Assembly (NCBI GenBank): GCA_951406725.2
Contig: OX597816.1
Coordinates: forward strand, 175,398,001 to 175,462,000
DNA length: 64,000 nucleotides
From: Octopus vulgaris
Taxonomy: Eukaryota
Reading direction: 5' to 3'
Part shown: piece by piece, positions 1-64,000 of the stretch
Position numbering within the stretch: the first letter of the stretch is position 1
Layout of the letters: each line of letters starts with the position of its first letter
Translations under genes and position numbers: made by a program
Notes under the pieces: generated by a model
Told to the model about the DNA's origin: nothing
Seen by the model: the letters and a program-made list of their open reading frames with translations, nothing else
Database searches by the model: none

Positions 1-190
1 CTCCACAAGGCTCTGGCAGGGGGTGGTGGCGACCCCTGTTGTACTCTTTCGCCACAACTTTCTCTCACTCTCTCTTTCCGTTTCTTGAGTAACACTGCGA
101 TGGACTGGCGTCCCGTCCAGCTGGGGGGAACACATACGCCACAGAAACTGGGCCCATGTGCCTGGCTAGGCTTGAAAAGGGCAACGTTTC
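1..190 (+). mobile_element. 3' part of SINE (same family as 20672-20958)
   Basis: Close reverse-complement match to 20672-20865. Confidence 0.75.
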
Positions 191-385
191 TTTTTTTGTC
201 TTCTCTCTTTTTTAATCTACTCTCTTTATGTTCCTCTCAGTAGCAACATCACAAAGAAAGTCAATTTCTCAAAGCTTCTCACTTCACTAATTTGTTCCAG
301 TAGAGTTGAAATTGGTTCATGAACCACTAAACTACTCTGTCAAGCTTTCAACTTAATTGATACCCTTATTGCATATTGGAATCAT

Positions 386-546
386 TGGCTGTGTGGTAAG
401 TAGCTTGCTAACCAACCACATGGTTCCGGGTTCAGTCCCATTGGGTGGCACCTTGGGCATGTGTCTTCTGCTATAGCCCCGTGCCGACCAATGCCTTGTG
501 AGTGGATTTGGTAGACGGAAACTGAAAGAAGCCTGTCGTATATATG

Positions 547-577
<31 letters not shown>

Positions 578-786
578 GTGTGTTTGTGTGCCTGTGTTTG
601 TCCCCCCTAGCATTGCCTGACAACCGATGCTGGTGTGTTTACGTCCCCGTCACTTAGCGGTTCGGCAAAGGAGACTGATAGAATAAGTACTGGGCTCACA
701 AAGAATAAGTCCCGGGGTCGATTTGCTCTACTAAAGGCGGTGCTCCAGCATGGCCGCAGTCAAATGACTGAAACAAGTGAAAGAGT
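386..786 (+). mobile_element. tRNA-derived SINE, family A, with internal (TA)n
   Basis: A/B-box-like head (ggctgtgtggtaag...ggttcagtccc); homologous copies at 19227, 21292, 21865, 44185. Confidence 0.8.
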
Positions 787-911
787 GATTGATAAATAAC
801 TATCAACATTATCTTTCTTTGCTGCTCTACTTGACACACATGTCTTAATATCTACAAAGAAAGTAAATGTCTCGGTGTTTTTACTTGCATTAGCTGTTGT
901 CTGTATTTCAG

Positions 912-1137
912 TCATAAACTCGGTTATGAAACCTTCTGCAAATGGAAGAGTGAATGGTCATCAAAAGCCAAGATGGAAGCTTCGGTCTGTGTATTCATGG
1001 CTGACAAATTGTTACCATTCTGGGTTCAGTGTACGCGGCCTGAGTGTTGCAAGTGGCGGCAGCTCTCCAGAGATTTTGACTTGTATCCAGATTTTATTCG
1101 TAACTTCACCTGTGGGATGACATCAGAAGGGAAAAAG
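912..1137 (+). CDS. KDM1B: KDM1B exon (zf-CW)
   Basis: tttcag| HKLGYETFCKWK...FMADKLLPFWVQCTRPECCKWRQLSRD...FTCGMTSEGKK |gtaata. Confidence 0.93.
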
Positions 1138-1699
1138 GTAATATAATTTATTTCATTTGTTTAATAATCCATTATGATTTTACTCAGTGGATTTCATAAT
1201 TACTTTATCTGTTGTTTTTGCACCCACCAACCCACTCTTCCAGCCACCAGCAGTTATTTGACTAACCTTCATCCCACATTCATAACATCTCTCTCTTATC
1301 ACCTCTCTTGCAAGGTACTTGGTGACTCTGTCAGTGTTGGTGCCACATAAAAAGCACCAAGTACACACCGCAAAGTGGTTGGAATTAGGAAGAGCATCCA
1401 GCTCTGTAGAAATCCTGCCAAAACAGACAATGGAACCTGGTGGAGTTCCTGGCCTTGCCAGCTCCTGCCAAACCATCCAACTTATGCTAGCATGGAAAAG
1501 ACATTAAATCATGATGATTGTGGTTTGCATGTGTTCAGTGACTTCACCCAGGAATTGTATGCAATGCTTTTCACACAGTATGGAAAACCACTTGGTAGTT
1601 TTGGGCTTTAGTAGTGCCTGTGATTTGAAGTGACATGTTTAGAAGGATAATTTTGGTCCCCTACTTATTGATGTTTGATGGGTCAAGGATGAAGCACCT

Positions 1700-2160
1700 T
1701 TCTTGCTAGGAACAGCATAAAACTGAGAGAACTCTGCTGCTCTGATCTACTTCTCTCCAACCCATGTCATCAATTCTGGTGTACCCCAAGGTTCAGTTTT
1801 GTCCTTCACATTCTTCCTCGTTTCAACAATGTACTTGCTGTCATCTCTAACTATAACCACACTGATATAGTGATACCACCCTTTATTCCTACCTATTCTT
1901 TATCTTTTGTGCCCAAGTCCCACTTATATGCAACCTAGACACCTCACACCAATCTTTATGAAGTGGAACTTAAGCACATTCTAATACGAAATTGTGCTAA
2001 TCTTGCTTCCTCAAACAGCACAAAGACACAATCACTACACAAACCAGGAAAAGAATATCATATCCCACTTCCTAAACATGAACACTTGGTTACAGTCCTC
2101 AAGGTTGATCTAAATGCTAGGCCTCACTACCACTAAGAATCTCTCATGGTGATTACACAT
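1700..2160 (+). mobile_element. Degenerate non-LTR (CR1/Jockey-like) RT remnant
   Basis: INSGVPQGSVLS motif near 1770-1805; otherwise decayed. Confidence 0.5.
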
Positions 2161-2743
2161 CTTTGATATTTATACACACTTATATTTTAGCTCAGTTAGA
2201 GGTCAGGTTACTACCATTGTTCAGATTTTTGGTTATTTTTTGCACTATGTTGTTTAATATGTTCAACAGTCTCAATAGGCATGGGCATGGCTGTGCAGTT
2301 AAGAATTACACTTGCCAACCATGTTGTTTTAAGGCACCTTGGGCAAGTGTCTTATTTACAGACCTGGGCTTACCAAAGCCTTGTGATTGAATTTGGTAGA
2401 CAGAAACTGAAAGAGGTCCATTGTATATACATGCATATATAAAATGTGTCTGTGTCTTGATATCATAGGGTTAGTTATAAACAAGTATCACTTGTACAAG
2501 GGAGTCCTTCATTTTTGAATTCCATGAAAACAAATGAGGGTTGGGGACAGGAAGGGCATCTGGCCAAAGAAAAATTTGCCTCAACAAATTTCATCTGTCT
2601 TATGCAAGCATGGTAAAATGGACATTAGAACAATGATGATGATGTATCTTCACATTGTTAACTTTCAGAATCCTCTAACACTACATAATAAAAATTTAAA
2701 GACTCGTTGTTCAACTGTTTTTTTTGCATTTTTCTTTATTTAG

Positions 2744-2785
2744 AAAGAAAGACAACTTGAAGCATGTGCTGTACCAGAAGATCAT
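2744..2785 (+). CDS. KDM1B: KDM1B exon (end of zf-CW)
   Basis: tttag| KERQLEACAVPEDH |gtgagt; phase 0/0. Confidence 0.85.
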
Positions 2786-2944
2786 GTGAGTATTTTACAA
2801 AACCAGACCATTCTGCTACTCTGAAAGCCTTAATTTTTCAAACATAAAGGAATTTGTCAGCCGACTAAATTTTAGTTCCTAAGTTATAAGCATGAATAAT
2901 TAGACTTTAAACTTTTAGCATTTAGATTTCTCTGTCAAATATGA

Positions 2945-3280
2945 AAAAAGAAAGTAAAGAACCCCTTCGGTCACGACACAGACCATGGGATTGCACCTAG
3001 AAAGTTACCCTTCGAGGTACAAGTCCGGGCAAGGTTGCTTATGGAAGACCAGCCTCCCCTCTCCATGCCACCAATGTTATCCAAGGGAAAGGCAAAGGCA
3101 GATACAGCTTGGCACCAGTGACATTGCAATTCATTTCTACAGCTGAGTGAACTGGAGAGCAACATGAAATGAAGAGTCTTGCTCAAGAACACAACACACA
3201 GCCCGGTCTGGGAAATGAAACTCACTACCTCATGATTGTGAGCCTGATGTTCTAACCACAGAGCCAAGTGCCTTCATTAA
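2945..3280 (-). mobile_element. SINE inserted in a piggyBac-like MITE
   Basis: 11-bp TSD gtcaaatatga (2934-2944, 3281-3291); MITE halves ~2907-2944 and ~3281-3470. Confidence 0.7.
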
Positions 3281-4972
3281 GTCAAATATGATGCTTATTT
3301 ATCCACACTAATTTTAAATAAAGCACGCATTATCTTATAATTTCAAGATTTCAGTGATGTGGTTCTTTATTTTTAGAATGTCATTGTAAGCAAGAGACTG
3401 ACTCTGGTCAGTTTGAACATCAAACAGAATATTTCGGCTGGATATGGCCAGTTTAAATACTAAAGGGTAAATGCAATGACTATTGTAATGGCAGATAGAT
3501 ATGTGACTCTGTAGATACATATTTAGTGCTATGTACATAATTTTTGTTTATGCATAGGTACACTGTAAGTAATAAGGCTTCATGTTTATAACTGTTATTA
3601 CATAAAGCAGAGTGAATCTGGTCCTAGTTTTAAATCTTCAGGTGCTAGATTCAATAACAAAACACTAGAACAGCATTCATGAACATTACATGACTAATAC
3701 ATTGCAGAAGCAGAGTAGAGCTTGAGAACATCTCTTAAAAATTCTGTTGTGTATTTTTATCTGGGTAGAAGATAGAATTTGCAAATTATTAACATATGCA
3801 CACTAAACATGCTAAGCACTCTCACAGAAATGATGGTAGAAACCGGTACGTGCTTTCCTTGACAATACTGATAATGATGTCCATTAGTAGGTCATTACTA
3901 ATGTAACAAATGTCACCAGCTTGTCTCTGGCTGTTGGGTATCCCAGTTTGACTTCTGTACTTCATCTTGTCAATGGTTTCAAAATTCCGGCTGCTACATC
4001 TTTGGAAACGTAGAAGACTGATTATCAAGTATGTGTAAAGTCTGCCAAGTTCTACAAATACATTATTTAGATCAATGTTCTTCACCTTTTCTAACTCAAC
4101 AGTCCTTTTCATCGAATAGCATTTTACAACCCAACCCTTTTTGTTCTGTAAAATAAAGACCAAGTAGTGGTTTATTATCCATACTTTCATATAGTATGCC
4201 ATTCAGCATGTGCCTGTTTTTAGATATTTGCATGGGCTAGTATCCCCTATTGAAAGTACTAAAGAAGGCAAGGACTTTTATAATGAAAGGATATTTTAAA
4301 TTCATATTAATGCTGCACATAAGATAATTTATAACAAAGTACATCATTATTTTAAATAAAGTACTATTAGAATAAATGAGTCAAATACATATATATCAGT
4401 ATTTGGCTACCTTTTAAAATCTAAAAAGAAACAAAAACAAATGTAAAATAATTTATGGTATTCAACAAATTATATTCTAAAAACAAGATTTAATAATTGA
4501 AACATAGCTATCAGCTACCTTCTGCTTAAAACAGTCATATTTTTACTCAATGATAAATCAATGTCCTATTCACAAAAATCAGTCTTAACTGATTTTTTTT
4601 CTGAAAATGTGTTTAAAGTATTGTAACTGTTTTGACTCTAGCATTTAAACCAGCCATACCAAGCCCAAATGTTTTTCCCATTTTTATGTTCAAACTAGCC
4701 ATCTCTAGCCTCTCACACCTACCCTACAATATCATTTCTAAAAATAACAATCACATCATTGAAATTTTGAAGCTTTCAGATGATTGATTCAAAATAATAT
4801 GAATAAAGAACTTTACTAAACAAGAGTAATTTGAATACTAAAGGGTTAAATATCGTTTCTGAGAATATTTACAGCTTCTTTTAGATACCCAGTGTCCCCT
4901 GACATTTGCCACGCCTTTGTGAGCTTACAATGCCCTAAGAGAGCACTACTGTTAAGAACCATTGATTTAGAC

Positions 4973-5238
4973 CAGTGGTTCTCAACTGGGAGTCCATATA
5001 AGATTTTTGAGGATTCATGAAACAAAATATGTAAATTTGGGATCAACAATAGCATTTTAAGGGCCTCTGAAAATATTTTGCTTTAGATGTATGTATTGGT
5101 ATGTGAGAAAAACAAAATAGGAATCTTGAAAAAAGTTTCTATAAGACTAGATTTTAAACATTGAATGGCTTTTGGGGTTTACCAGAATAAAATAGTAATC
5201 GAAGGGGTCAGTAGGTAAAAAATGGTTTAAAACCCCTG
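4973..5238. mobile_element. hAT-type MITE
   Basis: TIRs cagtggttctcaac / gtttaaaacccctg; 8-bp TSD atttagac/atctagac. Confidence 0.75.
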
Positions 5239-5308
5239 ATCTAGACTAACTGATCTAGCCAACAAGAAAGCCTAGGGCACTTTGATTTACTAGAAGTAAC
5301 TGCCATGA

Positions 5309-5530
5309 AGGCGGGCAAGCTGGCAGAGTGGTTAGCATGCCGGGCGAAATGCTTCGTGGTATTTTGTTTCCTATTACGCTCTGAGTTCAAATTCCGCCGA
5401 GGTCGACTTTGCTTTTCATTCTTTCAGGGTTGCTAAATTAAGTACCATTTACGCACTGGGGTCGATATAATCGACTTAATCCCTTTGTCCCCTCTGTGTT
5501 TAGCCCCTTGTGGGTAGTAAGGAAATAAGA
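5309..5530 (+). mobile_element. tRNA-derived SINE, family B
   Basis: agctggcagag...gagttcaaattcc head and conserved body shared with 45189, 58100, 60220. Confidence 0.75.
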
Positions 5531-5884
5531 AGTAACTACCAGTTCCCTCAAATCATTCTTTCTTACATAAGGAAGGATACATTGAACAATGTAGTCCTAA
5601 ACAAACAAAAAGGTGGGATGTTCAAGGCTTGCTCAGTCATGGCTGATCTGGTGTTCATCAGCCAGAACAATAGCATCATAACATATTCCCCTCATCTTGA
5701 AAGATATTTTGTGTGCAAGGTGTACAGTACTGCTTATATTGAACAATTCTATTGAAACTATTCAAAACCTTTATGTCAAAAAGATCATTTCTTGTATTGC
5801 CAAATAAATATATTGTAAATTTTATTTAGAATCATCTTCCTATTAGCTGAATTGTTAGATTGTCCTGGTTATCTTATATTCTAG

Positions 5885-6056
5885 AGAGTAGAAATGTGTC
5901 GTTCTCCTTGGTGGTTTAGCCAGCTGACAGCTAGTGTAGGGCTGAAGATGTCACCATCATTACACTTCCTATCAGATTATTCTTCAGATGCCATAGGACA
6001 TTGTCCTTTGGATGCAACTTACCTTCAGCCGGAAAATACATCAACCAAAACAAAAG
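5885..6056 (+). CDS. KDM1B: KDM1B exon (linker)
   Basis: ctag| RVEMCRSPWWFSQL...FLSDYSSDAIGHCP...TKTK |gtgagt. Confidence 0.88.
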
Positions 6057-7139
6057 GTGAGTAGATTTGATTTGAATTGATTAAATGTCTGAGATGTGAT
6101 ATCATCATCATCATCATCATCATAACATCCACTTTTTCTTACCTGCATAGGCAGGACAGATTTTATTGGGGCAAATTTTCTACATCCAAATGCTCTTCCT
6201 GGCATCAGATCCTACCTGCTTCCAAGTAAGGTTATCTTTCACCCTGACTAGACATATTTTCCTAGAATACTGGAAATGAAAGGCATTCATTTATGGCAGT
6301 CACATGATGTCAAGGAGACACAAACACTCACACACGTGCACACACACATGCACACTTGCACACACACTCAATTGGTTTCTTTCAGTTTCCATCTACCAAA
6401 TCTACTTACAAGGCTTTGGTTGGCTATAGTAGAAGACACTTGCCCTAGGTGCCATGCAGTGGGACCGAACCCAGAACCATGTGGTTGGGAAGCAAACTTT
6501 ATAATCACGCAGCCATGCCTGCATCTTCGAGATGTTATAAAATAAGAATGTTTCCGATTGTAATCACTGAGGAAACCTTTTTATGTCTTTTGATAATAAC
6601 ATCTCTCATTTTAAAGTGTTCAGATTTTAATTAGTAGCTTCCATTGTAATTTCACGTAAGCTCTTTTTGGGATGTTATATTTCTAACATCATTGTCGATA
6701 TCCTGTTTGCTTTTTCCATATTGGCATGGCTTGAAGGACACTTCTTGAGGCCGTATCCTTTGACTGGATACCCTTTTTGGCTGATTTTCAAGTAAGATAT
6801 TTTTACCATTGGTCTTCTAGTCAAAACTGCTGTACTATGGAACATGGTTTACAGATGTAAACATAATGTATCACTGCAAAAGACATGGCCAAATAAGCAT
6901 TCATGCGCACACACACAAAACAAGTTTCCATATGGCTTTTGTCCACTAATTTCACTCCCAAGCCATTGGTCAGTCTGAGGCTGTGACAGCAGATAGGCAC
7001 TTTGCAATCTCTTTCACAGTTTTCCTCATTTAACCAATCGGACAGCAGGAAAATGTTTGTAAATATGATGATCATGATGTCATGATGGCACTTAACGCCA
7101 AGTCTTTTTTTTCTCTTTTTTTCATATTGTTTAGCACTG

Positions 7140-7441
7140 GTGAAGGCACATGGTTTAGTGATTAGGGTAATTGGCTCATGAGTTCGATTCCTAGCAGAAT
7201 GTTGTGTCCTTGGGTAAGATACTTTATTTTGTACTACTCCAGTCCACTCAGGTGGCAAAAGGGAGCAGTACCAGTAATTCAAATGGGGCCAGCCTTGTCA
7301 CATTCTGTGTCACACTGAACCCCCCTGAGAACTATGTTAAGGGCACACGTGTCTGTGGAGTGCTCAGCCGCTTTAACATAAATTTCCGTTGATTGGATCA
7401 GCTGGAGCCCTCATCATCACAACTGACAGAGTGCCAATTTT
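7140..7441 (+). mobile_element. tRNA-derived SINE
   Basis: gagttcgattcc B-box; 10-bp TSD tttagcactg. Confidence 0.65.
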
Positions 7442-7605
7442 TTTAGCACTGTGTCAAAACTGCTTGAGTGGATATGTTTCTCATATTACTGCATGGCCAC
7501 ATGTCAAGCTTGAATGAACATACTAATGTTACAAGATTCAGTGAAAATTGATTTTTTGTTCTTTTTCTTTTCCCATGCTTTTCATTCTTATCTGATCTAT
7601 TTCAG

Positions 7606-7784
7606 TATGGGAGATGTTTGGTCAACCTTTCAGTCACAGCCACGAAACGGATACAGCCGGAACTGTTAAAGCAGATGAAATGAGTGAATCAGAACGCAAT
7701 TACTTTCCGCATTTAGCCAGAGAACCAAAAATCTTTCTCAGTCTACGCAATCTCATTATAAGTTTATGGAATCTTAGCATAAAG
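7606..7784 (+). CDS. KDM1B: KDM1B exon (SWIRM N-part)
   Basis: ttcag| WEMFGQPF...DEMSESERNYFP...FLSLRNLIISLWNLSIK |gtaatc. Confidence 0.92.
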
Positions 7785-7961
7785 GTAATCTTTCTTCATA
7801 ATTTTCTTACATTTTTCTTAAAGTTTGCATGAATACAAAACCTCAAATTTAGAGTAGAGGTAAACATTGAGAAGTTTCTATGCTTATACCATTCCTAAGG
7901 ACAATATAGACCTAGGTAGAGTGAAATCAAATGAAGTTAAACACTTGAAAACTTTATGGTG

Positions 7962-8495
7962 AGAGATTTGATCAAAAAGTATTCGGACTGGTGCTGTAAA
8001 AAGCAAACCACAACACATATCATCAATATTTAATTTCCTTCGAAGTAGTTGCCTTCTGAAACCACACACTTTATCCAACGCCATTTCCATCGATGGAAGC
8101 ATTCCCCAGACTTCTTTTTTGGGATAGCATGCAGCTGCCTCTTCTCCTTCTCTTGTATTTCCTCAACATCTTAAAATCTTGTTCCTCTCAAGTGGGATTT
8201 CATCTTTGGAAAGACTCTTAGCTCTAATAACCTTCAAACCCTCTCTCTTTCCATGCACACACACACACACACACATGCACACATTTTCTCTGCCATGGTC
8301 ACTGATGGAACGTCTGGTATAGTCAGACGTCCACACTCTACACGCTTTGCTTCCAAGCACTGCTATAAACAGCAGAAGTAAGCAAGAATGTTATAACTTA
8401 GTGTTCAAGACCATACTGTGCCGAGTGGTTTCACTCTTGAGTACTTAAGCTCTGTAACCATAGTAACTGTCTTTATACTTTTTGATCAGATCTCG
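7962..8495. mobile_element. Mariner-like non-autonomous element
   Basis: Inverted termini gagatttgatcaaaaagtat / atactttttgatcagatctcg followed by TA. Confidence 0.55.
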
Positions 8496-8610
8496 TATTT
8501 TACAGTGCATGCTTCAAATTCATATCCTGTCTCCCTTCTTCACACCATGCGTCTCTCCACTTTAAACCACATCTCTCTTCTTTGCACTGTGCCTCTTCTT
8601 TACACCGCCC

Positions 8611-9150
8611 TCCTTCACACCACACCTCCCTCCTTCACACCACACCTCCCTCCTTCACACCACACCTCCCTCCTTCACACCACACCTCCCTCCTTCACAC
8701 CACACCTCCCCCCTTCACACCACACCTCCCCCCTTCACACCACGCCTCCCTCCTTCACACCACACCTCCCTCCTTCACACCACACCTCCCCCCTTCACAC
8801 CACACCTCCCTCCTTCATACCACACCTCCCTCCTTCATACCACACCTCCCCCCTTCACACCACACCTCCCTCCTTCATACCACACCTCCCTCCTTCATAC
8901 CACGCCTCCCCCCTTCACACCACACCTCCCTCCTTCACACCACACCTCCCTCCTTCACACCACACCTCCCCCCTTCACACCACACCTCCCTCCTTCACAC
9001 CACACCTCCCTCCTTCACACCACACCTCCCTCCTTCACACCACACCTCCCCCCTTCACACCACACCTCCCCCCTTCACACCACACCTCCCCCCTTCACAC
9101 CACACCTCCCCCCTTCACACCACACCGCCCCCCTTCACACCACACCTCCC
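8611..9150. repeat. 20-bp minisatellite, 27 copies
   Basis: Unit (t/c)ccttcacaccacacctccc, directly visible. Confidence 0.97.
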
Positions 9151-9462
9151 TCTGTCTCACTCATACTATGATGTCCTAATTCTATTCAGTTGATATGGTC
9201 GTATCAATGTTCAGACAGACTTAAATTTCAAAATCTTTTCACCTCAGCATAAAACCAAAGAAGAACCTTCTACTTGGTTCCTCTTCCTACCGGAAACAGC
9301 AGCCAAATTTCCCTCATATTGCAACCTAGCATCTTGAAAAAGTAACGATTGGGTGATTATAACTGGAATGCTTTTCATCATATATCTACTTCATCACATT
9401 CTGTGTCATGTCACACTTCTTTAATCATGTTTTACACAGTCTAGCTGTCACTTGAAGAGAAA

Positions 9463-10150
9463 TCATCATCATCATTATCATCAACGTCCGCTTTCCATGC
9501 TAGCATGTGTTGGACGGTTTGACTGAAGGTGGGCGAACCAGATGGCTGCACCAGGCTCCAATCTTGATCTGGCAGAGTTTCTACGGCTGGATGCCCTTCC
9601 TAACGCCAACCACTCTGAGAGTGCAGTGTGTGCTTTTTATGTGCCACTGGCACAAGGGCCTGTCAGGCGGTACTGGCAACGACCTCGCTCAAATCTTTTT
9701 ACACATACCACCGGCACAGGTGTCAGTAAGGCGACATTGGTAACAATCCCGCTTGAATGGTGCCTCTTACATGCCACTGGCACGGAAACTAGTTAGCCTC
9801 TCTGGCAACGATCATGCTCGGATGGTGCTCTTAGCACCCTACTAGCACGGGTACAAGTGCCAGTAAGGTGACGCTGGTAACGATCGCACTCGAATGGTGC
9901 CTTTTATGTGCCACTGACACAGAAGCCAGTTAGCTGCTCTGTCAACAATCATGCTCGTATGGTGCTCTTTGCACCCTGCTAGCACAGGTGCCCATCATTG
10001 AATTTTACTTTGATTTCGATTTCACTTGCCTCAACAGGTCTTTGCAAGCAGAGTTTAGTGTCCAAAGAAGGAAAAGGTACCATAAATGGGCTGCTTACGC
10101 TCCTGGCACAGGCCATGAGGTTATGGTTGATATTGTTTACTTCCTGGTCA
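9463..10150 (-). mobile_element. RTE LINE 3' UTR fragment with hairpin-repeat array and (GAT)n tail
   Basis: Homologous to 23990-24418, the tail of the RT-coding RTE. Confidence 0.7.
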
Positions 10151-10567
10151 GTATTGATCATGCAGACCTTTGATCAGTGATATTCCATCGATTGTGTGGT
10201 CTTTTAGTCCAAGATATTATATTGGAATAAACTACATGATCTAAAGCAGTGGTTCTCAGTGATTTTTTTGCCTTCTCTGATTCTCATATTACTCAACTGG
10301 ATGCTTGCAAATGTCATTAGAATCCTTTGGATGGGGGGAGCCTGGTTAGATATTTCATTCCACAAAAGCTAGATTTCAGAGCAGGACTGAATGGTAAAAT
10401 TAAGATCAGACTCGATCGAACTTTATTATTGCTCCTTTGTCTTCCTTGCCATGAATGAAGTATTTTGAGGCTGAAATTTCAGTTTACTATTCTTTAGTTT
10501 TTGAACAGTTTATATATTTGAAATGTGCTTCATGGGTTTTGTGTTATTTTTCTTTTTATATTTGTAG

Positions 10568-10747
10568 GAATGGATGACTTGGCAGCGGTGTGCTAATTAT
10601 CTGATTTATAGAGGTGTTTCAAGAATTAAGTGTGTTGAATTATTACAGTCGATTATTTACTATCTTACTCGGGAAGGTCTTATTAACATTGGTTTGCTGC
10701 ATGATCCACCAACTAGCTTATTGCTACCAAATGTAAACTATGAAAAT
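10568..10747 (+). CDS. KDM1B: KDM1B exon (SWIRM C-part)
   Basis: tgtag| EWMTWQRC...RGVSRIKCV...YLTREGLINIG...YEN |gtaagt. Confidence 0.92.
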
Positions 10748-10766
10748 GTAAGTGTCATTCAATTTA

Positions 10767-10910
10767 CTATAGCTTTCGCCAGCACACACACGTTTTGGGA
10801 AACAGCATGTAACGCAAACACTACAGAGCAACAATCCTATAGCTTTCGCCAGCACACACACGTTTTGGGAAACAGCATGTAACGCAAACACTACAGAACA
10901 ACAATCCTAT
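10767..10910. repeat. 70-bp tandem duplication
   Basis: Two copies, one mismatch, ctat at the junctions. Confidence 0.95.
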
Positions 10911-11503
10911 TCCAGCACTAAGAAACAATTTTTTAAAATTATGACATTAAAATAATTATAAAAATAAAGTTGGTATTTATATGAAAATTCTTAAAAATCA
11001 ATTAAGAGAAAGAAGAGAGTTTAAATTTGGGCAGATCTGATGGTGTCATCTAGTAGTTATGATGATACATATTTGATGGTTACATTGTGAAGAATAGCAT
11101 GTGTTTAGGTAAAAGCTTATAAAGATTGATACAACATACACAACATAAAATCAAGAAGGGAAAAAGAATGGGTAATTAAAGTAAATTGCATGTTTTACAA
11201 ATATTAAAACTATCAAATATCCAGTAAAAATGAGAGAAAGTAGAGCAAAATTATTCTCCCAGAAATACTGTTTCTTATTTATACAAGCATAAGACAACAT
11301 AGAAACAATGAAATTGTATACTTTACAAATGCTAAATATCTAACAAGAATGAGAGAATATATCACCAAATTGATCTCTCAGAAGTACCTGCTAGTTGCAT
11401 CCAGTTTTAAGATGTAATTTCAAATCTTGTAGTTGTCAATATATCTCTTTTCAGTTTATTATCTCTTGTTGGATTCTAATTCAATATCTTTTTTGTGTTA
11501 CAG

Positions 11504-11578
11504 CATTCAGTTATTGTGGTTGGGGCTGGCATTACTGGACTAGCAGCAGCGAGACAGTTATCTAATTTTGGAGTGAAG
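11504..11578 (+). CDS. KDM1B: KDM1B exon (FAD-binding GxGxxG)
   Basis: tacag| HSVIVVGAGITGLAAARQLSNFGVK |gttagt. Confidence 0.95.
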
Positions 11579-11937
11579 GTTAGTTCTGAATCCTTTAGCA
11601 TTTAAACTGGCCATCTCTGGCCAAAATATTTTCTGTCTGCTTTACATTCAGACTAACTGGCTCTGGCTTCTCATACCTACCCTATAATGTCATTCTAAAA
11701 ATAGTCACATTATCAAAATCTTGAAGCTACAACACAATTCATGATTAATTCAAAACAACGTGAATGAATAAACAGCATATTTAACAGAATAACTTTTGAA
11801 TGCAAAAAGATTAAAGTATTTCTTTTCAGTTGATATCTTTGCTACAGGCGTCTGCGTTAGTCACCGACAAAGGCAGGATTCACATAAATACCACTGATTT
11901 AATCTAACTTTAACCAGTATTATTATCTTAATATATA

Positions 11938-12125
11938 GCGTTAGGAAGGGCATTGGCGTTAGGAAGGGCATGGCGTTAGGAAGGGCATCCAGCCGTAGAA
12001 ACACTGCCAGATTTGACTGGGCCTGATGAAGCCTTCTGGCTTCACAGACCCCAGTAGAACCGTCCAACCCATGCTAGCATGGAAAACGGACGCTAAACGA
12101 TGATGATGATGATGATGATGATGAT
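11938..12125 (+). mobile_element. 5'-truncated RTE tail
   Basis: aaccgtccaacccatgctagcatgg...aaacga(tga)n; similar tails at ~1310, 13057, 28625, 13950(-), 35220(-), 48388(-). Confidence 0.75.
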
Positions 12126-12663
12126 AGGTGCAAGCGTGGCCGTGGGGTTATGGAATTTGCTTCCCAGTCACATAGTTTCAAGTTCAGTCCCATTGCATGG
12201 CACCTTGACTGACCAAAACCTTGTGAGTTGATCTGGTAGACAGAAACTGAAAGAAGCCTGTTGTGTGTGTGATTGTGTTTCCATGCCTGGACATTGTGTA
12301 ATAGTTGTAAATGGGTGTCATAGTCATTCATTTCCAATATTTTGTAATGTGTTGCATGAGGCTGTTTGATAAGAAGAGCACTGAGGATTTGATGGGGATG
12401 CTGGGGTTGGAAGAATCAGTGGAACGGCTGGCAAGGGTGAATGGAGTTTGGTGGTATGTGCATGTGTTGAGGAGGGGTGAGGAGCATGTTCTGAAGAGGA
12501 TACGGTAAAGAGTTTGAGGTAAATGGACAACAAAGACAACATTGTTTTTATTCCAAAGGAATAAACGATGTAAAATAATATCTTCTCATCAGGAAAGAAA
12601 GAGAACCTATCTCAACAAAAAGACATTATAACAAATTAGATGACTGCATAAATGATCATCTAA

Positions 12664-12719
<56 letters not shown>

Positions 12720-14878
12720 CATACATACACAATAGGCTTTTTTCAGTTGCTATCTACAAAATCCATTAATAAGGCTTTAGACAGTCTGGGCCATGCAGTG
12801 GGACTGAACCCAAAAACCACATTGATTGGGAAGCAAGCTTCTTAATCACTCACCCACACTTGTGCCTATTTTAATGGTTTCAGTCATAGGACTTTGCCTA
12901 TGCTGGAGCATAGCAAATCAAAAACACTTAATGTAGAACAGAAATTAGATTCATTCGTTATTCTTCCTATTCAACTCCCCATAAAGCCATTGTTGTTTAG
13001 CTCCAGGTCGTCTCTGATTAAGTAGACCTTCAATTAAAGATTTTCTAGTTATTCCCATGTAAAAAGTGCCATTTGAATGTGGCTGATGCCAGTGCCACCT
13101 GACTGGCTCCCATGCCAGTGGCACGTAAAAAGCACCCACTACACTCTCGGAGTGGCTGATGTTAGGAAGGGCATCCAGCTGTAGAAATCATGCCAAATCA
13201 GACTGATGCTGCCAGTTCTCAGTCAAACCGTCTAACCCAGACCAGCATGGAAAGTGGACGTTAAACGATGATGATAATAACCCATCCCATTTTTTTTCTT
13301 TTTTGCATAACACTAGATTAATTTGTCTTTCATTATTTTTAATGTGTTATTTGATGGAGATTTGGTTGCTATTTCTAGCATTTTGAGCAGCCATAAAGAT
13401 GTACTGTTTCGCTGGACTTTATTTGTTTCATTTTTTTTTAAAACTCTGAACATAGCAAAAATACGTGGTTGTGTAAAGAAAGATGATGGTGACTAAGAGT
13501 TGATAAGACAGATCCAAGTAGGAGAAATGGGCTGGATAAACAAGGAAAGCCTGGAGAAGACAATTTGGGGGGCATTTTCAAGTTGACCTTTGAAATGTTG
13601 TCTCACATAATTGACTCTGAAATAAATTACAGCCTTTAAAATATGTAATTTGGTCTGATTGTTATAAATGATGAACAACCTTAGAATGTGTGTGTGTGTG
13701 CGCCTATGTGACAGACAGACAGACAGTGTGTGTGTGACAGCAGTTGCACAGGATTCAGAGAGAAACAGATTGACACTTTTTTTTTTTTTTTTTTGCTGAC
13801 ATAGAGTTTTTGAAAGCCTGGATATTGATGGAACCCTTTAAAGATCTTTAAACTGTTATGAGACTGCCTCTCATCCTATGCTATAAAGCTTCATTTTAAG
13901 GCATGCATCATAATTTCGTGTAAGAAACTTTTGTTCAGCTAGGTTCTAATCATCATCATCATCATTTAACGTCCATTTTCCATGCAAGCATGGATTGGAC
14001 AGTTTGACCAGAGCTGGAGAACTGCATCAGGTTCCAGTCTGATTTCACTTGGTTTCTATGGTTAGGTGTCCCTTCCTAATGCTAACCATTTTACAGTGTG
14101 TGCTAGATGCTTTTAATGTGGCATAAGCACATTGATATAGCATTGGTATAAGTGCTTTTTATGTGGCCCCAGCACAGTACTCTTACAGGCCAATCCTATT
14201 CACCAAGGGGATCTGGCCTGAATATTTCTGTAGTGGCAGATGGGTCTTCTTGAGTACAGCAAGGCACCAGGTGTCTCGGTCTTTTGTCATTTCATCCAAA
14301 AGTTTAGCGTCCTGAGGTGGTCATCCTAACAAGCACCAACTTTAATAATGTAGAAGTTATTTTTTACTATATTCCTTGAAATTGGTGATTAATTTCAAAA
14401 TTAATAAAAGCACATAGTGTATTTCAGCAAAACTGTGGTTGTAAAAGTGTTAAGTTTATATAAGAATTAAGATGAAATTAAAAGACTTCATGAGAAATGG
14501 TAAGACATTTGAAATTTATGACATACACTGTGATAACTGCCTGTAAACATTATAACAATGAGTGTTGATGATAGATTTCTCTACTGTCTGGATTTTCTTT
14601 CATTCAATTCATATTTTTATAAGACTTTTATAAGTTGTTTATAAATATCCTTTAATTGTAGCCTCAAGCAGCTGTATCTTATCAACGTAGATCTTCACCT
14701 TTTTCAAATGTTTACACTATGAAGTGACTTACATTATTATCTGAATTATATAAACTTGAAACCAATGACTGTAAATTCTTGCAAATAAATTGTTGTATTT
14801 TTGATATCACTTAAGACTTTATATTAATTTATATCTTATTTCTATTTTCTGATTAATATTTTTCTTTTTACTGATCAG

Positions 14879-15016
14879 GTGACTGTATTGGAGGCTCAGA
14901 ACTGTTTAGGAGGCAGGGTTGATGAAGCAAGTAATATTGGAGATATGTGTTTGGGCCAAGGAACTCAAATAATCAACAACTGTGTTAATAACCCAATTTG
15001 TTTGATGTGCATGCAG
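14879..15016 (+). CDS. KDM1B: KDM1B exon (GG motif)
   Basis: atcag| VTVLEAQNCLGGRV...GQGTQIINNCVNNPICLMCMQ |gtgagt. Confidence 0.93.
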
Positions 15017-16175
15017 GTGAGTTTGTGGCTTTGATCAACAGGGAAAAAGCAATTACTATCTCGCCAGTCCAGTTGCATTAGTATATGTGGTTATCATTTT
15101 TAGCATTTTTTTTTTTTTAGTTTCATGGATGACACGTTAACTTTTTATTTATAAATGAAATGTTAAACCTTGGTTCAATCATTCTATTGTTCCCTTAGCT
15201 ATGACACATGTGTTTTTGCTTTGATTATTTTGTTAGATATTTATCACTCTCATTTTCCTATAGATAATAAGAAGGGGCAGCTATCTGTAAAACACTGCTT
15301 CAAACAGTTCCTGCAAGCAAATAGATTCTAAATTCCAACCCTTGTTATCATAATATAAAAGTTTTCTAAAGTGTGAGTAGATTTTAAAGGTTTTAGCTTA
15401 ACTTTGGTTTCATGGCATCAAGAATTAGAGTTTAATGCTGGTTTTGTGGGATTATGGTTGGTTTGATTCAGGCCTTATGACATTAGGGTTAGAACATAGT
15501 GCTGGTCTTTTGACATTAAACATATGGAAAAAATATATCTTCTACAGATATAATGCTAATCTGTTACAGGCAACAATTCCAGATAATCCAACAGGTTTGA
15601 AAATTGAGATATGTAGAATTATGACACTGCCCCATTGCACTATAATGCAACCCATTCTACACATATGCACACATGAAACTATAAGTTTGTGGTTGAATAT
15701 CATAGCTATTTCAGTTTCAGCCTATATTAGTATGACAAATATGGAAACTTTAAGAAATGTGTATTGGAGGAAATATGGTTTCTCTTTCCATCCTATCAAA
15801 GGCACTTTTAATATCTGAACATACTGTATGGGAGCTGATATTTTTAACTTTGGTGATTACTGGTTTACATCTAGTATTTAATTTAGCATTTCATTCTTTT
15901 GTGATCAGTAATATAAGCTGCAGTAATATTCTGACAGCAAATAGATTTGGCTCTTCTCTGGAGAAAAATGTGTCTCTGCCCTCCTTGTTGCTGCAGAAGC
16001 TGTTAATCAACACCAGCCACTCTGATTTGGTATTCTCTGTTTGCCATGGGTTTCAACCAGAAATTTACTAAGCTAACAAAACGTCTTGCAGATAAGATTA
16101 ACCATAGAATATATTTAAAACGAAAACCTTTCATAAGTAGTGAGAAAGTGTAGATTTTGAATATTTTATTTTCAG

Positions 16176-16347
16176 GCAGACATAGATATGAAAATTATTC
16201 GAGACAAATATGAATTAATCTTTGAAAATGGTCAGCTGGCACTGCCAGAATCTTGTCGCCGGTTGAATTTCCACTTTAATGCTATTCTCGATGTTATTGC
16301 TGAATGGAGGAAAGATAATGCTTTGGCAAAAGATACAGGCTTATTAA
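16176..16347 (+). CDS. KDM1B: KDM1B exon
   Basis: ttcag| ADIDMKIIRDK...RRLNFHFNAILDVIAEWRKD...TGLL |gtaagt. Confidence 0.93.
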
Positions 16348-17905
16348 GTAAGTACATTTGTTACAAGTGTTTCCCATGTTGAATAGTCTGCATAATTTAT
16401 TTATATGCTTTAGCTTATATTTAATTTGGTTCTTAGCCCCAGAGTGAACTCCTATCTTCACAAAACTTTTCAATTTCTTCCTATCTCAATGAAAATCCCT
16501 TGGACCCTCCTATTTGCTGGTCTTTTGCACTCCTAATATCTCAAAGTTGATGGGAAGGTGACAGTCATTAAAAGAACACCTCCAACACCTTAAATTCCTC
16601 TCCTTCTTCAAAGACCATCAATAACTTCTGGAGACCTACAGCAATAATCTTCTGGAGACCTGCTCTCCTGTGTCACTCACTAATGGACCTTCACTCTTGA
16701 AAAATTTAATAAGAACATATGTATTTACATGACATGTCTGGAATGCAAATCTCCTAGCTAGACTAGGCTTCATTATCTCTTGGCTAGGGTGCTTTCAGTC
16801 AGATCACACCATGATGTTATGTAATGATTAAGCCTTCTCTCTGACCCATACTTTTGCAACCCATAGTTTGCCCCATGGTTTCATTTCAGTCTTCCACACT
16901 TTTATATAAACAACCTATTTGAAATTTCCTCTTGCGGTGCTGCTGACTGCAGATGATTTGACCTGTCACTCCTCTCCAACTGTCTGTGTTCAAGTGTCAT
17001 CTCCATGTCAACTCGGTGCTATACGCCATATCTATACCGACCCCGTGCATAAAACCCTCAAAAGCATTCTCCGATGAGGCCATATCAATCTTCTCTCCAT
17101 CAACAATAAACAAAAATATAATCACTACACCTCACTCAAAAAAGTTTTAGGCCTCACCACCACCACCAATAAAGATCTCTCTTGCTGCTCTCTTAGCATC
17201 AACTTAGCAAAGACTACATCACAAGGACTGATCTTTCTTCTGGGGCTCCTCCTTAACTACTTACTCTACAAAGCTTAAGTGAGGACTACAATAATGGAGT
17301 GCTAAAAGCCCATCTCCAAAGAAGGTTACCTTACCTTAAGCCTGCTACTACGGTGGCTGCTGTTCCCAAGAGTTGGGTGGTGTCATGCCACATGCACTTA
17401 GGCCCTCCTAACTTATTTGCCTCTTTCTCTTCTTTTCATCACTCATATTATGTCCTTTCCATCACTGCACTAACCACATCACCCAGTCCTTTCTCCCCAA
17501 CAGGCCCTTGAAATCCCATCCTGCCCAGTTCTTTCCAGTAATTATTCAAGAGGAACATGAATTCTATCAATCTCACCAATCAGAGAGATCCCATTAAGAC
17601 TGTTGGTACAGCTCTTACAGTTCCTTTCTCCAGATCAAACCATTAAAGAAACCCATTTAAGTTTAGTAATAAATTTTTGTGTTCAGAATTTGTTTTGGTT
17701 TTACGTATTTTTAAAGCAACTTTATTGTTTTCTTTCTTCAACAGTGATGACATTAACCTTTTACGGTGACTCCACATATTTTTTTTTTTTTTATATTACA
17801 TAAGACAGCATCACAAAACCTATTCCCCTTTAGGGTCAGGAAATATTCCCAACCTGAACAGCAGTTAGTTAAAATATGACCAGTACCGATACATTTCCTA
17901 TACAG

Positions 17906-17939
<34 letters not shown>

Positions 17940-18461
17940 ATTCTTGAAAGGATCTAAGGAAAATGTTCCTGTCAACCTCTATCCTCTCTCTCTTTCCGCA
18001 CCATTTCTGTTTCTCTGAACCTACTGATTCTGTACACCACCTAAAACAACTGCAATTCCTTCACCTCACCTGTTTCTGCCCTTCCTAATATACATTATTT
18101 TTTCAGTCCTGTACCAAACATTTCGGCAGATATTTTTTCCAAGAACTGCTTCTCTGTTTAGTTTCCAACCCTGCCACAATCCAACCTGAAAATTAACCAC
18201 ATTCTTATTCTTTAGTTTCAGAAAGGTGTCAGACATATTGTCTTTTTGTTTTCTCTCCTCCCCCCCCCATTAATTAAAAGCTAATACAGATCACATGCTA
18301 TCATTCAATACTCAGATATTTCTTGGGTTCCTTCTAAATATTACATCTTTCGTATACTTTTATTTTAGGTTCTTTATTAAAATGAAAATTATACAAGTTG
18401 CACATTTATACATAAACGCACATATATATATTTCTTTTACTGTAGTTTTGTGTTGTTACAG

Positions 18462-18520
18462 GCAAGTTTCGAGAAGCCCATGACCAATTTTTGGAGCAGT
18501 CCCAAATAGAATTTTCTCTG
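18462..18520 (+). CDS. KDM1B: KDM1B exon
   Basis: tacag| KFREAHDQFLEQSQIEFSL |gtgaga; phases match neighbours. Confidence 0.85.
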
Positions 18521-19226
18521 GTGAGATATTCAGATTCTTTAAAACTAATTTTGAAATCAGAAATATCTTTTGATATTTCTGCTTGTCTCCGTGTTTCTGC
18601 CTTCAAATGTTGAACCCATTTGACCCTGGTGCAGGCATGGCTTTGGTTTTAAGAACCTTGCTTTGCAACCATGTACTTACAAGTTCAGTTCCATTGCTCC
18701 TTGCATAAATGCCTTCTACTTTGGCTGATCAATGCCTTGGGAGTGAATTTGGTATGTGGAAGCCCATCATATACACATATATATATATGTGTCTTTCTGT
18801 TTTTGTTTGTCCCCACCCCATGCTTGACAACTGGGGGTGGGGGTGTTAACGTCCCTGTAACAAGTACCACACTTAAAATGTAAATACTGGGGTGGAATTA
18901 TTCCACTGAACCCTTCAAGGCAATGCCTCAGGATGGTTGCAGTCCAATAACTAAATCAAAAGATAAAAGATGGAATGAAATTGAAGAGATAATTGAAATC
19001 TTTAACATTAATGAAATAATTTCATGTGTTTTGCTTTAAGCAATCTTTTTAACTATGAAATGGAACTGAAGAGGTCATCAGATTCTTTAATATAACAAAG
19101 CATTATTATGAAGATTTATGAATGTATTTATCAAAATAGAAATGAGAAAATTTATAAAACATAAATTTCTTGTTAGTCTCTACTTTGCTGGTACCAAGTC
19201 ATCCTCAAGTTGTTTTCATCTAGAAT

Positions 19227-19580
19227 TACTCTTTTACTCTTTTACTTGTTTCAGTCATTTGACTGCGGCCATGCTGGAGCACCGCCTTTAGTCGAGCAAA
19301 TCGACCCCGGGACTTATTCTTTGTAAGCCCAGTACTTATTCTATTGGTCTCTTTTGCCGAACCGCTAATGCTAGAGGGACAAACACAGACACACACACAT
19401 ATATATACATATATACGACAGGCTTCTTTCAGTTTCCGTCTACCAAATCCACTCACAAGGTATTGGTCGGCCCGGGGCTATAGCAGAAGACACTTGCCCA
19501 AGATGCCACACAGTGGGACTGAACCCGGAACCATGTGGTTTGTTAGCAAGCTACTTACCACACAGCCACTCCTGTGCCTA
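19227..19580 (-). mobile_element. SINE family A
   Basis: Reverse complement of 386-786 / 21292-21670. Confidence 0.8.
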
Positions 19581-19975
19581 ATTAAAATACTTATTTTTAT
19601 AATCATCATCTAATACCTACTAACTTAAATTGTAATCACTTACCTAAAGTTACAGCATTGGGTCAGGTTTCTTGGTCACCATATTCTTTAATTTGTACTT
19701 CTTATAACACAGCAAATAAATTCCATAGTTGAATATCGAATGGTTTTCTATGGATTTGAACCATTTTTATTCAACATGGAGACTGAACAAGGGTGGGATG
19801 TGCCTTACATAACGTCAGTTAACCATTCACCATATTTATACTCTTCACATACACATACAATCCTCAGTTTCCCAAAGCTGAATTTTGTAATACAGTGTAA
19901 TATTTCTTAAATGTTTGAGATATGCTAATTTGCTCACAACTTCTGAAATTTAAATCTCATATTTATATATATATA

Positions 19976-20010
<35 letters not shown>

Positions 20011-20039
20011 GTAAAATAATATGTGACAATTATTCAATA

Positions 20040-20109
20040 GCCAAGATAAACCTCTGAGTTTCGGATGCTGAGGTGGAAATCTACAACACCATCTCTTCGG
20101 TTATCTGGC
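20040..20109 (-). ncRNA. Degenerate type I hammerhead-ribozyme-like motif
   Basis: GCCAGAUAA-CCGAAGA-stem II-GAAA-CUCAGAG-GU-UUAUCUUGGC; U16.1 is G. Confidence 0.45.
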
Positions 20110-20197
20110 CATCTGAAAAACGCTATGAAAAAAAAAATTTCCTCTATTTACATAATATTGAGGTCTCTTTCTTTCTTTTATTATCTTACCGTTTTTA

Positions 20198-20268
<71 letters not shown>

Positions 20269-20460
20269 GTATGTATATAAAATCAGAGTGGTACAACAAG
20301 GCACCAATATTCACTGGAAAATAGCAATCGATACAAATACAATGCTATTGTAAAGCTTCACTGCGTATATACTGGCAAAGACGTGTGTGTGCAACAAACA
20401 TGAAAAATTTGTCTTGCCTCTAGGAAGAACATTTGATAAATGGACAACTCAGAATCGGAT

Positions 20461-20533
20461 AATGCAGGACCGGTTTCTGATTCTTCAAATACGTTTGACA
20501 AGGTAAATTTGATCGGTCTTCATCAGCTGCATT
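20461..20533 (-). ncRNA. Type I hammerhead-ribozyme-like motif
   Basis: AAUGCAG-CUGAUGA-(42 nt)-GAAA-CCG-GUC-CUGCAUU; 7-bp stem I, full core, GUC triplet. Confidence 0.65.
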
Positions 20534-20671
20534 TACCTAGACAATATTTCAGATGTTGCCACATCAATGCCAGTATACTTGCCTGAACACCTAACCATTG
20601 ACAGAATGAGAACAGTGAAAAAGTATTTATATCAGCAAAAGACTTTATTCCTTATCCAATGCCCTACATGT

Positions 20672-20958
20672 CGCCGTTTTCAAGCCTAGCCAGGCTCATG
20701 GGCCCAGTTTCCCGGTTTCTGTGGCATATGTGTTCCCCCCAGCTGGACAGGACGCCAGTCCATTGCAGCATTACTCAAGAAACAGGAAGAGAGAGTGAGA
20801 GAAAGTTGTGGCGGAAGAGTACAACAGGGGTCGCCACCACCCCCTGCCGGAGCCTCGTGGAGCTTTAGATGTTTTCGCTCAATAAACACACACAACGCCC
20901 GGTCTGGGAATCGAAACCGCGAGTCCACTGCCCTAACCACTGGGCCATTGCACCCCCA
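20672..20958 (-). mobile_element. tRNA-derived SINE, family C
   Basis: Perfect 15-bp TSD caatgccctacatgt (20657-20671, 20959-20973); tRNA-like head. Confidence 0.85.
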
Positions 20959-21291
20959 CAATGCCCTACATGTACCAACCTTAAATGTTAACCATACATG
21001 ACCAATCCTTCTCAGTTCCTATATTTTAAAGGAGCTGTGAACATTCAACCTTTCGTCCCAATCATTCATGTTCTTCCCATATTGTAAAACACAACTGAAA
21101 CTCAGGCCATAGAAATTATTGTGAATACTCATTATGATGAAATATTTTGAAACTCTGCTGTTCAATCTATTTTGTGTGAGTGCATGTTTATGTGCACATG
21201 CTGAGTGCATGTTTATGTGCACATGCACACATACAGGCACACAGTTGTCTTATTACACAAAATTTTGAAATTTGTTTAAAGAATTATATAT

Positions 21292-21670
21292 AGGCGCAGG
21301 AGTGGCTGTGTGGTAAGTAGCTTGCTTGTCAACCACATGATTCCGGGCTCAGTCCCACCTTGGGCAGGTGTCTTCTACTATAGCCTCAGCCTGACCAAAG
21401 TCTTGTGAGTGGATTTGGTAGACGGAAACTGAAAAGAAGCTCGTCGTATATATATATATATATATGTGTGCGTGTATATGTTTGTTTGTCCCCCCAACAT
21501 CGCTTGACAACCGATGCTGGTGTGTTTACGTCCCCGTAACTTAGCAGTTCGGCAAAAGAGACCGATAGAATAAGTACTAGGCTTCCAAAGAATAAGTCCT
21601 GGGGTCGATTTGCTTGACTAAAGCCGGTGCTCCAGCATGGTCACAGTCAAATGAATGAAACAAGTAAGAG
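21292..21670 (+). mobile_element. SINE family A
   Basis: Full-length homolog of 386-786. Confidence 0.8.
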
Positions 21671-22045
21671 TTTGAACCAAATCCTTTTAAAAATAAAAAT
21701 ATTTTAGGATATTTTTTCTGATTTAAACCTGGATGAAATAACTTAAGTCTCACTTTCCAGTGGTGCTTTCCCACTGAACAAGTTTTGCCTGTCGTTTTTT
21801 TTTTATTTTCTACTCAAAGTAATTGATACTCTTATTCAAGTTAATCTGTGTCACTTTATTAGGTTAGGTGTGGCTGTGTGGTAAGAAGCTAGCTTCCCAA
21901 CCACATGGTTTCGAGTTCAGTCTCACTGCATGGCACCTTGGGCACGTATCTTCTACTATGGCCTTGGGCTGACCAAAGCCTTGTGAGTGGATCTGGTAGA
22001 CAGAAACTGAAAGAAGCCTGGCATGTATATATATATATATGTGTA

Positions 22046-24418
22046 TGAGGACCAAAGAGCTGAGGTATTTCGGATTACCAGACAGTGTGTCAGAGAAAAT
22101 AGTGATGTTACAGGAGAGAAATGTGTCTGCATGGATGATGGGGCACTTGCTTTTAATGTTGGTGAAAAGAAAGAGGCTTGGAGAAGCCATTATGAAAGAC
22201 TGCTGAACGAGGAGAATGAATGGGAGGAGGAGAGCCTGCCAAATGTTGACCCAGTAGAGGGACCAGCTACCCGAATAGACAGCTCCCTTGTAGATAAGGC
22301 AATTAAGGATATGAAACCAGGCAAAGCCCCCGGCCCATCAGGAATCACTGCTGAGATGCTTAAAACAGCTGGTTATGTGGGCTATGGCCTAGTCACCCGC
22401 ATTGTAAACCAGGTAGTTCACAATGGAGTCATACCCAATGACTGGCGCAGCAGCACCATAGTCAACTGCTACAAGGGTAAGGGTGATGCTCTAGATAGAA
22501 ATAACTACAGGGGTATCAAACTGTTGGACCAGGTGATGAAGGTCTCAGAGAGGGTCATAACCCATCTCATTAGGGAGAGAATTTGCTTAGATGCGGTTTT
22601 GTACCAGGTAGAAGCACCACTGATGCTATATTCCTGGTCCGACAACTGCAGGAGAAGTACCTAGCTAAAGATAGACCCCTCTACATAGCTTTTGTGGACT
22701 TGGAGAAAGCCTTTGACAGGGTTCCCCGTTCCCTTATCTGGTGGTCGATGTGGAAACTGGAGATTGACGAATGGCTAATAAGGGCTGTACAGGCTCTATA
22801 CAGAGAGGCTGTCAGCAAGGTTAGGATTGGCAACGAATATAGTGAAGAATTCCAGGTAGAAGTAGGTGTGCACCAGGGCTCAGCCCTCAGTCCCCTTTTA
22901 TTCATCATAGTCCTCCAGGCAATAACAGAGAAATTCAAAACGGGATGCCCCTGGAAGCTCCTCTATGCTGATGACCTAGCTCTCATAGCAGAATCACTAC
23001 CGGAACTAGAAAAGAAATTTCGGGTGTGGAAGCAAGGGTTAGAATCAAAGGGCCTTAGAGTAAATGTAGCAAAAAACCAAAGTAATAGTAAGCAGCAAGG
23101 CGTACTCAGCACACACCCCCTCGGGTAGGTGGCCCTGCTCAATCTGTAGGAAAGGTACAGGTAGAAACTCCATAAGATGCACCCAATGTAAGCTATGGAC
23201 GCATAAGAGGTGCAGCAACATTAAAGGGAAATTAACAGATAAGATAGCTTTCATGTGCAGCAGATGCACAGGGGCAATAGACACAACAGACACTCAGAAA
23301 ACAGATTCCATCACACTCCAGGGAGAGAAACTAGAAGTAGTTGATAGTTTCCGCTACCTGGGTGACCAAGTTAGTAGCGGAGGTGGATGCACAGAGAGTA
23401 TCACCACTAGAATACGAATAGCCTGGGCAAAGTTCAGAAAGCTCCTACCCCTACTGGCGACAAAGGGTCTCTCCCTCAGAGCGAAAGGTAGATTGTATGA
23501 TGCATGTGTGCGAACTGCCATGCTTCACGGTAATGAAACATGGGCTGTGACTGCAGAGGACATGCGTAGACTTGAAAGAAATGAAGCTAGCATGATCCGC
23601 TGGATGTGTAGTGTCAGTGTGCACGCACGACAGAGTGTAAGCACCCTGAGAGAAATGCTGGATATAAGAAGCATCAGATGTGGTGTGCAAGAGCGACGCT
23701 TGCGATGGTATGATCATGTGCTGCAGATGGATGAAGAGAGATGTGTGAAGAAGTGCCACTCCCAAACAGTTGAAGGTATCAGGGGGAGAGGTAGACCCAG
23801 GAAGACATGGGATGAGGTAGTCAAGCATGACCTCAGCATTGGGCCTCACTGAGGCAATGGCGAAGGACCGAGATCTCTGGAGATATGCTGTGACTGCAAA
23901 GACCCGGGCTGCTTCCTGTATCAGTTCCACATAGCCCCTGCCCATTCAAAGTACCCCGGATCCCAGATAGTCCTGCTGTGCCTGAGGAGATCTGTTGAGT
24001 CAAGTACATGAACATGAACGTCGAAATAAATATCAATGGAAATAGGAGTTATGATGCCTGTGCCGGTGGCACATAAAAAGTACTATCCGAACGTGGCCGA
24101 TGCCAGCGCTGCCCCGACTGGACTCTGTGCCGGTAAGACCATCCGAACGTTGCTAGCCCCGCCTTAGCTGGCTCCCGTGCCACTGGCACGTTAAAAGCTC
24201 GAACCGATCGTGACCGATGCCGGACCCCCCGGCCCCTGTGCAGGTGGCACGTAAAAAGCACCCACTCCACTCGCGGAAATAAAAAATAAAGCCGTAGAAA
24301 CTCTGCCAGATCAGACTGGAGCCTGGAGCGGCCCCTGGCTTCCCAGACCCCGGTCGAACCGTCCAACCCGTGCTAGCGCGGAAAACGGACGTTAAACGAT
24401 GATGATGATGATGATGAT
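22046..24418 (+). mobile_element. 5'-truncated RTE-clade LINE (frameshifted RT) nested in a family A SINE
   Basis: KAPGPSGI, NYRGIKLL, FVDLEKAFD, GVHQGSALSP, YADD, FRYLG, RGRGRPRKTW; (GAT)n tail; SINE halves at ~21865-22045 and ~24419-24560. Confidence 0.93.
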
Positions 24419-24856
24419 ATATATTTGTGTGTGTCTTTGTCCCCCCATCACTGCTTGATGACCAGTGTTGGTGTGTTTACATCCCCATAGCTTCGCAGTT
24501 TGGCAAAGAGACCAGTGCAATAAGTACTAGGCTTTAGACTATTAGTCCTGAGGGTGATTTATTCAATTAAAAAAAAAGCATTTAAGATCATTGTCTCAAT
24601 TTGATCTAAATTCTCAAAACCGTTTCTTTATTTTCTTGTATTCTAGTCAAGACTTCGAATCAGAAATAAAAGAAACAATAAGCTAAGGATGACTTTTGTT
24701 GTGTGAAGTTTTTCACTAGACAAACTTTTTTTAAAGGAAATAAGGAATTAATGATTTAAATGCTCCAAAATCAATATGAAATGTTTTGTGTTACTGTGTT
24801 TATGGAATTATCATTGGCTATTATTTGACTATTATTTTTTTTTTTTTTTACTTTAG

Positions 24857-25057
24857 GACGAAGAAAAGATCCTTGAGTATTATCTGGGTCACATGGAGTT
24901 GGTCAGTGGTTGCAGTGTTGAAGATTTATCATCAATGCATTGGGATCAACATGAAGCTTTTCCTCAGCTCGGCAGCTCCAGCATAATGTTATGTCAAGGA
25001 CTATCAGAACTATTATGTCTTCTCTCTAAAGATTTAGATATTCAATATAATGTTGAG
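24857..25057 (+). CDS. KDM1B: KDM1B exon
   Basis: tttag| DEEKILEYYLGHMELVSG...WDQHEAFPQ...DLDIQYNVE |gtctgt. Confidence 0.9.
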
Positions 25058-26171
25058 GTCTGTGGATATTTTCTTTAGAAATAATTCTTTTTCTGGGATC
25101 AGGTGTGATGGTGTGAGTAAGAAGTGGTTTGGAGTTCAGTGCCTCTGTGTGGTACCTTGAGCGAGTGGCTTCTACTCTACCCCAGTATTAAGCAAAGCCT
25201 TGTGGAGAGATAAAAAATTAAGTAAATCAATAAAACAAAATATCTTCTCTGATTATAACCAGAAAGGATGAAAGTCAAAATAGATTTGCTGAGAGCAACT
25301 TTACCTTCCATCCTGGTCAAGTTCTGGGGTTGATAATACCAGCTAAATTCCTTTCTCCTAATTTCAGGCCTTATGCCTATGCTAGAAACACCTATTAAAT
25401 TTATAGGTACCAGCATGGCTATTTGGTTGAGAAGTTTTCTTCACAACTATATGGTTTTGAGTTCAGTCCCACTGTCTGGCACCTTAGTCAAATGTTTTCT
25501 ACTACAACCCCAAGTCAACCAAAGCCCTGTGAGAGAATTTGGTAAACAGGAACTAAAAGAACCCCATTGTGTGTGTGTGTGAGTGAATGGGCTTGTATTT
25601 CTTTGTAAGCAAAGGGTTCATTCATACAGTGTCATTTGTTTCCAGTCCTTGGCATTAAATATGTCCAGGCTGCTTGTTATTTGTTAGACTGAGAGATTGT
25701 TATCCCACTTGGAAACAAGAAGGTCATTCAGCCAAAGAAAACCCTGTTCCAACATACATATCCGACCCATGCATGCATGGAAAATTAGACATTAAAATGA
25801 TGAACAAGTTATGCTAACAAGTGGGTTGGCTTGTGTAAATTTAAATGTTTATAGATGACTTGCTGGTCCAAGAGGGCATCTGTCCCATTCTACAGCTAAC
25901 TCCTCCCTCATGAAGCGGAAATCATACTTATTTTACAGCTAAGTAGACAAAAGCAAACAGTAACTAAGTTTGAAGTTATGTCTTTGTGGTCAACGTAAAT
26001 AAGGATTTAGCAGATAAGCATAAATAAGGATTTAGAGTTGATTAGCATTAGTGACCATTTATAGGAATGGTCACTCAGTAAAACTTAATATGAATGTACG
26101 TTTTGTAGGAATGGGGGTTCATACAAATATTAAATTTGCTTAACTTTGACTAAAACCTCTTTGGCTTTCAG

Positions 26172-26246
26172 GTTGTAAAGATTGACTATAGTGAAGCTGA
26201 TGTGATGGTGCATGCATCATCTGGAGCTGTTTTCCGAGCCAATAAG
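26172..26246 (+). CDS. KDM1B: KDM1B exon
   Basis: ttcag| VVKIDYSEADVMVHASSGAVFRANK |gtctgt. Confidence 0.88.
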
Positions 26247-26317
26247 GTCTGTTCAATCACACTTTATGACTTATTAGCGTTTTAAGTTAATTAGAGTCAA
26301 CATTTCTAATTATTTAA

Positions 26318-26536
26318 CCCTTTAGTATTTAAACCGGCCATATCCGGCCAAAATATTTAATCTGTTTTATGTTCAAACTGACCAGATCCAGGCTCTCACA
26401 CCTACCCTACAATGTTATTCTACATTAGGTAATTACACCATCAAGATCTTGAAGATATGAGATAATGCATGATTAATTCAAATCAATGGGAATCAATAAG
26501 CATTATGTTTGATAGAATAATCTGAACACTAAAGGG
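26318..26536. mobile_element. piggyBac-like MITE
   Basis: TTAA|ccctttag ... ctaaaggg|TTAA; relatives at ~4635, 11590, 48335, 51553, 58770. Confidence 0.75.
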
Positions 26537-27630
26537 TTAATCGTTATTTATGTTTAATTACAGTTATTTGTAGCACTTTTGATTCTCAACTTCAAATAGT
26601 TAATGTTGCCTTCTCTCTCTCTCTCTCTCTCTTTCAATAATTAGACTCATCTAAATTGACTGGGCAAAGCAGTCAGCTGGGACCCTAGGAGAGAGGGATC
26701 AAATTATGATAGGTTAAAATGTCAAAATGTGTTTGGTTAATGCTAAAGTGGTAGATTAGAAAAATTGATAGAACAAATACCAAAATGCCTTTTAGTATTT
26801 ATTAGTATTTGGTTACGTTGCTTTACATTTTGAGTTCAAATCCTACTCCTTATCGAGTTTGCTTTTCATCCTTACTAGGTTGTAATTGAGAATAGAAGTT
26901 TTTTTTTTAAAGTTGAAAATTTTTAATTTTTTTAATTTTTACCCATTCACCAGACATCTTTGACTTTTAAAGCTATAAAATGGTCAACATTTAGTTGTTG
27001 TTTTTTGTGGAACAGCTTCAATAATGACAGTTAGTTATTGTCCATTGAAGGTCATCATCAACCTTTGCCATCTTCAAGTATCATCTTTAATTAGTAATTA
27101 ATGGTTGTTACTAACAAACAATACTCGAACTCCTACCTGTTCAGATTAGAGTTTTGTTACCTGGAGCACAAAGCTATTCATTCTCTACATTAATTATAAA
27201 AACATTATAGCATGTAATGTAGAGTAAATTACTCAGAGATGCTTTTGTATGAGAAGAAGTTAGAATCAGATTGACATATTTAATACAAGGAAAATTACAA
27301 AGCTAGTTAGAAATATTTATACTGAGAGAATATAAGAAAACATGTAATCAATGACTGACAACTCTTGACTTGTTTCAGTCTTATTATAAACTTATTAGCA
27401 AATCAATAGATTTCACTGTACCTGCCAAAGTAGTGATAGGAGGGTCTATCAGTAAATATAGTGGTTAACTTTTGCCAGGCTTGTAATATTTATTTTCCCT
27501 TCAACTTTACATTGTTAATAGCTTCCCATTTTCTCTCTATTATATAAAGCAACATAATTAGATACACAAAACGCAACCACAGAAACATTAGTATGTAAAG
27601 TAAATTGTTTTTTTTTTTCTACATTACCAG

Positions 27631-27747
27631 GTGTTGGTTACAGTTCCCTTATCTGTGTTACAAAAAGATGTTATTGATTTTGTGCCTCATCTGCCAGTAG
27701 AGAAAACTAAAGCAATTAAGTCGCTTGGTGCTGGTGTTATTGAAATG
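27631..27747 (+). CDS. KDM1B: KDM1B exon (ends at catalytic Lys position, here Met)
   Basis: accag| VLVTVPLSVLQKDVIDFVPHLPVEKTKAIKSLGAGVIEM |gtaagt. Confidence 0.94.
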
Positions 27748-28324
27748 GTAAGTCTTGAGAATTAGAATTCTTTTTAATGTTTCTTGCAAAGTAGGTGGGT
27801 GGGTGCAGAATCCTTTGAAGGATGAACAAAATTCCTTGTGGTATTTCTTTACATCTATAAGAAAACGAGAATTAACATTGAAGTTGTTATTATTTAACCC
27901 CAGTCAGAGATATAGCTGCTATTTCTGTAAGGCTGAGTGAGCACATAGAGCAGAGATTCTCAACATGGGAGGTACCACTCCCAAGGTGGTGCTGGGTATG
28001 TTGAAGGGGATGTTAACCCTCAGAGGGCTGTGAGGTGGGGATGGGGCAATGAGGTAACATAACCTACTAGTTTTGTCTTTTTCATGCTTTAGCTGATTAC
28101 TGCCTGTGTGTCTGTATGTCTGTCTGTCTGTGTGAGGAAATATCAGTTGACTGTGACCAGCAGTTCTTTGGATCTTTGACTCAAAGCAGTGTGTGTGTGA
28201 TTTACAGTAGAGTTTTGTTAACAAGGTTCTAAATTGGTGAATCCAATTGTTTATTTTTGTTGTTTGTAGATTTTTAGCTGAAATGTTTCCAAGTTTCTAA
28301 ACTGTTGCTGTTGTTGTTGTTCAG

Positions 28325-28453
28325 ATTGTTTTGCAGTTCAAGAAGAACTTTTGGCGTGAGAAGGTGAAAGATGTTGATGTCTTTGGTTATATTGCCTCTG
28401 ATGAAAGCTGCCGGGGGCTGTTCAGTGTGTTCTATGATCTCTCAAAAGTCCAG
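28325..28453 (+). CDS. KDM1B: KDM1B exon
   Basis: ttcag| IVLQFKKNFWREKV...RGLFSVFYDLSKVQ |gtgaga. Confidence 0.93.
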
Positions 28454-28624
28454 GTGAGAATCAAGAAATTGTTCAACGTCAATTTTTAATCTTTTTTTAT
28501 ATATCCATCATTTTCCATAATTTTAGACCTTGGAGACATTTTTATTTAAATCTTGTTTTTGCATTGTTAAGCATTTCATTATTTTCAATATTGAGTCTGG
28601 ATAAATATTTTACTTTAAACATAC

Positions 28625-28782
28625 ACTCACGGAGTGGTTGACGTTAGGAAGGGCATCCAGCTGTAGAAACACTGCCAGATCTGACTGGCCTGGTGCAGCC
28701 TTCGGGCTTGCCAGACCCCAGTTGAACCGTCCAACCCATGCTAGCATGGAAAGCGGACGTTAAACGATGATGATGATGATGA
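28625..28782 (+). mobile_element. 5'-truncated RTE tail
   Basis: Same 3' end and (GAT)n tail as the RTE at 22046-24418. Confidence 0.75.
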
Positions 28783-28872
28783 TACATACATACACACTGA
28801 CACACACACACACACACATGCAATTTCTTGTATTAATTGTACTTTTTTACTTCCTATTCTGTCCCTTGTCAG

Positions 28873-29004
28873 AAATCTGGCAAAGAGACTCACGTTTTAG
28901 TGACCTATATTGCTGGGAATGGTCTGAAAAAAGTGATGGGTAAATCAAGTGAAGAAATTGTACAAGCGTGTATGGATGTCTTGAGTAAGCTGTTCCCAGA
29001 ACAG
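28873..29004 (+). CDS. KDM1B: KDM1B exon
   Basis: gtcag| KSGKETHVLVTYIAG...CMDVLSKLFPEQ |gttagt. Confidence 0.92.
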
Positions 29005-30539
29005 GTTAGTATTTATATTTAAATTAAGTTTAATATACATGTATGTGTATGTTTACTCCTCCCAGCATGGTTCCAGAGTCAACCCTTCCATGTGACATCT
29101 TGGGCAAATGTCTTCTATAACTCCAGACTAACCAAAGTCTTATAAGTGGATTTGGTAGATGAAAACTAGAAAAAAAATGCTTTAATATATGAAAGAAGGT
29201 TTGAAAATGCAATTTTAAAAGATGTTTATTTACTTTACCGGTTTCACTTTTTAGAAAAATATTGTCAAAAGTAACATGTAAAAGTTTGGTTGTGTTAATT
29301 ATTGGTTGTCACAAAATGCTACAATACATATATACATTCTTTGGTAACAAGAACATGTTAAGAACATAAAAAAGTTTAACAAGTTCATTAAAATATTGGA
29401 CACAAAAGATTACAACATATATATACATTCTCAAGAAAATGTTAAAGACAGTTTCCAGAAAGAATTATTAAAAAGTTCAGTGGAATATTGGTATTGTATC
29501 TGTATATATATACACACAGAATATTATAAGTTCAAAAAAGTTTACATTATAGTAGTAGGGAAGCTCAAACTGACCTGGTCCACCATGTTATCGTAAAAGA
29601 CTCCTGGTATATATATATATATATACCAGGTCAGGTTAAAATTAAAATGCATACACAGCAACTATAGGCAAATAGAAACATTGGTACCAAATACAGGCAG
29701 AAAGATATTCAGGTTATGTATACAATTAATTGAACCCTACTGAGTTTATTACTAGCTCTGGGGTGAATCCAGAAATGCACAATGAAGGTTGTGAAATCAC
29801 TAAATACGCACTTGCCATGGACTTTGGAAAATTGTTAAATGTTCCTAATATTGTGGTTTGTGTACTCATCTGAAGATGTTTTTTTTTTTATATAATGATA
29901 TGATTTATCCATTAATCAATTAACAAGAATTCAGTGAGAAGTCTTCTGTAAAAAATATTTCTGGTCATGGGGAAATATGTCACTTATCAAAAGATGAAGA
30001 TTAGTGTCAAAGAGGCATTCTGCCATAGAAAAATCTGTCTCAGCAAATTCTAATCAACCTATGTGAACATGAAAATGACAATGATTTATACACATATCTC
30101 AAAATTTATGTTTACTTTTCCACCCCAGCATGAGTTGAAAGTGTCTTTCATTCATCATGGTCCTTTTTCATAGGATACATGCAGAAACATAATTGTTCTT
30201 GTTATTCATGTCATACTTTTGCTATAGTTTTTTTTTTTTTTTTTTGTTTTTTGTTTTGACACCTCGGTGTCCTTGCTATCACCAACTACTTTACAGCATG
30301 CACTGAGTGCATTTAATGCCACCGCTATCGGAGCGGTTTCCTCCATCAAAACTGAAGAGTCCTTCCTGTATGTCACTGACTGGATCGGTCTATCTAACTG
30401 CTTGCAGTGGTGGACCTCTTGTTACTTAATGTAAAGGAGGTAATCTTTGTTTAGCCCTGTCCTCTGTTCATAGAGCAGCCAACCTATTATCAAAGGCATT
30501 CAGAAAGACAAAGTATGTAGAGATGCTTTTAAGATGGCA

Positions 30540-32385
30540 AGATGTGATTTAAGGAGGTTATGGTTTTCGTTCCCACATTGAGGAAGGAACCAGGCTGCTG
30601 AAGTTCTGCGATGCAAATGATCTTATGTTTTTTAATACTAACTTCAGGAAACCTGCCAGCTACCTATTCACCTGCTGATTTAGTAGACACACTAGTCAAA
30701 TTGACTACACCTTCACCAGGAAACAGAAAAGATGGCTACTTATAAGTGCCAAAACTTTTCCAGGTGAAGAATGCACCCCACAACATAGATTAGTAGTTAG
30801 CAACTTCAAGATCAGGGCTAAATGGATGCCCAGAAGACGACCAACATGGAGAAGAAGGGTCTAGAAGCTTAAGGATCCTGCAAATGGACAGAGATTTAGA
30901 GACGTATTACTCGAAGCCTTAGATGAAATAGAGGGAGATATAGCATCAGATAATGTGGAAGACAACTGGAGGTTTCTACGGGACAACCTGCTGAGAGCCA
31001 CTGTCCAGATCTGTGGCTGGTGCAAAGTCCCCTCAAGACCCAAAATAACGTGGTGGTGGAACAATATTGTTGACAGGGCTATTAGACAAAAGAAACAAGC
31101 TTGGAAGGACTGGAAGAACGGTGGGAGCAGGGAAGTGTATCAGACTGCCAGAAGGGAAGCTAGGAGACAGGTATATTTAGCCAGAGGGGAAGCAGATAAG
31201 AAAAAATTTGCCAATGTTCTGTGCTGTGAGGACAAAAGACTTGAGGTATTTCGTGTTGCAAGACAGTGTGTGAGAGAGAATCGTGGCGTGGTAGGAGAGA
31301 AATGTGTTCGCAAGGATGACGGTTCACTTGCGCTAAATGAGGCTGCAAAGAGAGAGGTTTGGAGATGCCACTATGAAAGGTTGCTAAATTAAGAGAATGA
31401 ATGGGAGAAAGAGAGTCTGCCAAATGTCGACCCAATAGAGGGACCAGCTATCTGAATTGACAGTACCTTGATAGATAAAGCAATTAAGAGTATGAAGACA
31501 GGGTAAGCCCCCGGCACATCAGGAATCACTGCAGAGATGCTTGAAATATCTGGCAGTGTCAGCTGTAATCTAGTCACCCGTATAGTCAATTTCTGGTAAG
31601 ACAGCTGCAGGAGAAATACCTAGCCAGAGATAAGCCTCTGTTCTTAACCTTCGTTGACATGGAGAAAGCTTTTGACAGAGTACCCCAATCCCTTGTCTGG
31701 TGGTCAATGCGGAAACTAGGGATAGATGAATGGTTAGCGAGAGCTGTACAAGCCATGTACAGGGATGCTGTCAGTAAGATGAGGGTTGGCAATGAGTACA
31801 GTTAAGAATTCCAGGTAGGGGTCCACCAAGGATCAGTCCTCAGACCCCTCCTATTTATCATAGTCTTCCAGGCAATAACAGAGGAATTCAAGACAGGATA
31901 TCCCTGGGAGCTCCTCTATGCTGATGACCTTGCTCTAATTGCTGTGTCACTATCAGAACTGGAGAAGTTTCAGGTAAGGAAGCAAGTATTAGAATCGAAG
32001 GGCCTTAGAGTCAACTTAGCTAAAACCAAAGTCTTAATAAGTAGGAAGGTAGACAAACGATAAGTCCCTTCAGGTAGATGGCCCTGCTCAATCTGTAGCA
32101 AAGGCATAGGTAGAAACTCCATAAGATGTTCCCAGTGTAAGCCATGGACACATAAGAGGTGCAGCAATATCAAAAGAAGGCTAACTAGGAAGATAGTTTT
32201 TGTGTGTGTCAAATGCTCAGGAGCAATAAACACTGAAAATGTGCAGAAAACAGCCTCCGTCACATTCCAGGGGAAAAAACTACAAGTAATTGATAGCTTC
32301 TGTTACCTATGTGACCAAGTCAGTAGTGGGGGTGGATGCTCTGAAAGTGTAGCTGCTAGAATAAGAATAGCCTGGGCAAAGTTCA
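30540..32385 (+). mobile_element. Degraded RTE LINE (endonuclease end, RT), internally deleted
   Basis: QIDY, QHRLVV, WWWN, DMEKAFD, YADD; stops and frameshifts; homologous to 22046-23435. Confidence 0.9.
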
Positions 32386-32434
32386 ATATTTTATCAGAAG
32401 AAAGTCTTTTCAAATATTCTTGTTTTGACTGCAG

Positions 32435-32587
32435 AAAATCCCAGAACCTGAGCAGTATTACACAAGTCACTGGCAGAAAGAAAGTTCCAATCGTATGTCT
32501 TACAGTTATGTCCCGGTTGGTGTAGACGCTTCTGTTTACACACACATTGCACAACAGCTCCATGACAAGATTTTTTTTGCTGGAGAA
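32435..32587 (+). CDS. KDM1B: KDM1B exon
   Basis: tgcag| KIPEPEQYYTSHW...MSYSYVPVG...KIFFAGE |gtaagt. Confidence 0.93.
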
Positions 32588-33776
32588 GTAAGTACTACAT
32601 TTTCATGTTGTGATAACCTTGTTTTTTTAAAAGATATTTGCCTAGTTTAACCCTATCATGATCCTATTTTCAATGAAATATACTGCCTGTGTGTGTGTTT
32701 CGATTAGTTTTTAAAATAATCAAGAATTTGGAAGATAAAGTAAAATAACATTTTCTATATTTATTTGTTGCTTGGGACAGAATTTAACAGAAGCTTCTTT
32801 CTAAAATTATGACAGAAGGTTTTAATTTAAATAAAAAAGGCAAGATTATTGCAGTAATAAGTTCAGTTATTGGGTGAAGGAGTGGGGACCAGGGATAAGG
32901 GAATAGCATTTTTAAGTTACAGGCCCTTAGATGGAGTGTGGAATATTGGTGCTTTGAAGTAATTAAATACAACAAACTCTCCTGTAAATTTAATTTTTGT
33001 TTTTCTTGACGATGCAGGCCTTAATCACTTTCTTTGACTTCTGGATGTTACTCTTACTTTAATATAAATATGAACACTTTATAGAATGGACGGTTTTGTG
33101 TTGTGCAGTCACAATTAGTTTCTCCCTGCTTTCCCATCTCCCACTTCGCTTTCGTAATCTCACAAACTCAACCCATCCACTCACCCTATCCAATCCGTGG
33201 CTCCACTTATATGCATTTCTCTGTAACTTGAATGGACCCATTCTTTACATCTTCAACATCTCCCCCACCTCTCTCTCCTTTACTGCAAGGCACCTATTTC
33301 TGACCCTTTGTTCATACCAGGGGGGCAGGCAGCTATACCAGTTAGTGTCTATCATAATCCAGTATCTTTATGATGCTATTTCTATTGAAACACATTACCT
33401 ATGTGTTTGAATTAATTTTAAAAATAATGAAAATATGGATAAATTTGGCATACTGGTTTTCTCAGAAATGCTTTTCATGTAGAATTATGATCCAAGGTTT
33501 CCATATGGATATTTAAAAATGAACAATTTTATCTCATAGAACTGGATGAACAGTCTTAGATTGGTTGCTGTCTAAAGATTTAAATCATTGTTACTTCCTT
33601 TATAAATAGTCTTTCATGAATAATTATGGACCAAAGTTTCAATTTAAATATGGACACCTGGAAACAAACAATTTTATAGCATAGAACTGATGGGGCAGTC
33701 TTAGCTTTGTAGGTATCAAATTATCGAGTTATTTCCTTTTATAAGTGGTTGCTAATTGTTTGAAAATCTATTTCAG

Positions 33777-33869
33777 GCCACCTGCCGGCAGTTTCCACAG
33801 TCACTGGCTGGTGCTTATTGGAGTGGATTAAGAGAGACTGAAACAATTCTGAAGTGTTTTGATCAATGA
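33777..33869 (+). CDS. KDM1B: KDM1B terminal coding exon
   Basis: ttcag| ATCRQFPQSLAGAYWSGLRETETILKCFDQ*. Confidence 0.92.
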   Translation, partial: ATCRQFPQSLAGAYWSGLRETETILKCFDQ

Positions 33870-34171
33870 CCTGCCAACAACCGACTTCCCTTCGATCACC
33901 TCCACTCACTTTCTCTTTGATTTCATTCTGTGCATGATGTTTAATGAAATTCTCCTCGTTTGTTGCCTCGTCAGTCTCTCCACAATAAGCCAATATTTGT
34001 TAAACACTTGGCTCTACTGTTATAATTTCTGATCTAATACACTTGTTACTCATTTATTACAAGCAACTGTACACTCATCATTATTCTATATAAATTATTA
34101 TTATTATCATTTTATTTTATTTCGTATATATATATATATATATATATATCGTTGCCATTTTGGCATTTCAA

Positions 34172-34177
34172 AATAAA
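34172..34177 (+). promoter_or_regulatory. Candidate KDM1B polyadenylation signal
   Basis: AATAAA ~300 nt after the stop codon; not verifiable without 3' end data. Confidence 0.4.
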
Positions 34178-34296
34178 GAATTGTTGAGCCATGGTATTCC
34201 TCCATGGAATTTCCTAAATTTTAATTTTAATTGAAATTTTTTTCCTTTTTGAAAGAATATGAAGCTGTATGGAAATGAGACATGAAACACCGGGTT

Positions 34297-34384
34297 GTAA
34301 AGGCTACCCGTAAAGGCTACCCGTAAAGACTGCCCGTAAAGGCTACCCGTAAAGGCTACCCGTAAAGGCTACCCGTAAAGGCTA
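34297..34384. repeat. 13-bp minisatellite (gtaaaggctaccc) x~6.8
   Basis: Directly visible. Confidence 0.95.
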
Positions 34385-35742
34385 GGGAGACGGGAATTGT
34401 GTACAATCAGTCATTGGATTTTTCGTGTTAACTTGCATGACAGCAGACCTCAAATGAGGTGAGAAAGTGTTAGGGTCGTAAGAGGCTTCCATCGGCCAAT
34501 GGGGAATCAACTGTGCTTGGATGTTTTATGTCCGTTACCAGCCAATAACACTGGAGAATCCACTGTGCTGGTACGGCTCTGTGAGTCAGTAGATAGTGAC
34601 TGCTGGGTGAATTGAGGGTACCAGTGGTAGAAGTTTGTTGATGTTCTTGACTCCCAGGTGAATGTTAAACAAGCAAATTTATGATCAAAGTGGTTCCAAT
34701 TGTGGCCATCCCATCTTTTTATCACTTGTAGCAGTGGTTCTGCACTGGAGTCCATATAAGATTTTGTTGTTAAAATTTATGTACAATAAACTGGTTATAC
34801 TTTTTACCTTACACAGAATATTTTAACAATTTTTTATACAGTTCTTAATAATGTTTAATTATAAAAATATAATTGGATTTTTTAAACCTTGAATAGCTGT
34901 GTGGCTCCACCCAAGTAAAATAGGAATCAAAGGAGTCCATAAGCAAACTAGGACCACAGTATCCAGCCTTCCCTTAGGGTAGTAAGATGTGAATTGAGGT
35001 AGGTTTGGTTGCTATTTTTAGCATTTTGTGCTACAATGTAAAATGTTTTGATTAACTTTGCACATGTTGAAAGGAGGAGTGAGGTTGTATCTTAAAATGG
35101 TGTGACACAGGATTTGAGACATGCAGATGTTTGCTATCTGCAAAGCCATTCAATCATGCGGACATGGAAAAACAAATGTTAAAACAATGGTAATAAATTT
35201 GGATTTTTTTTTTCTTGATTCATCATCATCATCATCACCTCCATCATTTATCATCCATTTTAGCATGCTGGCATGAGTTGGACGGTTTGACAGGAACTGC
35301 CCAGGCTCCAGTTGACTGGTTTTTTGCAAGGTTTCTATGACTGGATGCTCTACCTAGCACCCACCACTGTACAAAATGTGCTGGGTGCTTTTTATGCCAC
35401 CAACACAGGTGCAATTACATAGCACCATCATACATGCATTTTGCATGACACCAGCAGGAGTGCATTTTACATGGCAGTGGCACCTGCAAGACAAAGACCT
35501 CTCAGCTAGGAGAGGGAATGTCCATAAAGGACATGCCTGTAGGTATGGATGGCCATGGTTTTACTTAGCTTCACATGTCTTCTCATGATGAAAAGTTAAA
35601 CTGATACATTTTGACTTTGATCTGATACATAAGAGTAAGACTGATTCACTAAAGAAATCTAATAAGATTGAAGTATGCTTAGAATTATTGTACTTTCCAA
35701 AGATCAGACTTGCTCCCCACTGCATACTCTTACGTATCGATC

Positions 35743-37346
35743 TGTTATGGAGATAATAGTAATAATGGAACACCCCCTCCTACGTGATGAGTGGTATGTG
35801 CTAGTCATTATAAATACTGTGTGTTGTGTCAGTCGAGTAGTTGGTGATTAGATAGTCATCTTACAACAAGTGTCAGAAGAGTGCGAAAGAATAGTAAATT
35901 TAAGACAACATGGAGGAAATTGAACGAAAAGATTGCTCCCAAATGAAACAAGTGTGTCGGAAAACACGAAACAGGCAGAATAGAAATTAAGTGTGTACTA
36001 AAATGCAGTACAAAAATCAGGAAACAAATCCATGTTTTGCATGTGGAGATCTACACTTGAGAAAAAAATTGACCATTTAAGGAAGCAGAATCCTTCCATT
36101 ATGGAAACCAAGACAACAAAATGTTGGAGCAAAGACAAAAGAATAAACAAGCTGTCATCGAAGGAAAATGATGACAAAGAGGAAATTTGTAAATGTGAAA
36201 ATTTAAAATATAAGAGTAAAAATTTAGTAAGATACTGGAAATGATATTAGTAAGATACTGGAAATGATATTAGTAATGTGAATGAAGAAACTTGGCAGTA
36301 TATTGGTAAACCGAAATTAAGTAAATCTACAAAAGTAGCTTATGGTGTTACAGGTAAAAGATTGCATTTTGTAGGTGAATTTGTGTGTAATGTGACATTT
36401 CGTGACCAAATGAAAAAGCAAAAGTATGTCCAAAAAATTGAGTAAATCTATTCGGCACCGATTGGATAGAACTGTTGAAATTGTCAAATAGGCCCAAAAG
36501 TGTTTTGTGTGGGAATATAGTTGGTTTAGTCAAAGGTTCAAGTGTGACTGAGGGATTAAAGCAATAAATAAAATATCTGTTTCTAGATGTTTTCTCGGAT
36601 GAACTGGGCTGCTGCACGAAAAAGAAGGCAAAAATTATAGTAAAACAAAATGCAACACCTATATTTAAGCCAAAATGGAATGTACTTTCGCAGTGCTAGA
36701 ACAGGTAAATAAGAAACTTGAAAGCCTAGGAATAATCAAGAAAATGGACCACTCAGATTGGGTCTACATAAAAGAGAAAAAAAATGAGTGAAAAGTTTGT
36801 GCAGATTTTTCAACGGGGTTGAATGATTGCTTAATGCCGAGTCCTGAGGATGTGTTCGTAAAATGGAATGGAGAGAAATTCTCAAAATGAAGACCTCTCG
36901 GGGGTATGTTTACAAATCCAAGTAGAATAAGAATGCTCACTTATTAGCCATTAATACACACTGTGGCTTATTTAAATTCAAGTGGCTTCCATTTGGTGTA
37001 AAAGTGGCTCATTCTATATTTCAACAAGTAATGGATACGATGCCAAATGAAAAAAATTATTGTGTAACTATGAAAAAAAACCCCTCAAAAAAGGGAAGTA
37101 GGGTGGCAAAAAATGTGTTGCTAATAAAAGAGATAAAATTACACTCCCTCAGAAAAAAGAAAAACTTAAAAGGGAGATGTTATGGGGATAATAGTAATAA
37201 TGGAACACCCCTCCCACATGAGTGGTATGTGTTAGTCATTATAAATACTGTGTTGTAGTGTCCGTCATTAAATAGTCATGTCTTGCCTAACTAACTATAC
37301 TGCTATACTGGAGTGGGCGTTATAACTCCAACAGAGGATTACAACA
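35743..37346 (+). mobile_element. Internally deleted Gypsy LTR retrotransposon
   Basis: LTRs TGTTATGG...TTACAACA at 35743-35868 and 37178-37346; purine tract before the 3' LTR; remnants DVFSDELGCCTK and INTHCGLFKFKWLPFGVKVAHSIFQQVMD. Confidence 0.82.
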
Positions 37347-38222
37347 CACTCCATAATAAATTTCAATTGCCGAGATGCTCACCATTTTTTTTCTTTTTTA
37401 CAAAAATTAATCAGTAAAGCTAATGAATGTTATTTTCATTACATGAGTAATTTTAATTAAATTATTAGCCACTTATTCACATAACTACTATGATGATTAT
37501 GTGTAATACACATCCCAATTTTGGGGGTCAACATTTTCTTAAAACTTTTAAAATCCCATACATAACATGCATTGTTGCACAACTGTTACAAAAGTGGATA
37601 ATCTAATATATTAGTTTTTAGCTTTTTATAAATAAGATATTGATCAAATCCAAAGTCTAAAACATAAGAAATCATATCTTAAACTCCCCTCTAAGGTATC
37701 GAGCTGGCAAAATTGTTAGCACATCAGACAAAATGTTTAACAGCATTTCTTGCAGCTCTTTATATTCTGGTTCAAATGCAGCTAAGGTCAATGAAATAAA
37801 GTACCAGTTGAGCTCTGGAGTCAATGTAGGCTTACACCCCCCACCCCTACACACCTAAAATTACTGGCCGTCTGCCAGAATTTGAACCCATTAAACTCCA
37901 CTCTAATTTTAATCTTGATTTTGGAATAGAAAAAGAGTGTAAGGTGCAGGCATGTTTGTGTGGTTTCAGGTTTAGTCCTTCTACTGTAGCCCTAGGCAGG
38001 TTAATACAGTATGAGTGAATTTGGTTGACAAAAACTGATTAGAAGCTCATCATATATGCCATGTGATCACATGACCAATCAGACTATCAGATGTTGTTAT
38101 ACATCTGATTATATTTAACATATTCCCCTCCCAACTCCACACACTTATTGCAGCAGCTCCTCAGCTTTCCTAAGTCCTTTTGTGGCACCCTGAAGCCAGG
38201 AACTTTTCAGCACCCTGTTGTA

Positions 38223-38278
<56 letters not shown>

Positions 38279-38531
38279 ACGACAGAATTGATATACAAAC
38301 ATAAAAATATATATCCACTGTAATTAAGAGTTCAGTTAATAAGTCATTGCTGTAAATCCAGGTGGAAAAACTTACATAATCAGCTAAAACAATCTTTAAG
38401 AACAGCATATTTAGAATAAAAAGCTGTAAAGCATAAATTTCACAAATGGTTCATAATCTAAATATATTAGTTATGTAACGATGGAATTAAGGAAACCACT
38501 GAGCTATTTGAAACTTTTGCCTTTTATTTTA

Positions 38532-38812
38532 TGTGGTGTGCAAGAGCAACGCTTGCGATGGTATGGTCATGTGCTGCGGATGGATGAGGAGAGATGTGTG
38601 AAGTGCCACTCCCAAACAGTTGAAGGTATCAGGGGGAGAGGTAGACCCAGGAAGACATGGGATGAGGTAGTCAAGCATGACCTCAGAGCGTTGGGCCTCA
38701 CTGAGGCAATGGCGAAGGACTGAGATCTCTGGAGATATGCTGTCACTGCAAAGATCCGGGCTGCTTCCTGTACCAGTTCTGCATAGCCCCTGCCCATTCA
38801 AAGTACCCTGGA
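38532..38812 (+). mobile_element. RTE fragment (end of ORF)
   Basis: Near-identical to ~23679-23960. Confidence 0.85.
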
Positions 38813-39639
38813 TGTGTGTGTGTGTGTGTGTGTGTATGCGGCATGCGTCTGCTATATTTGTTTATCAATATCGATAACGCAGCAAATGATTTGAGCTCAA
38901 ATGCTGGCATTTCATTGGTTAAAATTCGAAGAATTAAACTACGTTAAACTTACAAATTACAATTTTGTTTTCAATTTTGTATACAATAATGTTTTCTTTT
39001 GACACATTCTACCAGTATACAAAGTTTCAAATTGTTTAGTTAACTAGAAAATTCCGTCCATCAAAAGGAAAAGATCCCAAATATTGTGTGTATGAGAAAG
39101 TGTGCAGTTAGGTCTACGTTTGTTGTGTTTTTATTTTTAGTCAGAAAACAATAGTAACTTTAGATCAGAAATTATTCTTTATTCATTCAAAATCGTTTTT
39201 ACATTTCTTTGTTACAATATTTCCATCACTTACCCAATGGAGAAGAGAGAAAGTGAGATGAAAAAGAAAAAAACAATGGACCACCAAACCTTGTTAGCAT
39301 TAACACTGATAATGGGCATAGCTAACCGAAGAAGAAAACATTGGACAAGGATGTATGCATTACATTTCGTTACTAAGGTGATTCTAGTGAGTGTCATACA
39401 TTCTGGTGTGGAGTCATACAGAACCATATTTTGATGCTAGAAATAATTAGTATTTCAATTTACACGTCAGAAACAACTGGGTTTGAAAGAGGACAGCCAA
39501 AAATAGTCAAGGTTACTACCTTTATTTTTTCTTGCAAAATGATTAATTGGTTCCTTTATCATTTATATTTAAATTAATTGTTTTCTTAATACATTTCTGG
39601 TCAAATATGTTATTATCATTATAATTATGAGCTAAGAAA

Positions 39640-41040
39640 TAATTCTTTCTACAAGACCTGAAATTTTGGGGGGGAGAGGGCTAGTTGATAACATCAATCC
39701 TGTTTATCCCGTTATTGAACTCAGAATGTAAAACTGCAAAGTCCAGCACGCAAACAATTCTGCCAGCTTACTGCCTTTATCAGTTAAGAAATAACAATGT
39801 TTTTTTCCAACATTTTCTTTTTACCTACCATTCTAAGACCAAAATTTTTATTAAGAATGACCACAAAATTTATTAAATCAGATTATATATTTTTGAAGTA
39901 TATTTTATATGCAGTCTTTTGTGTAATTTAATTTAGTAGGCTTGGCAGACTTGCATCCAAGAAACAAGGTTTATTCAAATGCAATGCTGTCCTAAAACAT
40001 CGAAGAGTTAGACTGGGACATTTCTGATGCTTAACCTCTCACCATGCCATATTTTGCTCTTTAAGTGGAATGGAATTCACTGATTCCATCCTACCCAAGC
40101 AGTAAACTGCCATAGCTGCATGTCATGTCAGACTAATATTTAACTCAACATGCGCATGTTTAAAATCATACATATACACTCATCTGTCAATGCATTAATT
40201 GGCTATCAAATCTCCATCAGTGCTAAAATGTGAACATTATTGCTAATTAACTGTTTCTAATTATTGTAAATTAAGTTCTTGTTTGTTGAAAAAAATGTCA
40301 AGTGTTTGATTTTTATCTTAAGCACAAGATTACACATTTCTGGGGAGAGAAAAGTCAATTATATTAACCTCGTACCCATTTTATCAACCCGGGTGGGATT
40401 AAGCTCAATCATGATAATAGTTTCTAACATAGACAAAGGCCAGAAATTTGGTGAAGGGGTTTAGCCAATTAAATCACCCCCAGTACTTGACTGGTACTTT
40501 ATTTTATCAACTCCCAAAAGACATAAGGCAAAGTTGACCATGGCAGAATTTGAAACGACAATTTAAAGAGCCAAAAAAAAAAAATACTGTAGTAGTAGCA
40601 ACCTTTCTATGATAAGCACAAGGCCTGCAATTTGTGGTGGTGGTCACATTGACCCCAGTACATGACTGGTACTTGATTTATCAACCCCAAAAGGATAAAA
40701 GGCAAAGTCGACCTTGGTGGAATTTGATCCCAGATCATAAAGATGGGCAAAATGCTTAGCAGCAGTTTGCTGTTAATGGTTCTGCCAGCTCACTGCCTTA
40801 ATAATAATAATAATAATGATAATAATAATAATAATAATTCTTTCTACTATAGACACAAAGCCTGAAGTTTTGGGAGAAAGGCTGCTAGTCATTTGAATTG
40901 ATTCCAGTGCTCAGATGGCTCTGATTTTATCGACCCTGAAAGCATGAAAGGCAAAGTTGACTTTGGTAGAATTTGAAGTTGGATTTTAAAGATGGACGAA
41001 ATGCTAAGCCTTTTTGTCCGCATGCCAGCTCACCACCTTA
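39640..41040 (-). mobile_element. Cluster of decayed family B SINE copies with (AAT)n
   Basis: Repeated ggtactt...ttatc(a/g)acc...aaaggcaaagt(c/t)gac body. Confidence 0.65.
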
Positions 41041-41070
41041 ACAACAACAACAATAATAATAATAATAATG

Positions 41071-41101
<31 letters not shown>

Positions 41102-41288
41102 TAGCAAGGCAATAATTTCTGAGAAGTATTTATCAGATTGGTTAATAAAAACAGAAAAGAAATGATTACGGTTAAATAAATGAAGTTCATAAAAGGTAAG
41201 GTTTGGAAAGTTCTCTATGAAGCGCTGCATTTCAAGTTAAGAATTACATTTTAATTATGTAGAAAAGATTATAGTCAACAGGTCAGAA

Positions 41289-41420
41289 TTAAGGTTTGCA
41301 TCGTTCAATGAAACGTGGATACAGGCACACATCTCGGATATGGTATCGATTGAGAAGCCAGCAGAGGAACCGCTCCAGACCAAGCCCATAGCCACCATGT
41401 TCACAGCTACCAAATTTACG
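41289..41420 (-). CDS. NARS1: NARS1 terminal coding exon (motif 3)
   Basis: [43 protein letters not shown]. Confidence 0.96.
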
Positions 41421-42536
41421 CTGGAAAAAAACAAATGAAAATCAAAGACATGTTATTAATACAACTACAAACCAAATGAATTTTTTAAAAAATCTAATTC
41501 TTCATCTTGTGGGAACAAGTGTATATATATAACTTGATAGTCTTTGAAATACGTAATTGTAACTGTAAAATGAAAGCCTTAGCATTTAGCAAGTAGAATA
41601 ATCTGCTGTATTTAAGATGTGAAAGCTAGAACTGACTTGGCTTAAACTATCGATCTTTCTATTTTATGCACAATGTAGTGTAAATCAGAACTGGAAGGAA
41701 TTTAAAATTTACAAAGCCTCTCTGTGGTTGAACAAAGAATGTAAATACATTCTTTCTATGCTACTGATGTGCTAAAAATAAGAGGCAAGTCTTTTGATGA
41801 ACTATTTCATAGTTTGTTGACTGCTCTTCAGAGAAGACAAATTCAACTTCCTTCCTCCAGTCAATAGCACAGAGCATTTAGCTATAGTATAAAACAGCCA
41901 TAAATTATGTTAACACCATGGTGGCTTGTCTAATTTGCATATTTGTACTTTTAGACAGCATTAAATGAGCTATTTTTAATGGACTGATACCAGTTTATCT
42001 CCATCACTATATACATGTTTGAGATTCTAGTTACAAACTCCATTTCTTGAACTTTTCTGCCACATGTCTATCCCTCTTCCCACTGAATGACTACAGTTAT
42101 GTATATCAGTCTCGTCTGCACTTAAGACTAACTTTCTCATTTGATTCAGACTTTGGTAGAATTTGAGGTTGGATTTTAAAGATGGACAAAATGCTAAGCA
42201 TTTTTGTCCACATGCCAGCTCACCACCTTAACAATAATAATAATAATAATGATAATAATAACACATCTAATAGCAGACTGCTTCCTCAGTTCCACACACC
42301 AAACTAACTTAGAAGACTTTTGTGTATAACATTGGGAAGTGGGAGTTTGGTTTTCAATGATTCTTTCACACATTTGTTGTGGAACTGCTCTCCACACAAA
42401 CATCTATTGAATAATAACAATGCAATAAATACATTGGAAGAGCAGACTAAAACATATCTGGCTTATATCTTGTGGTTTATTCCCAAACAATGGATTCATT
42501 AATTACCATAAAATCTTATGAACAACAAACAATTAC

Positions 42537-42668
42537 CTGGTCAGTGTACCAATAGTAAGGAGTCGGGTCAATTCCTTCTTTTTTATAGGCCTCAAGAAGT
42601 TCCTTTTCATCGTTCATCCTCATAGAGCCACCAATAATTTCACCTACATTTGGCATCAGCAAATCAAC
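42537..42668 (-). CDS. NARS1: NARS1 exon
   Basis: [44 protein letters not shown]. Confidence 0.96.
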
Positions 42669-42795
42669 CTACAACAATGTGAAAAAAAAAATCATTAAAT
42701 AACTTAACATTAGGGCCATATTGTAAAGCTTCTATTGTGAAGTAGGCAGAGTAACAGGTAAAAGTTCTGGGCTAAAGAATTATTTGAAAACTTAC

Positions 42796-42927
42796 TGATT
42801 CAGTGGCACCACGATCATCTGCACATTTCTGCATATAAAAAGATTTAATTTCAGGTGGGAATCGACACAGAAGGATTGGTTCATTTATTTGATCCGTCAT
42901 TTTCCTTTCAGGTGCTTCTGGAATGTC
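42796..42927 (-). CDS. NARS1: NARS1 exon
   Basis: [44 protein letters not shown]. Confidence 0.96.
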
Positions 42928-43199
42928 CTAAAACAGAAAAAAAAAAATTGAATTTTACATGCTTAACTTGCACATTCACTTTTATTGAATATCCATTTTT
43001 CTATACTGGCATGGATTAGAGGAAGATTTTGCTTTTGGAGCAGTATTCCTATTGTCAATCACTGCTCCATTATTGATTTTCAAATAGAGTTTCTATTTTA
43101 TTCCACTGAGCTTCAAAAGCAGAGTTATAAGATGTTTTAATTATCAGGGGAAAATAATTAAATAAAATAGTTTTAAGGATTGAATTTAGATGGAAGGAT

Positions 43200-44063
43200 A
43201 AGTGCTTTGTAGTCACACCCTCAACAGCAAGGTCCACTACATGATGAAAGAACTTGATGTGACCTAAAAAATGGAGTCAGCTCTGGCCAATTGGACCAAC
43301 AAAGGTCTAACAGTCCTCTAGTATACAGATGTCCGATGTAACTGGGATGATATTACATGCAGGTTTTCCTAGGACCAACACCATCTCACATGCCACTACT
43401 CCACCTTGTAACCAAACAGCGACACATGGTTCAATTTGATATGTTCTCATCAACCAGTACCCTACTTGATAATGAGTGTACTCACATTGGAGTAACCCTG
43501 GGCCTCAACCTCCACGTGTACGAACCAGACAAATGCTGTTGTAGGACTGGTGTTTGACAAGTTTGGTCTGCACCCACCATCATGCTAACTTACTGCAGGC
43601 TGGTTCTCCTCACATTCCGCTCTCAAGGACATCATCAAGAGGAGCTTCAAAACAGCTTCCTATCACAACTGAAGCCAACTGGCCTTGACCACATCAACTG
43701 TAGGCACCCAAACAGAATAACCCTCTTCCCATTTGAGGGAGGTAAATCCCTTAATCTGGAATGCAATGTGTTGCAACACATTCTCTGTCTCCAATGTCCC
43801 ATCAGTCACAAACCTGGGCATTACAGCCTGCAATGCAGAGGAGAGGACGATAAACAAATACTAGGGTACGACTGACCAGCAGCCAATCTTTGAGGCAGTG
43901 CCCTTGCCATTTTGTCTGCTGGGCACAGCCAAATTACCTCTCATACCAGAGTCTGTGTCTTTCCCTTTTGTTGCTTAATTTTCCTTTTTTCTTTTTCTTC
44001 CTTCCCTTTCCTTTTTTGTTTCATTTAAATATTATTTTTTAATTGTAAAAAAAAAAAAAAAAA
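43200..44063 (+). mobile_element. Decayed RLE-type (CRE/NeSL-like) non-LTR retrotransposon 3' end
   Basis: EPDKCCCR...GLHPPSC zinc-knuckle remnant; KPTGLDHINCRHPNRITLFPFEGGKSL resembles the EPxGL..DGKRPDG motif; poly(A) at 44047-44063. Confidence 0.55.
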
Positions 44064-44184
44064 GGTAATTTGGCCAACTGAAATGATTAAATACAAAACT
44101 CAAATGCAATCCAAGTAAACCCGTAACTCTTTTCGGTCTCAAACCGTTTCTTATAATGTCTGTTGTTATTATATCTTTTGTCTT

Positions 44185-44570
44185 ATCTTCTACTTGTTTC
44201 AGTCATTAGATTGTGGCCATGCTGGGGCACTGCCTTGAAGAATTTTCAGCTGAATGTATCGACCCCAGTACTTACTATTTTAAAGCTAGGTACTTATTCT
44301 ATCAATCTTCTTTGCTGAACTGCTAAGTTACTGGGAAGTAAACAGACCAGCACCAGTGGCCAAGCAGTAACGGTGGGGGACAACACACACACACACACAC
44401 ACACATATATATGTGATGGGCTTCTTTCAGTTTCCGTCTACCAAATCCAGTCACATGGCTTCAGTCAGCCTGCGGCTATTAGAAGACACTTGTCCAAGGT
44501 GCCACGCAGTGGAATTGAACCCAGAACCATGAGGTTGAGAAGCAAGCTTCTTGTCACACAGCCACACTTC
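44185..44570 (-). mobile_element. SINE family A-related
   Basis: Reverse-complement similarity to 386-786. Confidence 0.7.
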
Positions 44571-45095
44571 TTTAATTCTTACAAAACTTATATAATTTTA
44601 TTAATATACTCTCAAAATGTAACAACAGAATAGAACACTAGGATTCAACATCCATCAGAAGATGGATCCAGGGCACCCTTTTTTCAATTTTTACCAGTTC
44701 TGTATCTTTGTTTCTTTCTATCACAATCAACAAAGATAAAAAGATGCCATGTTTAGAATAATATATGGAAACCTAGATATTTACATATAAATTACTGAAG
44801 AAAGGATTTTCATGACAATCAAGTTCAGTTTTGTACTATATTTCTACCTATGTAAAAGCTATCTCAGATCAGGTGAGTATTTACTACTAATGTAAACAAA
44901 GCTCTCACTGTAACCAGATAAATATTTATTATCTTAAAAGCAACTGGCTATACCCTGGTGAAATAAGGTAAAGAGCACTTCTATCTTACAAACAACAATG
45001 ACTCATTCAAGCTATACCAGCTTTTAAGATTGCTTTGTGTTATTCAATCCATTTCCTTCCACCAACAGTAAATGAGATGTGTTCCATGCCTACAG

Positions 45096-45157
45096 CAGTA
45101 GTTTCCAACCCTTTTATTTAAATGAGTTTTCCCACAGACCCCTTTTAATATGCTCAT

Positions 45158-45191
<34 letters not shown>

Positions 45192-45498
45192 CGAGCTGGC
45201 AGAATCGTTAGCACACCGGGCGAAATGCGTAACCGTATTTTGTCTGCCGTTACGTTCTCAGTTCAAATTCCGCCGAGGTCGACTTTGCTTTTCATCCTTT
45301 CGGGGTCGATTAAATAAGTACCAGTTACGCACTGTGGTCAATATAATCAACTTAATCCGTTTGTCTGTCCTTGTTTGTCCCCTCTGTGTTTAGCCCCCTT
45401 GTGGGCAATAAAGAAACATATATATATATATGGAATTTTGAATTTACTTCACAGACCCCTAGTACTACTTTTGTGAACCCCCAAGTTGGGAACCACTG
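45096..45498. mobile_element. hAT-type MITE containing a family B SINE (45189-45417)
   Basis: TIRs cagtagtttccaac / gttgggaaccactg; TSD gcctacag/gcctagag. Confidence 0.75.
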
Positions 45499-45901
45499 GC
45501 CTAGAGGTTAGCTCACCTGGTAAATGTTTTGCTGTCCTTGTTCTCTTAGACTGCCATCACTAAACTATTATAGAAGGAATTATATATTACCTGAGCTGAC
45601 AGTGGTAAAAGAGATGACTAAAGGTGGAAACCAAGAATATAATTAGTCATCACAGGCTAAGTCATTTAGTAGGATCATTACCGGGAGGGATTCTGCTAAA
45701 GGCATCAAAGGGTTAGATGGCAGTATTAAATTGGGCAATAAGTTAAATCTACCATTCAAGGGAACACTTGAGTATAGTTAGTATAGTAACCTACTTTTCA
45801 TAGGTTTTATATATGAAACCTGAAGATAATACAATTGATGCAATCTAAATTATTCAATAACTAACACAGGGGTTGATTCATTTATATTCAATGACACTAA
45901 C

Positions 45902-46015
45902 CTCTCCAAATTCATAGAAAGTACCATCCTCTTTTCGAATGTCGTGCTCCTTTAGATATTCAATAGCATCTTTATAATCCATTCTTCTGAAAGGACGTTT
46001 AGGAGGTTGGAAAGT
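45902..46015 (-). CDS. NARS1: NARS1 exon
   Basis: TFQPPKRPFRRMDYKDAIEYLKEHDIRKEDGTFYEFGE. Confidence 0.96.
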
Positions 46016-46543
46016 CTGGAAAAAAATGTAATAATAAATACAAAGATATGACTTTGAGAAAGTCAGCTAGAAAGGAGTGAAATTTCCCAATATAAGCCCG
46101 AAAGAGATTATAACATGTCCTTAAACATGTTTCATTTATGCTGTTAGTCATGGTCAACCTGGTTTAAAAATATATAACAATCCCACTTCATATTTGATGG
46201 TTTTTATTACAGAAATTGTTTTTATATAAAATCTGTTACAAATGCTAAAGAATATAAACAAATCTATGAAGATAAAAAAGTGAATTGGGGATGGTTTTTT
46301 TTAGGTAGTTTCAGTTGTACATATTTTTGTACTAAAGGAATTGATTTTTCATTACTTATGAAAATATTGGTTGGCAAACAGATAAAATATACCTTGACAG
46401 CAACATTTCACCCATAACAAAACAGTTTGCTACAATGATCTCACTAATCATGACTATTTATACCATAGTGATTTCTGTTACCATGTGCTTGAGGCTGCAT
46501 CTTTATAAAAAATATTATCAGAAGTCTATCCAAAGATACTTAC

Positions 46544-46679
46544 TGGATTCAGTTCATGGACAAGATGTCCAAGTGGTGATTTTAACACTCTCTCAACAAC
46601 ATCACAGACTAGATACTCCACACGATCAAGAAGCTCATCAAATGTAATGAAAGGACACTCAGCTTCTACATGTGTGTAC
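46544..46679 (-). CDS. NARS1: NARS1 exon
   Basis: YTHVEAECPFITFDELLDRVEYLVCDVVERVLKSPLGHLVHELNP. Confidence 0.96.
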
Positions 46680-47040
46680 CTGGGAGGAAAACAAGGAAAC
46701 TATAATTATTATTGAGGTAGATAGATAAAATAAACATGGTGAAATAAAAATAGAGTAAGAAGTTTTCAGCTGGCATTTGTTATATGTAGTGTTGATAATA
46801 GTGTATAGATTGTGAAACAGTTGCACGATAGTGTGTGATTAGTGAAATATTACTGTTATAATGTACGGTCAGTGAAACACAACGGGATGATGATTTATGG
46901 TGTGTAATGTTGGATGGCCAGTAAAATGTAGATGTGTGATAGTGTGTGGTTAATGAAACATCGATAAGGTAGTGTGTGGTTAGTGAAACATGATAATGTG
47001 ATGGAAAGATATGCAGTAATCTGTGTAAATTTAAGAAGCA

Positions 47041-47137
47041 TTATCTGCACAGGTATGACTTATCTGCACAGGTAGGACTTATCTGCACAGGTATGACTTA
47101 TCTGCACAGGTATGACTTATCTGCACAGGTATGACTT
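47041..47137. repeat. 19-bp minisatellite (ttatctgcacaggtatgac) x5
   Basis: Directly visible. Confidence 0.95.
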
Positions 47138-47949
47138 TTCTTCCATTACTGCAATGGAATTAAGAAAACTCTGACAAAGGTCAATAAATCTGAAACTGCA
47201 ATTAATTTGGTATCTGTCCTATGTTACTAATAATTTTAGGTCTATTTTGCCAAATACCAACCTGTATTACGTTTTCACAATAAAAATATATTTTAGTGTA
47301 TTGAATTATTTAATAATCTGAGAGGAAGAAGCTGAGTGTGGTCAACTGAGCATGTGTGTTTGCTCACAAGAAAGGCTAACTATAAAGTTCCACGAAAAGA
47401 AATCATACATTAAACCATTTAATTGATATACAGTCTTCAAGAAGACCCCTACACAAGAAATCACAGCTTATGACATGTAAAATTATTTTATTAATTGTCT
47501 TTCACCAATGTCACCCATCACTAATTCGTAGTTTCTTTCGTTTTAATTGCTATTCATCACCAGAACTACAGACATGATTAGAATGTAGTAGGAAACAATC
47601 CCAAGCGCTTTATATATCACACCAAGTTTCAAACTAAAACGGCAGCTTTTATGGAGTCAGTTGGCAAGCAGGAAATAACAGCCAAATCTATCAAATTACA
47701 TCCTGCTGCCTTAATAAAGGAAAGATCAGATTGGATAGATATGTCATAGAAACACTGTGTTTGGGAAAAAGGGATAGTCATGCTTTAATCATAGGCCTTT
47801 TTTCATCAGAGCTGATGTGAAGCTAAACAACAATACCAAGTTTCTGATAGGATTTGAACCTATTGAATACAAACCAGCTGCTATATGGACCTCAAGTACT
47901 CAAAACTGATTAATTATAGAAATATAAAAAAAATAATCCTTCCACATAC

Positions 47950-48071
47950 TCAGAAAGATGGCGTCTTGTACGAGATAATTCAGCACGGAATGACGGAGCA
48001 ATGCAAAATGTGTCACCAAGAGATGGAAGGCATGTTTCCAAATAAAGTTGTGATGACTGAGTTAAATATGC
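47950..48071 (-). CDS. NARS1: NARS1 exon (motif 2)
   Basis: [40 protein letters not shown](E). Confidence 0.96.
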
Positions 48072-48996
48072 CTAGAGAGAGAAAGAAACAGATAAATAGA
48101 ACAAGTAGGGATTGCATATTTAATGTGCACATTCACTTTAATTCCGTTACAGAAGAAACATCTGATCCACCATTAATAAAAAAAGAAAAACTTAACATAA
48201 AAACAAAAGGTAGTTTTTCAATGCGTTTATACATATTTTATATTAACTTATATCAGTATAACTTAAAACACTGATCACAAAAGTCGATGTAATAGGTAAT
48301 AGTGTAAAACTCATCCAAACCTAACTCCCTATTAAACCTTTAGCATTCAGATTACTCTGTCAAATGTAATGCTTACTTATTCATATTCATCATCATCATC
48401 ATCATCATCATTTAGCGTCCGCTTTCCATGCTAGCATGGGTTGGACGGTTCAACTGGGGTCTGTGAAGCTGGAAGGCTTCGTCAGGCCCAGTCTGATCTG
48501 GCAGTGTTTCTACAGCTGGATGCCCTTCCTAACGCCAACCACTCCGTGAGTGTAGTGGGTGCTTTTTACGTGCCACCTGCACAGGTGCCAGACGGAGCTG
48601 GCAAACGGCCACGGACGGAGGGTGCTTTTTACGTGCCACCCGCACATATTGTTTTGAATAAATCCTGCATTATCTTGTAGCTTTGAGATTTTAATGATGC
48701 GAATGTTTGTTTTTAGAATAACATTTGTAAGATAGGTGCAAGAGGCTGGATCTGGCCAGTTTGGACATAAAACAAGAAGAATATTTGAATACGACCAGTT
48801 TAAATTCTAATGAGTTAAATATTGCACTACAAAATATTGCAGAGCTGCACAGTTGTTTTGCGATCCAGAGCTCAGTATTATACATAGCAAGGCAAGCTAT
48901 TAAAGTTCATCAGTAAGGAATATCTGATTAAAACATGCAACTCATGAAGATACAATAAAGCTTTCAAGAGGTATCAATGAAACAAGTTAGTCTTAC

Positions 48997-49074
48997 CTGT
49001 TCACCAAAATAGTTGAGGTTAAATAATGTAGCACCACCTTCGACTTGTGTTTGGACAAAAGCTGGGGGAGTTAT
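48997..49074 (-). CDS. NARS1: NARS1 exon (motif 1)
   Basis: [30 protein letters not shown] flanks. Confidence 0.95.
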
Positions 49075-50352
49075 CTAGAAGACAAGGTGATATACAATAA
49101 GTAGGTTTCAATTTAAATAACGGATGTTGGTAATCTTCAAGATTGAAGAAACAAGTTCAATAAACAAGAAACAACACTTGAAATGTGACCTGGACATCAA
49201 TGTTTTGAAACATATTTTCCATTACATCTCAGACAGATTCAGTACTGAGTTGCTGAAGCAGAAATATCGTTAAAGCAAATATTCTGCTCAATACCACAGA
49301 TTTGCTTGTCAGTTGCTTGACTCTAACAACTTGAGTATGTCCCTTAGTGGCTGACAATATGTGCATCTCTGATCATGAACAAGAGTAGTGGAGGAGCATC
49401 ATAGCCGTGTGTTGAGAGGGATTCTTTGTGATTTCAATAAATGTAACAGAAATAAAGTTTGAAGGGAATATTAACCATTTTTCATACTTCCTAGGGGTAA
49501 GCAAATAGGAAGTAACAGTTGCTACCCAAGAACAAAAATTGCATTACACAGTGTAGTGTTCAGGGTACACAAGCGATAGCCTTAGCTTATAAGTCACCTA
49601 AACAATCAAACTGAACCCTTGTAGATATTATTAAGGGCTTATCCTTTATTGAAGACTAAGTGAAGTGCTCAAGAATACAGAATGGTGATTCTCAATAAAA
49701 TTACCTTATGCAATTAGAGAATGAAAACATTCTCACAGACAGCCATACACATGCAAAAACACTCACACATTTGTGTGTGGGTGTGTGTGTGTGTGTGTTT
49801 GTGTGTGTGTATGTGTGTGTGTATATATTTATTATTCTTATACAAGAATGTTATTGACAGTAACTTCAAAGTTTTTGCCCACTAACTTATCACCAGATGG
49901 CAGTGCATCTTGCCTTTATATAGTTTCTGTTGAGTTAAAATGATCTTTGTGTGTGTGTGTGTGTGTGTGCGTGCATGCATGAATGTGTGGTTGAATGAGG
50001 TGGTGATTAAGTTTTTGTAGTCAGCTGTTATGGAAAAGCTTTTTGAAAAACATTTTTCAGGGATTAAATTTGTGGTTTTGTTATTGTTTAGAATTTATTC
50101 AGGTGTGCAGAACTTAGTAAACAAGCTTGCAGGTGTTTCTCTTTTGATGGGTAGGCACAAGGTGTAACAGTATTTTTGTTGCTTCTGGTATTATTGGATT
50201 TAATCCTTTTGCTTTGACAATATAAAGGTTAAAGGTGTACAGTCTAGTATTTAAGTCCTTAGTAATTGGGTGTGTCAACTTTTTTTCCAAAGAATGTATA
50301 CAGGTAGTAAGTTTGAACTGGTCCTATCTTCAAATGAAAAGATACTATAGAT

Positions 50353-50669
50353 CAGTGTTTCTTGACCTTTTTACCCTTGCATAACCCTTAAAATACATGT
50401 CTTAAGGAACCCCTGCACAAAAGCAAATTATATACCATATCTTTCTATTTTTTCATCATAGTTCATGTGGTAAATATCATATATATATCCAATGGTTGTT
50501 ATGGTTTTTGATAACATAAGATACGATGATATCCATATTACAATAACCAATAACATGTTGTGCATGTAGAGTAATATTAGCATTAGTTTATCTCACTCTT
50601 TCTTGGGGAACCCCTAGGAACCTTTTGCAGAACCCTAGGGTTCCAAGTAACCTTGATTGAAAAACGCTG
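50353..50669. mobile_element. hAT-type MITE
   Basis: TIRs cagtgtttctt / aaaaacgctg; TSD ctatagat/ctatagac. Confidence 0.7.
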
Positions 50670-51207
50670 CTATAGACAGAGGATGGATCTTTTGGCCATA
50701 TTGGCCCTAGTTATGGCATATTACTAGCAGACTGGTATCCTAGCTATTTCTCTGAAAAGCTATTAATTACCAGCCACTATCAGCGGCGGCAGCATTAACT
50801 CATGTTCTAAGTATTAAATCTTTGGCGAGTGAGTGAGTCATTGTTGAGGGAAGAGACCTGATGAAAAATAACAGACATCAAGAGGCAGAGATCAGGTGTT
50901 GAAGACACAAAGAGCAACTCACACTTCCTTGTCCCCCTCACCAACTCTACCCTGCCACAGATGCCCTCAGCTCTTCTATACCACTCTTGGCATGAACAGC
51001 TGCCCCGTGCACTGGCACTCTCTGCACCAGCTACTATACTATTAAATAAATTGTACATTTAACCAAAAAAAAACAAAACAGGATGACTAGAGTCCAACAA
51101 CTGAAACCAGCTAAAATGATAAAAGAAAGTCATTTTGTTAAATAAATTTTCAGCCATTGAATATGCAACATGAAATATGACATAATTTGGAAATTTTTGC
51201 AACTTAC

Positions 51208-51285
51208 CTCAAAATATCCTTCAGCAAAGTAATGTTCTCTAAAACAATGAGTTAAAACTGATCTTATCTTTAACACTTTTGAGAC
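51208..51285 (-). CDS. NARS1: NARS1 exon
   Basis: VSKVLKIRSVLTHCFREHYFAEGYFE, AG/GT flanks. Confidence 0.93.
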
Positions 51286-52199
51286 CTGAATGAAAGGGGG
51301 GGAAAAAAAGGGTAATTAATTAAGATAAGTGTTTAAAAGTTTAGACCAAGAAGTAAAGAAAATCTGTAAAGATTTCATACAATCATTATCACTTTAACTA
51401 AGATTTGTAGGTATGTCCTAACGATAATTGTGAAAATTTTGCTCCGCTGGGGAGGCTGAATATATAGGAAGCATTTGAAGATTCTGAAGTAGGGAATTGA
51501 TAACAAAACATTACAGGAATAAAGAACGATTTACAAATGGTTGTAATAATTAACCCTTTAGGGGTCATAATACTGTCAAATCTAATCCCTATTTATTCAC
51601 ATTGTCTTGAATTCATCACACATTATCTCATAGCTTTGAGACTTTAATGATGTGAGTATTTATTCTTAGAATGACATTACAGGGTTGGTGTGACATGCCA
51701 GATGTGGCTAGTCTGACCATAAAGCGGATAAAATATTTGGGCTGGATGCAGTCAATTTAAATGCTAAAGGGTTAAGTCAACTGCAACAAATCACAAAGAA
51801 CCAGATACAATATGGAACTGAAGCAGATACTTCAAAATGTGAATTTTTAGACGGTTCTTATATTCACATCACATTAGTCACAACTTGAATTAAAACATTC
51901 ATAAAAATTGGATTAGTTATTTTAGTCCTTGTGGTGGAAGGAAGAGCAGAAGTGATGAGAGAGGAGAGTGACAGATGCCAGTCATGGATAGAGAGAGGTT
52001 GTGACAACATGGGTGAAGAATTGATCAATCTGCCAGTGGTACCCGGTTGCAAGTTGAGGTAAGAACAATTTTATTTACGTGCCTTCAAACCACAAACTAT
52101 TTCGGCATGTTGTTACCAGCCGTGAGGAGATATCCGAAAAGCGGAGATCTTACATTTTTCTGTTGCTCTTGTTCTTCATTTGTTTTTTTGTGATGGCCA

Positions 52200-53160
52200 C
52201 AAAAATCAGAATCGGTAAAATGTGTTGAGACCGTTCACCAGGGAAGGCAATTTGGTGGATGGATAAAGGTGGTACTTGAGGTGAAGCTGCAGGGAATAAA
52301 AGGAGGACGTTCTAACCAGGGTGGAAAAGCATTGGTTGGAAACAGTAGAGGATGTACTGGGTGGGGTAGCAGCAGTTTGTCAGTTGGAGGGCACAGAACT
52401 AAGGAGGCTGCACAACATGCACCATATAGGGGTTGACAGGATGTTGCTAGGATGGTCAACCCTGATGTCAGCAGGGAGAGCATTTGGACGATAGTGGGGA
52501 ACTGCAACAGGTGCCAATCAATTGATCTTGCTCGAAACTCACATGAACCAGGAGAGATTCAAGTAGAGGAAGAATGGAAGAGATTAGCCATTGATGTGGT
52601 GCACTGTCAGAGAAAGGTGTACTTTACAGGGGTCGACTATGGATCAGAGCAAATAGTTATATGAAGAGAAATCAGGACAGAGACTGCTGCCAAGGCCACA
52701 GAGGTGCTGAATGCAGTGTTTTTGGAAAGGGAACCTGTAGATGAGCTATTGATGGATAACAGTGCAGTTTTTTGCTCAGAGCATCTGAGAGAGATGCTTG
52801 GAAGATGGAACACAAGACGTTTCTTCAGAGCTGGTTACAGGCCAGGTGGAAATGGGATTGTGGAACGGCACCACCATACAATTAAAGCCATGGCTGAGAG
52901 GGGACGAATCTTCCCTATGGAGGCAGTTTTCTGGTATAATATGTCGCCCAGGGTAGGGCAAGCTGAAGAGTTGGTCCCGCACAGGGCCATATTCTGGTAC
53001 AAATGGAGACACCTGAGCATAGTGCTGCAGTAGCAAGAGGTGGAAGGGATTACATCTGTGCAGGTTGGAGATGGAGTGTGAGTGAAGCCCCCGAACACTC
53101 AGTACACAATGCAGTGGGAAAAAGGAATGCTGTGCCACGTCCTGGATATTCAATGGGTAA
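52200..53160 (+). mobile_element. Gypsy-type integrase remnant
   Basis: CNRCQ, RLAIDVVH, LLMDNSAVF, YRPGGNGIVERHHHTIK; internal stops. Confidence 0.8.
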
Positions 53161-53615
53161 TTAGTTCTTCCGATGTGTGTACCCTTGTCTTGATATCAGG
53201 TAATGATTGCAAACACAAGTGTCTCCATCATACAAGTGATGAGGTTCATTTCTGTTCTTCTGTGAAAAATATGTCTGGCTATGAGGAAATATTTCTTTGT
53301 TTTGAAATAGGTGAAGGTTGGTGGCAGGAAGGACATCCAGCCATAGAAAAGCTGCCTCAACAAATTGTTTGACCCATGCAAGTAAGAAAGGGTCAAAGTG
53401 ATAATGATGATGATGATGATGAGTACAAGCAATTTCAAGTTTAAAAAATAGATGCTGCCTTTTCATTCCAGGACATTCAGTTCTTTCAACTGAAGCATAT
53501 TTGTGTTCAAAAGCAACACATTGGTAGTCAAATGGTACCTCATGGTTTTCTAAATTAAATTATATTTGATTCGGAAGAATTAAGAGAATTAAGAAAATGA
53601 TAGAAAAATACTTAC

Positions 53616-53672
53616 ATTTTCTCCACGAATTAACATATGTCTGTTGTCTAACTGGACATCAACATGAGCATC
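53616..53672 (-). CDS. NARS1: NARS1 exon
   Basis: DAHVDVQLDNRHMLIRGEN, AG/GT flanks. Confidence 0.93.
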
Positions 53673-54057
53673 CTGTGAAAATAATATATACTCACAATGT
53701 TAGCATAGCAACAATAATAGCAGCCATTAGACTGTCATCAAATTTTTATAAGTATTTACAATATTGGCACAGAATCATGATTTTAACACAACACACCTTC
53801 CTCTACCTTATTTTTAATTTGATGAATCTTTTAAACTACTAATGCACATAATTAGCTTAATTAGATTAAATTTACTGAAGTACTGTTTGTTTTTATAATT
53901 ATTAAAGGAATCCCCGTTCCATGGAGCACTTTGCAGTCTTTAACAGGCAATTACTGAAATGAAATCTCAAAAGCAATTTACAAGTTGATCTTACTTTATG
54001 ATTTTGAACTTCTAAATCTAATTATTTCATCACATGATAGCTATATAGCTTATATTA

Positions 54058-54745
54058 AAGGAGGTGTACAAAGCTGGGTTTCACAGGAGGTCTGCTATCA
54101 GAAAACCACTACTTTCAAAAACAAACGTTGCCAAGCGTTTAGAGTGGTGTAAAAACCTACAGAATTGGTCCCTAGAGCAGTGGAAGAATGTTATTTTCTC
54201 GGACAAGTCATCCTTTACATTATTTTCGACCACCGGCCAAGTATACGTGTGGAGACAGCCAAAAGAAGCATTTGACCCAGGCTGCCTTCTTCCAACTGTT
54301 AAACATGGAGAAGGATCTGTGATGATCTGGGGGAATATATCTTAGAAATCCGCCGGCCCAATGTTTCCCTTCATGGCAGAATTACTAGTGAAGACTATTT
54401 AAGCATTTTATCTGATCAAATTCATCCTATGGTTGCGGAACTGTTTTCGGAGGGAAAGGCCAATCTTTCAGGATGATAGTGTACCAATTCACACAGCTAA
54501 AGTTGTTACTGAATGGCATGAGGAACATTCTAGTGAAGTTGAACATCTTATCTGGCCACCACAGTCCCCAGATCTCAATTTTACTGAACATTTATGGTGC
54601 ATTTTAGAAAAACAAGTAAGGGGTCGATATCCTCCACCATCATCACTACAAGAACTGGAGACTGTTTTAGCTGAAGAATGGACAAAAATTCCCTTGGAAA
54701 CAATTCAAACTTTGTACGAGTCCATACCTCAGAGAATTCAAGTTG
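54058..54745 (+). mobile_element. Tc1 transposase pseudogene fragment
   Basis: RKPLLS, WKNVIFSD, TVKHGEGSVMIWG, FQDD..PIH, WPPQSPDLNFTEHLW. Confidence 0.9.
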
Positions 54746-55920
54746 AATGGAAAAACCTAATTGAGTTAAAAAAGATATAAACCTCACCATTAAAGAAGCT
54801 GACAAAGGAAGTGCGGTGGTAGTGAGTACTATAAAAATCTAATACTCTCCATTTTGGAAAACAATATTTACTATGAGATTTACTACGAGACACTTCAAAT
54901 ACATAGAAAGGGCCTCACTAAAAAAGAAATTGACTATTTATCCAATTTTAAATATAGACCAAGTCTTTTTTATACAGATTACCTAAAATACACAAAAATT
55001 CACGTATTTGTAAAGCTTGCAAAGATTCTCCAAGTCTATTTATTAATGTTCCTCCCCTACTGATCTCAAACTAAGACCCATCATTGCTGGCCCTGCTTGT
55101 GAAACCCACCATTTGAGCAATTTCCTTGATGTCTTACTCAAACCATTTCTGAAATATGTGGAAAAGCTTCATCAGGGATGACTTAGACATGCTCAACCAC
55201 CTCCCGAAGACAATAAATGAAGGAACCCTGCTAGTATCATTCAATGTGGTGAACGTGTACACCAATATCCCACACGATTATGGTATAGAAGCAATCACCT
55301 TCTGGCTAGAAAAACACCCAGAAGAGATCCCCAGGAAGCATCAACCACAGATTCATAATCGCAGCACTCAAATTCATCCTACTGAACAACTATTTCATGT
55401 ACGATACAGTTCTCTATTGACAAAAATGTGGAATCGCAATGGGAACCCGAGCTGCGCCAGTGATTGCGTACCTTGTAATGGGTAACCTAGAACTTGAAAT
55501 ATACCAATCATCACTACAAAAATATGGCACCTCATTTCAAGGAGAACTGGAAGAGGTATTTGGACAATTGCTTTATACTTTGGAAAGACAGCATGGACAA
55601 ACTCCTTGATTTCAAAATAATGCTCAACAATATCAATAGCAACATACAATTCACCATGGAACACAGCAATAAACAACTTCTTTTCCTTGACATCCTAATT
55701 AAAATAGTCAATAATCAAATCGAAACGAACATCTTCTATAAACCCACAGATTCAAAACAATACCTATTCTTCAGCTCATGCCACACCAAACACATAAAAA
55801 TTATTATACCTTATAATCAGGCGAAAATAATCTGTACCATAGTTTCGGACACCAATACTCTTGAATGAAGACTCCTTGAATTCATATCAAAACTAATCAA
55901 AAGACATTACCCTATAGACT
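54746..55920 (+). mobile_element. Penelope-like element RT remnant
   Basis: KEADKGSAVVV, LRPIIAG, YTNIPH, GIAMGT, RYLDN, FLDILI, YKPTDSKQYL; frameshifted. Confidence 0.85.
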
Positions 55921-56222
55921 CAGTATAACAATGCTTGGTGAGTGAAATTTGGTAGATGGAACCTGCATGGAAGCTGGTTGTATATCAAAATGTATGCATA
56001 CAGCTGATACCAATATACATTACTTTGCTAAATATGTACACACTAGCACAAATAAAAAAGGAAAAAACTAATATAGTAGTGCATTTGAACAAAAATACCT
56101 TGTGGTATTTTTTCCAACCAAATTTCACACATTCCCTTGTACTCTCACCACTAGAAATATGGTGAACCAGTGACTGGCTTGTTGGAAACCTATAACAAAC
56201 GATAATTAAGAAGTAAAGTTAC

Positions 56223-56309
56223 CTCATTAAGTAAATTGTCAACACCACCAGCTACAGAATGACCTACAATCTCCCAGTAATCTGCTGTCAATTCATGATT
56301 GTCTGGTGC
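56223..56309 (-). CDS. NARS1: NARS1 exon
   Basis: APDNHELTADYWEIVGHSVAGGVDNLLNE, AG/GT flanks. Confidence 0.93.
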
Positions 56310-57173
56310 CTGGAAAATAATACAAATGTAAGCATTTAGTTTTATAGAGGACAAGTCCAGTGCACTTAATACATTCAAGAAAGTTTATTTCTTGATTTAT
56401 TTAAATATCAAGGTTTAACATTTTTATTGTACTTTCAACAACTGTAAACTAGACTTAACTATTTTACAACTAATTACATCTGGCATACACTTACATACAC
56501 ATTCTTACTGGCCTTGCTTCTGTCGGCTTCCAAATCTCTTCATAAGCCCACCAGACATCAAGATGTCACCAGATTCCTGTCCAGCTATGTGGTCCAAGAA
56601 TTTCATTCTGATGCATCTGGTGTCACTGAAATGCGAACTTCACTTCTAACAACACCATGTGATCAGCCTCAACCAATAACAGCCCAGTTTCCAATAGCCA
56701 TCTTGAACTTCCTGTATACCTTCATTTGATAATCTGAGTCTGAAAGTGCCAGGTTTCTGTCAGAAGCCTGCAAACCTAAGCCTCATGGAGACAAATCAAC
56801 CAGTTTTAAATAATGTGTGTGAGTGATTCTGTTCATCTATGACCACTGCTTAACAATTGGTGATGGCTTGTTTACATCCCTGTAACTTAATGGTTCAGCA
56901 AAAAAAGATTGATTGTATAAGGTACCAGGCTTAGTTAAAAAACTAAGTTACTGGAGTCAATTTGTTCAGCTAAACTGAAGGTGGTACTCCAGTATGGCCA
57001 TAGTCTAATGACTGAAATAAATAAAAGATAAACAATTATTCTATTTAATGCATATTTGTCATCCAATCATAAAGTAAGGTATAGGAACTAGTTCTGGTGA
57101 AGGAGGAGCAGCCAAGTAAAGGATATTGTCTAAAGTAAGCTTTCAGAGCGAGAAAATAATGCTAAAAACTTAC

Positions 57174-57260
57174 ACTTTTGCCTTCAGGAAGTTCACTGAT
57201 AACTCCATATACACAAACAGCTGATTCACGAGTAAGAAGTAAAGCATCATAGGTCTGGCA
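57174..57260 (-). CDS. NARS1: NARS1 exon
   Basis: [29 protein letters not shown]; AAG acceptor, gtaagt donor. Confidence 0.92.
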
Positions 57261-57289
57261 CTTGATAACGAAAATGAAATTATAGTATT

Positions 57290-57545
57290 AACATTTAATT
57301 TTGTAGTAACTTAACATTTTCATACACTTTACAAAACAAAAGTTACAAGGATCATTAAAAGATGATTTATGATTATTCAAACATAATTTAAGAGGGGTCT
57401 GCATGCAACCTATATAATGAAACCTAGAGAGATCATGTGTTGTAATAGTAGCTTTATATACATTTTTCATTTTACAATTATCTTTAACCGCACAGGTGTT
57501 AGGGTTTCTACAGTTACAATTGTTACTAATATTAGATGTACTATT
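57290..57545 (-). mobile_element. Penelope-like GIY-YIG endonuclease remnant
   Basis: CNCRNPNTCAVKDNC..NVYKATITT...YIG...LNNHKSSFN. Confidence 0.7.
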
Positions 57546-58099
57546 GTTATGTGTATGTGTGTTGATAGAGGAAGAGTTTGTGTGAGTATGGGAATCGTTG
57601 GTAGAAGAAACAGAGTTATTTGAATAATTGGGGTTAGTATAGGTAGTAGAGGAGGTAAAATTCTTGCAGAAAAGATTTAGTTTTTTATTGTTAAAGGAAG
57701 AAGTAATCTTCCATTTTTCTGTAATTGTTTATGGTATATTTATACCTACAATGATATTTCTCAACTATTATTTTCATATTCTTACTACTCGTTGTTTTTT
57801 ATGAATATGATGGACCTTTCTTAGAAATCATTGTCTCTCTTTTTTTGAACCTCTCAAAAAGTTTGAATTGTTCTTTTTTGAACTTATTTTTTTTTTATAT
57901 ATATAATATATATATAGCTTTATATGAGCCTTGAGATTCTAAAAATGATTCACTTTACTTTCTCTCAAAAGTTTATAAAATTCTTAAGATATCAACAAAA
58001 TACAAAGAATGTCATTGCTCAGCAGTGGGAGAGCGAGAATAGATTTTCACGTGAATACTTTCCCCATTTCCAATCTCATGCTTTATAAGTTATATAATA

Positions 58100-58311
58100 T
58101 TTTCTACTCTAGGCACAAGGCCCGAAAATTTTAGGGGAGGGGGCCAGTCGATTAGATTGACCAAGTATGCAACTGGTACTTAATTTATCGACCCCGAAAG
58201 GATGAAAGGCAAAGTCGACCTTGGCGGAATTTGAATTCAGAACGTGAAGACAGTTGAAATACTGCTAAACATTTCACCCAGCGTGCTAATGATTCTGCCA
58301 GCTTGCCACCT
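58100..58311 (-). mobile_element. SINE family B
   Basis: Reverse-complement similarity to 5309 and 45189 copies. Confidence 0.75.
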
Positions 58312-58577
58312 TTTAATGGTTATATATTACAAACAGAATTGTCACAATATTGAGTCTTTTTTTCTTTAAGATCATAACCACAGATGAATGAGATGTAGTA
58401 TCTTCACTCCTTTGCTGAGACCAAGATACTTGAATGTCCAAATTATTTCTAGTTCCTTAATTTTTCTTATTGTTTTCATTTTAGGCTTCTAGATATTTAC
58501 CAAATAGGTCAGCCTAGCACCAATGTGTGTGTGTGTGTGTGTGTGTAAAAACACAGGATGTAATAAAAATCAATTAC

Positions 58578-58648
58578 CATTTTATCTGTCAAGACGCACT
58601 GCAAAAAACCAGTTCCATCTCGAAGAATCAAAAATATCAACGTGCGAC
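58578..58648 (-). CDS. NARS1: NARS1 exon
   Basis: (G)RTLIFLILRDGTGFLQCVLTDKM, AG/GT flanks. Confidence 0.94.
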
Positions 58649-59171
58649 CTGTAATGGAAAACAGTTATTCCTAGTTATTTTTTTGTAATAATTTTACTAA
58701 TGGTAATATAGCTATGATGATGATAATAATGGCAGTAATATTGAATTTCAGAGAGAGTTATTTCTCTCTTTAATCCTTTCGTATTTAAACAGGCCATATC
58801 CACCCCAAATATTCTACATGCTTTGTGTTCAAACTGGCCAAATCTGGCCTCTAACACCATTCCAACAATACTGTTCTAAAAATTAACCGTTACCTTATCA
58901 AAATTTCAAAGCTACAAGATAATGCATGATTAATCCAAAATATTTGAATAAATAAGCTTTACCTTTTGACAGAATAGCCTGAACTTTAAAGAGTTAATCT
59001 GTCTTTGTCCTTGTTAGGTAGAATTAGAAGTATTAAATGCAGGTAAGAACACTGTATTTCAGTATGCCACCATAGTATAATACCAAGTATAGTAAAAAGG
59101 CTTATAAGTCAACACTGTGCCCCACCTGTGTTAGTAGTGCTATTAAATCACTTTTTTTTCCTAGGTTATCT

Positions 59172-59307
59172 CTATAGATTTTCTATAGAAACTAGAGCCA
59201 GTACTGGTTTGTTACGTCATTTTGATTACATTGTTTACATAGATGTATCTGTATATGAAACATTGTACAAATCAGTACTGGTTCTAACTTCTATAGAAAA
59301 TCTGTAG
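59172..59307. repeat. 41-bp inverted repeat with 54-bp spacer (MITE-like)
   Basis: 59172-59212 vs 59267-59307, 5 mismatches. Confidence 0.85.
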
Positions 59308-59379
59308 CAATGATTGAAAAAAAAACAGTTAGAAGTATCACTCAGCCAGATGTAGATCCACAGACACACTAGTTGACAT

Positions 59380-61395
59380 GCATGTTAAAGAAGAAGCAGA
59401 GATGGCGACTATAATGGACTATAACTATGAACTTTGACATGATAACATACAGCAAGCTACAGGCAGGTTCTGGATAGAGTAAGTTTCCATTCAGGAGGGA
59501 GGTGACACAATGGTAGAATGGTATAGTAGATAGAATAAAACTAAAAGAGAGGCCTGAAAAAATTGCACAAGAGAACGGAGGGAGCAAATAACAATATCTG
59601 AGAGCTAGAAGAGAAGCTGGATACCAGCTATAGGTAGGACAGAGAAAAGCCAAAAGCAAGATATTTGCTTATGTCTTGCAATTTGAGAATCAGAGGTGTG
59701 AGGTGTTCTGGATTGCAAAACACTGTGTCATGCAAATCAAGACAGTGTTGAGGAAGAAGTGTGTTTAGAATGGCAGTGGTGCATATGCTCTTACAAACAT
59801 TGACAAGAAAAAGGCACAGAAATGTCACTATGAGTGGTTGCCGAATGAGGAGAATGTATGGGAGTAGGAAGAACTACCACATGTTGATAGAATAGAGAGA
59901 TTAGTTATGAAATTAACAGCTGTATGGTTGAGAATAAAATTAAGGATGTGAAAGCAGGAAAAGCAGCTGGACCATATTAAGGATAATCACTGAGATGCTA
60001 AGAATATCCAGTGAAATAGGATGTGCACTTATCACTCACATAATCATTCAAGTAGCATTTGGAAATACAACCAATTTACTGGCTTCATCAACTACTTCAA
60101 AAACAAAGGAGACCCTCTGGAAAGAAGCATCTACAGATGGACTAAATTGTGAAAAAAACAAAAAACAGAAAGAATTATAGCACAAATGATTAGAATGAAA
60201 ATTAGCTTAGGTGAGATACCTATTTCTTTACTACCCACAAGGGGCTAAACACAGAGAGGACAAACAAGGACAGACAAATGGATTAAGTCGATTATATCGA
60301 CCCCAGTGCGTAATTGGTACTTAATTTATCGACCCTGAGAGGATGAAAGGCAAAGTCGACCTCGGCGGAATTTGAACTCAGAACGTAACAGCAGACGAAA
60401 TACCGCTAAGCATTTCATCCGGCGTGCTAACATTTCTGCCAGCTCCCCGCTTAGGTGAGATACAGTTCAGGTTTGTAGCAGAACAGTTACCACCAACATT
60501 CTCTTCCTAGTGAAATAACTAGAGCTAAGAGTAAACCATTATATCTGACATTCGTCGATTTAGACAAAGTCTTTGAAAGAATCCCATACTCTCAAATCTG
60601 GTGGTCACAGAAAAAACCAGATGATGAATGGCTTATGAAAGCTATGCATAGAGATGCCATCAGTATGGTAATGAGTTCAGTGATAAATTTGACATGCAGG
60701 TTCATGCCCATTAATGTTCATAATTTTTGTGGCATAAGTTGAAGAATTTAGGATTGGTCGTCTATGAGAATTGTATGCTGATGACCTAATAATAGCTGAA
60801 CTTGTAATAGATTTGCAGAAGAAATTCCAAACATGGACGCTAAGTCTAGAATCAAGAGATCTTAAGGTAAAGCTAACAAAATCAAAGATTTTACCATGAA
60901 AGACAGGACTCTATGGCTACATAAGAAGTAGTCATGATTAATATGCAGAAAAGGAGTAGGGAAGAATCTCATGCAGCGTATTGAATGTAAACTAGAGATG
61001 AGGTGGAGTGAGATCAAAGACAGATGTAACAGATGCTGAGGAGCAAGCAATAAGAGAACCCATGAAATAGATCCTTCCAAATGCTTGAAAAGCTTCATGG
61101 AAATAGTGGGTAGTTAGGGTTAGCATTGAGAGTAAGATGAAATAGGAAAATGTTCAAGTACCTATTTGCCCTTGCTTGCAACAAAGGGATTCTCATTCCG
61201 AGCAGAGGGTATACTGAATGATACTCGAGGCTGAAGTGCAATACTGCATGGTAGCAAATCATGGCAATGAACGCAGAGGATGTATGAAGGCCAAAAAACA
61301 TGGTAAGTGGTAAAAGTGTTGGGCTGGAGAAGACTTGTCCAACCCATGCAAGCATAGAAAAATAGATGTAAAAGAAAGATGATGATGGTGATGAT
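59380..61395 (+). mobile_element. Highly decayed RTE LINE interrupted by a SINE
   Basis: FVDLDKVF and LYADDL remnants; RTE-type tail ending gatgatgg. Confidence 0.7.
60220..60448 (-). mobile_element. SINE family B
   Basis: TSD (gc)ttaggtgagatac at 60205-60219 and 60449-60463. Confidence 0.85.
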
Positions 61396-61435
61396 ATATT
61401 GTATCTATGCAAAGAGAGTGAGAGAAAGTATTTAC

Positions 61436-61514
61436 CTTGGCGCCGTATTCTGTGAACCCATCCATAAATCTTCACACGTTCTTTATGGTGTGCCTTGCTA
61501 GCAGAAATTTTTAT
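61436..61514 (-). CDS. NARS1: NARS1 exon
   Basis: IKISASKAHHKERVKIYGWVHRIRRQ(G), AG/GT flanks. Confidence 0.94.
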
Positions 61515-62806
61515 CTACAATTATTGAAAAATAGCCAATGAAGGAATTATTTAAAATGAGTCATTTTTTTCTCCCAATAAAATCAAGTCTTCCTACTATT
61601 TGGTGCTGTATTAGTGGTAAAGAAGTTGAGTGGAATTATTGTTTAGTCCCAGGACAGCTCTATGGTCAAAAAGAATGTTAGTGCAATGCCTCACCTTTTG
61701 TTACATCGAGATTACATTGCGTGTTTCCATTTTTAGCAGCTGATAGAATGTGATATCAGGGAGGTTTGGGCCCTATCTTTAGTAAGCTGAACAATCACAT
61801 AGAAGTCCCTTCACTGAAGTGAAGTGACACAATGTGGAGGTAGCGGGGGATGGTGGTAGTTGATGGAGGATTAGAGTTAAGATGTATAAGAAAGGTAGGT
61901 GGAGCTAGTTAATGTATTCAGTTCCAGCCAGGCAGACCAATGGCATGAGGTAGTTGGTTGTTTAGCCTCAAATCAGCCCGGATCAAGCACATCATATAAC
62001 TCAAAGCATCCCAGATGTGACCATCCAGTCTTTTGCCTATGTGCAAGGAAGCAAAGACCACATTATCTAATGAATCCTTTTCTAAGCCACTGGGATGTGA
62101 GTTGAGAAAGATATGGTTACTATTTTTAGCAGGTTAAGTGACCACATAGTGGCTACTGTCATTGCCTCACAGGCAGTTGATCCATTGCTCCTAATATATC
62201 TAGGTCCTGCCTACTTGAGGACCACACTGCATATCATATGAAAGCTGGGCTTTTCCTCCAGAGCCCAGTTTGTTCCTATACTTCATCCATACACATCTAC
62301 CTCCTGGTTGTGCTTAAACGAGAAGTAAACAAATTAGATTCTATCAGAGTGAAACAATTATAGTTCCCCTGCACTTACCATTGATGCTGTGCTTTCTTTG
62401 GAGCTGACGAGGCTATTGATACAGCGGCTATTTTTGTGTGTAAGCATTTTATATTTGCCTGGCCTATTAGGCAGGAATAGAGTTGTTAGGATTGTTATGT
62501 AGTGGTGATATGGGGTATTGTAGATATGTATGGATGAAATAAAAGGGATGGTATTTTTTTTATTAGTATTGTAGTATTATTCTGGAGAGATGCAGATATG
62601 TGTGAACTGAGTGGGAGAACTGATGTAAGACAAAGCAGCCAGTGAAAAGAAGAGTCTAATAAGGGAGTTAGTTGCAAGGGAAGGATACATTTCCAATACA
62701 TCATTGAGAACTTACACAATGATATTGTGATAAATCTAACAGTTGAGGACTTATATTTAAGAAATTAGGGGTCAGAGAAGAGATAAATAAGCTCATTAAA
62801 CAAAAC

Positions 62807-62896
62807 CTTTTTTCCTTCAGGAAGACTGGGATCCTGGGTGATAATGATTGATTTAGCTTCTTCAAGGTTCTTCTCTCGTCTTTCTTGATCTTCAGC
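62807..62896 (-). CDS. NARS1: NARS1 exon
   Basis: AEDQERREKNLEEAKSIIITQDPSLPEGKK, AG/GT flanks. Confidence 0.93.
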
Positions 62897-63383
62897 CTGA
62901 AATTACAGAGATGAAAATTGTATAAAATTATATATCTCTATTTATGTATGTGTGTTTGTATGTTATAACTTCTTTTGTTATCACTGTTGGACAAAATTTT
63001 CTTTTGTTAAAAATTGTAGATTTGCATTTGATGTATTGGAGCAAATAGATTTATAGCTGACCATTGGACTACAAAATAAGAGGAGACCGAAGCAAGCACA
63101 GATCGAGTAATGATGCCTCCAATGGTGCCACAGTACAATGAGCACAAGATTAAATTGCTGGATGAAAAAACAACCATGAATTCAAACCTAACAAATCATT
63201 GTGCTGTGCCCCTAAATACAATCCATCCCTACTTCTTAATTGAGTGGAAGGACATCAATAAGTAAAACTAGTCGTTCCAATGCTATTATTACTTTCATAA
63301 TCATGAGTGCTTTAGGGCCCATTTTAACAAGCTGGCATGAGTTAATCAGGTCTGATATAAAGCATTTCACTAATTATCTAGAT

Positions 63384-63672
63384 CAGTGATTCTCAACCAT
63401 ATTTTTTTTTTTTACCTATGAACCCCTTCGGTTATTATTTTACTCTGGTAGACCCCACCCCCATAGTCATTTGATGCTTACAAACTAATTTCATAGATAC
63501 TTCTTTCAAAATTCCCATTTTGTTTTTCACACATTCACTTGTGGAGGCTGGATTATGTAAAATGTTAGAGAAAGAAACCTAGCTGTTTCTTGCAAAATTT
63601 TTTCTTTGCCTATGTGGATCCCCAAAAGTGTGAACCCCCAGGGGTCACATGAACCCTGGTTGAGAACCACTG
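63384..63672. mobile_element. hAT-type MITE
   Basis: TIRs cagtgattctcaacc / ggttgagaaccactg; imperfect 8-bp TSD. Confidence 0.75.
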
Positions 63673-63843
63673 AGCTAGGTCTTTCAACAACAATGTAAAC
63701 ATACTCATTCACAGGGTCTATCACATTTGTAATAACATGGAAAATAGGTATAAACAATAACATAAAGATGAGGGAAGGAGTAGTAAGGAGAAAGAAAAGA
63801 AAAAAGAAAATTTGTTAAAGCTTTTTCAGGAAAAAAAAATTAC

Positions 63844-63936
63844 TTCTTTTCTTTCAGCTTCTTTCGACTTCATCTGTTCTCTTTCATACTGTTTCATTTG
63901 CTTTTTTACTTGGCTCTTAGCAGCGTCCTCCCACTT
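63844..63936 (-). CDS. NARS1: NARS1 exon (N-terminal extension)
   Basis: tgcag| KWEDAAKSQVKKQMKQYEREQMKSKEAERKE |gtaatt. Confidence 0.88.
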
Positions 63937-64000
63937 CTGCAAAGAGTTTCACAATGAAAAAAAAATTGAACATATTTATGTATTTTAAAATAAGTTTAAA

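Follow-up and report, generated by a model that had tools for sequence, protein, structure and literature searches.

Loss of the catalytic lysine from coleoid cephalopod KDM1B, a candidate pseudo-demethylase

We report that KDM1B (LSD2) of Octopus vulgaris carries methionine at the position of the catalytic lysine that faces flavin N5, and that this lysine is missing from all 10 coleoid KDM1B sequences in which the site is covered. The replacement had been noted in a preliminary description made from the DNA letters alone, and we found it to be real and wider than first noted. Because the surrounding substrate pocket has been rebuilt while the protein has stayed conserved, we propose that coleoid KDM1B is probably a pseudo-demethylase retained as a chromatin scaffold that turns over H3K4me1/2 little if at all.

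The KDM1B locus and its methionine codon

The window, which is the whole 64,000-nucleotide stretch of DNA analyzed here (contig OX597816.1, positions 175,398,001 to 175,462,000), was modeled exon by exon and holds 16 of the 19 coding exons of KDM1B; the remaining three lie no more than 6.1 kb upstream of it.

912..33869, + strand: KDM1B/LSD2 gene, 16 of 19 coding exons
912-1137, 2744-2785, 5885-6056, 7606-7784, 10568-10747 and 11504-11578, + strand: first six KDM1B exons in the window
14879-15016, 16176-16347, 18462-18520, 24857-25057, 26172-26246 and 27631-27747, + strand: next six exons
28325-28453, 28873-29004, 32435-32587 and 33777-33869, + strand: last four exons, including the stop codon
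912..2785, + strand: exons for the CW zinc finger (residues 135-187)
7606..10747, + strand: exons for the linker and SWIRM domain (268-345)
27631..27747, + strand: exon for residues 606-644, 39 codons, ending in GAGVIEM
27745..27747, + strand: ATG for Met644 at the flavin-N5 lysine position, last codon of its exon and followed by a GT donor
27748..28324, + strand: 577-nt GT-AG intron, phase 0
28325..28453, + strand: exon for residues 645-687, starting with IVLQF

All 15 introns between the window exons are GT-AG, and the frame is open throughout, as had been described, yielding 713 residues and a stop. This product is the exact C-terminal part of P0003, the recorded O. vulgaris KDM1B (812 amino acids, with Met644), and adding the three upstream exons gave an exact match at 812/812 residues, although P0003 was not taken as independent because it is possibly derived from the same assembly. 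In the window sequence the exon does end in ATG followed by gtaagt, and the next exon does start with IVLQF. Alignment with solved chains, which has no gaps at the Met end of the exon, placed Met644 at human LSD2 K661, LSD1 K661 and maize polyamine oxidase (PAO) K300, in agreement with the preliminary description; human LSD2 K661 is residue 635 of the 4fwe chain, with the numbering offset of +26 inferred from construct length. Octopus KDM1A, which is canonical at six motifs, also has an intron directly after its lysine codon (AAG followed by gt), and K661 of mouse Lsd1 is likewise the last codon of its exon (PMC10444793), both of which support the positional match.

Four of the 24 listed sequencing runs were compared with the window over 27500-28610 as assembled contigs, in which rare variants and isoforms are invisible. 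The DNA-like run X2, from a different study, covered the interval in one contig with zero substitutions, its sole difference being an extra T within an intronic T-run. Two runs from two further studies, X8 and X13, which are not recorded as RNA and which we call RNA-like solely from exon joining, each gave one contig in which 27747 is joined to 28325 with no differing letter. Run X10, which bears another organism label, lacked coverage of the Met exon. The identical letters in three other runs largely refute an assembly error as the source of the ATG.

A splice form that supplies lysine was rejected, since the X8 and X13 contigs join the Met exon to the IVLQF exon and retain the Met codon, and no AG-AAR-GT micro-exon was found in the 577-nt intron; isoforms too rare to enter a contig would escape this check. 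Searches of the Octopus genome with the Met exon and with a Lys-bearing KDM1B, the latter under a stricter filter at first look, returned a single KDM1B locus, and a second copy was rejected as the source on these searches. The earlier argument that A-to-I editing cannot restore the lysine also stands, as the genetic code allows AUG to become only GUG.

Distribution and remodeling of coleoid KDM1B

In an alignment of 134 proteins, lysine occupied the site in 120/120 non-cephalopod KDM1B rows, which are the best 120 of 320 matches and are vertebrate-heavy, and which include bivalves, limpets, snails, a nemertean, chelicerates and echinoderms. Four fragments miss the site; of the 10 coleoid rows covering it, nine have Met, namely O. 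vulgaris, O. sinensis, O. bimaculoides (with isoforms), Sepia pharaonis and three further Sepia-cluster rows, and Argonauta hians has Thr. Given the uniform lysine outside cephalopods, the Met is not a matter of chance. Across the wider KDM1 family (150 representatives at 50% identity, 8 without coverage of the site), lysine was present in 139/142, the others being one gap, the Argonauta Thr and a Gln in Tropilaelaps. In the comparison proposed in the preliminary description, the other Octopus species had Met and the bivalves Lys; Nautilus, vampire squid and the named squids had no KDM1B record among the matches listed. We infer that the lysine was lost before octopods and decapodiforms diverged, and a coleoid or a cephalopod stem both fit the sampling. 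A metagenome scan for cephalopod coding DNA gave one match, at 48%, and an ESM Atlas search returned KDM1 clusters only.

The coleoid protein is, by sequence, predicted fold and tree, a true KDM1B ortholog. Its Pfam domains (PF07496, PF04433 and PF01593) are colinear with human LSD2, with no tower, and an AlphaFold2 model (pTM 0.81) had 4gus as its best Foldseek match (E 1e-72), with TM scores of 0.84-0.85 on the query and 0.92 on the target. A quick IQ-TREE analysis, with SH-aLRT values only, a midpoint root and the KDM1A outgroup left out, placed a coleoid clade (100) within a mollusc-containing group (98). The nearest known system is human KDM1B/LSD2/AOF1 (PDB 4GUS/4FWE/4GU0), which has 43% identity and the same C4H2C2 and CW fingers, SWIRM domain and towerless amine oxidase domain. 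The coleoid rows differ from it in that K661 is not Lys (Met in octopus) and in that N542, L543, Y545, A546, C547, N562, F568 and G570, together with two acids, are replaced.

11522..11539, + strand: GxGxxG dinucleotide-binding motif, residues 372-377, intact
14909..14917, + strand: GGR flavin-binding motif, residues 401-403, intact in octopus and decapodiform-like rows
16254..16268, + strand: C463 and N467, in place of the two acids that correspond to LSD1 D375 and E379, contacts of H3 Arg8
24890..24976, + strand: remodeled pocket segment with H525, M526, L528, V529, S530, V534, H545, L551 and S553; human LSD2 equivalents N542, L543, Y545, A546, C547, N562, F568 and G570; LSD1 equivalents N535, L536, F538, A539, N540 and D555
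32501..32503, + strand: Tyr754, aligned with LSD2 Y767 and LSD1 Y761, the aromatic-cage Tyr, kept

Conserved columns were defined, leave-one-out, from 16 Lys-bearing lineages, with the divergent Tropilaelaps, P0164, P0168 and P0173 left out of the control set. All five coleoid rows differed at 22/188 of these columns. A position-blind scan, run with no prior site list, picked out the interval 495-553, where 10 of 20 successive conserved columns had changed (permutation p=0.0002), and these map to LSD1 N535, L536, F538, N540, D555 and their neighbors, with A539 changed to Val. With the Lys column excluded, 8/17 pocket columns were changed in all five coleoid rows versus 11/90 other oxidase-domain columns (Fisher P=0.0021), whereas the 16 control lineages had 0-5 of 17-18 pocket columns changed (P >= 0.18 each); an earlier pocket list that included the Lys column gave 8/15 versus 12/113. 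Both lists were based partly on general knowledge of LSD1 structure and were drawn up after the alignment had been seen, which makes the scan statistic the cleaner test. The coleoid stem is 0.6 changes per column long, and a long branch does not explain the pocket changes because the equally long stem of the heterobranch snails Arion and Biomphalaria changed 1/18 pocket columns. Two candidate coleoid losses, H555 and position 793, differ from vertebrates but vary among other molluscs and were not counted, and a cluster of chelicerate changes in the scan proved to be an artefact of mis-modeled C-termini in P0005 and P0007.

Within the pocket Tyr754, W542, D543 and E546 are kept, the second aromatic-cage residue is Leu in coleoid rows, and there are two new conserved His residues (525 and 545); by alignment, no new conserved Lys or Arg was found in the listed pocket columns. 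Owenia also has Val at the A539 position and keeps its lysine, and A539 to Val is a far milder change than A539E. A structure of LSD1 E379K was present among the Foldseek matches. With both acidic residues and the stretch equivalent to F538, A539 and N540 changed, the pocket has probably lost its former hold on the H3 tail. Judged by acidic residues, aromatic cage and A539-type residue, with roles assigned partly from general background, the coleoid rows lack the conserved H3-tail pocket. At the level of sequence, coleoid KDM1B lacks two defining features of an active KDM1 demethylase, the lysine and this pocket. Sixteen of the 22 coleoid-wide changes are fixed, against a background of 287/452, which, with the Met common to Octopus and Sepia, argues for ordinary constraint on the new pocket rather than decay.

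None of the 20 FAD-motif columns was changed in all coleoids. The motifs (GxGxxG, the acidic residue, GGR, AGE and the C-terminal GA..SG) are kept almost entirely in Octopus and in decapodiform-like rows, with a single change in Octopus, Ala to Thr at 419. Argonauta has ETQ in place of GGR and Ala in place of G794 in both of its gene models, yet the protein is still 82% identical overall, and 131/143 positions agree across its zinc-finger region. Residues 401-410 of the two Argonauta records, P0019 and P0306, partially resemble what the octopus exon would encode in its +1 frame, and the stretch may reflect a compensated double frameshift or a gene-model error. Zinc ligands are kept in both the CW finger and the upstream C4H2C2 finger.

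Oxidase-domain identity was 347/452 between Octopus and the Sepia cluster and 338/443 between teleost and marsupial, with quick-tree distances of 0.28 versus 0.37; these splits are roughly 270 and 430 million years old, respectively. Divergence within the coleoid crown is slow. Octopods and Argonauta have more private changes than the decapodiform-like rows. As judged from the sequences, coleoid KDM1B is plainly under purifying selection. A catalytic residue has been lost from a gene that is conserved and, going by its spliced contigs, expressed, which is the sequence pattern of a pseudoenzyme. The earlier suggestion of a candidate pseudo-demethylase is strengthened by three further observations: the lysine is missing throughout the sampled coleoids, the pocket has changed along with it, and Argonauta has lost a flavin motif.

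Possible functions of coleoid KDM1B

The Lys-water-N5 motif speeds flavin reoxidation by oxygen. Polyamine oxidases conserve it strictly (PMC7576179, PMC6341606), and it is lost in the laboratory mutants LSD1 K661A, LSD1 K661Q/A539E, maize PAO K300M and MAO A K305M, of which the last two carry the same Met change as octopus KDM1B. The coleoid change differs from these in being natural, in occurring in both octopods and decapodiforms, and in being accompanied by pocket remodeling. In MAO A K305M reoxidation by oxygen is blocked and kcat is 200-fold lower in vitro with substrate oxidation intact; the mutant turns over normally in cells without producing peroxide, and quinones reoxidize it (PMC8009472). 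The statement in the preliminary description that mutation of the lysine strongly impairs catalysis holds for MAO A turnover in vitro, but substrate oxidation there is not blocked, and Met alone would on this precedent predict an enzyme that is slow with oxygen and not dead. Its further statement that LSD1 K661A keeps some nucleosomal activity was correct, at about 20%, compared with about 5% for A539E (PMC9803847); the K661 and A539 double change abolished LSD1 activity in vitro (PMC10444793).

We favor a scaffold as the probable role of coleoid KDM1B. Without the Lys-water-N5 link, reduced flavin would be reoxidized only slowly by oxygen, and loss of the acids equivalent to D375 and E379, along with replacement of Tyr-Ala-Cys by Leu-Val-Ser, would misplace the H3 tail and impair the first half-reaction on H3K4. 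FAD is predicted to be kept as a stabilizer of the scaffold, while flavin-dependent demethylation of H3K4 is likely left to the canonical KDM1A. Selection might now act on the fold, the zinc fingers and the partner surfaces, in line with the E3-ligase and demethylase-independent roles reported for human LSD2 (PMC11118440). Splicing may in part constrain the residue at the exon end, as the A and G there are common to AAG, ATG and ACG (the presumed Argonauta codon). Of the role first proposed, a low-activity scaffold or reader, the scaffold is favored, and a reader appears less likely given the changes at the D375, E379 and F538/A539/N540 equivalents. Because pocket residues have changed too, reverting Met to Lys would by itself probably not suffice as a control.

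KDM1 proteins are needed beyond their activity in several systems, including Lsd1 and Lsd2 of S. pombe, LSD1 in mouse ES cells, which acts largely without catalysis (PMC10444793), and human LSD2 in E3-ligase function and repression. These proteins keep a working active site, whereas coleoid KDM1B appears to have given it up. Point mutants either keep nucleosomal activity or also disturb binding, which makes it hard to tell how far KDM1 biology depends on catalysis. A coleoid LSD2 that lacks the catalytic lysine, is constrained and stands beside an intact LSD1 would amount to a natural separation-of-function allele in an animal clade whose genome regulation is distinctive. In databases the coleoid proteins are named as ordinary demethylases, an annotation that would mislead.

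A bolder and rather unlikely reading is that in stem coleoids the pocket was remodeled and the lysine that activates oxygen was given up, leaving a chromatin dehydrogenase that makes no peroxide or a protein that binds some new ligand. Argonauts would then have lost the flavin as well, so that one gene would present a natural series from enzyme to pseudoenzyme. A repurposed enzyme as such, meaning an FAD-binding amine oxidizer that acts as an oxygen-inert dehydrogenase (making no peroxide by DNA), on a new non-H3K4 substrate suited to the remodeled pocket, or both, is an unlikely alternative to the scaffold. It would account for the retention of FAD motifs in Octopus and the decapodiform-like rows and for the largely fixed new pocket residues, including the two His. 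A dehydrogenase, if true, would mean a histone-modifying flavoenzyme that works without generating peroxide. The quinone-reoxidized MAO A K305M offers a precedent, as does the NicA2/NctB lineage, in which Lys was replaced by Thr while the enzymes were dehydrogenases (bioRxiv 10.1101/2025.05.21.655333). The latter is a natural replacement within the same fold, but in bacterial enzymes with small-molecule substrates; NctB lacks the conserved Lys yet works as a fast oxidase, with a Lys at another position taking over, and no such compensating Lys is seen in coleoid KDM1B by alignment. Loss of GGR and G794 in Argonauta speaks against repurposing, and FAD may be retained for stability alone. We know of no nuclear electron acceptor for KDM1 enzymes, which also counts against it.

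Residual H3K4me1/2 demethylation on nucleosomes, aided by NPAC and tuned down rather than off, seems to us rather improbable. The activity left in LSD1 K661A and A539E is in its favor, as are the retained Tyr754 and WD-x-x-E stretch and the presence in the genome of an NPAC/GLYR1-like dehydrogenase exon (L018, G000:C16:53391675-53391827; best PDB match human N-PAC). However, the lysine loss is joined by changes at the equivalents of N535, F538, A539, N540, D555, D375 and E379, and double hits abolish LSD1 activity; moreover, neither the LSD2-binding linker nor the PWWP exons of octopus NPAC were found near that exon, and the contig had no PWWP match.

Normal activity, with the lysine provided by a splice variant, by editing, by another gene copy or by some compensating residue, is very unlikely, as is an error of assembly. 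NctB shows that a lysine elsewhere can substitute, the contigs would conceal rare isoforms, and the genome search used a stricter filter at first, but the letters agree in three other runs, spliced records of other species carry Met, and there is no micro-exon, one locus and no new pocket Lys by alignment, so that the error and splicing versions are largely refuted. Slow decay towards a pseudogene, which the private changes of octopods and Argonauta might suggest, is scarcely credible given the open frame in every record covering the site, the Octopus-Sepia identity, the kept zinc ligands and the spliced contigs.

We found no published report of lysine loss in cephalopod LSD2 in a search that covered subscription journals and primary LSD2 structure papers poorly, and three reviews (PMC13632499, PMC4316176, PMC5066116) added nothing on the lysine. 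The only cephalopod KDM1B literature found describes its up-regulation in heat-stressed Octopus maya testis.

Other KDM1B-like proteins and neighboring elements

A single KDM1B record from Tropilaelaps mercedesae (P0179) has Gln at the catalytic lysine and 11/17 conserved pocket columns changed, and is an independent candidate; the Gln alone proves little, as MAO A K305Q is active. Three KDM1B-like Logan proteins, P0164, P0173 and P0168, keep the lysine, have Gly, Gly and Phe, respectively, at the cage Tyr, and have lost 7-11 pocket columns. Two of them, P0164 and P0173, cluster with chelicerates, and all three are possibly further pseudo-demethylases. Several KDM1B-like records of Menidia menidia (P0142-P0148 and P0058) lie on different contigs, which suggests an expansion of KDM1B in this species.

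Elsewhere in the window, a cytoplasmic asparaginyl-tRNA synthetase gene (41292-61514, - strand) is convergent with KDM1B, and its last exon matches human AsnRS with an E of 5e-22. A Tc1/mariner transposase remnant (54049-54780; HTH_Tnp_Tc3_2 and DDE_3) is followed by reverse-transcriptase-like frames (54803-55868) that have no Pfam match. The KDM1B introns hold a C-rich tandem repeat with strong GC skew (8560-9170) and broken LINE-type retroelement copies on the + strand at 22011-23852, with RVT_1 and a PHD-like finger, and at 30865-32525, adjoining the KDM1B exon at 32435. A 13-bp tandem repeat (~34290-34380) lies ~430 bases past the KDM1B stop codon.
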